Shown piece after piece: positions 1-64,000 of a stretch of DNA of 64,000 nt. The stretch comes from Octopus sinensis (taxonomy: Eukaryota): positions 81,096,001 through 81,160,000 of the forward strand of contig NC_042998.1 in NCBI RefSeq assembly GCF_006345805.1, read 5' to 3'. The translations under genes and the position numbers were made by a program. A model generated the notes under the pieces. That model made no database searches and had not been told where the DNA came from. It saw nothing but the letters and a program-made list of their open reading frames with translations. Numbering within the stretch: position 1 is the first letter of the stretch; the number at the start of each line of letters is the position of its first letter.

Positions 1-1078
1 CAAGCGCGTGCGTGCGCGAGCCTGCGAGTATGTGCGTAAGTATGTATGTGTGTGGATGTGTGAGTGTGTCTGTGTGTATGTCCGGGTGGCAGTGTGTCCG
101 ATGAATGTATGTGAGTATGTGTGTATGTATGTGTGTGCATAGATGTATGTCCGTGTGTGTGTATGTGTGTGAGTGTGTATGTATGTACGTGTGGGTGTGG
201 GGAAGTGTGTGTATGTGCATGTGTGTGCGCGTACATACAGGTGTGTGAGTGAGTGTGTGTGTGTGTATGTATGTGTGAGTGTGTATGTATGTGTGTGTAG
301 GATGCATGTATGTGTATGGGTGTATGTATGCGTGTGTGTATGTATGTATGTGTACGTGCGTGTGTGTGTGTGTATGCGCGTAGGTGTGCGCGTGTGCATG
401 CATGCATGCATGCATGTGCGTATGTGTGTGTGTGTGTGCATGTGTGTGGGTATATATGTATGTGCGTATATGTGTGTGTGTGTGCGTACATGTGTGTGTG
501 TGTATGCATGTGTGTGTATGTAGGTGTGTGGGCGTGTGTGTATAGGTGTATGTATGTAAGTATGTATGGGTGTGTCCGTGTATGTGTGTGTATGTATGTG
601 TGTGTATGTAGGTGTGTGGGCGTGTGTATATGTGTGTGTATGTAGGTGTGTGGGCGTGTGTATATAGGTGTATGTGTGTATGTCTGGGTGTGTCCGTGCA
701 TGTTTGTGTGTGTGTGTGTATGCATGTGTATGTAGGTGTGTGTGTACGTGTGTAATGTATGTGTGTATGCGTGCGTGTGTGTATGTAGGTGCGTGTGTAT
801 GTGTGTGGGAGTGTAGGTGTGTGTGTGCGTGTGCGTGTTTATCTTGGTGTGTGCGTATGTGAGTGTGAGTGTATGGGTGTTTGTCATGCATGTGTGTGCG
901 CGTGCAGGTGAGTGTGTGTGTAAGTATGTGTGTGTGTATGTTTGTGTGAGTGTGTATGTGTGTATGTCTGTGTGTATGTATGTGCGTATAGGAGTATGTG
1001 GGTATGTGTGTGTGTATGTATATGGGTGTATGTATGTATGTGTGTGTGTGTGCATGTGTATAAGTATATATATATATA
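1..1078. repeat. Degenerate (GT)n/(GTAT)n low-complexity tract
   Basis: Almost entirely GT, GTAT and GTGC units. The V/C/Y/M-rich ORFs here are artefacts of the repeat. Confidence 0.95.
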
Positions 1079-1291
1079 GGGAAGAAGAAGATTTGAAAAT
1101 GCAGAGGACTTTTAACTTGACTGGTGTCATTTTCTTCAAAAAATATTTTCAAAAGTTAAATGTAAGACTTTGTGTAGCCTTTGAGGTGTTAAAATGGTTA
1201 ACATAGATGTTAACATAGCCTTAAAAAAAGTGAAACTGGTCAAGTCAGTAAACATCTTTAAATTACCTCTACATTTTCAAATGCTCTTCCC
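1079..1291. mobile_element. ~213-bp MITE with ~60-bp imperfect terminal inverted repeats, TA-flanked
   Basis: Left end TA|GGGAAGA..ATTTGAAAATGCAGAGG..ACTTGACTGGT matches the reverse complement of the right end (..ACTGGTCAAGT..CCTCTACATTTTCAAATGCTCTTCCC|TA). A partial related copy lies near 46405-46470. Confidence 0.7.
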
Positions 1292-1332
1292 TATGTAGTT
1301 TCACTCGTGTGGAACCTTCCAATTATACTTTG

Positions 1333-1366
<34 letters not shown>

Positions 1367-1450
1367 TCAGATGAACATGGTACTTAAGTTGAGGCATCAG
1401 AATTTAGTACGATATTATCCATACAATTTCAAAATAAGCTTATTAAAATC

Positions 1451-2414
1451 AAAATAAGCAACAAGGGTATCCAGAGATAATGCAGTACGATCGTTTCATG
1501 CAACTCCATTTAATTGAACAATGAAATCATTACATCAATTTAAAATGCAGAGCAATCTTCAGTTGCATAAAGACATAGAATCTAATTAAATTAGAACAGA
1601 TGGACACATTAGTATAATTATATCTAAAATCTCCAAGAAGTTAAGGAGATAGACAAAGAACATGCTGCTTCACTTCAGTTTAGAAGTTACTGAATTTTCA
1701 AGATATACATTGTTACAGACTCTGCCTGTCACTGATTTTTTGGCTTTTATGGGGTCAGTTTTAATTTATAGACTAGTTTATCAAATCCCTTGTATATCTA
1801 AGTCTGAGAGAACAGAAGGCAGTATCTGTTAGGGGTAGGGCTGAATGAGCAGACAGATATCATATTTGGTATAGTCATAAAAATAAAGATTTATTAGAAG
1901 CAATATCATGAATTTTGGTAAAGAAAAACTTAAAACAAGATGTTAGCTGATAATTAATGGGGTCGCCCACTAGCAGACCATTGATAATGAAACAGGGAAA
2001 GTCTTATCATGTAGTACTATAGTTAAATATTTTAAACAATGTTGCTATATTGTATACAGTTAAAGTTTAGGGTTAGTCAAAGGATTATTAAGAAAATATT
2101 ATAACACAAGGACAGAAATTTATGAATACTTTTGAGTATATACCAAACTTTTACCACTATAGAGGGAGGAAAAGAAATTATCCAGAAATAGTTTAATATT
2201 TATACATTAAATACTAACTCATCAGATGATATCTGTGAATATTGATTAACTGGTATATACTGGTATTAATAAAGTAGCATTGATGTAAAGGAACATGCTA
2301 ATTGTATATTAATAAAATTATAATCTAGGCAGATCTACTGCCTAGATTAAATTAAATGGAGTTGCATGAAACGATCGTACTGGATTACCTCTAGATATTC
2401 TTGTTGCTTATTTT
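1451..2414 (+). mobile_element. Segment bounded by a 65-bp inverted repeat; possible decayed DNA transposon (Kolobok-like motifs, weak)
   Basis: 1451-1515 is a near-perfect reverse complement of 2350-2414. The interior translates in broken frames to PVTDFLAFMG and NGVAH*QTIDNETGKVLSCSTIVKYFKQC, loosely like the NGVV..ID..TGKVLD..V.SKYC..C region of Kolobok transposases. Confidence 0.35.
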
Positions 2415-2543
2415 CTTGTCTTTACCTATAATTTATGAGCATGATATACTTGCATATGTAATACCAGGGTTAAACATAGGTAATATACCGGTAGTATAAT
2501 GGATACTTCTAGACGATTATTTTAACTTCTAACTCAGCTAACC

Positions 2544-2596
<53 letters not shown>

Positions 2597-2689
2597 GTGT
2601 GTGTATGTGTGTGTGTGTGTGTACATTTATATTTATAGTCATATAAGCACTAATTCACGAGATTTTAGAATCAAGACATTGAATCTGTT

Positions 2690-3200
2690 AGTAAATGCCT
2701 TTTATTTTACGAGCTAGGTGATACATATGTTCGCAATCTTATTGTGCCCGAGAAAACATGTCCCGTGTTTGTAAAGCCATCGGATTACAAACATAGGATT
2801 AGATTGAAATATTGCTTTCCGGCAATCAGAAAATATTTTCCCAAAAGTTTATTCTTTCCCTCTGTAAATATATTCTTTACACTTCGCCACTCTATTAGTA
2901 TAGTAATGCTTCCCATATGGTCTCATGCATCGTTACTAAGAAATCTATTGAATTTTATTTTATATAATGTATAACATTCTTCCCACTCGAGCTACATATC
3001 TTTCTTTAGGCTTATAATCCCCAACAAAATAAAGAATATCCATTATATTCTGCTTGACAACCTTATTTCACAAAATCATTTGTTATAAAGCTGCTATGAG
3101 ATTTACCGAGACCTAAATAGATGTATCGGTTGTACGGGAAAATCACACATCCACATGTCAGTAAGAAATAGTGCCGTTGATTTTAATGCTGCATTCAGGT
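2690..3200 (-). mobile_element. Possible decayed Penelope-like element, GIY-YIG-end region
   Basis: Broken minus-strand translation (EW.ECYTLYKIKFNRFLSND ... NKRHLLTD) resembles the C-terminal endonuclease region of Penelope-like elements. Many stops and frameshifts. Confidence 0.35.
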
Positions 3201-3844
3201 TTTCTTCAGATTTCCACAACGATCAATACTAGAAAACTCTTTTCAGTTGTTGAGTATCTTTGCTAATGTAACATTCGATTTTAAAAGCAATTCTCTTGAG
3301 CTTGTATCATGTAATCCTTCGACGTTGAATCATTTATATACATCTTTGAAGACTGTTGTACGCTTCTGTTTCCTTTCCTCCTCTTTCCCAACTCCCTCTC
3401 GCTCTCTCTCGCTTTGCTACCTCTCAATGTCGCTCGGCACACTCCTTTTTCCTTTACCTTTGTCCAGATATTATTAAATCCAAAAGTGCATACTTGTGTT
3501 AATAATAATGATTAATATTGATGATTCTCTTTCATGATCTTTCATTTTTTCTTCCTCTATCTACTTTATCCTCTCATGCAATAAGCTAGAATCAACATTG
3601 CTAGTAAGATTAATTATTTCTAATAATCTCCAACCTTTATACTTTCGCTCTAATCTATATGAGGTATTACATAAATATCAATCAAAAACTGTTTTTTCCG
3701 ATACAGTTCAATGTAATTTCTCGAAACCTACAGTATACATTACTTTTAGTTATTCTTTCATTCGTACATCCTTCAAATCCGTGATTATAGTTTATATAAT
3801 ATGCCTACCATGTAAGTTCACTGCCAATATTATATTTGCTCTAA

Positions 3845-4240
3845 GGCGGTGAGCTGGAAGAATCGTTAGCACGCCGGGCGAAATGCCTAGCGGTGTTTCG
3901 TCTGCCGCTACGTTGTGAGTTCAAATTCCGCCGAGGTCGACTTTGCCTTTCATCCTTTCGGGGTCGATTAAATAAGTACCAGTTGCATACTAGGGCGGAT
4001 ATAATCGACTTAATCCGTTTGTCTGTCCTTGTTTGTCCTCTCTGTGTTTAACCTCTTGTGGGTAGTAAAGAAATAGGTATTTCGTCTGTTTGTACGTTCT
4101 GAATTCAAATTCCACCTCGGTCGAATTTGCCATTTATCATTTCGAGGTCGATAAATTAAGCACCAGTTGCGTACTGAGGTCGATCTAATCGACTGGCCAC
4201 CTCCTCCAAAATTTCGGGCCTTGTACATAGAGTAAGTTAG
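3845..4240 (+). mobile_element. tRNA-derived SINE family B, dimeric form
   Basis: Head AGGCGGTGAGCTGG..GAGTTCAAATTCC (B-box-like). The core GTCGACTTTGCCTTTCATCCTTTCGGGGTCGAT is present twice. The same family recurs at ~30.2, 44.4, 54.1, 58.4 and 59.3 kb. Confidence 0.85.
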
Positions 4241-4793
4241 GATATTAAATTTACTCTCTCACACAATTAGATTCTTTGCTGTACTGTTTCTATTACAATT
4301 CATGCACTTCTGAACTAGGTAACTACATCCGGTCTACCCTCATGGGCCACCGGTTCTATTATCAGGTGTCAGCCCCTAGTCTTCTCCATGTTGGCCTTGC
4401 ACCAAAAACTTGACCCAGTTTTTCCACTCTAGCTGCGCAACTGTGAGGAATTCAACTCGTTACAACAATTTTCATACAAAGTTCAAACTCCAAGCAGCCA
4501 TCGTCCATAGCAACTGCGCTCTCAGTTATATTAAATGCATTTTTCATCAAAATGTCGTCCTCACACAATGAACGCGGACAGAGGCCTCATGAGATATAAC
4601 TGACCAATGAAACTATTGTAAAAATTAGAGCCAGTCAGTTCGTGATTCCTCCCGAGACTGTTGAGGAGTGCATTTCCATTCCAAAGCAAAATTAGATGAT
4701 GGTGCTGGTGTAACATTGCAGATATTCAGTGGTGTGAAGGCTCATCGTCAAAAAATGTTCTCGTAGCATGCAAGTCTGTCTTTGATGTGTATG

Positions 4794-5705
4794 TATACAA
4801 AGTTTGATCAATAAGTATTCGGACTGTTGTAATAGTAACGGAACTAAAGCATACAGAGTAAAGCCGCTTGGTAACGATTAACCTTAAACGTTTTTGCACA
4901 TGTGCACTAAGTGTTAACTTTCTAGCCCATTTTCGCTGTTTACAGCAGTGCTTGGAAGGAACCTGTGTAGCGCTTGATCGTCGCTTTGAGATGACAAAGA
5001 ATGTTGTCATGGTGATACCTGCTCAGAGACCTGTGCAAAGTTTCAGAAAGTGTATGGAGAGAAGTGTATGAGCCACACACAAAGGTACGAATGGTTCAGA
5101 CATTTCCAAGATGGCAGAAAGTATGTCGATATTGACGGACGTACTGGGAAACCCGCAACCAGGAGAACTGAGAAAAACATCGCAGATGTACGTGCAGCTG
5201 TTAGGAGAAGTCGTCGAACCACCATCTGTAAGTTATCAAAGGATATGCAGATTAGTTACGGTTCAGTTCAGTCATTTATCACTGAAGATTACTCAGAAAC
5301 CAGGAGACACGCCAGGTTTCTGAGAAAACTGCTTTCAGCTGACCAAAAAAAACACTTGGGTTTCAGTTGATTGTGTCGAGATTGATTTCTGTTGATTGTG
5401 TCAAGAAGGATGAAAACTGTTTGAAAACTTTACGTAGGCCTCTGAGCAGGTATTGCCAAGCTTTTGGCAAAATTTGATGTAGATTTTATACTCAACATTC
5501 TCTATCATGATCAGTGTGACAATCACACGCTACCCACGTTCTTCCAAGCGCTGCTGTAAACAGCGGAAGTAAACTAGAACTTTAAACCTTAGTACGCATG
5601 CACAGCAGAGTTTAAGGTCAATCTGTGCCAAGCGGCTTCATTCTGCATGCTTTAGCATCATTACTATGGCAACAGACCTGGTATTTATTGATCAGACCAT
5701 CTATA
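4794..5705 (+). mobile_element. Internally deleted mariner element (N-terminal HTH half of transposase only)
   Basis: ~95-bp imperfect TIRs with TA ends. ORF 5050-5370 (YGEKCMSHTQRYEWFRHFQDGR..RTGKP..NIADVRAAV..ISYGSVQ) matches the mariner DNA-binding region; the catalytic domain is absent. Confidence 0.85.
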
Positions 5706-5814
5706 ATACTCCGTAGAGTATATTTTCGATACTTTGTAGATCATGTCCGTCACTCTTTATAGAGTATGTCGCCGAATGTTAGTCACTATTTCTGTCAGTT
5801 AGTACACTATGTCA

Positions 5815-6003
5815 GTCAGTAGACTGCGGCTATGTTGGAGCACCACCTTAAAGTGTTTTAGTCGGAGAAGTCGACTTCAGAACTTATTCTTCGTAAGCCT
5901 TTTACTTAAATTATCGGTCTGTTTTGGGGAACTATTAAGTGATGGGGACGTAAAAATACCAACACCGGTTGTCAAGCGAAGGCGGGAGGACAAATACAGA
6001 CAC

Positions 6004-6034
<31 letters not shown>

Positions 6035-6190
6035 CACGACGGTCAATTTCAACTTCCGTCTACGAAATCCACTCACAAGGCTTTGGTCGGCCCGTGGCTA
6101 TAGGAGACACTTGCCCAAGGTGCCACGCAGTGGGACTGAACCCGGAACCATGTGGTTGAAAAGCAAGCTTCTTATTACACAGCCACGCCT
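5815..6190 (-). mobile_element. tRNA-derived SINE family A with internal (TA)n
   Basis: Minus-strand head GGCGTGGCTGTGT..GGTTCCGGGTTCAGTCCCACTGCGTGGCACCTTGGGCAAGTG, central microsatellite, tail ..GGTGCTCCAACATAGCCGCAGTC. Many other copies in the window. Confidence 0.85.
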
Positions 6191-7089
6191 GGGCCTAGAT
6201 ATTTCTCATTCTTTGTAAGGTATGACTCGTGGAATAACAAAGTCTTCAGTATTAAAACACAAAGGAGAATGCAGTGAGAATCAACGCCAAGATGCATTGT
6301 GTTATTTTCTATAAGGAAGCTGATAAAAGACAACAAAGAGACATCTTAATCCTGATATTTGTATTACAGACGAGAAAGGGACGCAGGTAGGGTTAAAGCG
6401 AAGTACTGATATTTTCGAATTTCCTTGTCATACCTAAGGAACATTCTAGTAATGTTACGTCATGTGATTCACTAAAAAACAGTCTGAATGTGGATTTGAA
6501 GTCAATATTGAGTGAGCACATGGAAGGAGGCGCTTCCATTATGAAGGACGTAGAAAATCGCGTGAAGCTCTTGTACAATGTCTTGAAGAGAGATACAATT
6601 CTCTGATTTTGTAGTTACATATACAAGGTTCTTCGTGGGTGGCAACGGAATTGGAAAAGACGACGGCAGAATAGTGATTCGTATAAAGGAAAATGGTGGC
6701 AGAAAGATCTTTGTCGTCACTAGGACAAATACAAATGGAAGACCAATATTGAGAACAAACAATAAACTCAAGTTGTAGTGGTTATAGGTGTACGGTGTTT
6801 GGTGTGGCGTCTGCATGGCCTCTGAATGGAACAAGGTGGTTCATGTGGTCCAAAAGAATACTAAATTTTATTGGAATTATCAATGCTGCCTGGCGCTGTT
6901 GAATGGATTGATACCGGCAAAAACTGTTGAATCTTCAATTAATGCCTGATGAAAGAGCTGCACGATATTACAGGTTATGTATAATGCCCACACACTTATA
7001 CACACACACAGACACACAAACATATACATCCTAGATATTTAATTCTTTTACACATATTCATGCTATATGCGTAGACACACACACATATG

Positions 7090-7130
<41 letters not shown>

Positions 7131-7133
<3 letters not shown>

Positions 7134-7237
7134 TATATATATACATGCAAGTAAATATCGATAAATATATATTTGTGCGTGTGTAACAAGACATACATAT
7201 CCATACACGCCCACATGAACATTGCCGCATATATATA

Positions 7238-7276
<39 letters not shown>

Positions 7277-7367
7277 TATATATATACATGCAAGTAAATA
7301 TCGATAAATATATATTTGTGCGTGTGTAACAAGACATACATATCCATACACGCCCACATGAACATTG

Positions 7368-7372
<5 letters not shown>
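7131..7372. repeat. Direct duplication, period 143 bp, bounded by (TA)n
   Basis: The ~99-bp core GCGTATATATATACATGCAAG..AACATTGCCGCA occurs at 7131 and 7274. Confidence 0.9.
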
Positions 7373-7412
<40 letters not shown>

Positions 7413-7490
7413 ATAAGTCCTTAAAAACGTTTTAGCCCGAAGGTCGCGGCCATGCTGGGGCACCACCGCTGTATATATATATATACACTG

Positions 7491-7543
<53 letters not shown>

Positions 7544-9284
7544 TTATTCGTATCTTTACCCATATACATGTATGTAAACAATATATATATATAGATACAT
7601 ACATACACACTTGCGTGCGCACGTACACACTCACATGCATACATACATACATACATACATACATACATACATACATACATACATACATACATACATACAT
7701 ACAGACATACATACGTACATACATACATACATACATACACACACACATATATATATATATATATAAACTCATACACAATTCTATGCATATGTTAATACTA
7801 AACTCTATTTGTCATCATTCTCTATCATAAATGGTTTATGGTGTTGCATTACTTCATTCAATGGCATTTGTATTGAAACCCCAATAATATTAATAATTCG
7901 GCCGTTTAATAGTGATCAAACCACTCAGTGCTTTGGCGATATGTTTTGCATTTACTATATGCTTCATCTTGTTTATACTTCAATCACAAGCATAGCAACA
8001 TTTATAGCAAACACAAAATACTAAGAAAAGCAACGTATGATCTTCGATTTATATTATTAAACAAATACCGCATCAGTAGCATTAATAAATATTGATTTAT
8101 TGAGCGTAAACCCCTTTTGTGTTTAACAAATGATACATTCTCGATTTAGTCGGTCCACTATTTTACTATTACATGTGTTTAGTTTGTGGACCTTATATGA
8201 ATAAATAAGTGAACTTATACTCCATCATATATGAATGTAGAAATTTAAGGCTATCTATTAGTTACGTTAAAGCTTGCGTCAACAGCTGTTTGAGCATACA
8301 TGAACGTTCTTTCCTTTTTTTCTGTATACGATATGAATACAGTTGGGAATGGATGTCAGTGCGTGAATGTGTCCGTTTTAATGGATCGATGTTTAGTTAT
8401 CTTTCGTTTCTGTGGTATTAAGCGCATGGGAGACATATCTTCTAGATAAAATGTCAATCTATACATTTCAGACATCATTCGCAGCTGTGAAAATAAACCC
8501 GGCAATGAAAAGCATTGAAATACCCGTTAGGTTTGCAGTTCCACTACAGCAATTAGCTGCGGGTGATACCTATGATATTGTACTGGTTATAAGTTCGTAT
8601 GCTGTACATGCTATTCAATTGATTTGTACCCTACAGAGCTCTTCATATAAAATATAAACGAGCGTAACAGTGTTTGTACATAAAGTAAAAGCAAAAATAG
8701 AACAGGTACAGATTATGCACTAGGTGCAGCACTATGATGTAAGCATTATGAATTCCACATACTTAAAGTACGAGTGTTTTGCAAATTTCAGAAGCGCTGT
8801 TTTTCATCCGCGAAAAATCCCATTAAAGACAAATTGTGCTAAAATCACAATATTATTTAAAGCTGGGTGAAACGAATTTCTATTGCATTTTTTGAATATA
8901 ATGTACTTATGAAATGTGGTGGCAAATTAGTAAATAGATTATACACTATCTGTATATACATCAGACTAATGAGTCCGATTTTATTGCGGTATGACATGAG
9001 AATGTGGCGTTGATAAGCTGCATTTACGGTGAAATGGGATGTCTGCCACTCTCGTGATCACATTTGTGGCGATTTCGTTTCGCCTAGCTCTGGAGTATAT
9101 ATTTTCTTTTAGCACTATAGGCTTTTTAAAGATTTTTTTTTAACGAACACAATGCCCATGTTTCTGGCATTTTCACAACACACATTCATGTGGAGTTGAT
9201 AGTATTTATGTTATAGAGGTGCTTTTATTGCATAATCTGAAAATATTCATCCATCCATGCATCCATCCGTTCGTCCGTCCGTCT

Positions 9285-9440
9285 GTCCGCCCGTCTGTCC
9301 GCCCGTCTGTCCGCCCGTCTGTCCGCCCGTCTGTCCGCCCGTCTGTCCGCCCGTCTGTCCGCCCGTCTGTCCGCCCGTCTGTCCGCCCGTCTGTCCGCCC
9401 GTCTGTCCGCTCGTCTGTCCGCCCGTCTGTCCGCCCGTCT
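9285..9440. repeat. Minisatellite (GTCCGCCCGTCT)x13
   Basis: Thirteen 12-bp units, one carrying a single C>T change. Confidence 0.95.
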
Positions 9441-9664
9441 GTCCGTCTGTCCGTAAATAATGCAAAATAATGCAGTAAATAATGTAAAAGAAGATAAAAC
9501 TACTTTCAATAACTGACATAGTTTATTCAAAATGCACATGTTAGTCATGTTTCTCTTCTACTATTGTAAATCTTCTTCCTGCTCTTCTTCGATACTGACA
9601 AGTAATGGGTTTCACGCAGAAGTAATGTGCCGCAAAGGAGTCTTTGATGAAAAGGCGTGTGTAA

Positions 9665-10400
9665 GCGTCCGATATCCGTAGCAGGCTATGGGTTGTTTAC
9701 AGCATTTATGCCAGTGACTCAAGTAATATGCAACTATAGGTAAAGAGGTTTAAAGAAATGGAAAACAGCATTGTAGACAGAGCACCAAACAGGAGAACGT
9801 TAATTGTAAACATTGAAAAGAATCACCAGTCGCTGGATGAATTGGCTCGCGTTGGCAGGTGAACCATTATCGGTGGGCTTGCAGCACTTGAATGAGGTAA
9901 CAGTGCATTACAACTTGTGGAAGACCAAAGTCGGAAAGCACACGATTAAAAGAAAACAGTGTGCAAGTCTGCTTACTCTTATCTGTTAGAAAGTTTTGAA
10001 GTCAATGAATACACGGAAACAATGTCTCAGTCCATTGAATGTCCTCATATTTCTTCTACGAATGCTTAAGAACAGACACAGAATATCAGTAAGTTAATGT
10101 AATTGTTTGGTGGATGACAAAGGCTTCATTCACTTTGACTTTATGGCAAGTGGTGATACCAAGGACGGCAAGTGGTATATTTAGACACCCGAAATACAAC
10201 AGAAGCGGTTAGGATGGAAAAATTGAAAAAATATCTGAAATTCACTTTCATCATGACAATACACCATCACACACATATTTCGCAACAAATGGTGCAATCA
10301 GTTAACTGGGCTGGTCAATGTTTCCCATTACTCTTTAGGTTTGCAAGTGATCTGGTGCCCTCCAACGACCTACCTCAGTTAAAGATAAAGATATATCACC
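9665..10400 (+). mobile_element. Highly decayed mariner transposase relic
   Basis: Broken translation DIRSRLWVVYSIYA..VKRFKE, IVWW..KGFIHFDFM and FHHDNTPSHT (the HDNARPH motif). Confidence 0.6.
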
Positions 10401-10444
10401 TTCCTTTTACTTTCAGTACAACCCACCCGTGCGCATTAATTATA

Positions 10445-11303
10445 TATACAGTGAACAAATTGTCTAAATTACGCAAAAATAACATCTCATTTTAACAAAT
10501 ATATTTACCAAAATCACATGAAAATATCGTGAAATACTAACGAGTAAATTTATTCAATAAAATCGCAATTGGCTTCAACCACTGTTTCCAGACGACTTCG
10601 GAATCTTCTGCACCTCTTCTGGACGGTCTCCTTGTTTAGGTTGGTGAATGCTGCCATAATCCTTGCCTTCAGTTTATATTTGGTCTCTCGCTCAACTGCG
10701 CCCCACAAAATAATCAAGGAGGTTGCAGTCTGGGAAGTTAGGTGGTCAGATGTTAGGGGTGATGCGGTCGCAGAAATCGCCTGACAGCCATGACTGGGTT
10801 CTTCTGCTTGTGAGGCATGGTGCAGAGACCTGTTGCTAGACATAGGGTCTTCCAACAGCCATCCACTTGACCCTGGGCAGCACTACCTCCTCCAAAGACA
10901 TGATGTAGGCCTCTGTGTTGATTGTGAAGCCGTGTGGGAATAAGATTAGAGGCATAACGTCGCTATTACTAGCGATCACTCCAAATACGATGATGTTGAC
11001 TAGATGTTAAATGTTTATCACTGTCGGTACATGTCCTCAGATTGCACTGTCCTCGGATCGACATCGACACCCAAACACTCGGAAATGGTTGTATTGGAGC
11101 TTCTGGCGCAAATACCAAGCAGTACAGCATGTCGTTTGCAAAGTTCTGGCAAAATGCATTGCTTCATGGTGCTATTTTTCTCACAGACGGTGCCCAACGG
11201 ACCCTACTCTACTGTGTAGTCGACAAAGTCAAAGATAAACCATGTGCATGTGAAAAATTTTTAAATATAAAATGCTGACAATTTACTCATCGCATCCTGT
11301 ATA
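10445..11303 (-). mobile_element. Internally deleted Tc1/mariner element of the maT (DD37D) type
   Basis: Minus strand gives VFGVIASNSDVMP..INTEAYI..GRPYV*QQ[V]SAPC..PDCNLL[D]Y..AVERET..CRRFRSRLETVVEANCDFIE*, with 37 residues between the last two catalytic positions. TATACAG-type termini at both ends. Confidence 0.8.
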
Positions 11304-11882
11304 TGTATGCATACATGCATATATCTATACATTACATACACACACATATATTTTTGTACCATGTATATGTGTTTCAACTATTGGACAGCGATCATGCTAA
11401 GGTACCGTCTTAAACGGTTTATTCGAACTAATCAGTGCCAGGATTTTCTTTTGTTGTAAAGTCTCTTACCTATTTGATCGGTCTCTTTTGCCGGGGTTCT
11501 AATTTAAGGGTACCTATACAAACCGACAGCTGTTGTCAAACGGCGGTTGAGGACAACACAAAACCCACATATTTTACGGGCTTCTTTTAGTATCCGCCTA
11601 CCAAATCCACTTGCAAGGCCTTGGTCGGGCCGAGTCTATGGTAGAAGATACTTGCTCAAGTTTAAGTACGATTGAATCGAAAGTCACGTTGCTGAGAAGT
11701 AAACTTCTTACCACAAATACTAACATACATAGAAATATACATGCAAACACCTATTTCTCCAAAATACACATAGTTATCGGTACACAAACAATAATACATA
11801 CACAACCAAATAAATACATACGAATATGTATATATAATACTCTATATATACATTTACAGGCAAATGCAAATACATACACAAA

Positions 11883-12350
11883 TATTAGGTTGGTGCATAA
11901 TTATTGCGGCTTTTAAAATTTTCAGTATATTTTATTCAACAGATACAATAACAAAATGTAACATAAACATCTTTAAATAATTATTCCTGGGCATATTCCC
12001 CATCTATTTCAATTACTGCTTCCCATTTGCTTGGCTGACGGAGAGACCATCATTTAAAGATCTTTTTGTTAAATATTGATGACGAGCAATAGACTCAGAA
12101 ACATGTCTTCAGGTGCTTAGTCCCAGCTGGCGGGAGTGATTGCCTCCCTTTACAAATATAAGGACACAGAAAATGTGTCAAAGCCGACAGGAGACGTTGA
12201 TGTTTTCTAGGGCTAAATGGCGGTGTGTAATTCCCTTACGGGACTGTCACATTGAGACAGTTAGAAATTCAATATTTCTAATATTGTTATTGTTTTTGAA
12301 TAATAAAATTTGTTGAAAAAACTCCGCAATAATTATGCACCAGCCCAATA
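11883..12350 (-). mobile_element. Non-autonomous mariner (468 bp) with ~27-bp TIRs
   Basis: TATTAGGTTGGTGCATAATTATTGCGG at 11883 and its near-exact reverse complement ending at 12350. The interior keeps a mariner C-terminus (KWEAVIEIDGN) on the minus strand. Confidence 0.85.
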
Positions 12351-12421
12351 TATACTCATATATGTAGTGAATTAATTATTCATAGATACATATGCTTACA
12401 CACACACACACCACACACACA

Positions 12422-12461
<40 letters not shown>

Positions 12462-13146
12462 ACGTACACACACACATCTGCACTCATAAATCTAAATAGG
12501 TTGTTCGGTAGATTAGTTGGTTAAATACCCTCTTGATAATAGATGGCTTCCGTACAGTTCTATTGATCCACTCTATTGCTCATATTAGTGGATATTCTAT
12601 GTGCCGTACATGAATATAAGACTAAGTACCTACATTAGTATTTCTACTTCTAAGCACGAAACGACAAATTAGACACTGCTACAATTAAAGACAGGAGAGC
12701 TGCTCATTAATTTTTTCTATATTTGCACCTAAATCAATGAAGACAATCATAAACACCATCAATAAGTATTAAAATCATTTTGAATTTTATATGAACGTGG
12801 ATATATATATCATTTGCGTGTATTGACTCCAAGCGAGGTATTTAGTGTGAGTTAACGATCAAACAAAACTAATGGTGTTGTAATGAGTTTGCGCAGTCGC
12901 AGTATTACAGTACTTTCAACCTGAAACGTGACTGTAGCTAATTTTGTGGGCTTTTTGTATGCTGGTTTAGAAATATGTACATAAAAGCACATGAATGTGT
13001 ATATATAAATACATGCGTACCCTGCTTCACCACCATATAAAATATGAACACATTCATTTGTATTTATATACACATACACTCTCTGCCCCATAATACATAC
13101 ATACATGCATACATACCTACATACATATACATGCATACATATGTGA

Positions 13147-13184
<38 letters not shown>

Positions 13185-13590
13185 TTATATGTATATATGA
13201 ATATGATAATAATAAGGATTCTTGTGAAAAGCTGTTACTTGAATGATATGCACCTTTGATCACTACCTTTAGTCGAATAATTATCCCATTAAATATTCAG
13301 GTTGTGCACACAGAGGAAAAAACACCGCTATGATTAATTATAGCCTAGGGGCTGGTCAAAGCACACATTGTATTGCTCATACGTTGCTTGGTACTCTCGG
13401 ATGTTAGACGTGTCGTGACTCCCTTTGGTGCAATATAAGCAAATGAACAGTAAGAGACTATAGATGAATGTCAGTTCATTACAGCTGTTCCTTACACATT
13501 TTTAATAATGAATGAGTACATTATAGCTGTTTCTAACGCATTTTTAATAGATGAGAGAGTACATTATATCATTCACAGTTCCATAAAAGC

Positions 13591-13661
<71 letters not shown>

Positions 13662-13994
13662 TGATAAAAACGGTAAGATAACAAAAGAAAGGAAAATACC
13701 TCGATATTATGTAGAGGAATTTATCTGTAAATGTAATATGTGACAATTATTCGGTAGCCAAGATAAAACTCAGAGTTTCGGATGCCGAGGTAGAAATCCA
13801 CGCCACCATCTCTTCATTTATTATATATATATATTCTTTTAGAATTGTAACTACCTACTACCTACTACCAAGCCATGCTTGAAATTTTACGGTCGAGACT
13901 CATTTATAATAGTCCTACATGAGTCGCAGCGTACAGTTCTAGTTCATATCAGTGAGCTGTTTAATCAATTAATGTGTACAACCACTCAACAGAT

Positions 13995-14484
13995 ATTAAA
14001 TTAATATTTTGATTTCAAATTTGGTATAAGACCAGCAATTTTGTGTGCGTGTGTGTAGGGGTAAGTCAATTACAACTGTCCCAGTGTTCAAATGGTACTT
14101 ATTTTATCGACGGCAAAAGGATGCAAGGCGAAGTCGACCCGAACAGCGTTTGAACTCAGAACGCAATCAGGAGAAACGTTACTAAACATTTTGTTCGGTA
14201 CGGTAACGATTCTACTTGCTAGCCACCTAATTATTAATTAATATTTTGATTTCAAATTTGGTATAAGACCAGCAATTTTGTGTGCGTGTGTGTAGGGGTA
14301 AGTCAATTACAACTGTCCCAGTGTTCAAATGGTACTTATTTTATCGACGGCAAAAGGATGCAAGGCGAAGTCGACCCGAACAGCGTTTGAACTCAGAACG
14401 CAATCAGGAGAAACGTTACTAAACATTTTGTTCGGTACGGTAACGATTCTACTTGCTAGCCACCTAATTATTAAATTAATATTT
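13995..14484. repeat. Exact tandem duplication (period 237 bp) of a SINE B fragment
   Basis: Two identical copies, with ATTAAATTAATATTT-like motifs at 13995, 14233 and 14470. Confidence 0.9.
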
Positions 14485-14783
14485 ATAAATAGTAAGGCGT
14501 TGAGCTGTCGGAATCATTACCACACCGAGCAATATCTTTAGCAGCATTTCACAAGTCTTAAGGCTTTGAGTTCAAGTTCAAATTACGGCGGTGTCGACTT
14601 TGCGTTTCATCCTTACGGAGATGAATAAGAGCCAATAGAGCACTTGGGTCGATGTAACCGACTAACCCCGAAATTGCTGGCCTTCTATCCAAATTTTAAA
14701 CCTATATTTATAAAAAGTCAATGTCTTCTACTATAGCCTCGTGCCGAGTGGATCTGGTAGACGGAAACTGAAAGAATCCCGTA

Positions 14784-14813
<30 letters not shown>

Positions 14814-14817
<4 letters not shown>

Positions 14818-15703
14818 TTGTGTGTCTTTGTTTGTCTCACCAAACATCGCTTGACAACCGATGTTGGTGTGTTTACGTCTCCGTAACTTAGAGGTTCGGC
14901 AAAAGAGACAGATAGAATAAGTACTAGGCTTACAAAGGAATAAGTCCTGGGATCGATTTGCTCGACTACAGGCGTTGCTCCTGCATGGCTGCAGTCAACT
15001 GACTGAAAGAAACGAAAGAAAAGTTTATAAACTTCTATTTATCATTATATCGATGTACTATATTTAAGTATTAATTTCGCTATGGAAATGATTTTATTCA
15101 AAAGCTTTCCTTTTGTGCAAACGTATTTGTGACCTGTTCGCCTTTTCTCTGTTGAAGCATTATTATAATTTACTGCTGAATAGCAGCTTTTGATAATCTT
15201 ATATGCGTGGTTTAGTGACGATCACTTTATATGTGATTCAACCCCACCAAAAATAATCATAGATCGAACGTTAGGGCGATTGCTCGATTTTCTAATTTGT
15301 ATTCCTGTAATGTCATCCCACCGGAAAATGACATGCCTTGTAAACATATTTTTAACAATGTTAATGGAATCATTGAAGTAAACACAGTGACGTCATCTAA
15401 AATTTACTCCCATCGTGTATTGGTACATAGGGTATCCACCTTGTACAAAGAAAATAAATTTTTAAAAATTTATCGTTTACTTATTTCAGTCATTCGATTG
15501 CGGCAATGCTGTAGCATCGCTTTGAAGAACTTCTAGTTGAGTGAACCGACCCTAGTACATATTTTGTTACTATGGTAAGCGTGGTACTTATTCTAACACT
15601 ATCCTTTGCCGAACCGCTAAGTTACGAGAACGTAAACACATCAACATCGAATGTCAAGCGGTCGGGAGGACAGACACAGACAAAAGGACTCCTACCTACA
15701 CAC

Positions 15704-15748
<45 letters not shown>

Positions 15749-15772
15749 TATGTATATATATATATATATATA

Positions 15773-15841
<69 letters not shown>

Positions 15842-16788
15842 CATTTGTGTGTCTTTGTTTGTCTCACCAAACATCGCTTGACAACCGATGTTGGTGTGTT
15901 TACGTCTCCGTAACTTAGAGGTTCGGCAAAAGAGACAGATAGAATAAGTACTAGGCTTACAAAGGAATAAGTCCTGGGATCGATTTGCTCGACTACAGGC
16001 GTTGCTCCTGCATGGCTGCAGTCAACTGACTGAAAGAAACGAAAGAAAAGTTTATAAACTTCTATTTATCATTATATCGATGTACTATATTTAAGTATTA
16101 ATTTTGCTATGGAAATGATTTTATTCAAAAGCTTTCCTTTTGTGCAAACGTATTTGTGACCTGTTCGCCTTTTCTCTGTTGAAGCATTATTATAATTTAC
16201 TGCTGAATAGCAGCTTTTGATAATCTTATATGCGTGGTTTAGTGACGATCACTTTATATGTGATTCAACCCCACCAAAAATAATCATAGATCGAACGTTA
16301 GGGCGATTGCTCGATTTTCTAATTTGTATTCCTGTAATGTCATCCCACCGGAAAATGACATGCCTTGTAAACATATTTTTAACAATGTTAATGGAATCAT
16401 TGAAGTAAACACAGTGACGTCATCTAAAATTTACTCCCATCGTGTATTGGTACATAGGGTATCCACCTTGTACAAAGAAAATAAATTTTTAAAAATTTAT
16501 CGTTTACTTATTTCAGTCATTCGATTGCGGCAATGCTGTAGCATCGCTTTGAAGAACTTCTAGTTGAGTGAACCGACCCTAGTACATATTTTGTTACTAT
16601 GGTAAGCGTGGTACTTATTCTAACACTATCCTTTGCCGAACCGCTAAGTTACGAGAACGTAAACACATCAACATCGAATGTCAAGCGGTCGGGAGGACAG
16701 ACACAGACAAAAGGACTCCTACCTACACACACACGCACACACACACACACACACACACATACATATGTATATATATATATATATATAT
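14814..16788. repeat. Tandem duplication, period 1027 bp
   Basis: Sequence from 14814 repeats at 15841. The ORF track shows identical ORFs 1027 bp apart (15190/16217, 15297/16324). I saw one substitution outside the microsatellites. Confidence 0.95.
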
Positions 16789-17127
16789 ACATTCGATGTT
16801 GATGTGTTTACGTTCTCGTAACTTAGCGGTTCGGCAAAGGATAGTGTTAGAATAAGTACTACGCTTACCATAGTAACAAAATATGTACTAGGGTCGGTTC
16901 ACTCAACTAGAAGTTCTTCAAAGCGATGCTACAGCATGGCCGCAATCGAATGACTGAAACAAGTAAACGATGAATTTTTTAAAATTTATTTTCTTTGTAC
17001 AAGGTGGATATACAATGGCAACGAAATCTAATTGCCAGTTTTTCATGTTGCTTAACTTTAGTTTCTCAAAAATGAATACCCTATGTACCAATACACGATG
17101 GGAGTAAATTTTAGATGACGTCACTGT
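16411..17127. repeat. Long inverted repeat: arms 16411-16681 and 16789-17127, 107-bp spacer
   Basis: The right arm is the reverse complement of the left, with a few substitutions plus 68 extra bp (17011-17078). Confidence 0.9.
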
Positions 17128-19174
17128 TGGGCTTCTTTCAGTTTCCAACTGCCGTGGCTATCTCGGAGGATACTTGCCCAAGGATCTACACAGTGGAACT
17201 GAACCCAGAGCCATGTCGATGGGATGCAGTCTTCTTACCATACAACCATGTCTGCGCCTAATAATGAGAAAACGTTGATGACGATGTGATTTGTACTCAG
17301 AAAGTAAGGAACCGGTAAAAAAAACAAACAAACACTGTAAGTCTTTCTGACGCGCTAACGATTCCACCAATTCAACGAAAAAGAATAAATTAACACAGTT
17401 ATATATAAATTAGCGATTAGTCTATTGGGTTTATATTTAGTTGTTGATAAAGAACGATAGAGAATGAACGGCTTACTATTGCCTAAACAGGATTATATAG
17501 AGCACGATAGAAGAAAGAAAGAAAGAGAGAGAGAGAGAGGAGAGAGAGAGAGGCGGGGAGATGTGTTAAAGCTTAGTTTGAAGACAGTAGTAAAATGAGT
17601 GCTATAAAAATACACTATGAAGGAGATGGGAAAAAGTGATGATAATGACAAAAGAGAAACGGGAATAGAAAAAGAGAAAAATAGCGGGAATTTGATAGAA
17701 AAAATAGAAAACAAGTGGTAATGAGTCAAAGAGTAAGAGTGAAAAGAAAAAAGAGAGCGATTAATAATGGATGGATAATTATTGAGGAAGAGGAATAGAT
17801 ATGAGGGAGATGTAAAGGAAAATAACGGTCTGAAGGGAAAACAGGAAAGTATCGAAAGAAAAGATAGGAAATGAAAAGGTTATGTTGTAAAGAAAAGAAT
17901 TGAAAACTATGCAATTAGGAAAAAAGAGAGAATGATGAATGATTCGGTTAATTGAATAAATCAGATGTTTATCGTGTATTGGCTATAATCGTGGAGTAAG
18001 ATGTATATTTCCGGGTGAATGCTATTGTAGTTACTCTATATTCATCTTCAAATCTGCCTGGACATTGAGAATGAATAGATACGTTCTTTTTCTATTCTCA
18101 CGATTTAATTCAAGCCTTTAGCGATGGTGAATTTGATCCATTCGAAGGAAGAAAGAATTAATGACAGTGGCTCATCAAAGCAAAGTTAGGCAAACACAGA
18201 ACAGAGACTGGCATATCGGTTTGAATTAAATAGAGGTGGTAAGTAACTGGCTAATTCAAAAGAGCTGAAGCCACGTTTGTAGCAGTGAATAAACAGTAAG
18301 AGGAAACATTACGTTATAGGCTAGAAGTTGTAATGTGTTTGTAACAGAATCCTCAATTATCAACCAGAAGTTTTAATTTAGGATATGATCAGGAATGTCT
18401 ATATGTGTAATAACAGTAGAGTATCAGATATAGCTCTTATATAAAGTTTTGTATAGGGAAGCTATCAAGCTGCAACGCTTCAGAGAGAACAGTGATGAGA
18501 GAGATGCGCTACTTGCAACTTCGACTCCTTGAAATGCAGTTATGGGTATATTCCGGCAAGTTATGGGTATATTTTAGAACTGGTGGAGCCCAGCCAGCGG
18601 AGCCCATCCATCGGAGCCTACAGGTGTTTTTTCTCCTGAAGAAAGAAATACAGAGTGATAGAAAGAGAAAAATAGACCCTATTAAAGGACAGAGTCAACC
18701 TGAAAACGATGAAAAATGGAGCTGGCTACTGGTTCATTTGAACTCAGAATGCAGGGAAGCAAAATGATTACCGCATTGGGATCAGTCTATCAATGCTCTA
18801 CTGCTAAACCTGTTGGTCTTCTTAGTCAACTTTTAACTACTGCTGAACGCCTCTTGAAAACCAATATTTAGAGCAAAAATAGGGATTATTTAAGCCAAAA
18901 TAACTACAAGATCATTGTAGGTGAAAACTTGGAGAGAGAGAGAGAGAGAGAGAAGAAGAGAGAGAAAGAGAAAGAAATAAAGTGAGAAATAATAACAGGA
19001 AGAGAGGAGGGGAGAGAGTAGTAGAGAGAGAGAGAGAGCGAGAGAGAGAGGGGCGTGCGAGTTTTGAGAACGAGTATTCTACGTAGACACAGACGTTTTT
19101 CTCAGAGTGAGGTTGGAATATAGAGAATAATGGATTGATAGAAACTATAGAGTGTGCTATATATTTACGTCTCT

Positions 19175-19497
19175 GTGAAGGCGCATGGGTTAGCGGATAC
19201 GGCATTCGGCTCATGATCGCGAAGTCGTTAGTTCGATTCCTGGCGGCGCGTGGTGTCCTGGAGCAAGACACTTTATTTCACGTTGCTCCAGTCCACTCCA
19301 CTGGCAAAAATGAGTAGTACATGTTATTCAAAGAGCCAGATTTGTCACATTCTCTATCATGCTGAATCTCCCTGAGAACTACGTTAAGGGTACACGTGTC
19401 TGTGGAGTGCTCACCCACTTGCACGTGAATTTCACGAGCAGTCTGTTCTGTTGATACGATGAACTGAAATCCTCGTTGTTGTAACCGATGGAGTGTC
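19175..19497 (+). mobile_element. tRNA-derived SINE family C (head 2 + tail 1)
   Basis: Head GAAGGCGCATGG..AGTTCGATTCC; tail GAGAACTACGTTAAGGGTACACGTGTCTGTGGAGTGCTC..GTAACCGATGGAGTG. Related copies at 21228-21506 (-) and 51712-52034 (+). Confidence 0.8.
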
Positions 19498-20085
19498 AGT
19501 GTTTCCATCTTTATCATTCATATTCACATCCCTACAAGGTCAGGTTTTCTTTTCATTCTTGTTAGTTCAATGAAATAAGTGTCGACAAGTGCTGGCGTTT
19601 ATCTAATGGTCTACACACATTTTCGGCGTTTAGATTTTACTGTTATAAAACCAGCCACTTGGACTTGAGTCCGAACAGTTTTTAATTAAAATCTCTTCCG
19701 GTTGTTGACTTTGTAATATAAGAAGTTAACTTTTACATATGTTAATGCTAATACTGGATAAACATGACACTCTTCTGAAGTGTACCAAATGGAAGAGAGA
19801 TATATCTATCTGTCTGTCTGTATGGTATTAATTGTTCGGTTAAATGTTAAATTGTTTTTATTATAACTAGACAAAAACACTAGCCTATATATATATACTA
19901 CACACACACACAATCTTTCCTCCTCTCTTACAGGCACACACGCACACACATGCACACTCACACTCACACAAGTTTGTATTTATGTATATACTTAAATGCA
20001 TTTTATTATTTTACATGCATCTATACATACATACACACAGACACACACACACACCCACACATATATATATATGTACATACATACA

Positions 20086-20117
<32 letters not shown>

Positions 20118-20222
20118 GATATATATCGGGAAGGTTTACGAAAATAAACAAAAGACGAAGGCAGGTGGAGTACAAACAAACAATTGTATTAGTATGGCGC
20201 TCAGGAATAGAAATAAAACAAG

Positions 20223-20260
20223 TCTTTTACGTTTTGAGCCTACGCTCTTCGACAGAAAGA
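20223..20260 (-). ncRNA. Degenerate minimal hammerhead-like motif (core mutated)
   Basis: Minus: TCTTT-CTGTCGA-A-GAGC(GTAG)GCTC-AAAA-C-GTA-AAAGA. Stems I and II pair, but A6 and G12 deviate. Confidence 0.35.
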
Positions 20261-20311
20261 TACACAGAAAAGAAACAAGGAGATAAAAAAATGCGTGTAG
20301 GAGCTAACGGT

Positions 20312-20384
<73 letters not shown>

Positions 20385-20960
20385 CCTATATATATGTATA
20401 TATATATGTCTGAATGTTCGTGTATATGTATATGTGTACACAGATGTGTACGATATTTTAGGACTTACATAGTTCCAGAACGAACCAGAAACATCTTTTG
20501 TTCGTTAGCACAGGTACATTATATTTCACCGAATTGAATTTCAAATCATTTTCCTTTGTGTTTGCTTCCTAAATACAGGAAATAGATCTCCAAGATCCTA
20601 ATTATTCGGTATTTGTTTCTCCTCCGAATGAATGCTTGAAGCCAATATATCCCACTGAAAGATAATTATTTTTCAAATTTCTTCTATCATCAAATATTAT
20701 TAATTTGGGAAATTCCATTTGGTTAAGCCCGATAGATGGAAATTAAGATGCATGATTTACACACTGGATTTATTAATTGTTCAAATTTAATGAATAAATA
20801 GTTTCCTGTTTGCTTGTTCAATTCCTACAGATGTTAGGATATCAGAGGTTGAATCCGATACACTCTTACTATAAATAAATCTTACATAGGCGTTGTGTAA
20901 TTTCTTGCATGATTTCTGTTTCTGTTTGTATGAATGTGTGTATGTATGTGTGTATGCATG

Positions 20961-20994
<34 letters not shown>

Positions 20995-21227
20995 TGTATG
21001 TATGTATGTATGTATGTATGTATGTATGTATGTATGTATGTATGTATGTATGTATGTATGTATGTATGTGCGTGCATGTATCTGCGTGTGCGTACGTCTG
21101 TGTGTGTATCTCCGTGTGTGTATGGGAACGTCTATATGCATATTTACACACACACATACACATACAAACACACACACATACTTATATACATGGACACATA
21201 CACACACATACAGATATATACAAATGG

Positions 21228-21506
21228 AACTCCGTCGCTTACGACGACGAGGGTTCTAGATGATCTGATCAACGAAACAGCTTGCTCATGAAATTAACTT
21301 GCAAGTGGCTGAGCACTCCACAGACACGTGTACACTTCACGTAGTTCTCAGGGATGTTCAGTGTGCGACAGAATGTGACAATACTGGCCCTTTGAAATAC
21401 TGGTACTACTCATTTTTGCCAGCTGAGTGGACTGGAGCAACGTGCAATAAAGTGTCGTGGTCAAGGACATAACGCGTCGCCGGGAATCAAACTCACGATC
21501 TTACGG
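21228..21506 (-). mobile_element. SINE family C copy
   Basis: Reverse complement of the tail-1 and head-2 sequence seen at 19175. Confidence 0.75.
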
Positions 21507-23319
21507 CATGCATACATACATACCCACACATGCACACACATGCACACACATGCATATACATGCATGAACGCACACGCACGTACGCACACACACACATATA
21601 GTATTGCTTGTGGCCACTTTAATGTGGCTGTCCTCTGAGATGATAGTGCCATTTAATTCCAGGAAGACATCGCACTCGATCCTTATTGCAAGTGGAAGAT
21701 AACTCCTGCCAACGCAATTTTGATCTGTATTGGATCTTTTCGCTGGTGGTTACTCGTTGCCAAGCATGGCAGCAGTTTACCTAGCTTGCAATATATAAAA
21801 AACACAGTGTCATACAATCACTGATCTTATATTTAGGAAACTAGTCCGTTAGAAAATCTCTGTTCGAAGCATAATACGAACTAAAAAGTATTGCAAATGG
21901 CCACTTTGAAGTGACTGTTCTGTAAGAGACGACACTACTACCATTTAACTCCAGGAAAACAAATGCTCCAGCTGATTTATTCATTGCACTTTTTGCACTC
22001 GATATTTATATATGTATATGTATATATAAATGTTTATATGTGAGCGTGTGCGTTTGTGTGTGTTTGGTGTATATTCATGATTGCGTTTGTCCGCAGACCA
22101 CTTGTCAGTCGGTTTGGCTCGGTTAGCTCTCCGTAAGTTAGCGGTTGTGAGGAAGAGCTAGAATCGACTTGTTCGACTACGCAGTCCAAAAGTGCAAAAC
22201 AAGTAAAACATTAGGCAAAAGATATTTCCGTATTATAGATATTCATGAATATATATATATAGCTCCCTGTATGTCTTGTAAATGAAACATTTATTGGAAA
22301 TAATAACGATATGTGTGTATGTATGTACATATTTACTTACAAGGACACGCAAAGCAATCATACACCAGTACACACGCATATATACACGCTGAGTGCATTT
22401 AGTATCAATATCTAAACTGATATAATGTTAGCAGGCAACAATTCATCATATGCATGCATTTTCAAAAAGGATAAAATATTAATTATAGTCTATAATTTAT
22501 GGAAACATTAGAAATATCATTATGCAGCATTTATACGAGTCGCCATCTTGTTTGATGCGTTCCGTTTTTAGCTACATATTACGTTTATAAACATTGATTC
22601 GCAGCTGTTGCTGATTAATTTGAACACGTATCAATGATCGAATGAATTACTCGTAAACCTCTTGACACCCACTCACATGAGTGAAATATCAAATATAATT
22701 ACGTACATTCGAAGAAATGAGCTACAGTTACCGTTCACAAGAGCAAATAATGAAATATTTTAGTATAGTGTGAGGTACAATACATCTAAACATAACATGC
22801 TGTGAATTTCCTTCACTGTTGTTTGTTAGACATATGAATATAATAAAAGTTTAAATTTAAGACTTTCGAATGCATATGTTACCTATACCATTCTCTCACT
22901 CTGTCTGTCTCTCTCTTTCCTATCCTATTTCCTGTTTTGACACTCATTTAACAAACGCTTTAAACCAAGTACTACTTTTAAGCACATGGATCTTAATCCT
23001 CCAAAGAAATTTTTCCAAGGACTATTATTGAACTCTAAAAGCATAAAGACTCTACAATGTATCGGTATACTTATTTATTAATTTTTGTATATATGTATTA
23101 TTATTTTTTTGAAAACAAAAACATTGCAAATTTATCTTTCTCCTTCCTGAATTTAAAAAAAAAATTCTTTTCCCCTTCTAAATCTTGGAAATTTGCCTTG
23201 CGGTGAAAACCGGTTTGATTTATCATTTTTTCTTTTTTAATTTTCTATACACCCATTTTTATTAAAATTTAGTTTCAATTTAGCATTCTGTTTTATTATA
23301 ATTTTTCCTCTCCTATACA

Positions 23320-23350
<31 letters not shown>

Positions 23351-23359
23351 CATATATAT

Positions 23360-23419
<60 letters not shown>

Positions 23420-23988
23420 TATGTATATATGGTGGCTGCCCCCTGGTTATCGAGTATGGACATTGCACGAAGCTTAATCAATGTTGTTATCGTGCAATGC
23501 CTGTGCAAGAAGATTTTTTTTAAAGTGAGGAAAGGCTGTGCTCTGAGTCAATCCCACTCACTAAGTAACAGCACCCATAATCCGAAAAGAAGAACAAGTC
23601 AACATCATCGGTAACCACTGAGCCGCAGGTTTTATATCGGAGTTATCCCAGTTACCTGAGTCACCGTCTCCTAGAAGGATGCCCTAACAAAAGCTAGGAG
23701 TCCTTCACTCCCAATGGTTTAACCGCGCGATCGGGTATTCAGTCCGATTATTTCTATGTCCCCGCGCATGATACAGCATTAAGACATTTATTGGACTCTC
23801 AAGAGTTCCTCCGCCCTTTGACGGGTTTTGTTTTCCATCCCGCAGGGTGCCCAATAAACATCATCCTCACCAAGCAAGCTTGGTGGGGTTGCCGGTTTAG
23901 TCACCGACGTCTCGACCATGCAACAGGTTGTAGTGGTTTACATGTTACCAGTAGCACTCGAAAGTGACCTGGCATATTTATATATACA

Positions 23989-24034
<46 letters not shown>

Positions 24035-24052
24035 CACACATATATATGTATA

Positions 24053-24118
<66 letters not shown>

Positions 24119-24676
24119 ATATATATGTGTGTGTATATATATATATAATATATATATATATAATATATATATATATATATAATATATATATATATATATC
24201 AAAGGACATTAATATGAAGACCCTGAAGAAACCGCACAGGCATTATAGTATGGTTACTAATCGATGCATTGGTAGGTCTATGTATATATAGATGTATATA
24301 TATGTATACTTCTAATATAAGAATAAAATCATATTCAAAAATCTTATCAGTGGCCAGGTAAGGATTATAAATACAATTATAAGTAAGAGCAGAAAGAAGA
24401 AAAAGTTTTGCTGCCAATATGCTGAAAAATAATTTTCGTCTTAAAGGTATTTTTCATACGCTGGCCAAATTTCAGCCTTATATTAGAAGTAAATTAATTC
24501 TCATTCACTTCGGGACTGGTTAACCTCTAATGTGCATTTCCTAACCGACTACGCTGGTATTGAGGATTGCTATGGAATTTCTATTTGGATATATTTCAGG
24601 TACTTAAATGTATTCATGATTTGCATCTGCATTTCTGTGGGTATGCCTAAGTATTTCATTTATGTTCATTTTGTGT

Positions 24677-24738
24677 TCTTCGCTGATGAAGGAAGAATCA
24701 TTTTTGGATCAATCCAGAAATCGGAACAGATTCGGGGA
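24677..24738 (+). ncRNA. Candidate type-I hammerhead ribozyme (AUU triplet)
   Basis: TCTTCG-CTGATGA-A-GGAAGAATC(loop)GATCAATCC-A-GAAA-TC(GGAACA)GA-T-T-CGGGGA: 6-bp stem I (2 GU), imperfect stem II, 3-bp stem III. Confidence 0.5.
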
Positions 24739-25363
24739 TAAGTATATTTTTCTGAACTTTTTTAGCTTGCTTTCCACGTTTCGACACATGTTGTAATAAT
24801 ATAAGTGAAAATAGTTTTTGTGGTTAGACGATTTAGCGTCTATTTTTCATCATATTGGCAGAGAAGTATTTTTTTTCATTCTGCCCTTATATATATATAT
24901 AATATATATATATATATATTATATATATATATATATATCTCAAATGATATTAATATAAAGACTCCGAAGAAACTGCACCGGAATTACAGTAGGGTTAGTA
25001 ATCGATGCAGTGTAAACATGTGTAGGTCTATTTGAACCTGTATATATAATACATTTTACATGTATATGTATATATATATATACATGAAAAATAATGTTCT
25101 TTTATATACATACATGCATACATAGATTGTAAGATGGACACTAATAAAGAGTACGGTTATACAGTTAAACATTTTTGTTTTTTCCTGCAGATTCTTAAAT
25201 ATATTAAGGAAAAATATAATTTCCTATATTTCATATATGGGCAGCGAATTCGAGTACAGAATACGATTGGTTATAATTTAACTTTCTCATCAGCTCACAA
25301 ATATATGTATAGTCGTTCTCTTTTCTTATTGAAATCTAAACATTATTAAATCTCTCTCTCTCT

Positions 25364-25394
<31 letters not shown>

Positions 25395-26183
25395 AATGTA
25401 TATATAGTACAAAAATGGGAAAAGAACGCAAAACATCCAGACAGGTGATACAAAAAAAGTGACAACAAAACATCCAGACCAACGATACAAAGAAAACAAG
25501 GACGGGTCATTCGGAGTTTTCTATCCTCAGTCGTGTTCCAGATCATCTTTGCAATTTTAGCTGGTTATACTCGAGATTGCTCCAATCTGGCCAACCCCAA
25601 GGAAAACCTAAGCTATGAGCATTAGATTCCTTGGATGAATGCAGCGAATGTATACGAAAACAAGGACAGAAAAAAACAGCGAAATGTTACACGTTGCATA
25701 TATATATATATATATATATATATGCATCATACATGCTTTTTCAGTAACGCATACTACTGTATTTACGCAGTATGTGCATGCATAATTTCTTCGGAGAAAA
25801 TGTTCATACAGAAATAATAGTTTTGAACAGACCTATCCAAACACATGTCATATAAGTACAGTGATATGAATTATTAAAACGAATCTGGGAACGAACAGAT
25901 TGAAATATAATTGATGTTGTTTTTCCTTTCTTCTTCCTGATATATTCGATCTTTTCATGTGTTACAGCATATATCACAATGGATGCAATCATCGACATTG
26001 TTTTGCATGTGCACATTTAGATTTGCAATTTTATACTTTAAATCCAACTCTAATATAATTCTTTATTTGTCGTACAAAAACCGCACTCTGTAACGTTATA
26101 TATATATATGTGTGTGTGTGCATGTGTGTGTGTGGTGGGGTAGGGTGGGTTTACATATACATATAGATATTCGTGTGTGCATG

Positions 26184-26238
<55 letters not shown>

Positions 26239-26285
26239 GTTTGCAGGGGGAGCAAACCACTACTAGCCCCCAGCAGGTTTCGGAA

Positions 26286-26334
26286 TCGCGAGACTGACTC
26301 AATTTCGAGCTCTATGGCCCATCCTCAGTCGCGA
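26286..26334 (-). ncRNA. Candidate type-I hammerhead ribozyme (GUC triplet)
   Basis: Minus: TCGCGA-CTGAGGA-T-GGGC(CATAGA)GCTC-GAAA-TTG(AGT)CAG-T-C-TCGCGA. Complete core, 6-bp stem I, 4-bp stem II, 4-bp near-palindromic stem III. Confidence 0.7.
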
Positions 26335-26748
26335 GCACCTGTACGACAGAGCGATAGCCAGAGTCCGCGAATGCTAACAATGTATTGTAAACAAAGTGAC
26401 CATCGGTCCCTGATTTACAACAGGCAAATTAGCTAGTTGTAAAATCTCAGGAAGAGACCAGAGCAGTAACTATACTAAACAGTAAAGCCAGTTGCCATAT
26501 GAAAGTGTATGTATATATATTTATATGTATATTTGTGTATATCTATGTATGTGTCTTTGTGTCTGTGTTTGTACCACCGTTTGATAACCAGAGTTGGTGT
26601 GTTTACACGCCCGTAACTTAAAGATTCGGTGCAAGAGACCGATAGAAATAAGTCCTAGGGTCGATTTGTTCAAACAAAAAAATTCTTCAAGTCGGTGCAC
26701 CCGTATGACCGCAGTCAAATTCCAGAAACAAGTAAAAGAACAAAACAT

Positions 26749-26829
<81 letters not shown>

Positions 26830-27321
26830 GCGTAGGTGTCTGCCACATATATATATATATATACCTATTTAGAGCGAAAGAGAGATAGAGGGTTTTCAGA
26901 ATATAAATTTGCATCAAGGAAGTCGATTTGTGTTCAGCCAACAACAGGTTTTGCTTGGTAAAGATGTAACCAAAATCTGTAATACAGTAGGCTTAAATTA
27001 CTTTGTAGCCGTATTGTAGCCTCCAGTATTCATCTTTTCGCTCCTAATAAATGAAACTCGAAGTAGACGCAATGAGTTTCTCTAAAACAAAATATTTGAA
27101 GGGAACATGTGCACTACAATATTCCTGTTCATTACTGGTGTTATTTTGAGTTTTCTACTCACTAGACATAAAAGATGACTTAGCTTGACTACAATTTATA
27201 AAAGAAATAAAAACCGTCGGTCAGATACGGTTTAAGGATATCGAAACGAGAAAATACAAGGCTGATATACTAAGAAACAGAAGTATAAGGTATTTAACAT
27301 TGTTTACGTAGATTGCAATGC

Positions 27322-27615
27322 AGTCAGCCGTCAATCGGGAGCGGGTGACCTCCACCCTTGAACTGTTGCAACATCCTGGAGAGAATAGCTGCAGAGGGAA
27401 AGAGAGAGAGTGGGATAAAGAGAGATAGAAAGACGGGGAGTGTTAGAGAGAGGGAGGGGAGAGATAAAGAGAGCTGTATCAGGACTCTGGTATCTATGAG
27501 GAGAACAGACCGGCCCGACAAGAAATCAAGTGTTTTAGCCAAGCTGACTTCGTACGACCTGGGTCGGGAATTGAACATAGAACCTAACAACTGTACCATG
27601 TATCTTCTACGCAAT
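27322..27615 (-). mobile_element. tRNA-derived SINE-like element (family D) with internal purine-rich tract
   Basis: Minus strand has a B-box-like TGTTCAATTCCCGACC, then CTTGGCTAAAACACTTGA and a (CT)-rich middle. Single copy here. Confidence 0.5.
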
Positions 27616-27648
27616 GCAAGTATACACACACATACGCATACACCCCCC

Positions 27649-27745
<97 letters not shown>

Positions 27746-27899
27746 CACACACACGTCAACAATAAAGATATTTATTTCTATCCTATCTGCAGTTAGAAAA
27801 GCTGTTAAGTTAAAAAAATGAACGCTTTTATTCGACACAACGTAAGAAGGAAGGCTATTTTCTAAAACTGCTCTTATATACATATACACATAGATATAT

Positions 27900-27927
27900 A
27901 GATAGATAGAAAGATAGATAGACTGAT

Positions 27928-28010
<83 letters not shown>

Positions 28011-28070
28011 GAGATAGGTAGGTAGATAGATACATTGATATGTAGACAGACAGACAGACAGATAGATGCG
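27900..28070. repeat. (GATA)n/(GACA)n microsatellite
   Basis: Direct reading. Confidence 0.95.
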
Positions 28071-28922
28071 CAAAGCGCATACACGTGCACACACAGGCAC
28101 GTATATAATTACCTCTGTTACTCACAAGCTATTTGAAAGGATCACAAATCAATTTTAGTACCACAGAGAGGTCATTACTAACCCGACAACTTACAAGTTT
28201 ATGTGGAAGCCTGACAGACTGCTTAAGTGAAGTTGAGAGTGTACGATGTAAAGAACTATTACACATATAGCTCACACACACAAACACACGCATACACACA
28301 TACACACACACACGTACACACCTATTTATATGTGTGTGTATACATATTTTTGTGTGCTGTGAACGAATATAATGCCTAAGCGGAACGAATATAATAGCTA
28401 AGCGGACATTGCCACAGTAGGAACGACAGATATAAATGAAACACGTTAAAAAGTAAAATCGATTGTTGCGTAAAATAGTCAGATAAAAAAAAAACACAAT
28501 GAAGACAAATGCTTGGAAAAATAATTGATAAATGATATTTTGAACTCAATTTTAGAAGGAATAAATTATAATTATATACTGATTATTGCGAGTGTGATAA
28601 AATGTAGTCAGGTTATATTACTATTAAATGGCCAGCGTTGATTGTGGTGATATTTTATCGCAAGCGTGTATAACATTACTTTCCTGTAAATCATATATCT
28701 ACGACTGAATTGTTCAGTATAGCCTTCACATTTCTTTTAGCTGAGATGTTAGGTTGCGATTTAAAAGATGCTAGCTGTTATATCTAGAAGCTTGACTGCG
28801 CCAGAATATGAATCACGGTTCGTCCGGTCACTTAATGATCACTAGGGGCGTAGACAACTATTAATTTTCTGCGAGTTTCTTTTTCTTTCGAGTTATCTCT
28901 TTTAATTGGGTTTACTTTGAGA

Positions 28923-28972
<50 letters not shown>

Positions 28973-30243
28973 GAAGGAGAGAAGGAAAAACGTATGTGTC
29001 TATATGTAGGTATGAATGAACCAAAGGCTGTGTGTGTTTATGTGTGTGTCTTGATAATAAAATATTGCGTTAAAGTGCGATAACATTGATGGCGATATAC
29101 AGTAGTTTGTCTACCCTTCCCATACCATTGAGAATTCCGGCTCTACTCTATAGTGGTGGGTCATTGATTATTGGGGGATGTAGGCAATCGATTAAATCGA
29201 ACTCAAGAGTCGTACTTAATTTTGTCGATTGTGAAAATACGTGAGATAAAGGGTATCTCAATAGAATTTGAACTTAGATCATAAGGAGTAAGAATAATTA
29301 CTGCAAAGCTTTAGTGATTCTCCCAGTCCTCTGTGTTTTGTCACATATCTAATTATCATAACTAAAACGTTGATTATAAAACACAAACCGATAAATCAAT
29401 AGAGGCAAATTAAATCATATACAGCATATTCAATAAATAAAACTTTACAAATCATAAGATGTTATTCAAAGAGAAATTTTATTTATCACATATTATTCTA
29501 TACAAATCTAGTTATTCATAAACATCGATAAACCATCGATATTATTTTAATCAATGGGAAAACTAACGCATAATACGATTCCACCATTGAAAACAATTCA
29601 GAATTTTTCACTCGAATTCTCTTCGAATCTCCAATTACTTTATCAAGTAAATATATTTCAACTATCTTCTTTTTTCTTTAAATATGGATTAAATTTTAAA
29701 TTCTAAAGGAACTTTTCAGCGAACAATATCAATATATTTTTCAATGTAATGCAAGGTTAATTTTTCTCTCCTTTAAATATGTATAAGAAAACAATATATT
29801 TTGATACATTGTAAGCATTGTGAAGACTTCATAAAGTAGGAATATAATTATTCGGAAAATAGATGAAACAATAATCCATTTAAAACGTGATTGCGTTCAC
29901 AAATGTGCGTTTAATAAACATGCATTCATATTCGCTATGTAAATACAACCTATGGTTAAACAATAGGCCTATCTCCGCAAGGCAAACTGTAAAAAGCTAA
30001 ACTAGATAACCCTTTCTACTACAGGTACAAAGCCTGAAATTTTGAGGGCAGGGATAAGTCGATTACATCGACCCCAGAAAGTAACTGGTACTTATTTTAA
30101 TGAAACCGAAAAGCTGAAAGGCAAACTTGACCACGGAGGAATTTGAACTCAGAACAGTGACGGGCGATATACCGCTAAGCATTTTGTCCAGCGCGCTAAC
30201 TATTCTGCCAGCTGGCCGCCTTAACTGAACAAGATAATGTCTT

Positions 30244-30640
30244 TTCTACTCAAGGCAAAAAGCCCGAAATTTTTGAGAAGGGGGCCAGTCGATTAGATCG
30301 ACCCCAGGATGCGACTGGTACTTAATTTATCGACCCCGAAAGGATGAAAGGCAAAGTCGACTTCTGCAGAATTTGACTCAGAACGTAAAGACAAACGAAA
30401 TACCTATTTCTTTACTGCCCACAAGGGGCTACACAGAGGGAAAAAACAAGGACAGACAAACGGATTAAGTCGATTATATCGACCCCAGTGCGTAACTGGT
30501 ATTTATTTAATCGACCCCGAAAGGATGAAAGGCAAAGTTGACTTCGGTGGAATTTGAACTCAGAACGCATCGGCAGACGAAATATCGCTAAGCATTTCGC
30601 CCGGCGTGCTAACTTGTCTACCAGCTCGCCGCCTTAGGTA
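30244..30640 (-). mobile_element. Dimeric SINE B with 16-bp target-site duplication
   Basis: AACAAGATAATGTCTT at 30228-30243 and 30641-30656 flanks the element. A further SINE B fragment lies immediately to the left (~30005-30222). Confidence 0.85.
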
Positions 30641-32589
30641 AACAAGATAATGTCTTATCAAGAGTTTCCGCTGGCGGTAATCCAACTGCAAGAGGAAGCA
30701 AATCAAAGCTTATAACAATGTTAAAAGCAGTAGGCATTGGTTGTGCTCATTTGTATATAAATAACTGCTGAATGCATGAAAGGAAGTAACTTAAGCACCG
30801 AGGGAGAGTGTGTGTAAATAAATTGGGAATGAGTCGACATGCACACTTTGCATGCAACCAGCCACATTTTATAAATTTATGCCATCGTTAGATTACAGTC
30901 CTCTCGGGAGAGCAAACATGTGATCATCTCGACTAATCGCGACTGGTTATATCAACAGATTAGTATATTTTGAGGGCCTCTCAGGAATGACATCCCAGTT
31001 CGAGATAAACACTTCAGTCATGATAGCATCATCATCCGTGCCTGATCAATAGTTGTACAGATCGATGAAAGCGACATGTTGAATCTTGTCGAACAGTTAT
31101 TTTATATGTGTAGAGCCTGAGCCGGCTCTAAGTCGAGTCCAATGGGAAGATTGCGCCGTAACATTTCTTTGACGAAGAAGGGCAACTAATTTTCTTCTCT
31201 CTGTTCGATGTCGTGATGTAGAGTGTGTGCTAGAGAAGGTTAATGACATATTTTTCAACCAACCCTACATCCGATTTTCAAAGTTTCAATTTTAGAGGGA
31301 AGTTGAGGTTGAGAAGGAAACGCTGTACATACTGAAAGGTGGAAGACAATAGTGAGAGGAGCCCATATGACATGCCTAGTTTCAGCAGCTCCTGTGAATT
31401 GTAGAAGCATTTAGGAGAGCGGATTTGCTTTTGGTAACCGAGGAAACTTGGATGTAAAAGGAATCCTTGATTGTCTGCAGGTGATTGACTCTTTGCAGAT
31501 GTTTTCATTTGCAATGTCTCCTCTTGATTTACCGCATGTGATATCAATGTTCTTAATTAACTCATCTTTCGCTAATTTTGCTTTAGTTCTATCTTCTCTA
31601 ATATTAACCTCATATTAATTTCTCTGTTAAATGGATGCATTCTGTGCCACAGTGTTTCAAGTCGTTTATCATATTCAATGTACAAATTGACATCGTACAT
31701 ATACAAATATTCTGCCATAGTATCTATATCCAACTTTGGTAAAGTTTACCATGTTGATAAAATGTGTTAGATTCCAGTGGAGTGAAAATACTCAGTATTT
31801 TTAGGACATTTATTTTCCTAATTTGCATGACATTAGTTTATAATGCTTCTGAAGGATATCTTGCTATTTACTGAAGACCCATACCAGGGCCAGTTTCCCC
31901 ATATTGTTACTATGTGGAGCCGTGTCGAATGGTCGTTATTATGTATGGGATGAATCTGTTGTTGGATGAGATCATCCTAAATATTGACTTATCGAAGGGA
32001 TGAGCATTTTTTTCTGACTGATGTCTCTGGTAAAGAGATCGCTAGGGTGTCGCATTTAGAAGGGATCAAGTTAGGAACTTAACTTACCCATCAAGTCTTT
32101 ACCAACTGAAAGCTGAAAGTAAAAATGTGGTTAACTATAATGTCCTCTAGAAAATTTGAGGAATTTGTGTATGGGTACGTGTGATCGCGCAGGTACTCGA
32201 ATTAATCTATGGATTGAAGGCTGCAGTCAAGAGAAAGAAATTACTCAAAACATGAGGTTGTTGGTGTCTTATAGTACCCTGATATTCCTTACATCCCTGC
32301 TGTTTTCTATGCAAGTGACTTTGTGTTGTTATATATTGTAACTTTGTGTTTTATGCTCTATCACATTACCGCCTCCATAACTCCATTTATTGTATACGCA
32401 CCTCACATCATGTTTGTTTGAAGTCATTTTGTATAACATATGCCATCTGTCTACGTCACGCCCCTGTAACCAATAGATGCAACAATATTATTGTTTCATT
32501 TGTTCATAAATCTCACAGACTAAGATGTTAAACGGTCCTGACATTTTAATTAGGGAAAGCCCCTACTGCTTCCTCTGCTGTGACTTACA

Positions 32590-32870
32590 CAGACAAGCCT
32601 TTCCCTCAAATCTTTGCTGTACCAAGACGTGCTGTCTTCTGCATGACCTGTAACCTAGTATCAACACCGATTTTACTTGCATAGTCCTCGAAACTATCCC
32701 ATATGTATTCCAATACTCCGATCATCACAGGAATCACTAAAACACTCTTCATTCCCCACAGCTTTTCAAATCTCTTCCTTCAGTGGCTCATAATCTTCCA
32801 TCATTCCATGCTCTTTATTTTCCAGCCTAATATCTCCTTGGATAAATACATCGATAATGTTGGCCCCCTT
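32590..32870 (-). mobile_element. Decayed R4/Dong-type C-terminal (RLE) fragment
   Basis: IIDVFIQGDIRLENKE..LWGMKSVLVIPVMIGVL..VMQKTARLGTAKI parallels the C-terminus of the intact ORF at 38.6 kb. Confidence 0.65.
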
Positions 32871-33639
32871 TTTTCTTGTTAACTATAATATTGACTTTGC
32901 CATTCATTCTTTCGGAGGCAATAAAATAGGTATTAGTTGGCCACTGAGGTCAATGTAATCGACTTAACCCTTCCCCCCGACACTGCTGGTTTTTGTGCCA
33001 AAATTTGAACCATTATTGTGCTAGAGCATGTTAATTGAATTGACATGTATTTTTTCTTTTGGTGACTGCAAGTCTCCACAAATATCAAGAATCTTCCGTG
33101 GCATTCTTGCAGAATATAAGACGGATATTTCCTTCAGGTCGACAATGTGAGTTTCAATATAAATCACTTTGGGTGTTGTGCCAAGTGTACCAATTATTAC
33201 ACGAATAATTTTTTTGGTCTTCCACTGTCTCCTCAGCGCTCTGGTTCGATCCTAATATTTCTAATTCGTTTTCAGTTTCGTTGGTGTTGACTCGGCTATC
33301 ATAAGTATTTACAAAATCTATGATCTTACAGTGTTTGTTTATTTTGCCATTTCCGGTTTTCTTGCTTCATTAGTATAAATCCTTAAATCCTTAAAAATGT
33401 TTTAGCCCGAAGGCCGCGGACATGCTGGGGCACCACCACTGTATAAAAGAGTGTGTGAGACAGCGCCAGTGGTTTCAAGGCTGGAAGAATTCACAGAGAG
33501 TTCAGTTTAACGAAGTAACCACACGGCTAAAAACTCTCACAAGATCCTGTAATTCTCCTTTTCTATCACACCCTCTGGTTCGTGCTCTTACCACTTTTCT
33601 GCTGTCTTGAAGCCACACACACACCAAACATCCCAAAGA

Positions 33640-34190
33640 ACCCTTATGCCTACAGAATGATGTCTACGCTTATACTCCCTTTGTGCTAGTATACAGAATT
33701 TAATCAAAAGGTGGTTCATACTCTCGTCTCTTTTCCTCTAGTTTCTACATTTGTTGTCTGACTGAGTTTTGTCGATTGTTGCCTTTATCAGGTTTGTTCT
33801 AAGGGATTGTTTCTGAGCGACTATAATTACTGTTCTCCTATTTCAAGTTCCTGTCTGTCAACCAGGGGCAGATATCTTTATTTCCAACATTCTCGGTTTG
33901 TTACATGAATTGGTTAGGTAGTCCCGCTTCTTTCTATTTTCTTTTGCTCTGTTGTTCTTCCTTTTCTCTTAGAATTTTCCCACACTTTTTGGGATATTTG
34001 TGGCTGCTGATAGCATTCTTTCTTTACTCTGCTCAACATAATTTTTCGGAACCAGTGTCATTGCATTTACAGCGTCTTCTGCCACTTTCTTTTCTTGGTA
34101 TTGTTTTTAGGTCGGTATTGTTTTTAGTGTGGAATGCATTGTCAATTGTGAACAGCCTTTTAGTTCTCTTATCCAAGTTCTGTTGCTAGA
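33640..34190 (-). mobile_element. Decayed R4/Dong-type fragment (post-RT region)
   Basis: LDKRTKRLFT..FH.K..DL..IPRKESGR..PWLT..NLK.E matches DRKTRK.MT..HHPKSDIERLY..R.EGGR..WL..LKAETE in broken frames. A further short C-terminal-like piece lies at ~33050-33175. Confidence 0.55.
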
Positions 34191-34429
34191 ACTTTATACA
34201 TTACAGAAAGGGAAAAGAGTATCTCAATACATAGCCCATGTATTTCTAGCTTTAATGATGTTCACTTGATTTAATTTTATTTCACGTGGTAAGTAGCTTG
34301 CTTACGAACCATCCTACTGAATTTACCTTGGAAAAGTGTCTTTAGGTCCACTAAAGCCTTGTGAGTGGATTTTGTCAACGGAAACTGAAAGAAGCCCGTC
34401 GTATATACTCTTCACTCTTTTACACCTTT

Positions 34430-34815
34430 ACTCTTTTACTTATTTCAGTCATTTGACTGTGGCCATGCTGGAGCACCGCCTTTAGTCGAGCAAATCGACC
34501 CCAGGACTTATTCTTTGGAAGCCTAGTACTTATTCTATCTGTCTCTTTTGCCGAACCGCTAAGGTACGAGGATGTAAACACACCAGCATCGGTTGTCAAG
34601 CGATGTTGGGGGGCAACCACAGACACACAAACACACACACATATACATATATACGACAGACTTCTTTCAGTTTCCATCCACCAAATCCACTCAGAAGGTT
34701 TTGGTTGGCCCGAGGCTCTAGTAGAAGACACTTGCCCAAAGTGATACGCAGTGGGACTGAACCCGGAACCGTGTGGTTCGTAAGCAAGCTACTTACCACA
34801 CAGTCACTCCTACGC
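34430..34815 (-). mobile_element. SINE family A, near full length
   Basis: Head, core, internal (CA)/(TA) tract and tail GGCGGTGCTCCAGCATGGCCACAGTCAAATGACTGAAA all present. Confidence 0.85.
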
Positions 34816-34825
34816 CTAATATAAT

Positions 34826-34899
<74 letters not shown>

Positions 34900-35142
34900 C
34901 TAAGTATATGTGTGTGTGTGTATGTGTGTGCTCCAGTATTACCGCAGTCAAATGACTGAAATAAGTATTCCATAAGTTCTGTCTGATTTTACCATTTTAA
35001 AACTGAATGAAATTTAATAGTATTTTAGAATGTCTAATGGAATTTTAAAATATTTTTATGTATTTGTGTACATTTAAACTAATGAAATATTATTTTACAG
35101 AATAATATAATTAAAATTTCTTTGATTAAAAACCTTTCTAAC

Positions 35143-36138
35143 ATGGAAGTATCCAAAGAGCATTTAAGGCACATAATGTACAAATATACATAATGTACAC
35201 ATAATGTACATAATGTACAAAAAGTGGAAACTCTGAAGCCGAAGCGACTCGAAATATATACTCAGTTTATGAGAAAGAATGCTTGAATGAAAGAACTTGC
35301 AGAAGATGGTTCGTAAAATTCAGAAGTGGAGATTTCAGCCTTGGAAATGAAAATTGAACAGAACGTCCAGTTGAGTTTGATGATAGGCTCCTTGAAGAAA
35401 ATCCTGCATTATCAGTTAAGAATTGGCAATAAAGTTTAGTTAAAATCAAACAACTGTTCATCGTCCTCTTCAACAACTTGGAAAGGTTCCTAAACTTGGA
35501 AAATGGGTGCCTTATGAATTGTCCGAAAGCAACCGCAAATCCCGAGTTAACATCTGCTGTTCTCTCCATTCTCGCGAACTCATTCCACCCTTTTCGTATA
35601 GATTTGTGACTGGTGACGAAAAATGGATTTTCTATCGAAATGTTAAACGTCGTAAACAGTGGCTCAACCACAATCGAGAAGGGAACTTCATGGGAAAAAA
35701 GGTTCTTCTCTCTATCTGGTGGGATTGTAAAGGAGTAATTCACTTTGAATTGTTACTACCTAATGCAGCAATCAGAGCGTTTGAACCAAGCTTTGAAGAA
35801 AAAACCCGCTTTAGTGAATCGAAAAGGAGTGATGTTTCATCAGGACAATGCGCGACCCAACACTGCAAATATCACATCACAAAAAATTGAAGAGCTTGGT
35901 TGGGAAAAAAATTCCTCATCTACCTTATTCTCTCGTCCTTGTTCCTTCAGACTACCATTTGTTCCATAGTTTACAGAATCAGCTGGGGGACATAATTTTT
36001 GCAAGCCAGGAGGTCGAAACTGATATTTCAGAGTTCTTCGTTTTGAAACCAAAAGAGTTTCATATGGATGGGATTAAAAAGCTTGTAAAAAGATGGAAGG
36101 ATGTCATTGATAATCAGGGCAAGTACATTGATGATTAA
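35143..36138 (+). pseudogene. Mariner (DD34D) transposase pseudogene
   Basis: MEVSKEHLRHIM.., WVPYEL, VTGDEKW, WWDCKGVIHFELL, HQDNARP and PYSLVLVPSDYHLF, ending DNQGKYIDD*. 34 residues between the last two D after correcting a frameshift; stops, frameshifts and deletions present. Confidence 0.9.
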
Positions 36139-36289
36139 ATTTCAATTAAATATTACATTTCATCACTTGTTTTTCTATTCAAAATTTGGAGAAGATTAAA
36201 AGAGCAATAGAGAATACCTTCCTAATTTTCCTCTTCCTCTTTCATTTCTCTTATCGTTTTGAAATACTTCGATAAATTTCTAACCCTAA

Positions 36290-36490
36290 TTATTCCACAG
36301 CGATCGAATGATGTTGTCTTGTGGCTATTTTATGCCGTTAGGCTTTTACTTCTGGTCACTCTCCATACTCAGTACAACGCACTTATCTATGCCAAACATC
36401 ATTCCATTGTTTCATCAGAACATTCTCATTGTCTGGATCAGAGAATCCAGCTCTGTCTCATTTGTGTACGTATCTTGACGTTAATTATGT
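36290..36490 (-). mobile_element. Decayed R4/Dong-type RT fragment
   Basis: NETELDSLIQTMRMF..GMMFGIDKCVVLSM matches the region after YMDD (..L..LL.TV..F..I.M.FGLEKCAKVTM). Confidence 0.55.
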
Positions 36491-36860
36491 AAAGCGGGTG
36501 ATTTATCCTTATCTTCGTTTGGGTAGACTCATTGGTCGGCCTGGAGTTTTTTTTCAGTGTATTTTATCAGAGAGTTTAGCGTAATGACGAAGCGAGTCAG
36601 CCTGGAAAATGCCCCTGCGTATTTTAACGTTACACTTTTATTCCTTTACTTGTTTCAGTCATTTGATTGCAACCATGCTGGAGCACCATCTTTAGTCAAA
36701 CAAATAGACCCAAGGACTTGTACTCTGTAAGCCTTATTCTATCGGTCTCTTTTGTCAAGCGATGGGGAGGGGACAAACATAGACACACAAATACAGCTTC
36801 CATATATACATACATACACACAGACAGACAAACAAACAGACACACTCACGCACACACACG

Positions 36861-36951
<91 letters not shown>

Positions 36952-36984
36952 TAGATGGAAACTTCCTCAGAAGATGAGCGATTG

Positions 36985-37290
36985 ATGTCATTACAATTCT
37001 TTTGAACCTTAGGTCTGCCTGAAATCCAATCAAAAATTTGCCGGTACTTTTCTTGATCATTTCCAGGACACCCATAATAACAAGGCTGGTTTTGGTTTTT
37101 TATTGCCATGTTCTAAAGATATCAATCCATGTATTTTGACAGTTTTTCAACTTATTTTACCACGATGTTTGTATTAGTAAGTATCGTCATATCAATTTAC
37201 CGACATGTCTTTTGTCTTAGAGTTTTGATGTCGATGTCAGCCCTGTTTTCATCTATTTGCCTTCTGTATGTAGCCCCTAACCGCATAGGA
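36985..37290 (-). mobile_element. Decayed R4/Dong-type RLE fragment
   Basis: [39 protein letters not shown] parallels RPDIVV..CFLIDVSV..EKLSKY..IVGALGMIKK. Confidence 0.65.
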
Positions 37291-37324
37291 TGGTTTCAAC
37301 AGTCTTTTATATTATTATTATTAT

Positions 37325-37604
37325 CATTGCTTTTGCACAGCTTCTAATGCTGCAGATGTACTACAGTGTCAGCTGTTCACCACCAGTGAACAAAGGTAAC
37401 ACCTTTTATTTTTCGGGCACCTTCTGGAGTATTCGAGTGGTTCCAAGCAGTGCTGTTTTCTGCAAGTGATCCACCCTTATTGTAGCCTCTATTTGTTCCA
37501 CTTATTTCTCGAAATTTTTGCTCACTGTTCTCCGGGTACTACAGCTACTTTTTTCATCGACCACAACTGCTTAACTTCCCAAGCTAAACTGTGATATATC
37601 TCAA
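37325..37604 (-). mobile_element. 5'-truncated R4/Dong-type element (ORF end + 3' UTR) in (TAA)n
   Basis: SLAWEVKQLWSMKK..HLQKTALLGTTRILQKV followed by a distinct 3' UTR; TAA repeats on both sides. Confidence 0.75.
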
Positions 37605-37622
37605 ATTATTATTATTATTATT

Positions 37623-37797
37623 CTATGTTTGACTTTTTCTTTATATTTGTACAAGTTGGCTCCAAGTCTCACTCAGAGACCTCAAGAGACAACAAGCTGG
37701 AAGTTCGAGATGTTGTTATGCCTAGTATGCCATATATTTAGTTTTGTATTTAGTGTTGTACTAGTGAATGTCAAATACAAAAAACGAAATTTATGTT
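37623..37797 (-). mobile_element. Short non-coding insert between TAA arrays, probably the 3' UTR of another Dong-type family
   Basis: 175 bp flanked by TAA arrays. Family assignment is inferred from position and orientation only. Confidence 0.45.
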
Positions 37798-37821
37798 TTA
37801 TTATTATTATTATTATTATTA

Positions 37822-37891
<70 letters not shown>

Positions 37892-38447
37892 GAGTGAGAG
37901 AGCAGTGCATGCCATCAAAGTGACACTGGGGTAAAATATACGAAACCCAATATACCCATCATGACTACCCGTCTGATAAGGGTACACCAGGCACATGCAT
38001 CACAACCATATGTGCGCGACATGGTGATCTCATATTAAGATAAACAGCACATGACCTTGCAGGTGGGGCCCAGTTAGAATATTTTCTTCAGGTTGAGTAG
38101 CCCATCCCGCTCAAAAGGTCCCTGAATAAGGGTTGTTTAAGGATGTTGAAAGAACCACCCATGTTTCCAGAGGTGAATTATTCAAACCCCAAAGAATCCC
38201 TCTCAACACATGGCTATGATGCTCCCCCATTACTTCTGCTCGTGATCAGAGATGCACATATCGTCAGCCACTAAGGAACATGCTCAACTGGTTAAGGTCA
38301 AACAACTGACAAGCAAATCTGTGGTATTGAGCAGAATATTTCCTGTAGCCCATCTTTTATACCAAGACAAAACAATGTACATGATAACACTTCCAATCAG
38401 TTAAGATCAGAAGCCATGAGAGCCACTGCCTGGTACTGCACCAGGGC
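37892..38447 (-). mobile_element. Element X copy 1: ~556-bp non-coding element in (TAA)n
   Basis: No long ORF; TAA arrays on both sides; homologous copies at 42876-43431 and 43448-43590. Confidence 0.8.
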
Positions 38448-38487
<40 letters not shown>

Positions 38488-38541
38488 ATTATTATTATTA
38501 TTATTATTATCATCATTACTATTTTTATTATTATTATTATT

Positions 38542-41500
38542 CAGTAGTTTTATTTTTATTTTTATAGCGTGCTTTCACTTCACTACCGAGCGCAGCTCTG
38601 TGTGCCTTGGGTATGTGCTGTGATTTGTTGTGATGCCCTGATGGTTATTGTATGGAAAGTGTTCTGCGTAGGATGTGTGCAGTGCCTAGTAGTGCAATTT
38701 TCTGTATGTTATATGTGTTTGTAAGTCCTGGTGTTTTTGTTATGTATTTGTCTGAATATTTTTTTATCATGCCTAATGCACCTACTATGATAGGAATTGT
38801 TTCTGTTTTCAGATTCCACATTCTAGTTACCTCTATTTCCAGGTCTTTGTATTTTGAGAGTTTCTCCATTTCTTTTAGAGACACGTTGTCATCTGCCGGT
38901 ACTGATACATCAATTAGAAAGCATTTTTTTTCTTCATGGTCTCTGACAACTATATCTGGTCTGTTGGCCTTAATTTCTCTATCTGTGTGTATCGGCATAT
39001 CCCAGAGTATGGTTGCTTTCTCGTTTTCTGTGACCTTTTCTGGTGTGTGCCTATACCATCTTTTTTCTGTTGTTATTCCATAATGTTGGCATAGCTTCCA
39101 ATGTATGTAAGTTCCAACTCTGTCATGTCTGTGAATATATTCCTTCTTAGCCAGGACTGGGCAGCTAGAGATAATATGATTTATTGTTTCTTGTCCATCT
39201 CCACATATTCTGCAGTTACTTGTAATATTTCTTTTCATTACATGTTTTTGGTAATTTCTGGTGGGGAGGCTTTGGTCTTGTGCTGCAATTAAAAATCCCT
39301 CTGTTTCTGCTTTGAGTCCTGAGCTTCTCAACCATTGCTGGGATTTTTCTTTGTCTATTTCTTTTGCGTTTAGTTTAGTCCAGTATTTACCATGAAGGGG
39401 CTTTTCTTGCCATCGTTTTATCATGGTTCGTTGCTGTTCTATTTTTAGTTTGGATTTCATTTTTTTTATAGCTTTTGTTGTTTCTTCCTCTTCTTCTTCC
39501 TCTTCTTCTTCATGTTTATTAGGTGGTATGATTTCTTGTTTGTATTTGTCAGCTTCCTTAAATACTGAGAACAGTTTTTTGTTTTGCTCGTGTTTTGCCG
39601 CTATTTGGATCAGTTTTCCTTCCTTCTGAAGTAGATATTTTTGCAGTCCTATGGTGGTTATTTTATAGTAGTTTTCCAGCTGTATAAGGGCTCTACCACC
39701 TTCTATACGTTGTATATATAGTCTTTCTATGTCAGATTTTGGGTGATGCATCCTAGATCCTGTCATTATTTTTCTTGTTTTCCTGTCTATTTTGGTCAGT
39801 TCATTTCGTGTCCAGTTAAGGATATTGTAGCTGTAACTTATAACTGGGACAGCTAAAGTGTTGATACCTATTATCTTGTTTTTAGCATTGAGCTCTGTGT
39901 TTAGTATTGATCTAACTCGTCTATAATATTCTTTTTTTATTTTCTCTTTCATTTGTGTGTTTTGTGTCTTATCTAATTCATGGATTCCTAAGTATTTGTA
40001 AGTTTGGCTTTGGTCTAATTCTTTTATTTCATTTGCTTCATCTAGTGTGATGTTGTTACTCTTAACTAGTTTTCCTCTTTTCATGGTTACTTTGGCGCAT
40101 TTTTCTAATCCAAATTTCATATCTATTTCTTTGGTAAATCCATGAACTGTCTTTAATAGTGTTTCCAGCTGTTTGTCATTTGCAGCGTATAGTTTTAGGT
40201 CATCCATATATAAAAGGTGGCTGATCGTTTTGCCGTAACATTTATATCCGCATCCAGTTCTATTTAGCATATCAGATAGAGGTGACAGTGCCAAGCAGAA
40301 AAGGAGTGGAGAGAGCGTATCTCCCTGGAATATTCCTCTTCTAATGGGGATGTCTTTGGTTTTCATGAGTCCCTCTTTTGTTTGGAGGTGTAGGACTGTT
40401 TGCCATTTATTCATAGAGTGCTCTATGAATTTTATGATTGTTGGTGCTACTTTGTTAATGGCTAGTGTTTCGAGGATCCATATGTGGTGGATGCTATCAA
40501 ACGCCTTTTTGTAGTCAATCGAGGCCATACTGAGGCCTTTCTTCTTTCTGTGGCTGTCTTCAGTTATGGCTTTATTAATCATTAGTTGATCTTTACAGCC
40601 ATATGAGCCTTTGCGGCATCCTTTCTGCTCTTCTGGGAACAGTTTGTATTCGTCCAGGTGCTTGTTCAGCCTTTGTGATATCACTGCAGTAAATGCCTTG
40701 AACATAGTAGGGAGGCAGGTTATTGGTCTGTAGTTTTCTGGTTTTTCTGTTTCATTTGATTTGGGAATTAAGATGGTTTTCCCCTTCGTGAGCCATTCAG
40801 GCATTGTCTCTGGCTCTGCTAGTACGTTGTTAAAGTTTTCAGCCAGCTTTTTGTGCATTCCTGTTAGATATTTCAACCAGAAGTTGGGGATCTTGTCATG
40901 CCCAGGTGCCTTCCAGTTGCTTAGTCTTTGCAGTGCCTGGGTGACCTCTTCAGTTGTTATGGGGGTCCAAGTTTGTTCAGATGCCGAGTTTGTTATTTTG
41001 ATACTCCTTTTTTTTGGTGGTTCGTTCGCCGACCATATTTCTCCCCAGAATTCTTCCAATTCTTCTGCCGTTGGTGCTGCAGTGACTTCTATTTTATTTT
41101 TGCCCAGTTCTTGGTAGAACTTTTTGGGGTCGGAGTTGAACTTTTTGTTCTGTTCAAAGAAGCGTTGGCGTTTCTCGTACCGGCGGATTCTTTGAGCTTT
41201 GGCAAGGATATCTTGCTTCAGCTTTTCTTTTATCTCCGGCAAATCTTTTTCTGTGGTGTTATATTTGCGGAGCATTTTTGTTCTCTTTTTGTTGCTCAGT
41301 AGCGTTGCTTGTTTGCTGATTTCATTAAGAATCGACAGGTCTTTTCTAATTTTTTTAATTTTGTTTTGGATGTTATTTATCCACAGGGTTTGTTTGGGTG
41401 GTGGTACTCCTGTTTGGGCGGGTTTGGGTGAGTATCCAGCTTCTTTTGTGGCTGCAGTGGCTGCTGCGTATATCAAGTCATTTAGTTCAGTGATATCACT

Positions 41501-42001
41501 TTTTTTTGTTTCAGTGGCTAGTTCAGTGACGGCTAGGTTTATGTTGTTTATAATTGGTGTTGTTATTGCGTTTATTTTTATTCTTGGGAGGTATGTTCGG
41601 TGGTCCATTTTGAGCTCTGTGGTTTTTAGTTCTTTGATTATTTTATTTTTTATATTATCATAATCATTAGGCTCCCCTTCGTTGTTTACATCGTGTTTGT
41701 TGGGAATGTTGCGTTTGTCTTCGTGTTTTACAGTTTCAGTGTTTATATTATTGGGCATTGTTGTGTGGCTTCTATCTACATTTTCCTGGTGTATGTTTTC
41801 TTTTAGGTGTTCCATTTCTATTTCTGATATTTTTTTTGTGTTGAGAATGTATCTTTGTACGTTAGCTAATTTATTAGGGTTCATTGCTGTATCCAAGTCT
41901 AAATCTCTATTATTTTCCTTCCATATTTTATATGTATGTGTTGTTGTATTTTCATTTTTTGGGTAGAGTACTGCTGTGAAGTATGCGTGTAAGATAGAAA
42001 T

Positions 42002-42004
<3 letters not shown>
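38542..42004 (-). mobile_element. R4/Dong-clade non-LTR retrotransposon inserted in a (TAA)n microsatellite
   Basis: Single ORF with RT, CCHC knuckle and restriction-like endonuclease; ~100-bp 3' UTR ending ACTACTG(AAT)n; TAA arrays at 38450-38541 and 42003-42063. Confidence 0.92.
38645..41896 (-). CDS. Reverse transcriptase / CCHC / restriction-like endonuclease polyprotein (1083 aa in the track; frame is open a further 36 codons to 42004)
   Basis: Motifs KAPGHD, NYRPITCL, EEQKGCR, IDYKKAFDS, GIFQGDTLSPLLF, YMDD, FGLEKC, YKYLG, CRICGDGQETINHIISSC, RHD, RPDIVV..IDVS..EKLSKY. Confidence 0.95.
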   Translation of the reverse strand: MDTAMNPNKLANVQRYILNTKKISEIEMEHLKENIHQENVDRSHTTMPNNINTETVKHEDKRNIPNKHDVNNEGEPNDYDNIKNKIIKELKTTELKMDHRTYLPRIKINAITTPIINNINLAVTELATETKKSDITELNDLIYAAATAATKEAGYSPKPAQTGVPPPKQTLWINNIQNKIKKIRKDLSILNEISKQATLLSNKKRTKMLRKYNTTEKDLPEIKEKLKQDILAKAQRIRRYEKRQRFFEQNKKFNSDPKKFYQELGKNKIEVTAAPTAEELEEFWGEIWSANEPPKKRSIKITNSASEQTWTPITTEEVTQALQRLSNWKAPGHDKIPNFWLKYLTGMHKKLAENFNNVLAEPETMPEWLTKGKTILIPKSNETEKPENYRPITCLPTMFKAFTAVISQRLNKHLDEYKLFPEEQKGCRKGSYGCKDQLMINKAITEDSHRKKKGLSMASIDYKKAFDSIHHIWILETLAINKVAPTIIKFIEHSMNKWQTVLHLQTKEGLMKTKDIPIRRGIFQGDTLSPLLFCLALSPLSDMLNRTGCGYKCYGKTISHLLYMDDLKLYAANDKQLETLLKTVHGFTKEIDMKFGLEKCAKVTMKRGKLVKSNNITLDEANEIKELDQSQTYKYLGIHELDKTQNTQMKEKIKKEYYRRVRSILNTELNAKNKIIGINTLAVPVISYSYNILNWTRNELTKIDRKTRKIMTGSRMHHPKSDIERLYIQRIEGGRALIQLENYYKITTIGLQKYLLQKEGKLIQIAAKHEQNKKLFSVFKEADKYKQEIIPPNKHEEEEEEEEEETTKAIKKMKSKLKIEQQRTMIKRWQEKPLHGKYWTKLNAKEIDKEKSQQWLRSSGLKAETEGFLIAAQDQSLPTRNYQKHVMKRNITSNCRICGDGQETINHIISSCPVLAKKEYIHRHDRVGTYIHWKLCQHYGITTEKRWYRHTPEKVTENEKATILWDMPIHTDREIKANRPDIVVRDHEEKKCFLIDVSVPADDNVSLKEMEKLSKYKDLEIEVTRMWNLKTETIPIIVGALGMIKKYSDKYITKTPGLTNTYNIQKIALLGTAHILRRTLSIQ

Positions 42005-42063
<59 letters not shown>

Positions 42064-42818
42064 TACTTTTAATCTGCATGTCTGTTATCATCACTCGCCG
42101 ACAAACACCGGCATCCTAGGGTAAGTGAAGGATAAGAGATATTAAGATATGACTGAAAGCTCGGGATGGGTAAGTGGCAGGGGCAGTGGCGAAATATCTT
42201 CATGTACTACAACACAGGCATTTAAATTGATAGGGTTTTTCTAAGGATGTGGGCAGTAATTGTCAGCACAATTTTTTTGATTTCTCTGAGATATGGTTCT
42301 CCTGAGATATTATCTAGATGTTTCTGACATTTCTTTCTTATCATACCTTGGGAAGCCACAATAACAGGAACAGTTATCGCTTTAGGATGCCATATTTTTT
42401 TAATTTGAATTTCCAGGCCCTTATATTTACTTAATTTGTCAAATTCCTTTACAGATATATTTTTATCAGTGGGAACACTTACATCTATTAGTCTACAAAT
42501 ATTTTCTTCCTTGTCTTTAATGACTATGTCTGGTCGATTAGTCTGGATCGTTCTGTCGGTGTTGACTGGAAAAATCCCAGAGGATAGCGACATTTTTACC
42601 TTCAATGACTGGCTCAGGATGATGTTCATACCAGTAAGCCGGAGTGTTTATTTTGTAGTGTTTACATATTTTCCAATGTTAATACTGTCCTACCCTATCG
42701 TTTCGATTTTTGTAATCATTTGGTGTTAGCAAAAGGACATCCTGAGACGAGATGCTTTATTGTTTCTTCAAATTTATCGCAGAATCTGCATTTACGGTCA
42801 GAACCGTTATGAAGAACG
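42064..42818 (-). mobile_element. 5'-truncated R4/Dong-type element of a different family (CCHC + RLE + 3' UTR) in (TAA)n
   Basis: CRFCDKFEETIKHLVSGC..DRVGQY*HWKIC..NRPDIVIKDK..IDVSVP..KLSKY..AHILRKTLSI*; unique ~155-bp 3' UTR; TAA arrays on both sides. Confidence 0.88.
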
Positions 42819-42857
<39 letters not shown>

Positions 42858-42875
42858 ATTTTTATTATTATTATT

Positions 42876-42918
<43 letters not shown>

Positions 42919-43431
42919 CGCATGTCATCAAAGTGATACTGGGGTAAAATATACGAAGCCCAGTATACCCATTATGACTACCCGTCTGATAAGGGTGCAC
43001 CAGATACAAGCATCACAACTATATGTACGCGACATGGTGATCTCATAAACAGCGCATGACCTTGCAGGGCCCTGTTAGAATTTTCTTCACGTCGAGTAGC
43101 CTATTCGCTCAAACAAATAAGGTGTGTTTAATGATGTTGAAAAAAACACCCATGTTTCCAAAGGGGAATTACCCAAACCCCAATGAATTCTTTTCAATAC
43201 GTGGCTGTAATGTTCCCCAACTACTTGTGCTCGTGATCAGAGATGCACATATCGTCAGCCACTTAGGGTAATATACAACTTGTTAAGGTCAAGTAGCTGA
43301 CAAGTAAATCTGTGGGAGGGGGCAGAATATTTGCTGTAGCCCATCTTTTATACCAAGACAAAACAATGTACATGATAACACTTCCAATCAGTTAAGATCA
43401 GAAGCCATGAGAGCCACTGCCTGGTACTGCA
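42876..43431 (-). mobile_element. Element X copy 2 (diverged, with expanded GA tract at its 3' end)
   Basis: Colinear with copy 1; TAA on both sides. Confidence 0.8.
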
Positions 43432-43447
43432 TATTATTATTATTATT

Positions 43448-43590
43448 GAGTGAGAGAGCAGTGCATGCCATCAAAGTGACACTGGGGTAAAATATACGAA
43501 GCCCAGTATACCCATCATGACTACCCGTCTGATAAGGGTACACCAGGCACATGCATCACAACCATATGTGCGCGACATGGTGATCTCATA
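43448..43590 (-). mobile_element. Element X copy 3, 5'-truncated (143 bp)
   Basis: Two substitutions relative to the same part of copy 1; keeps the CTCTCTCACTC(AAT)n end. Confidence 0.85.
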
Positions 43591-43936
43591 ACACGATAAA
43601 CACGAAGACAAAGGCGACAACAACGAAGACGACGACGACAGCGATAACAACGATGACGGCAGCGGCGACGATGATGTCAGGATAAATGTGGGGACAGCAT
43701 GGCAACAACAAAGATCATGTGGGTGATTACGATGATGATGCTGATGATGCTGATGATGCTGATGATGGTGGTGGGGGTGGTGGTTTTGGTAGTGATGACG
43801 ATGATGACAACGACGACGACGCTGTAAACATGACCATGTAATTTACCTTGACAACATCGATGGGGATTACGGTATTTTCTTTAGTTAATCGAGTAGAGAT
43901 AAGAAAAAAAAGTGGGGGATTAGCAGGAAGGATTAG

Positions 43937-44000
<64 letters not shown>

Positions 44001-44207
44001 AAATGCGAATTAATGGCTGCGAATTAAGTGAAGGCTGCAACTGTTTGGAGGGCATTGAATAGTTACGTTTAATTAGGGCTAATTGAAAACAAATCATTAA
44101 TTTTTATCCCAACATGCCTTTGAAACTCTTAGGAAGGCAGGTAATTTGGCATATGATGTCGAATGTATATTAATGTTCTTGTGTTAATGATGCTGATGAT
44201 GATGGTC

Positions 44208-44241
<34 letters not shown>

Positions 44242-44407
44242 GGATGACGACGACGACGATGATGGTCATGATGATGATGATGATAACGAGGAGGAGCAAT
44301 GGAGGGATGGTAAGAACGACGTCTCTGGAGATGATGGTTGTCACGGCGATGAGGAGCAGGGTGATGATGATAATGATTATGATGGTGGTGATAGCGATGA
44401 TGCTAAT

Positions 44408-44636
44408 AAATAAGGTGGTAGAAACGTTAGCACACCGGGTGAAATGCTTAACGGTATTTCGCCTGCTGTTAGGTTCTGAGTTCAAATTCCGCCGATGTCG
44501 ACTTTGCCTTTCATCTTTTCGGGGTCGATTAAATAAGTTCCAGTTACGTACTGGGGTCGATGTAATCGACTTAATCCGTTTGTCTGTCCTTGTTTGTCCT
44601 CTCTGTGCTTAGCGCCTTGTGGGTAGTAAAGAAATA
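44408..44636 (+). mobile_element. SINE B monomer with 12-bp target-site duplication
   Basis: GATGATGCTAAT at 44396-44407 and 44637-44648. Confidence 0.8.
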
Positions 44637-44925
44637 GATGATGCTAATGATTTTCAAAATACATGAAAGTTAGTATCGCTTCAGTAATATACAGTATAAA
44701 TTTTAACTTTAGGTTTCCTTTGAGTTGTTGTTTTTACTGCTACCAGTGCTGCTGCTGCAGCTGCTTCTGTTGCTGCTGCTGCAGCTGCTTCTGTTGCTGC
44801 TGCTGCAGCTGCTTCTGTTGCTGCTGCTGTTGCTCTAAATGCTTTCGAGGGATCGAGATAAATGAAATAGAGAAGAAATGAAATATTTATTTCTCTTGAC
44901 GACACATCCAATCGAAACATTGTAA

Positions 44926-44933
44926 TTGATAAT

Positions 44934-45024
<91 letters not shown>

Positions 45025-45520
45025 CCCTCCTCCTCCTCCTCCTTATCATCATCATCTGCATCAACATTGTTACCACCAATTCCACCACCACACCACCACC
45101 ACCACCACCACCACCACCACCACCACCACCACCACCACCACCACCACCATCACTACCACCACTACCACCACCACCACCACCGCAAACACCAGAATCACCA
45201 CCATCGTTATCAGTATCATCATCGTCGTCATCGCAAATATTACCATCATGATCATGATCATCATCACCATCATCATCATCAACATCACCGTCACTATCAT
45301 CATTGTGGTGCTGGTGAAGGTCATCATCCTCATCATTAGCGATACTACCACCGCCATCACCATAGTTATCATCATCATCAACATCACCATCATCATCATC
45401 GTCGTCGTCATCATCATCATCATCATCATCATCATCACTGGCATTGTTACTGCCACCACCTTCATCCTCCTCATCCTCATCCACAACAACAACAACAACA
45501 ACAACAACGTTATCAATTGA
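44926..45520. repeat. Compound trinucleotide tract (CAT, CCT, CAC, CAA)
   Basis: Direct reading; it gives rise to the homopolymeric ORFs in the track. Confidence 0.9.
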
Positions 45521-46496
45521 CATATCATGAAGCGTATTCCTTACAATTCGAAATTGCTAAAATTGCCATTATCGTTCCCGCTTATATTTCTGGTAGTTTT
45601 CCACACCAGAACTTCTAAACAGACGCCAAGTCTGATAGATATTATAACAAAATACCCCATAATTTTCATAAGAAATGTTTTGAAGTAAAATACACATTAA
45701 ATCATGCAGTCCCACATACTCGTACAATAACATCGTGGTTAATGATTAAATAGGTCGTTTTCTTCGTTTTACTCAATAACAGTTGCTATTTTTAGAGATA
45801 GCGTGGCAGAGCATTGTGGAATCAAGAGGACTAGCCCAGAAAAAAAATCTATTTGATTCCACAATGCTCTTCCCCACCAACCAATCTCCCATACTATCTC
45901 TAAAAATAGCAAACATTTCTTATATACACACTACAAGACAAAAGATGAAGGATGGAAATGTTGGTAATTCCCTTAAAATTCTGTATAAATACTTAAATAT
46001 GATTCCTTCTGTATATATGCTTCTATACAACGAATGTTTTTGATGCACTTAAAATAATTATAAATATATTTTACTACCTATTTTGAACACTATATTGTAA
46101 ACTGTTCAAACAAAAAGTCTCACTTCATATTTTCTTATCATTGTCAAAGATTCTATTTTTAACACTTTCTTATCATTATCAAAGACCGTATAACAGTATT
46201 TTAATACAATTGTGATAGCCATTTTTTAACACAACACAGCTTATATAAAGATTTACATTTTACTTTCGATAATCTGTTGTGTCTGGGGAGAGTCATTTTC
46301 TTTTTGTGCCTTATAATTTAACACACTCACCAGTAAAATTTCCACTTATTTCTTATTTTTATTTACCTAAAATTTTCGTTGCGTCATTGCTACCTTTTCA
46401 ATAGTCTTTTTTAAAAAAGTGAAAGCGGTCAAGACAATAAACATCTTTAAAAGACCTCTGCATTTTCAAAGCCTGTTTCTTATATACATACATACA

Positions 46497-46542
<46 letters not shown>

Positions 46543-46543
46543 T

Positions 46544-46704
46544 GTCGAAGGAGTAGCTGTGTGGTAAGAAGCTTGCTTAACAAACAATGGTTCTGGGTTC
46601 AGTCCCACTGCATGGCACGTTGGCCAAGTGTCTTCTACTGACGCCTCAGGCCGACCAAAGCCTTGTAAGTCAATTTGGTAGACGGAAACTGATAGAAACC
46701 CGTC

Positions 46705-46775
<71 letters not shown>

Positions 46776-46989
46776 ATGTGTGCGTGTGTTTGTGTTTCTG
46801 TGTTTGCCCTTCCCCCTCCCAACATCGCTTGAGAACCGATCCTCGTGTTTACGTCCCCGTAACTTAGCGGTTCGGCAAATAAAACCGATAGAATAAGCAC
46901 TACGCCTACAAAGAATAAGTCCTGGGTCGATTTTCGACTAAAGGCAGTGCTCCAGCATGGTCGCAGTCAAATGACTGAAACAAATAAAA

Positions 46990-46992
<3 letters not shown>
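46544..46992 (+). mobile_element. SINE family A, full length with internal (TA)n(TG)n
   Basis: Head, core and tail as at 34430. A second copy follows at ~47036-47395. Confidence 0.85.
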
Positions 46993-47038
<46 letters not shown>

Positions 47039-47480
47039 TGCATGCGTGGCTGTGTGGTAAGAAGTTTGCTTCCCAAACACATAGTTCCGGGATCAGTCTC
47101 ACTGCGTGGCACCTGGGACAGGCATTTTCTACTATTAATGCCTTGTAAATGGATTTGGTAGACGGAAACTGTATATATTTATGTGTGTGTGTGTATGTTT
47201 CTCCCCACCCCATCGTTTGGAAAACGATGTAGGTATGTTGACGTCCCCGTAATATAGCGGTTGCGAACAAGTAACCGATAGAATAAGCACTAGGCTTACG
47301 AAGAATAAGTCCTGTGGCCGGCTTCTTCATCTAAACCCCTTTAAGGGATCGCTCCAGTTTGGCAGCAGTCAAATGACTGAAACGAGTAAAAGAACAAAAA
47401 CATAATTGTAACCACATGTGAATCGTAGGCAATTGTTTTCCCTCCGTCTTCCTTTTCTCTTGGACTTTCCTCTGTCTCCT

Positions 47481-47516
47481 GTTTCTGAAGAAGAGCGTTG
47501 CTCGAAACGCTAAACC
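47481..47516 (+). ncRNA. Minimal hammerhead-like motif, stem III/I region degenerate
   Basis: GTTT-CTGAAGA-A-GAGC(GTT)GCTC-GAAAC-GCTAAACC. Core and stem II intact; cleavage-site region imperfect. Confidence 0.45.
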
Positions 47517-47630
47517 ATTTTTCGTTCCTTCCCAGAGCGTCTGCTAAATACTTTACATGTACCATGTCCTCGCGCTGCTGTCCTTTCGTGTTTGTTCTTC
47601 CTTTTTTTCTATTTATTCTTTCTCTCTCCG

Positions 47631-47661
<31 letters not shown>

Positions 47662-48253
47662 ATTCCCCTGTCAACGATTTTACTAAAGCACCTGTTTATT
47701 ATTTTCATTTCACATTACACTAATACTTCTTATATCAACTGTAATATGAATTGAAAAGGCTCCTCTCATCGGGTAGGAGGAAATGCCTTGAGTATTTTTG
47801 AGGATGTGTCAAGAAAGAAAGTTGAAACGGAACGACAGACATAGAAGTTGTTCGATGGACTTTGTAACTGGCACTGAGAGATCAACGCTGTAAAGCGTTA
47901 AAATAGTGTTTCAGATGTGTGTGAAACACGAGGGCATGGAAGTCCATAGTTGTTAACACCTGTGGAGATGGCATATTAAGATGAATAATAATATTCAGTA
48001 AGTTCTTTGATGTAGTTTTTGTAACATTTTAAAAATTTACTTTTAAGGCACATGGTTATAATTTGATACTGCTACATCGGCAATTAGTGCTCCATTGTGA
48101 CTTTCGTCAAAATACTCTGAAGTCGTGTAATGAATTACCATTATATATATGCACATACACGCACTCTATCTCTCTCTCTCTCTCTCTCACTCACAAATAC
48201 ATATATATGTGTGTGTGTATATACATATATTTATTTACATATATATACACATA

Positions 48254-48299
<46 letters not shown>

Positions 48300-51027
48300 C
48301 ATAGATATACACATACATACATATATTGATGTATATATGTATGTATATATATAGACACTATATGCACTCAAACGTGTATACTCATGTGTATGTACGTCTG
48401 AGCAGATGTGTGTATGTGTGTGTGTATGTATGCGTGTCTTTATGCTAAAATTCTATGCAATTTTCGCATTATAATTTTCGAACTTGGATGAAGTTTCCTT
48501 AGATTCACTTATCTTTTTCTCAAAGAATTTACATTTGGATATGCAAAGCTATTTACAACTTTACTGTTACATTGTTGCATACTGATATTATTACAATCTA
48601 CCGTCATGTATCCTAAAAGTTTTATGTGAATATCTACTACACTGATGTGTGTACATCCATTACTTTTCCAAGATACCGAAATGCTTTTTCAAACTCACTC
48701 AGATTTCTTTTTAAGGTGGAGTTTGTTTGAGTTGTTACCTGTGTCATTTTAGTGTTTCTTGTTTTGTGCAGATTGTGTGTAATGTAAGTTTTAATAATTT
48801 GAAAGGCGGTATCTGTGTTGTGCGATTGACGCTATGTTTTATACAAGCTTAACCACCAGTGACTAGGTAACTCATGCGCAAAGTTGTTTGTGATATTTCA
48901 AGAGTTGGATTTGTTTATATTGTGAGTTGTACGAGTTGCTGGTGCTTTAATGTCGGGTATATTAAGTAAATCTTTCCTAGCGGATGTTGTCTCTGTAGTT
49001 TGTGTTCTGTTATTTTTCATTGGTGGTGATTCTGTATGTGCTGTGTGGGTTGTGCTACTGTCTTGGTTGTCAGTAGTACATGTGTTGCCTGCGGAAGGTG
49101 TATTATTAGAGCTGTGCTTTTGAACTGGATGTGTCCAGCTTACACTGTATACCCAGCAAGACATGACGTGCTGGCTGAAAGACACTACGAGATGTCATGA
49201 TCATTGGCATGGTATATCTTTGTTTAAACTTATATTTATCAAACATTAGTATTTGCACAGTTTTCATATATCACATACGGTGTATTTCAGTTTCAAAACA
49301 CTCAAACTTCGCCAGTTTCTTAATTTTATTCAGGAAATGTTTTGGATCACGATATCTATCAGTGTACTGATAATTTTGTTCCATTCTCTGATAATTACAA
49401 CTCGAAGTATTGTCTTCAATTTCCCATCAATATTGATAGAGATGTCACAGATGTTTGTGGTCAAGTTGTTGACATATAGCGTGTAATATGATTCCACCTA
49501 TACTTTTCCAGTTTTTATATTGAAGTGTGAATCTTATCCAGGGGACATAACCTCTAAACTTTTTATAAATGTAATTCGATTGGTAGTGACTGAGCAGCCA
49601 TATACACATTCATTGTACCATTGCATAACCTGACCTTGATGTTTATATCATTTTTCCTTTTGTAAGGCGACGAGCTGGCAGAAACGTTTGCACGCCGGTT
49701 AGCACGTACTGGGGTCGACCTAGTCGACTTGCCCCTCCCCACCAAATTTCGGGCCTTGTGCTTAGAGTAGAAAAGATTATTTTATATCTGTAATTATTCG
49801 TAACCAAGCGTTGGAACTACGCAGTTAAAAACACGCCTTTTGTTTCTCGTTTAATCGAAAGCATTTTTGCCTTTGTTGACATTCATTTTGTTTTTTTTCC
49901 TTCTCTGTCTATTCATGCACAATATTAACTATGTTGATGTAGTTCTTTTCTATGCTTTCTCTTCACTCTATTATGAAATACCGTTTTGCCTTTCGTTTGT
50001 TGATTTTGAACTTTCTTTGTTGTTTTACCCTTACCCAAAATGTTTATATTTTTGCAGTGCAAATATTTTCCCGTTTGTTATATATCAAAATCCTATAAAG
50101 ATCGAAACACTTTTGCTTCATAGATGTTCCCTTACTCCAACCGGCAGTTTCGCTTTACTTTCATCCAAAATTATATCTAGTCCCACTTGATTTTGGGGGA
50201 TAGTTTTCCGTTTGTTTCAGACCACTCTCTCCCCATCCAGAAGATAGATATATTCTACTTGTATCACATCGATGGTCATCCCTATCTCCAATAAATGAGA
50301 TCGCCGTTATATTCACTCACTGTATTTATAATAGCGAGCTCAGTTTTTAATATCGGATCAATTTCTAATTATATTTTCGGATTTTCATGTTATCACTATT
50401 GTTATTTTTCCGTAATTTTAATTTTATTAAATACGCTGCGCTTTCGAATGGCGATCTCTGCACCTTGGGCATGGACCTTGTTTTACTCTAGTTTTATATA
50501 TTCAGTTGCATTGAGATATATATTAAGATCTGTAACATGTGTGGTCAAAGCCGTTGCACTACCTTCTGCATGTTGTGTCTTGCTATACATCATAGATTTT
50601 GGCTTGTGATTATATCTTCATGTTATTAATAATTTCAAAAACATTTATTCAAAAACTGTTTCTATTTTCATGCAGCTCATTCTAGTCGTGAGTATTTCCG
50701 GGTTATTTAAATTTTGATAATTTCCTCCAATTCCTTTGCAGATACACAGTTGCTTCATGTGCTTGATATTTTCTTTCGTGATAACAAAACCCTTTAGATC
50801 ACCAATAATTATAATTTCTTGTGATGATTGGCCACTTCTTCATTCTTTTCTATTGTATGCTTCTATCGTCTCAATTTTGATGGTATCTCATTATGCTGGC
50901 TAACTTCCACCGTATGAAAGTCTTCGTCTATCTTGCAGTTTGATATACTTTTAACTGGGTCAGACTGGACAGGGAAAGTGAGATATATCTAACTGTTATT
51001 TTCCCAAACTCCATATGTCTTGCACTT

Positions 51028-51412
51028 GTGGAGGCGCAATGGCCCAGTGGTTAGGGCAGCGGACTCGCGGTCATAGGATCGCGGTTTCGATTCCCAGACC
51101 GGGCGTTGTGAGTGTTTATTGAGCGAAAACACCTAAAGCTCCACGAGGCTCCGGCAGGGGATGGTGGTGATCCCTGCTGTACTCTTTCACCACAACTCTC
51201 TCTCACTCTTACTTCCTGTTTCTGTTGTACCTGTATTTCAAAGGGCCGGCCTTGTCACTCTCTGTGTCACGCTAAATATCCCCGAGAACTACGTTAAGGG
51301 TACACGTGTCTGTGGAGTGCTCAGACACTTACACGTTAATTTCACGAGCAGGCTGTTCCGTTGATTCGGATCAACCGGAAGCCTCGTCGTCGTAACCGAC
51401 GGAGTGCTTCCG
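51028..51412 (+). mobile_element. tRNA-derived SINE (head 1 + tail 1) with 12-bp target-site duplication
   Basis: A-box TGGCCCAGTGG, B-box-like GTTTCGATTCC; TGTCTTGCACTT at 51016-51027 and 51413-51424. Confidence 0.9.
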
Positions 51413-52309
51413 TGTCTTGCACTTAATATATTCAACATCATTATAGGATTAGAGTGTTTTCTAGTTGGAAGTTTTTAATCTTGTGGCACAATCAACAATC
51501 TTAAATCTCAGCTTTGATTCCTGCGTTTGAGAGTCAATGGTCATTCTTGCCTGATGTTGACCATTACCATTTTGTTAAGGCACTGGCCATTTTATTCAAT
51601 ATCCTCACCGCACTGCTGAATCAATTCTATGCACTATGGGTAGGAGCTTTGCTATTTACTAGTTTGGCATTTTTACTGCATTGAGACTACTCAAAGTAAT
51701 AGATGTGGAGGTTGAAGGCGCATGGTTAAGTGGTTAAAGTATTCAACTCACGATTGTAGGGTCACAAATTCGATTCCCGGCAGCACGTTTTTTCCTTGAA
51801 CCAGACATTTTATTTTACGTTGCTCCAGTCCACTCAACCAGTAAAAATGTGTCATACATGTATTTCATAGGACCAACCTTATCACATTCTGTGTCACGCT
51901 GAAGTTCCCTCAGAACTAAGTTAGATTTACGCCTGGTCTGTGGAGTGCTAAGTCACTTGCACGCTAATTCCATGAGCAGGCTGTTCCGTTGCTCGGTTCA
52001 GCAGGAACACTCATCGTCGTAATCGATGGAGCATCACTTAAATACGTAGCAGTATAGTTGTACTATCTCTTGCATATTGTGTTGGCTTCAGAGCACACAG
52101 TGGGTTTAATCTTTGCTTGCATGTGTAACAACATACACCTGTTTGCAAGTTGTAATTCATTTCCAAGATACTTCCTTCCATCGCTTTGTCATTTCATTTT
52201 GCAGTCTAATTATTTCTTAGTAGTTTGCTGTTACACGATTTCTGTTGTTTCACTTTCTCCTTTCAAAACTGCCTGTCGTCTTCGCTTCTGGTTTGTATTT
52301 GTTGTCATC

Positions 52310-52849
52310 GGATGATGACAAAATTATTTTATTATTATTTTTGTTCCGGTTTTATTATTATTTGAATTAGTTTTCCATGAATATTAACTAGATAGTTTTG
52401 TAGTTCTTCAGCTTCTCTAGAAAAACAAATCTACTAATTTCATGAAGCCTCTAACTCCTGTTTCCGTGGGAAATATCTTTCCGAGTAAAGGATGATGACA
52501 AAATTATTTTATTATTATTTTTGTTCCGGTTTTATTATTATTTGAATTAGTTTTCCATGAATATTAACTAGATAGTTTTGTAGTTCTTCAGCTTCTCTAG
52601 AAAAACAAATCTACTAATTTCATGAAGCCTCTAACTCCTGTTTCCGTGGGAAATATCTTTCCGAGTAAAGGATGATGACAAAATTATTTTATTATTATTT
52701 TTGTTCCGGTTTTATTATTATTTGAATTAGTTTTCCATGAATATTAACTAGATAGTTTTGTAGTTCTTCAGCTTCTCTAGAAAAACAAATCTACTAATTT
52801 CATGAAGCCTCTAACTCCTGTTTCCGTGGGAAATATCTTTCCGAGTAAA
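52310..52849. repeat. Three identical 180-bp tandem units
   Basis: Lines 52321/52501/52681 and 52381/52561/52741 are identical; period exactly 180. Confidence 0.95.
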
Positions 52850-54240
52850 ATTTCGAGGTGACGTGTACTCTTAACGCTTTCATTAATCTTCTTATTATTT
52901 ATTCTGTCTAGTCTTGCTCGCTCATTCCGTGTACATTTGAGAATATATCTCTTACTTGTAACGAGGAGAACCATAATAACGTTGCCTATGATCTGTTCTT
53001 GTTTTAAATATCTCTTTAATTCGCCTGTGAATAGTATTCTGGTTTATTGATTCCTAAATATTTATAAGTCTACGTTTGGTCAGTCTCTCATTATCTCTGT
53101 TACTAATTCAATCTTGATATTATTCATGTTGTGAATTAATTTACATTTCCTCATCGTTGACATTACGCATATATTCTTAACAAAATCTCATACCTCTTGA
53201 TAATCGCTGTAATGTCTACAACTGTGCATCTAGCTATTCATCAACTGGTTCGTACTATATCCATATACAAAAGATGCTTCATTTTCTGTCCTATAACATT
53301 GTATCCGATTTCAACCTGTTCTAACAAGTTGGTTATACCTGTAAGCCCCAGACAGAAGAGAAGTGAAGCGATAGATTCGCTTTGGAATATCGATATTTCT
53401 ATATATTTTGTTTTTGTTTGTTTCATACACAAGCATAGTTGTATCGTTGAGAACCTCCTTTTGAAATCACATAATTTCGGGTTTAGTTCCACTGCGTTTC
53501 CCCTTGATCAACTGTCTTCTACTATAGCTCCTGTCTATATGGTAGATAGGAACTCCGTTGAAGCACGTCGCATGTATTCATATACATATATACATGCACA
53601 CACACACGCTCACACATATCTTCTAACTATATATACTTGTTCTCCTCTACCGCTGGTGGAGGATTTCCTTGTACCAACGAAATAATTTGTGTTTTGAAAC
53701 ACAACGCGTCCATGAGATATTATTTCTGGACGAACACCGCCGTCAATTTGCATTTTTGCGATGCATCTGTATTACGTATGATACACAGATTGCTGTTTTA
53801 ATCAAATACTGCTTGTGCTACATATAACCGATTTTTAAACACACACGCCACATCACACTATACCACACATGCGCTCCCACGCACACACGCGCACGCCACA
53901 TAAAAACACGCAATATGTGTAACGAAAAGACATTTCATCAGTGGTCTACCCAATCAGAGCAGGACGACTGGAAAACAACAAAACGACTGGAAAACTGCAA
54001 CATTAATAATAACAACAACAACAACATGAACAGCATCAACAACAACTTCATCAACGACAACAAACATAATAATAATCCTTTCTACTGTAGGCACAAGTAC
54101 TGGAGTTTCGGGGAAGGAGGAAGTCGATTACATATCCCCGATTTAATCGGCCCCGAAAGGATTAAAGGTAAAATTGAAATCAGAACGTAGCAACAGACGA
54201 AATATCGCTAAGAATTTCGCCCGGGGTGCTAACGATTCGG

Positions 54241-56830
54241 GGAACATTTGTCTAGCCAGCGGAGACCACACCCGTTCACTATCCAGGAGAATCCGAGGTG
54301 CCTCAACCTCAGCGCATGTCTGCGAACATTAACCAAGGCATCCCTAAACCTCCCTTTAAAGCGTTTCACAAGTGGCGACCTGCCCTTCCACTAAAAGCGA
54401 AAGAGCTGTCTCTCCAAACTGATCAACCACGAATCCGGACAGGTCACCACGGTCAGGCGGTAGGTAATGACCGATGCGATAAACACATTGGCCACCTGCG
54501 CCCTCTCCTTCAGGTATAGCCACCGCCAAGACCAGGTCTTGACTACTGCAGCCACCCTGCTCAATACCTCCGTCCAGTTCTTCTCTATCTGGAGGCCTGG
54601 TCCAAACCAAACTCCCAGCAATTTAACCGGTCTCTCCATCCAGTGCCCAACAACGCTGTCTGAAGGCATCTACTTGCCAACCCAGGTGCCGAGCTGCAAA
54701 CCGACAGACTCTTCCCGGTTAATCTTTGCTCCTGCGTCCTCTTCGTAAGCCTCAATAGTCTTACCCACTTCACGTAGGCGTGCTACTGAGGTTACGCTGA
54801 TAGTGATATCATCCGCGTAAGCTGTAACAAACTCCTCTGGACTAGGTTTTCTAGGGATGCCACTCAACCTTCGCAGTAGGGGCTCGAGAGCCATCACATA
54901 CAAAAGTGGTGAGAGCGGACATCCTTGACGAACCGAGCGTCTGATGCAGAACGGTTTCGAAAGGAAACCGTTCACCCGAACTATCGAGTCAATGTTGTGG
55001 TACAAAGCGATAAACCACCTGAGAAAGCCAAGGCCCAGGCCGAACCGCGCAAGCACAGTCGCCAGGTATCGATGGTCGACCCAATCAAAAGCTTTAGATT
55101 AGTCTAAATGCACCAATGCCCCACCTTTGCCAGAGTTATCACCAACCCTCTCTATGGTATAGCGAATAAGATGGAGATTATCTTGAATGGTTCTGCGTGG
55201 GATGGCATATGTCTGTGCCTCCCGACTATACCATTCGCGACACGCGCCAACATTTTTGCTAAAACCTTGGCCAAAATCTTCACTTCTGCGTTTAACAGAG
55301 TAATGGGTTTGAAATTATCTTAAACGTCCCCCTTGTCCAGGTACTTTCTGACCAAAGTCACTACTCCTCGGCGCACAGATCTGGGGATAAACCCATTCTG
55401 TTGCCAGTTCGCGTACACGTCAGCCAGTGGTTGTTCGAACAAGTCTGGCATACATTTATACAGCTCGTACAGAAGACCATTAAGTCCCGGCGACTTACCC
55501 TCTTTGCAGTCGGCCAAAGCCTCCATCACCTCCACAGGCGTGATTGGCCCTTCGTAAGACTCCGCATCCCACCGCGAGAGACACGGCATCCTGGCAAGAA
55601 AGTCCTCGAGGTCTCTCCCACCACCAGGATCGCCGTCGCCCCCGAACAGCTGGGCGAAGTACTCCCGAAAGGCCTCACACATTTTCTCGGGTTCGTTTAC
55701 CAAGACACTATTTTGATTCGTCAAAAACCGAATAGTGGAACTATTTCCTTGCCGAGCTCCCACCACTCGGGCCCATCCAGTGGCCTTGATTCCTTCACTT
55801 CCCATCGCACGTAACTTAGCTCTGGCAATACTTCCCATGTGTTGGGCTTCAAGATGCTGGCTTAACTCCATTCTGTTCACCCTTGCTTGGTCCGCATTAC
55901 CAGTCCTCCAGGCTTCTTCTAGTTCCTTAACTAGACCATCTCCTATTCTACGTCCCTTCTTAGCTAAACTTATGCTAAACCTAATAGACTTATATTTGAT
56001 GGCTCTTTTTAGGGCGTACCACCATTTGTTATTAATGATGGTACCTGTTAATCCCCTCTGTATTAACATCTTGATCCGCTTTATGTACTCCTCAATCGCC
56101 AAAAGGGACGTATTGTGTTTCCAGTAGCCAGATTCCCGACTATGCAACTTATCTATCGTCAGTTTACAGCTAACCTTCTTGTGGTCACTGTAACTGACTA
56201 GAAAAAACTGTGGACACTCGGCTATGGAATTATCTGTTTCTCTAATTAAAATCCTATCTAGATATGTTCTGGAGGACCCGTCACTATTTTATCACGTCCA
56301 CTGTGGAGTGTTCGGGTGTTCCAACCTATATGGATCTTCTAGCTGAAATTGACTTAGCAGATCCCATAAGCCTGGGTTACATTTTCTGTTCATGTTCGAG
56401 CCAACACAATCTATGTGTGCTTCACATATTGTGTTAAAGTCTCCTAGCAATACTAGCGAATGCGAGGTGGCTAGGAACTTGCCCAGGTCACGAAAATATT
56501 AACTTTACGGGCCCATAATGTTGGGTGCATAAATAGCGACTAGCCTGATTACCTTGCCACAACTGAATGTCAGGTCAAGAACGACCAACCTGCATTCTGG
56601 GTCAGAAAAAACAACTTTTTCTCGGCTACCCAGTTTCTTTTTAGTAGGACCAACACCAGATCCCCACCTCCCGCTCGACTCGGAGAAACGTATTTCTCGT
56701 AGTCGTTCAGGAGGGGGAGTAGATCTCTTGGCCTCTTCACCCGGGTTTCCGTTGCAACAATTACATCCCTATTTCTCGACCTGATGTCATTTAGGAAGCA
56801 CCCTTGCTTCCAACTCGACATCAGATCATG
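54241..56830 (-). pseudogene. ORF2 (APE endonuclease + RT) of the L1/Tx1-type element
   Basis: VATET, VAIYAP, LGDFN, LDRI, SDHK, GYWKHN, KSPGLNGL, PITLLN, KAFD.VDH, SVRQGCPLSPLLY, AYADD, KIN.EES; several stops and frameshifts. Confidence 0.9.
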
Positions 56831-56835
56831 AACAT

Positions 56836-58330
56836 TTATTCAACCAATGTGAATAGACGTGACTTACCTTTAAGATCAGGGCGTTTTGTGGAGAGGAACT
56901 CTCCACCTTTTCTCGGCTCGCTCTGCTTTTGCTGGTTCGAGCCTTCCATTTTCCTTTTGTTGCTTATTTTTCCTTCAGTTTCTCTCTCTCTTTCTTCCTC
57001 CTCACCGTCTGATTCTTCTACACCTTCTTTACAATATTTTTTAATGTGACCCATTTGGCCACACTGGAAACATCGGGGCTTACGCCCCTCAACAAAAATA
57101 TTTAGAACTTCATCCCCTACTTCCCCGATTTCTGGGAGCTGTTGTAAAATTTTTGGTCAGCCTGCAGTATGAGGTTAAGCGTTTGACCAGTCCAATAGGT
57201 ATTCTCCGTGACGGTAGCCTGCAGGAGGTTAATATTTTCTTCCCTGTTTGCTAGGACTGCCGCTATCAAGCACATAGGGTTTACTCCGGGTGGAATTCTT
57301 GGTATTCTCACCTTTGATGTTTTCATTCCCATGTAAATTGGGATTAAAATTGTGTCTTCCAACTCTAAAGATTTTACAGAGTGTTTTTGTGCCGTTTCTG
57401 CGTTCTTGAACCTCATCACGATGGTTCCAAACTTCTTCCCCCTGGCTAGATATGTAATTTCCTGCCAGATTGGTTTTAGACATTTTTCAATTTTTTGCTC
57501 ATATATCTTATCAATTTTTCGAGCTTTTAAGCAGAATGTCTTAAAAATAATAATTTTCCTTTTTTCCTTCGTTAATTCTTCTGGTATTTCCACTTTTATT
57601 ACTCCACTAGCAGTATCGCCCGGCGTTGCTCAGGTTTGTAAGGGAAATAACTATAAAGCATTTTTAGAGAGTTATAGCCAAAAAATAGCAAAAAAATGGA
57701 AAAAAAAATGATGGTAAATTTTTTTTGAGAGTAAAAAAAGGTTGAGTTGCGTCCCCTAGACAGTCTGTGGTTTGTTTTTTTTATTCTCGACCCCATGTCG
57801 AATTTATCGATTTTTTTCAGAACTGGGGGAACTTTTCAAAATTTTCGCTGCGTTAGTTTTGAATTATGAAATGGGCTATGTGTGTGTCAAGTTTCATCAG
57901 AATCCTTTTTGAAAGCCGTGGTCAGGGTTGAGGGTACGAGAAAAACAGACACACAGAACACGCACAGACAAACTGCCGTTTATATAGAGAGAGATTTCGT
58001 TCTGTTATCATTTCTTTGTATTTTAGTAAATCTTTTTTTGTCAGCTGCCGCGTTCCACTACCAGCTGCTGACGCAAAACTTTTCCTTTCTTCATTTTGGA
58101 TGGTACTTTCTTATATATATCTGTTGGTATTCGTAACTTTTGGTAATGCCGGGAATTCACTTTCCGACACATCAGAAATGTTATCAAAAATTAAACTTTC
58201 TATTTTCTTTGATTCTCGCTCAGTCGATGATTCATCACCCGACGAATACACACTTTTCGGCGTCTTGCCGGCAATTAATGTTTTCCCCCACAGGAGAAAA
58301 CCACAGATAGCTTTCGAAAGAAAACTATAG
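56836..58330 (-). pseudogene. ORF1 (gag-like, CFQCGQMGHIKKYC zinc knuckle), split by a Helitron
   Basis: ORF pieces 57117-57593 and 56836-57054, plus an upstream part beyond 57995 that rejoins in frame when 57607-57994 is removed. Confidence 0.75.
57607..57994 (-). mobile_element. Non-autonomous Helitron (388 bp)
   Basis: Starts TC(TCTCTCTATATAAACGG), ends with hairpin CCTGAGCAACGCCGGG then CTAG; inserted between A and T with no target duplication. Confidence 0.85.
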
Positions 58331-58442
58331 CACGATTTTTAAAGAATAAGTCCAACAATAGGCATAACAAGAGATATAACAATTAACAGAAACTTACGAA
58401 CACACTCCAACAATAAATTTTCAATAACAGACGTATGAAATA

Positions 58443-58700
58443 TCTATTTCTTTACTACCCACAAGGGGCTAAACACAGAGAGGACAGACAAACGGATTAA
58501 GTCGATTATATCAACCCCAGTGCATAACTGGTACTTATATAATCGACCCCGAAAGGATGAAAGGCAAAGTCGACCTCGGCGGAATTTGAACTCAGAACGT
58601 AGCGACAGACGAAATACCGCTAGGCGTTTCGCCCGGCGTGCTAAGACGTATGAAATACCGCTAAGCATTTCACCCGGCGTGATAACGTTTTCGTTTTGTC
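58443..58700 (-). mobile_element. SINE B monomer nested in the head of another SINE B
   Basis: AGACGTATGAAATA at 58429-58442 and 58644-58657 flanks the inner copy; a duplicated head segment lies to its right. Confidence 0.7.
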
Positions 58701-59326
58701 AGCTCGCCTTTTTAGATAGCCAAAATAATGTGAAGGTGCTTCGCATAATAATTAGTGTTTTGAAATCACGATCGTAAGGTTAGGGTTTCGAACTTGTTTA
58801 GGCATTGTGTTGTTGAGCAAAAAATGCTTCATTACACATTGATTCAGACCACCAAGGCATAGATGAGTTCTAGCAATATTTGAGAAGTTAACCCTGTGGT
58901 GGACCGGCGTCCAGTTTAGAGGGGAGTGCTATAACTTCATTCACTTATATGCTATGGAAACCAGATTAAGCTCGTGCTCTATGAGTCCTAGTACGATTTA
59001 TGACAGACTTAAGTATCTCAAATATCCTTTGAGTCATGGCTGATATAAGTATCTTATATATCCAAAACAACGAAGGGATCATAGTAAATTATATGTTGAT
59101 TTAGTCTCTCATATGATTTATGATTGAATAGAAAATAACAACAATATTTCACTGGTAAAATTTAAAATGAAAATGGAACTTGAATATCAAATCCAACCCA
59201 TGTTGCCTGCGAACTCAAATAGTGATCTCCAACACACGTATGTGATGCATCGAGATACAACGACTCATTATCATAATGCTGTGTTATTGATGAATCATTT
59301 TGAAAAATTCAGGTCCCATAAATATA

Positions 59327-59548
59327 TATTTCTTTACTGCCCACAAGGGGCTAAACGTAGAGGGGAGAAACAAGGACAGACAAACGGATTAAGTCGATTA
59401 CATCGACCCCAGTGTGCAACTCGTACTTAATTTATCGACCCCGAAAGGATGAAAGGCAAAGTCGAATTTGAACTCAGAACGTAACGGCAGACGAAATACG
59501 GCTACGCATTTCGCCCGGCGTGCTAACGTTTCTGCCAGCTCGCCGCCT
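59327..59548 (-). mobile_element. SINE B monomer
   Basis: Full head-core-tail; ATAAATATAT on both sides is a possible target-site duplication. Confidence 0.8.
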
Positions 59549-59937
59549 AATAAATATATGTGCATACTAAACTGTTCCATTTTACTAAGAGAAAACGATT
59601 CAACGCTATTTAAATCAGCCAACTCTATAATAGTGGATAATATGAAGAAAAAATCGCCTTAGGACACAAAGGTCTTTAAGTTGTAATATTACAAGTTAAT
59701 GATCAATATTATGTTCGAAATGTATTGTACACTCACCTGGCGAGTCTTTCACAATGCTATTAATTGCTGACTGCAATATGAAATAACATAAATGACATGT
59801 GCTAGAAATAATGTTTTAAATAGTGCCGAGCTACTACTTTCAATTAGAAGTCTTACGGTTACGAAAATAGGTAACATGAAATAAGTTTATTTATTCGCTG
59901 ACACAAACACACATGTGTCTGTCTGCCTGTATGTCTA

Positions 59938-60024
<87 letters not shown>

Positions 60025-60054
60025 CCGTCCGTCTGTCTAGGTACCTGTATATAC

Positions 60055-60100
<46 letters not shown>

Positions 60101-60514
60101 TATATATATATACTGTTTTGTCTGGAGAGAGTCATTTTCATTTTGTGCCTTTTAATTTAACACACTGTGTTAAATTATAAGGCACAAAAAATTACTCTCT
60201 CCAGAGACAACAGAATATACTTCAACACACGAACTTACATAAAGAATCTTGCAAACCAAATCCCCAAACGAAATGTATATATATACATACGTATATATAT
60301 ACATACGTATATATATATATATATAATATATATATATATAATATATATATATATACTTACATACATACATATATACACATATATATTATATATATAAACA
60401 CACACACACACATATATATATACACATATATATATATACATATATAAACATATATATATATATATATACATATATATATACATATATATATATGTACATA
60501 TATATATATATACA

Positions 60515-60554
<40 letters not shown>

Positions 60555-60674
60555 TATATACATATATATACATATATATATACATATTATATATATATAT
60601 ATATATATATAAGTACCAGAATGAGACAAAAAATCCAAGGCTGTGAAAGATTTTAGAACATTTATAAAGAGAAG

Positions 60675-60722
60675 GTCTTACAGCTGTTTCCAGGATATTT
60701 TATATATCTCTTCATCAGAGAC
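60675..60722 (-). ncRNA. Candidate minimal type-I hammerhead ribozyme (GUA triplet, palindromic stem III)
   Basis: Minus: GTCT-CTGATGA-A-GAGATAT(ATAAA)ATATCCTG-GAAAC-AGCT-GT-A-AGAC. Core intact, 4-bp stem I, self-complementary ACAGCTGT. Confidence 0.65.
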
Positions 60723-60971
60723 GGTGCGAGTAAATGGTTAAGCAATAGTTATTATGGAGAAGATATGAAATACAGAGTGAAGTGGAGGAGTGAAGTGAGA
60801 CACGTAAGGATATTGTATCAGCAGTTCCGTTATTTAAGCAGAATGATATTCATATAAGTCTCCTGTACTGTGTTTGAGTTCCAATGGTATTTATAACTGG
60901 TCATTCCAAGCATAGCGTCTTGTAAACGGAGTTATTCGATCGAGACAGAAAGACAGAGTAACACACATATG

Positions 60972-61008
<37 letters not shown>

Positions 61009-61041
61009 CACACACACACACACATACACACACACACACAC

Positions 61042-61081
<40 letters not shown>

Positions 61082-61176
61082 TACATAGTTGAAATTTACA
61101 GAAAAATAAAAGACGAAGACAAGTGTATGAACAACAACCAGTTGCGTTAGTTTGACACTCGGGAAAATTAAAAAGT

Positions 61177-61212
61177 CTCTTACGTTTCGAGCCTATGCTC
61201 TTCAGCAGAAAG
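61177..61212 (-). ncRNA. Degenerate minimal hammerhead-like motif (A6 replaced by C)
   Basis: Minus: CTTT-CTGCTGA-A-GAGC(ATAG)GCTC-GAAAC-GTA-AGAG. Confidence 0.4.
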
Positions 61213-61558
61213 GAATGAGAGAAAATAAACAGAGAAACAATGAAAGAAAAATTCTGTAGGTTTCGTGCTCAAGCATGGCGAATGATTAGAAAAAATGTTT
61301 GAACGAAGAGGTAAGCAGAAAGGGAAACAATATAGTGCTGGTAATCCCAAATGAATGTGCGCGTGCAGGTGCGTGTTTGTGAGTATGGTGTCTATGAATG
61401 TGTAAGTGTGTGTGTGAATAGGGGCTACCTACTTTGACGTATGTGAGTGTATGCGTTTGTAAGCGTGTGTTCGTTTGTAGCGTGTGGTTGCTCAGATAGT
61501 GTTATGTGTGGTGACGGTGGGGTGGGTAGGTGTTTGGGTGTGGGGGGCGTCCGTGTAG

Positions 61559-61625
<67 letters not shown>

Positions 61626-61702
61626 TACAGAGCGAGCGGTGTATGAATGTTTAAATATGTATATGTATATATGCATATATATATGTATATGTGTATATAT
61701 AT

Positions 61703-62006
61703 ATCACGTGATCACGTGACCGACCAGACCATCAGATGTTGCAACACATCGCTGGTCACAATGCGTTCGCATTGTTTTAGCCTTCAAATTACGCCACCCC
61801 GCCAGCTAAGCGAGCAGGCTAACAGAAGAAAGAGTGAGAGAAAGAATGGTGAAAGAGTACAGCAGGGATCACCACCCCCTGTCGGAGCCTCGTGGAGCTT
61901 TTTAGGTGTTTTTGCTCAATAAACACACACAACGCCCGGTCTGGGAATCGAAACCGCGATCCTACGACCACGAATCCGCTGCCCTAACCACTGGGCCATT
62001 GCGCCT

Positions 62007-62010
<4 letters not shown>
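61703..62010 (-). mobile_element. tRNA-derived SINE (head 1 + tail 2 ending in (ATCACGTG)2)
   Basis: First ~185 nt are nearly the same as the SINE at 51028; the 3' part is unrelated. Confidence 0.85.
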
Positions 62011-62057
<47 letters not shown>

Positions 62058-62081
62058 TACATACATACATACATACATACA

Positions 62082-62117
<36 letters not shown>

Positions 62118-63522
62118 TACATAGATAGATTGATATATTCACATGGTATATATCTTCGTCTTAAGGAGTGTATGTGATTGTATTTGAATATAGTAAAAGT
62201 GGAAACAAATACTTATTCACGTATGACCAATGTAGATATCCCAATGTTTATGAGTAGCGATGTATGGATCCATGTGTATATTACTGAGATGGCAACAATG
62301 TCCAGGCGACTAACTAGTTGGATCTGAGATAATTTAGAACCTGGAAAAAGGAAACCATGTTGCTCCTACGGAGAGCATTCTCTGTCAGTTACCTGGACTA
62401 CTGCTCCCAATCATGATCGCCAGGAAGAGTCAAATTAACGATGGAACTCTGGTCAATCTAACTCTAAATATACAGAGAAGCTTTCCTCAGTGCAACATAG
62501 ATTGCTGGAAGAGGCTAAAAGAACTATTGCGTTTGGACATCGCGGAGAGAATAGACCGGCATTTTTACAGTACGGAAGATAAGCGCAGTGCTGCTGTGAT
62601 GTGCACGCCCACGACAGCAGCGCCTAACCGATTCTTGATACCGGGTTGTCAAAGATGAAAGCGATAGGATCATATATTCAACAGTTTCCGCAAGAGCATC
62701 AAGGCTGTCTTGGGTTCCCAACGAAATATATTTCTTAAATATATTAAGCTTGGACGAATGTCCTATTTCTTTGATATAGGTGTATATCGCGTTTTTTGGT
62801 GTTTGTTATTTTTGTCTCTTCGATATCATCTCTTTATAACTCTGTGTCAGTTGCCTTGCTCTCCCTACTATTTACCTAATTCAGTATGTATGTATACACG
62901 CACACACACACAAACACACACAGACACACACAGACACACACAGACACACACACACACACCACACGCGCGCATATCTATGTTTCCGTCGTTTTACATGTAT
63001 CGTAATATATTATCAAATTAATATAAATAGTAAATAATATTCATTATTTAGATAAACACATCATAAACGTATAATAACCATACATATGCTTGCAAACTTT
63101 GTTTAATATTCTCAATTTCAACGCAATGTATTCACAAATACAAATACGTTAATATACTTACAGACGCAGGGAATGAGACACAGTACACAAATATAACCAA
63201 ACACGATATATGTTCGCGTGTGAATATCACACATAAATATATTATTCACATATTTAACCAGGCATAAATGAATTATTCCCATGTGCATATGCTTGCATAC
63301 ACACACACACACACGGTCAAATACATATACATATACATATGCATATATATATATATATATATATTCATTAAATATAATCATTAAAAATATGTAGTTTTAT
63401 GCAAAAATATATTTTTCCGCATGCCACAGGAGTAACACATCCAATTATGCATACATAAATATATACACACATACATACAAAAATAAATGCATACAAATAT
63501 TTATGCATATATGTATATACAT

Positions 63523-63583
<61 letters not shown>

Positions 63584-63730
63584 CATATATAAATACATAC
63601 ACATACTTGCAAGCATATATATGCATGTATACGCAAGTATGTATGTGCGCATGTGTTATTGCAGTAGAAGCCCGCGTGAGTTAACTTAAGCCTGTTAATC
63701 TGTATATATACGTTTAGTAATTATTGACGA

Positions 63731-63770
<40 letters not shown>

Positions 63771-63771
63771 T

Positions 63772-63815
<44 letters not shown>

Positions 63816-64000
63816 ATATATATATATGTATATATATATACATATATATATATATACACATGCATACACATATATGTGTGCGTGTGTGTATGTACATATG
63901 TATTTAGATTTAAAAATTTTTAAATGTAGAAAACATTATCTAATCAAGTTTTCGTCACACACTTATATAAACACATTATATGCGTATACGTAACCAGGCG

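What the first reader, a model, noticed from the sequence alone, without database searches (positions are those of the whole stretch)
37308..43590. Self-renewing (TAA)n landing pad holding at least seven stacked insertions
Seen, left to right and all on the minus strand, each separated by TAA arrays: Dong-type 3' fragment, 175-bp UTR-like piece, X1, long Dong element, a different Dong family fragment, X2, X3. The 3' ends are all different, so at least four distinct families are involved. Established: R4/Dong-clade RLE elements are sequence-specific and Dong targets TAA repeats. Inference: each insertion leaves TAA on both sides and renews the target, so one microsatellite grows into a multi-kb community shared by several autonomous families and a passenger.
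Basis: partly seen in the sequence, partly recalled or inferred. Interest (0 to 1): 0.8.

Follow-up and report, generated by a model that had tools for sequence, protein, structure and literature searches.

The report
Dong retrotransposon pile-up in TAA repeats
A 6.6-kb stretch of an unidentified animal genome is a head-to-tail pile of at least eight dead copies of TAA-repeat-seeking "Dong" jumping genes and a short non-coding hitch-hiker, which is a clear example of known behaviour rather than a new kind of system.

Summary
Between 36,962 and 43,602 at least eight retroelement pieces lie head to tail on the minus strand, separated by seven (TAA)n arrays of 4 to 31 units. These arrays hold every (TAA)4 match in the 64-kb window.

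- **Dong-type pieces:** four are coding fragments of four divergent lineages.
- **Element X:** three pieces are copies of a 0.56-kb non-coding element.
- **Orphan end:** one piece is a 177-bp 3' end with no coding similarity.

The "long Dong element" has an intact reverse transcriptase (RT), zinc knuckle and restriction-like endonuclease (RLE). It is cut off at the 5' end inside the conserved N-terminal block, so the pile holds no autonomous copy.

Relatives in eight loci from other assemblies behave the same way. TAA lies on the sense strand 72-164 bp after the coding end in 18 of 22 copies. A solo copy has TAA on both sides. Same-polarity stacks of two to five copies occur in five loci.

The best explanation is repeated TAA-targeted, target-primed insertion, which is published behaviour for Dong. 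Persistence of the target after each insertion is shown. Net "self-renewal" of the array is not. X is a plausible Dong passenger whose partner is unidentified. I rate this a new member of a known kind, of modest interest.

The parts
43446..43602 (-). X3: 5'-truncated copy of element X (last ~155 nt). Its 5' end joins non-TAA low-complexity DNA.
   Evidence: 97% identical to the X1 tail; alignment; flank read.
43432..43445 (-). (TAA)4 plus TA, a short linker between X3 and X2.
42874..43431 (-). X2: near full-length X copy that lacks the first 9 nt of X1. Its tail motif CTCTC has expanded to about (CT)18 at roughly 42,881-42,915.
   Evidence: first 97 nt identical to X1, remainder 84-88%.
42820..42873 (-). 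TAA array of 18 units with two in-phase substitutions (AAA, TTA).
42062..42819 (-). FragB: 5'-truncated Dong-type copy holding the zinc knuckle, the RLE (frameshifted) and a ~160-nt 3' UTR.
   Evidence: HMM positions 1006-1202, E 1e-44; only 54% identical to the long copy.
42003..42061 (-). Pure (TAA)19 plus TA.
38540..42002 (-). Long Dong-type copy. The reading frame is open from the 5' junction to the stop codon at 38,645-38,647. It has RT (YMDD), a CX2CX8HX4C knuckle, an RLE and a 105-nt 3' UTR. It is 5'-truncated inside the conserved N-terminal block.
38450..38539 (-). TAA array of about 30 units with five in-phase substitutions (AAA, TAG, TGA, TGA, TAT).
37890..38449 (-). X1: full-length 560-bp non-coding element X, ending in CTCTCACTCAA.
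   Evidence: no coding similarity; no tRNA or Rfam head.
37798..37889 (-). (TAA)22, then TA, then (TAA)8.
37621..37797 (-). UTR175: orphan 177-bp non-coding 3' end of unknown family.
   Evidence: no similarity to any other piece or to Dong proteins.
37606..37620 (-). (TAA)5 short linker.
37324..37605 (-). FragA: Dong-type fragment with the last ~65 codons (frameshifted) and a ~95-nt 3' UTR.
   Evidence: blastx E 3e-9 to residues 1106-1172 of P0111, in two reading frames.
37312..37323 (-). (TAA)4 short linker.
36962..37311 (-). It is a decayed Dong-type RLE C-terminal fragment. Its 5' end abuts the TAA linker, and its 3' UTR is missing, replaced by (TA)5(TG)n at 36,808-36,960.
   Evidence: tblastn E 6e-11; blastx E 1e-12; sequence read.
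31593..36465 (-). Older Dong-like debris in the same orientation, without recognisable TAA arrays: 36,250-36,465; the colinear pieces 34,075-34,182, 33,591-33,833 and 32,609-32,767; and 31,593-31,718.

Best explanation
This locus was hit repeatedly by TAA-repeat-specific non-LTR retrotransposons of the R4/Dong kind. These elements have a single ORF with a reverse transcriptase, a CCHC zinc knuckle and a C-terminal restriction-like endonuclease.

Proposed mechanism (inferred from established R2 and Dong biology, not shown here):
1. The element's protein nicks the TTA strand of a TAA microsatellite.
2. The nick primes reverse transcription of an RNA whose 3' end carries UAA repeats.
3. Most copies arrive 5'-truncated.

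Because the copy lands inside the array, TAA remains on both sides, so the same place can be hit again. RNA-target pairing fixes the polarity, so every copy points the same way.

Over time at least four divergent Dong lineages, an orphan 3' end and three copies of the 0.56-kb non-coding element X piled up. X most likely borrows a Dong-type enzyme, using its own discrete 5' and 3' ends and a TAA tail. The long copy is the most recent, because its 3.3-kb frame is unbroken. It lacks the start of its N-terminal block, so it cannot act autonomously.

Shown: the anatomy, the polarity, the family identities, the truncations and the generality in relatives. Inferred: the order of events, mobilisation of X in trans, and any growth of the arrays.
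For: - TAA arrays: all (TAA)4 matches in 64 kb lie in this stack, on one strand (69 found against 0.11 expected).
- Orientation: eight of eight pieces point the same way (2^-7, about 0.8%, if orientation were random).
- 5' junctions: seven of the eight 5' ends, truncated at different points, abut a TAA array.
- Protein identity: RVT_1 E 7e-32; match to R2 structures over residues 312-1064, E 7e-35; CCHC and PD...D...K motifs align to R2; 42-49% identity over the full length to about 1,100-1,250-aa relatives, including the Pediculus protein. Pediculus is one of the species used in the published R4/Dong alignment (PMC7998251).
- Relatives: 18 of 22 Dong-type C-termini in the window and eight related loci have a same-polarity TAA array 72-164 bp downstream, and none has an opposite-polarity array.
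- Solo copy: in Diaphorina citri it sits between 102-bp and 120-bp TAA arrays.
- Stacks: two to five copies in L002, L003, L004, L007 and L008.
- Literature: Dong targets TAA in insects, molluscs and cnidarians (PMC3812793, PMC7998251). The Bombyx Dong 5' end follows (TAA)7 on the sense strand (PMC3774820).
- Distinct lineages: the long copy and FragB are 54% identical in the RLE region, yet each is 59-68% identical to foreign relatives.
- X: three of three copies lie in TAA. Two copies start within 9 nt of each other and the third is 5'-truncated.
Against: - No empty allele or orthologous site is available, so a pre-existing microsatellite is not demonstrated.
- X3, the 5'-most piece, has no TAA upstream, and E8 has lost its 3' end, so neither original flank is defined.
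- No full-length Dong copy or X partner is in the window, and the X tail matches none of the four Dong-type 3' ends present.
- Several older Dong-like fragments (31.6-36.5 kb and 53.3 kb) have no TAA next to them.
- No RT phylogeny against reference Dong, R4 and R2 sequences could be run.
Confidence: 0.8

Rival explanations
1. Some or all junctions arose in a single integration event. The reverse transcriptase finished or abandoned one RNA and jumped to the UAA tail of another, producing a head-to-tail concatemer of unrelated pieces joined by tail-length TAA linkers.
For: - Three junctions are short linkers of only 4-5 units between heavily truncated pieces: X3-X2, UTR175-FragA and FragA-E8. 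The other four arrays are 18-31 units long.
- The same two length classes (3-6 units against 16-40 units) appear in related loci.
- End-to-end template jumping is an established in vitro property of the R2 reverse transcriptase (my own knowledge: Bibillo and Eickbush 2002, 2004).
Against: - The pieces differ greatly in decay. The long copy has no disabling mutation in 3.3 kb, while FragA, FragB and E8 carry frameshifts and stops.
- The X copies belong to two subtypes.
- Long arrays with in-phase substitutions look like old genomic microsatellite, not RNA tails.
Confidence: 0.15
2. No TAA microsatellite existed beforehand. A founder copy (for example X3) landed at a non-TAA site and brought a TAA tail. 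Every later insertion went into that tail or into later tails, so all TAA in the block is element-derived.
For: - X3's truncated 5' end joins non-TAA DNA directly.
- The window contains no TAA array free of elements, although it holds about 160 AT and AC arrays.
Against: - The solo copy in Diaphorina has a 102-bp TAA array on its 5' side with no detectable upstream element.
- Element-free TAA arrays exist in related loci (L004 at 2,131-2,250, and L006).
- The array 3' of the youngest copy is old.
- This reading still requires TAA-targeted insertion, so it changes only the origin of the first array.
Confidence: 0.2
3. X is not a Dong passenger. It is mobilised by another retrotransposon whose copies also end in TAA repeats, such as an I-type or other APE-type LINE, and sits here by chance or because of a general A/T-rich target preference.
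For: - The X tail resembles none of the Dong 3' ends in the window.
- Some APE-type LINEs end in TAA repeats (the I element; PMC3747384).
- An APE-type LINE remnant lies at 54-57 kb.
Against: - Three of three X copies lie inside the TAA stack, which is about 0.6% of the window, in the same polarity as the Dong copies.
- The two near full-length copies (X1, X2) have 5' ends that abut TAA.
- No X copy lies elsewhere in the window.
Confidence: 0.12
4. The block was built by recombination (unequal crossing-over between TAA arrays, or segmental duplication) or by assembly error, not by serial insertion.
For: - The 97-nt head is 100% identical between X1 and X2 although the rest of the two copies is 84-88% identical. 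That could be a gene-conversion tract.
Against: - Apart from X, the units are all different sequences with different truncation points.
- No larger unit is duplicated.
- The same architecture occurs in independent assemblies.
Confidence: 0.03

Closest known systems
Dong (Bombyx mori), DongAg, DongBg and Darwinula Dong1/2: the R4/Dong clade of RLE non-LTR retrotransposons
   Same: - Single ORF with RT, a CCHC knuckle and a C-terminal RLE.
- A conserved N-terminal block without zinc fingers.
- Insertion into (TAA)n with TAA on the sense strand on both sides (PMC3812793, PMC7998251, PMC3774820).
   Different: - At most 49% identity to anything retrievable.
- All copies here are 5'-truncated, so the 5' HDV-like ribozyme shown for Bombyx Dong cannot be assessed.
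- Multi-lineage stacking was not described in any paper I could reach.
R2 short internally deleted elements (SIDEs) and LINE-dependent SINEs
   Same: X is short, non-coding and has discrete ends. It is found only at the target of an RLE element, and it has a 5'-truncated copy, as expected for target-primed reverse transcription.
   Different: - No parent element is available to show shared termini.
- No Pol III-type head.
- The tail is unrelated to the Dong 3' ends present.
TRAS and SART in Bombyx telomeric repeats, R1 and R2 in rDNA, and Utopia in U2 snRNA gene arrays
   Same: Target-specific LINEs of several families accumulate in one repetitive niche in fixed orientation. Utopia is occasionally inserted in tandem in U2 genes (PMC4640811).
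   Different: The niche here is an ordinary interstitial trinucleotide microsatellite rather than a multicopy gene or a telomere, and the array can change length by slippage.
L1 and Alu insertion into earlier poly(A) tails
   Same: The tail of one retroposed copy offers a target for the next, giving same-orientation clusters.
   Different: L1 relies on a loose endonuclease preference (TTAAAA) and an APE-type nuclease. Here the enzyme is a sequence-specific RLE and the repeat is TAA.

Membership tests
R4/Dong clade (RLE-type non-LTR retrotransposons, R2 group) | Single ORF with a reverse transcriptase domain | tested here: met
   RVT_1 E 7e-32 at residues 377-639; YMDD present.
R4/Dong clade (RLE-type non-LTR retrotransposons, R2 group) | CCHC knuckle and PD-(D/E)xK restriction-like endonuclease C-terminal to the RT, with no APE domain | tested here: met
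   - CX2CX8HX4C and RPD...IDVSVP...EKLSKYK align to the same motifs of solved R2 proteins.
- zf-RVT scores 24.4 bits, below the Pfam cut-off of 27.5.
- No Exo_endo_phos hit.
R4/Dong clade (RLE-type non-LTR retrotransposons, R2 group) | Insertion into (TAA)n, with TAA on the sense strand at both ends | tested here: met
   - Window.
- Relatives: 18 of 22 copies, with none in opposite polarity.
- A solo copy has TAA on both sides.
R4/Dong clade (RLE-type non-LTR retrotransposons, R2 group) | N-terminal SANT/Myb-like block without zinc fingers (PMC7998251) | tested here: inconclusive
   - Relatives share an N-terminal block, R..WT..EY...M.....A.L..SG...TK.T..IWR..NP.
- The window copy keeps only its last part and starts at HMM position 76.
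- Pfam gives no Myb hit even at E up to 5. The Myb assignment rests on the paper's HHpred result and was not re-tested.
R4/Dong clade (RLE-type non-LTR retrotransposons, R2 group) | RT phylogeny groups the element with Dong and R4 rather than R2, NeSL, CRE or HERO | not testable with these tools
   - No reference Dong or R4 sequence could be fetched.
- Indirect support: 42% identity over 99% of the length to the Pediculus humanus protein, from a species used in the published R4/Dong alignment. Against R2 structures the match is only a partial E 1e-35.
R4/Dong clade (RLE-type non-LTR retrotransposons, R2 group) | 5' HDV-like self-cleaving ribozyme at the element's 5' junction (shown for Bombyx Dong, PMC3774820) | tested here: inconclusive
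   - All Dong copies in the window lack their 5' end.
- Rfam finds no ribozyme in the window or at the 5' ends of full-length relatives.
- Those 5' ends are conserved across assemblies.
SINE (Pol III-derived head plus LINE-derived tail), considered for X | tRNA-, 5S- or 7SL-derived 5' head | tested here: not met
   No ARAGORN or Rfam hit on X, even at E up to 1.
SINE (Pol III-derived head plus LINE-derived tail), considered for X | 3' tail shared with the partner LINE | tested here: not met
   The X tail is unrelated to the four Dong-type 3' ends in the window (z at most 1.2). The partner may lie elsewhere in the genome.
Internally deleted derivative (SIDE-like) of a Dong element, considered for X | 5' and 3' termini identical to those of a full-length parent | not testable with these tools
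   - No full-length parent is in the window, and the host genome is not in the searchable collections.
- There is only a weak 10-nt resemblance of X's first bases to one type of Dong 5' end, and the alignment is not convincing.

The most novel reading that the evidence does not exclude
X may be a previously undescribed kind of passenger of microsatellite-specific RLE retrotransposons. It would be a promoter-less, non-coding RNA with a strictly conserved 97-nt 5' module, copied by Dong enzymes mainly because it ends in UAA repeats that pair with the nicked TTA strand. That relaxed, tail-based choice of template would explain why five unrelated 3' ends share one array. It would also make TAA microsatellites a shared niche that insertions help to maintain.
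Probability: 0.3. Interest if true: 0.5.

Novelty: new member of a known kind. Interest (0 to 1): 0.3.

Why it matters
The locus is a compact, well-resolved example of how a sequence-specific retrotransposon niche fills up. Several anciently diverged lineages and a non-coding hitch-hiker share one harmless target, always in one orientation.

It is also useful in practice. Long TAA arrays in invertebrate genomes should be read as likely Dong graveyards, and X-like pieces in them as candidate non-autonomous partners.

If tail-based template choice were confirmed, it would bear on how RLE-type enzymes select their RNA. That question matters for current efforts to engineer R2-type enzymes for targeted insertion.

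None of this overturns current understanding.

Tried and rejected
- **Host identification:** the ten longest non-Dong ORFs gave no Pfam hit, and the best relatives of the Dong ORF are only 49% identical. The host stays unidentified. It is an animal genome of about 37% GC in which perfect simple repeats cover 6.8% of the window.
- **X copies elsewhere:** exact searches with the X head and tail in JGI metagenome contigs and IMG/VR found nothing. A literature search for X sequence strings also found nothing.
- **Pol III head or ribozyme in X:** no Rfam or ARAGORN hit. Folding of the head and the tail was no better than shuffled sequence (z -1.1 and -1.0). By eye the 5' end forms only a 5-bp hairpin, which does not fit an HDV-like fold.
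- **X head against Dong 5' ends:** a 10-nt resemblance (ATGYCCTGG) did not hold up in alignment.
- **HDV-like ribozyme in full-length relatives:** Rfam found none.
- **Passengers in other species' stacks:** the only candidates were an 886-bp non-coding piece in L004 and a 553-bp piece in L003. The L003 piece partly matches stretches of other loci, one of them inside a minus-strand gene with a weak zf-RVT hit (L001), so it may be a fragment of another retroelement rather than an X-like passenger.
- **Junction scars:** I considered that the interruptions 4-5 units after X2 and after the long copy mark where an element-borne tail meets the target. I rejected this because the variant units (AAA, TTA, TAG, TGA, TAT) are all in phase and so look like point substitutions.
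- **Key papers:** Xiong and Eickbush 1993 and Kojima and Fujiwara 2004 are not held in the library.
Full report
**What is in the sequence**

Read on the minus strand from 43,602 down to 36,962, the region is a chain of retroelement pieces. Each piece except the last is followed by a TAA array. In order:

| Piece | Coordinates | Followed by |
|---|---|---|
| X3 | 43,446-43,602 | (TAA)4 |
| X2 | 42,874-43,431 | 18 units |
| FragB | 42,062-42,819 | pure (TAA)19 |
| long Dong copy | 38,540-42,002 | about 30 units |
| X1 | 37,890-38,449 | (TAA)22, TA, (TAA)8 |
| UTR175 | 37,621-37,797 | (TAA)5 |
| FragA | 37,324-37,605 | (TAA)4 |
| E8 | 36,962-37,311 | (TA)5(TG)n, no TAA |

All 69 matches to (TAA)4 in the 64-kb window fall in this block and on the minus strand. 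Shuffles predict 0.11. The window otherwise holds about 160 AT and AC arrays but no other TAA array.

**What the pieces are**

The long copy has an open frame of 1,083 codons by the ORF list. It carries RVT_1 (E 7e-32). It matches solved R2 retrotransposon proteins from the RT through the endonuclease (residues 312-1064, E 7e-35). Its CX2CX8HX4C knuckle and its RPD...IDVSVP...EKLSKYK endonuclease motifs align to the R2 equivalents.

It is 42-49% identical over its full length to proteins of about 1,100-1,250 aa from other assemblies. One of these is a Pediculus humanus protein, and Pediculus is among the species used in the published R4/Dong alignment (PMC7998251).

The other coding pieces are C-terminal fragments of the same kind of protein:
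- FragB has tblastn E 1e-31 and HMM E 1e-44.
- FragA has blastx E 3e-9 in two reading frames.
- E8 has blastx E 1e-12.

All three carry frameshifts or stops. UTR175 and X have no coding similarity. The five preserved 3' ends are mutually unrelated.

1. The stack does not end at 37,308. E8 is an eighth piece whose truncated 5' end abuts the last TAA linker.
2. The long copy is not complete. Its reading frame stays open up to the junction at 42,002. A profile built from eight relatives matches it only from position 76. The relatives carry a further conserved N-terminal block, and full-length copies have 0.6-0.85 kb between the 5' TAA array and the point where this copy's homology begins. PMC7998251 assigns this block to a SANT/Myb-like DNA-binding domain. 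I did not re-test that assignment, and Pfam gives no hit. The pile therefore contains no autonomous copy.
3. X3 has no TAA upstream, and E8 has lost its 3' UTR to a (TG)n array. Neither original flank is preserved.
4. Older Dong-like fragments, all on the minus strand and without TAA, extend to 31.6 kb, and one more lies at 53.3 kb.

**Distinct lineages**

In the endonuclease region the long copy and FragB are 54% identical to each other. Each is 59-68% identical to elements from other assemblies. In the other's ranked list of about 120 relatives they sit at rank 60 and rank 35. FragA and E8 have different best relatives again. At least four anciently diverged Dong lineages have therefore used this one locus.

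**Element X**

X1 and X2 start within 9 nt of each other, and X3 is a 155-nt 3' piece. That pattern is what a discrete unit copied from its 3' end would give.

X has no tRNA, 5S or other Rfam-recognisable head and no unusually stable fold.

The first 97 nt of X1 and X2 are 100% identical. The body is 84% identical and the tail 88% (P about 4e-6 under a uniform rate). This could mean a constrained 5' module in the source lineages, or a gene-conversion tract between two copies 5 kb apart. Two copies cannot distinguish these.

All three X copies lie in the TAA stack in the Dong polarity, and none lies elsewhere in the window. X is therefore best read as a TAA-targeted, non-autonomous element that uses a Dong-type enzyme. 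Its partner is not in the window, and its tail matches none of the Dong 3' ends present.

**Related loci**

I fetched eight loci that encode relatives.
- Counting the window as well, 18 of 22 Dong-type C-termini have a TAA array of the same polarity 72-164 bp downstream. None has an opposite-polarity array.
- A solo copy in Diaphorina citri sits between 102-bp and 120-bp TAA arrays.
- Same-polarity stacks occur in L002 (five copies), L003 (three), L004 (four, plus one reversed copy next to reversed arrays), L007 (three) and L008 (two).

Stacking is thus a general property of this clade and not a peculiarity of this window.

**Literature**

- Bombyx Dong has a 5' HDV-like ribozyme that cleaves at the junction with upstream TAA repeats. 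That implies co-transcription from upstream sequence (PMC3774820).
- I found no paper in the searchable library that describes multi-lineage stacking in TAA arrays or a Dong passenger. The two key older papers are not held.
- Analogous niches are known. One example is Utopia inserted in tandem in U2 genes (PMC4640811).

**Mechanism and what remains open**

The best explanation is serial, TAA-targeted, target-primed reverse transcription. The uniform polarity, the varied truncation points that all abut TAA, and the unequal decay of the pieces support separate events. The long copy has no disabling mutation in 3.3 kb, whereas the fragments are broken.

That the target persists after each hit is shown. 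Net renewal of the target is not shown, for three reasons:
- The array just 3' of the youngest copy is the most mutated, with five in-phase substitutions, so it is mostly old target.
- Total TAA does not scale with copy number between loci. It is 222 bp around one copy in L005, about 108 bp among five copies in L002 and about 375 bp here.
- This genome holds a 504-bp imperfect trinucleotide array nearby, so one large original array, or later slippage, could account for the total.

The linkers fall into two length classes: 4-5 units at three junctions and 18-31 units at four. This leaves room for occasional template jumping within a single event, a known in vitro property of R2 reverse transcriptase (my own knowledge). 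Consensus-based dating would settle this.

**Verdict**

"Self-renewing" and "autonomous" go beyond the evidence.

The biology is that of Dong as already described. What is new is a set of new lineages, clear documentation of stacking across several genomes, and a candidate non-coding passenger. I rate it a new member of a known kind, with interest about 0.3.

Noticed in passing
window 33449-33540 (-): Rfam Vault RNA match just above the gathering score (37 against 34 bits, E 1.6e-4). It lies between the zinc-knuckle and RLE remnants of an old Dong-like element, so it could be a vault RNA gene, a vault-derived retroposon or a chance hit.
   Followed up: no
window 3841-4047, 30431-30637, 44413-44607, 58481-58644, 59320-59465: An interspersed repeat of about 150-200 bp in both orientations, 88-93% alike. 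It is probably a SINE or MITE family.
   Followed up: no
window ~54300-57600 (-): Decayed APE-type LINE with ORF1-like, endonuclease and RT pieces, in a 49% GC patch.
   Followed up: partly
window 53253-53420 (-): Isolated Dong-like RT fragment (HMM E 5e-12) with no TAA array nearby. It has the same orientation as every other Dong-like piece in the window.
   Followed up: partly
window ~42881-42915: In X2 the tail motif CTCTC, as seen in X1 and X3, has grown into about (CT)18. This is a microsatellite born inside a retroposed copy.
   Followed up: yes
window 15426-15654 and 16453-16681 versus 16789-17017: 229-nt arms that are 97% complementary, with two direct copies and one inverted copy. This may be a foldback or MITE-like element.
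   Followed up: no
whole window; e.g. 9214-9477 and 44934-45437: Very high simple-repeat load. Perfect repeats cover 6.8% of the window, with 94 AT and 66 AC arrays. There is also a (TCCGCCCGTCTG)n 12-mer array and a 504-bp imperfect (ATC)n tract next to the stack.
   Followed up: no
L001:9171, L003:14415, L004:14808, L008:9709 (type A); L002:5712, L003:9530, L008:13554 (type B): Full-length Dong relatives begin, right after the 5' TAA array, with one of two conserved 5' termini. Type A (GTCCTGGGTATGAC...) occurs in three different assemblies. Type B (GGCTCTCAAGG...) was seen only in loci from one assembly (ERZ25067903). These are candidates for the 5' ribozyme or promoter module, and Rfam does not recognise them.
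   Followed up: partly
L005:8498-8615 (-) and L005:1063-1176 (+): Two 5S rRNA-like matches lie upstream of the Diaphorina citri Dong copy, on opposite strands.
   Followed up: no

Follow-up and report, generated by a model that had tools for sequence, protein, structure and literature searches.

Element X is a discrete, real mobile element of octopus genomes, about 556 bp long and non-coding, and its association with TAA microsatellites is strong but not absolute. It is classed as a discrete non-autonomous retroposon because the same 5' terminus is found in two species, the 3' junction is precise, the tail varies in length and 5'-truncated copies occur. On balance, we favor the reading that X is a non-autonomous non-LTR retroposon, old and headless, that gets into TAA repeats through target-primed reverse transcription (TPRT) with a Dong/R4-type protein. 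A Dong enzyme would most likely be the one that copies X, because X has an (AAT)n tail and occupies TAA microsatellite sites beside Dong-type LINEs.

The window is the whole 64,000-nucleotide stretch of Octopus sinensis DNA that was analyzed. With positions 37892–38447 as the query, blastn identified exactly three copies of X in it, all on the minus strand, and a profile search of the window and two other cephalopod loci gave no further copies. X1 (37892–38447), delimited by blastn, inspection of the sequence and alignment, is a full-length copy of 556 bp that starts with GCCCTGGTGCAG and finishes with ...CACTGCTCTCTCACTC. X2 (42876–43431) is a near-full-length copy from a diverged subfamily, 85% identical to X1 and missing the first ~8 nt. 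Its blastn match to X1 covers 42902–43431, and a CT run carries the copy on to 42876; this run, an expanded form of the CT run at the 3' end of X, has grown to (CT)18 at 42876–42912, which reads as (GA)18 on the plus strand. X3 (43448–43610, where the match extends to 43602 and the copy ends at ~43610) is 96.8% identical to X1 and is 5'-truncated with an intact 3' end, because the match covers only the last ~155–165 nt of X. The 5' junction of X3 lies in a GAY-rich low-complexity region from which TAA is absent.

Read along the minus strand, the three X copies and two Dong-type LINEs form a head-to-tail array, X3-(AAT)5-X2-(AAT)19-Dong2-(AAT)20-Dong1-(AAT)38-X1-(AAT)31, in which each member is parted from the next by (AAT)n. 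The tracts, all on the minus strand, are (AAT)5 at 43432–43447, located by sequence and alignment, which is the tail of X3 and the 5' flank of X2; (AAT)19 with interruptions at 42819–42875, the tail of X2 and the 5' flank of Dong2; (AAT)20 at 42003–42063, the tail of Dong2 and the 5' flank of Dong1; (AAT)~38 at 38450–38565, between the 3' end of Dong1 and the 5' end of X1; and (AAT)31 at 37798–37891, the tail of X1, the last four being read directly from the sequence. The (AAT)~38 tract doubles as the Dong1 tail and the 5' flank of X1, and is degenerate on the Dong1 side and pure on the X1 side. As stated in the preliminary description, the three copies lie beside TAA, with (AAT)n 3' of all of them; X has the same orientation as the Dong elements, both of which are on the minus strand; and one copy, X3, is 5'-truncated with its 3' end kept. 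That X and Dong have the same orientation adds no independent evidence, because the polarity of the repeat imposes it. Directly 3' of the X1 tail is a stretch of ~175 bp of unique sequence (37605–37797, minus strand) that ends in (AAT)6 at 37605–37622. This segment has no match elsewhere in the sequences compared; the array may have in it a sixth member, 5'-truncated and TAA-tailed.

Dong1 (38566–42002, minus strand), identified from Pfam matches, alignment to R2 proteins and its sequence, is a full-length Dong/R4-type LINE with one uninterrupted ORF of 1083 aa at 38645–41896. The ORF carries RVT_1 and zf-RVT domains (Pfam) and aligns with solved R2 proteins from the RT domain to the endonuclease (E=7e-35), and its C terminus, as read from the translation, includes a CCHC motif and an RPD...IDVSV...K motif of the kind that is typical of restriction-like endonucleases. 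An exact-sequence look-up of this ORF returned no record. Dong2 (42064–42818, minus strand), defined by amino acid comparison with Dong1, is a 5'-truncated, frame-shifted copy, a decayed C-terminal fragment with 44–53% amino acid identity to residues ~895–1082 of Dong1, and belongs to another Dong family; its truncated 5' end adjoins (AAT)n. For both copies the label Dong/R4-type refers to architecture and TAA location, not to phylogeny. The 3' end of Dong1 is ...AAAACTACTG(AAT)n, and the (AAT)n tail and (AAT)n flanks are common to both Dong copies, which are the only LINE copies in the window seen with such tails. The Dong UTRs seen here are ~80–160 nt long, and sensitive blastn detected no similarity between the 3' UTRs of Dong1 and Dong2. 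Another RLE-type LINE fragment is present at 36808–37262 (minus strand), with 33–41% amino acid identity to the Dong1 C terminus. On its 3' side it enters a (GT)n tract, which reads as an AC repeat along the plus strand, and this arrangement suggests a second microsatellite-associated LINE lineage beside the TAA array.

Copies of X are also found outside the window. A composite query of X-derived peptides gave five protein matches, three of them named proteins of Octopus bimaculoides. From one of these, a PP2A B55 isoform (P0124), we reached 85.7 kb of O. bimaculoides chromosome CM046622.1 (L001), a stretch that holds a single full-length X at 70548–71101, within an intron and 89% identical to X1. 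Its 5' terminus, ATGCCCTGATGCAG, is the same as that of X1, ATGCCCTGGTGCAG, with the start ATGCCCTG... in common; at the 3' junction CTCTCTCACTC is followed by (AAT)11, and the upstream flank is (AAT)3. There is no Dong-like coding sequence within the 85 kb of L001. Because a full copy stands alone there, X is not the UTR of a longer coding element, the alternative that the preliminary description had singled out. A full HMMER scan with the X-derived protein P0121 identified 17 more X-derived ORFs, and at least 14 distinct "uncharacterized proteins" of O. bimaculoides are translations of X; the X family therefore has many copies. Diverged X-like copies that can be aligned over their whole length are present in short Logan contigs from several sequencing runs. 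The family is old, because these whole-length copies occur behind protein matches only 44–53% identical to P0121. No X was found in L002 (98.6 kb, GCA_054771915.1), whose alignment is confined to exons, and no empty, pre-insertion site was recovered from this exon-only comparison; a metagenome scan with a conserved 32-mer of X had no matches.

The X-derived proteins are P0121, P0123, P0124, P0125, P0253–P0256, P0260–P0262, P0264, P0265 and P0269–P0273. Fragments of X are translated in either orientation in O. bimaculoides gene models, including those of the PP2A B55 isoform and a cGMP-dependent protein kinase. In P0124 (L001 70946–71160), the 3' half of X and its (AAT)11 tail, read as poly-Asn, continue directly into a genuine exon; this fusion looks like intron retention or an annotation artifact. 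In L003 (1010–1105, minus strand), a partial duplicate of 65–80 nt from the 5' region of X, preceded by (AAT)5(AAC)3, lies directly upstream of a full X-like 5' end. In L008, Logan contig ERR12921341, a diverged X-like copy at 293–807 (minus strand) is followed after 1–2 nt by a full-length 5S rRNA-like sequence (173–291, minus strand; Rfam 55 bits) that replaces the (AAT)n tail. Possible origins of this junction are template switching that produced a chimera, a SINE derived from 5S that inserted in the tail, and integration immediately upstream of a 5S gene.

X1, X2, X3 and the L001 copy, the four close copies, have one and the same 3' junction, CTCTCTCACTC|(AAT)n, and the tail that follows it varies from 5 to 31 units. 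A TAA-type repeat in the polarity of the tail is also present at the 5' end in 7 of ~12 readable junctions. It was seen in X1, X2, the L001 copy (as (AAT)3 only), P0121, P0262, L003 and the L011–L013 locus; it is absent from X3, L006, L008 and the copies behind P0253 and P0256, and L014 is ambiguous. Some copies are known only as proteins: in P0121 the X 5' terminus is followed by seven Ile codons, corresponding to (ATT)7 on the antisense strand; P0262 represents a copy truncated at ~95 nt from its 5' end, where the break carries poly-Ile; and P0123 records a tail of at least five units. For P0262 and P0256, look-ups yielded no DNA. Among the diverged copies, L003 has (AAT)5 upstream of the partial 5' duplication, the L011–L013 locus is bordered on each side by TAA-like repeats, and the AAT tail of L004 has decayed.

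In the octopus DNA analyzed, the chance of an (AAT)≥3 run just upstream of a random position is 0.0015. This baseline understates the background association, because the heads of an unrelated octopus SINE are also near TAA runs (5/16, with 1/16 in the polarity of X). The enrichment for X is still large, in a sample that is too small to give a rate and comprises four close DNA copies, two of whose 5' junctions are in one array. The SINE used for comparison is abundant, with a 5' head AAGGCGGCGAGCTGGCAGAAACGTTAGCACGCCGGGC (AAGGCGGCGAGCTGGCAGAA...) and a 3' end ...GTAAAGAAATA. It is located in the window at 3842–4070 (plus strand), 30203–30223, 30616–30636 and 59330–59550 (minus strand) and at several sites in L001; the five heads with a TAA-type microsatellite have it within 10 bp and mostly in the polarity opposite to that of X. 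A candidate second (AAT)n-tailed family ending in ...TTCTGCCAGCTCACCGCCTTA was rejected, since this motif is the reverse complement of the SINE 5' head and has no AAT tail.

X has no coding capacity, as the preliminary description had noted: the longest ORF within it is 50 aa, and a blastx comparison with 121 Dong-like proteins, which would expose a Dong coding remnant, gave nothing below E=0.4. The further statement that X has no recognizable tRNA head also holds. ARAGORN found no tRNA in X, a 5S or 7SL head is likewise not recognizable, and Rfam gave no match at E≤1 to X with its flanks or to the 5' 163 nt alone and, in a scan of the whole window, no meaningful match on X. An A-box-like motif, TGGTATAAAAG, is present at nt 86, but the B box is missing, so that there is no A/B box pair, again in agreement with the earlier account. 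The sense strand has T4–T7 runs at ~nt 78, 290–334 and 514, the first of which is retained in most diverged copies. These internal runs argue against transcription of X by Pol III, which they would stop, and X is probably not a Pol III product; a promoter was not found. Two other candidates were discarded. An HDV-like ribozyme at the 5' end is contradicted both by Rfam, which finds no ribozyme family in the 5' 163 nt at E≤10, and by the spacing of the arms of the hairpin (P1), which at 5 nt are too close for an HDV fold; 5S-like motifs noticed in X have no support from the Rfam 5S model.

X lacks terminal inverted repeats, LTRs and, as read from the sequence, the TC...CTRR ends of Helitrons; on the plus strand its ends are GAGTGAG...GGGCAT. 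The precise 3' end with a variable tail, the 5'-truncated copies and the absence of terminal inverted repeats and LTRs are the features of a TPRT retroposon. In sensitive blastn comparisons X showed no similarity to the Dong1 5' UTR, the Dong1 3' UTR or the Dong2 3' UTR, or to the rest of the window, and the Dong UTRs had no matches in any of the loci. The earlier statement that the 3' end of X differs from the 3' UTRs of the Dong copies present is thus upheld.

The last ~145 nt are the best-conserved part of X in every pairing (87–97% identity), and such conservation is as expected of a region that the reverse transcriptase would have to recognize. Between X1 and X2 the first 96 nt (38352–38447 and 43336–43431) are also 99% identical, and the central 300 nt ~82%. 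This contrast is not seen for the O. bimaculoides copy, and it points to a mosaic template, or to gene conversion between neighbors separated by 5 kb, rather than to constraint. The fold predicted for the whole of X is somewhat more stable than those of shuffled sequences (z = -3.8). In structures built from the close copies, the 3' domain is free of compensatory changes and the 5' region has a single one, and RNAalifold of nine diverged copies retained almost no structure (-5 kcal/mol), with covariation support absent. A 10-bp hairpin at nt ~35–60 (GCTTCTGATC...GATTGGAAGT) is retained in most copies, mainly through wobble changes. Two other hairpins had been described for X, and neither is supported as a conserved structure. 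The CCTGGT/ACCAGG hairpin at the 5' end is intact in X1 but only there, since X2 is without the 5' arm and the O. bimaculoides copy is mismatched; the CAGTG/CACTG stem said to close a hairpin at the 3' end is not part of the predicted fold and has no covariation across the nine diverged copies.

In the mechanism that we propose, the X RNA would end in ...CUCUCUCACUC(AAU)n. A TAA microsatellite would be nicked by a Dong/R4-type protein with a restriction-like endonuclease, acting in trans, and the (AAU)n tail would pair with the nicked (TTA)n strand, at which the X RNA would be copied by target-primed reverse transcription. New copies would thus land within TAA repeats with a fixed orientation and a fresh (AAT)n tail. 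The fresh tail would be the next target, and head-to-tail arrays such as X3-X2-Dong2-Dong1-X1 would result. We infer the RNA intermediate, the role of Dong as enzyme donor and recognition mainly through the tail and the conserved 3' domain; judged from the (AAT)n tail, target, orientation and co-location that X and Dong have in common, the Dong partnership is the most likely one. The suggestion in the preliminary description that X is a non-autonomous, site-specific partner of an R4/Dong-type element is therefore retained in part. X is a retroposon with defined ends and an association with TAA; its 3' end, however, has no sequence in common with either Dong 3' UTR, and this counts against the partnership. 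Since the 3' UTRs of Dong1 and Dong2 are themselves dissimilar, tail-driven recognition is plausible, and an unsampled parent or partner family is equally possible.

Four other explanations of X were weighed. X might be an ordinary dispersed retroposon that is not site-specific, has its own (AAT)n tail and is moved by some other LINE (RTE, CR1 or another), its association with TAA being due to the tail, a preference for AT-rich targets and microsatellite growth. The absence of 5' TAA from X3 and several diverged copies, the mere (AAT)3 upstream of the L001 copy, the TAA runs beside 5 of 16 heads of the unrelated SINE and the lack of X 3' sequence in common with Dong all agree with this explanation. 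We nevertheless regard it as unlikely, given that 7 of ~12 readable 5' junctions are TAA-type in the polarity of the tail, compared with 0.15% of random positions and 1 of 16 SINE heads, and that the only LINEs seen with (AAT)n tails in the window are the Dong copies, the other RLE fragment having (GT)n. An internally deleted copy of an unsampled Dong family, of the type of the SIDEs of R2, would have kept the UTRs of its parent and be recognized through a specific 3' UTR. Such parents are plausible because there are at least two Dong families in the array and five young families in O. vulgaris (PMC13282606), and the defined termini, the conserved 3' domain and the match of tail and target to Dong are what a derivative of this type would have. 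X is, however, unlike the Dong1 5' and 3' UTRs and the Dong2 3' UTR, contains no coding remnant and, at ~550 nt, is far longer than the Dong UTRs seen here (~80–160 nt); the X-like copies are old and widely diverged, with no ORF-bearing relative among the matches. An origin of this type consequently seems improbable to us.

It is very unlikely that X is a classical Pol III SINE whose tRNA-, 5S- or 7SL-derived head has decayed past recognition. The missing B box, the blank ARAGORN and Rfam results, even on the 163 nt alone, and the sense T4–T7 runs, which would stop Pol III and of which that at nt ~78 is kept in most diverged copies, outweigh the A-box-like TGGTATAAAAG at nt 86, the conserved 10-bp hairpin at nt 35–60 and the wealth of SINEs in octopus genomes, many of which are unclassified (PMC13282606). 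The explanation to which we give the least credence, and which is largely refuted, is that X is not an independent element at all but the 3' or 5' UTR of a coding element, a Helitron or MITE, or the unit of a tandem repeat. Dong1 does have X1 directly downstream, X3 and X2 form a tandem pair, and there is a Helitron-like hairpin at the antisense 3' end. X1 nonetheless has its 5' terminus in common with the O. bimaculoides copy, which has no LINE upstream and no Dong within the 85 kb of L001; terminal inverted repeats and TC...CTRR ends are absent, and the solitary L001 copy excludes a satellite.

The old, TAA-entering retroposon that we favor can be compared with several known systems. For the Dong elements of Bombyx, Anopheles and the snail Biomphalaria, the target is TAA repeats (PMC3812793). 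Among the LINE groups of O. vulgaris, Dong-R4 has the most recently active insertions, with five families and 1129 young insertions (PMC13282606), and a full-length Dong consensus has been noted in O. bimaculoides (PMC9115989). Like Dong elements of the R4 clade (Bombyx mori Dong, DongAg and DongBg), X has a probable TAA target, an (AAT)n tail, a fixed orientation and 5' truncation, and in the window it is interleaved with two Dong copies. Unlike them, it encodes nothing and has no unique sequence in common with the Dong copies present, so that it can be at most a passenger; the RT ORF, C-terminal CCHC motif and restriction-like endonuclease of an autonomous R4/Dong element are present in Dong1 and absent from X.

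SIDEs are said to have been described by Eickbush and Eickbush in 2012 as short, internally deleted, non-autonomous derivatives of R2, and they retain the 5' ribozyme and the 3' UTR of the parent. X resembles them as a non-coding candidate passenger of an RLE LINE that would insert at the LINE's own target, but it has no end in common with any LINE seen here and no match to an HDV-like ribozyme in Rfam. Neither end is colinear with Dong1 or Dong2 as the ends of a SIDE would be with those of an autonomous parent, and, with no parent seen to have either end and no coding remnant left, the SIDE comparison made in the preliminary description is unsupported. Some SINEs, such as those of the eel UnaSINE/UnaL2 type, have only a microsatellite tail, or a tail and a stem-loop, in common with the partner LINE. 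X is similarly short and non-coding, with a LINE-like simple-repeat tail and a conserved 3' domain before it; it differs from them in having no Pol III-derived head, in its internal T-runs and in its association with a specific target. Of the 3' region that SINEs have in common with a LINE, X has only the (AAT)n tail in common with Dong1 and Dong2, and the tRNA, 5S, 7SL or snRNA head and internal Pol III promoter of a classical SINE are missing. X works like a SINE or a SIDE and lacks the defining feature of each: it has no Pol III head, as a classical SINE would, and, unlike a SIDE, it has no parent with its ends among the LINEs seen here and no ribozyme.

Octopus genomes are about two-thirds repeats, and 893 SINE families of O. 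vulgaris are unclassified (PMC13282606). The host of these "unclassified SINE" and "unknown" families is that of X (PMC13282606), and automated octopus repeat libraries probably already contain X as a consensus without a name. In the literature searched, no family is described as TAA-specific and non-autonomous or as associated with Dong. X could be the first described non-autonomous partner of a microsatellite-specific RLE LINE, a headless non-Pol III RNA with only the (AAU)n tail in common with Dong, although we consider this doubtful. If it were true, Dong-type reverse transcriptases would accept templates mainly through pairing of tail and target, and one enzyme lineage would have spread unrelated non-coding RNAs through octopod TAA repeats over tens of millions of years. 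A defined X family that moved with Dong into TAA repeats would offer a natural substrate for the question of how RLE LINEs choose their RNA templates, by tail or by 3' UTR structure. It would account for some of the growth and chaining seen in TAA microsatellites, and it would help to clean the annotation of O. bimaculoides, in which X is translated into gene models. X changes no general principle of retrotransposition.

Several other features of the window were recorded. A match to Vault RNA (RF00006) at 33449–33540 (minus strand), with 37 bits against a gathering score of 34, ends in TTTT, adjoins a decayed RLE-LINE ORF fragment (33540–33827) and is followed by a repeat also found at 7400–7475. 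No second copy of the vault-like part is present in the window, in L001 or in L002; the match could be a real vault RNA gene or a retro-copy. A separate, GC-richer LINE is located at 54649–56147 (minus strand), with an RVT_1 fragment at 54670–55056 beside an ORF of 275 aa. Fragments of mariner-like transposase ORFs are present on the plus strand at 5050–5370 and 35507–36138.
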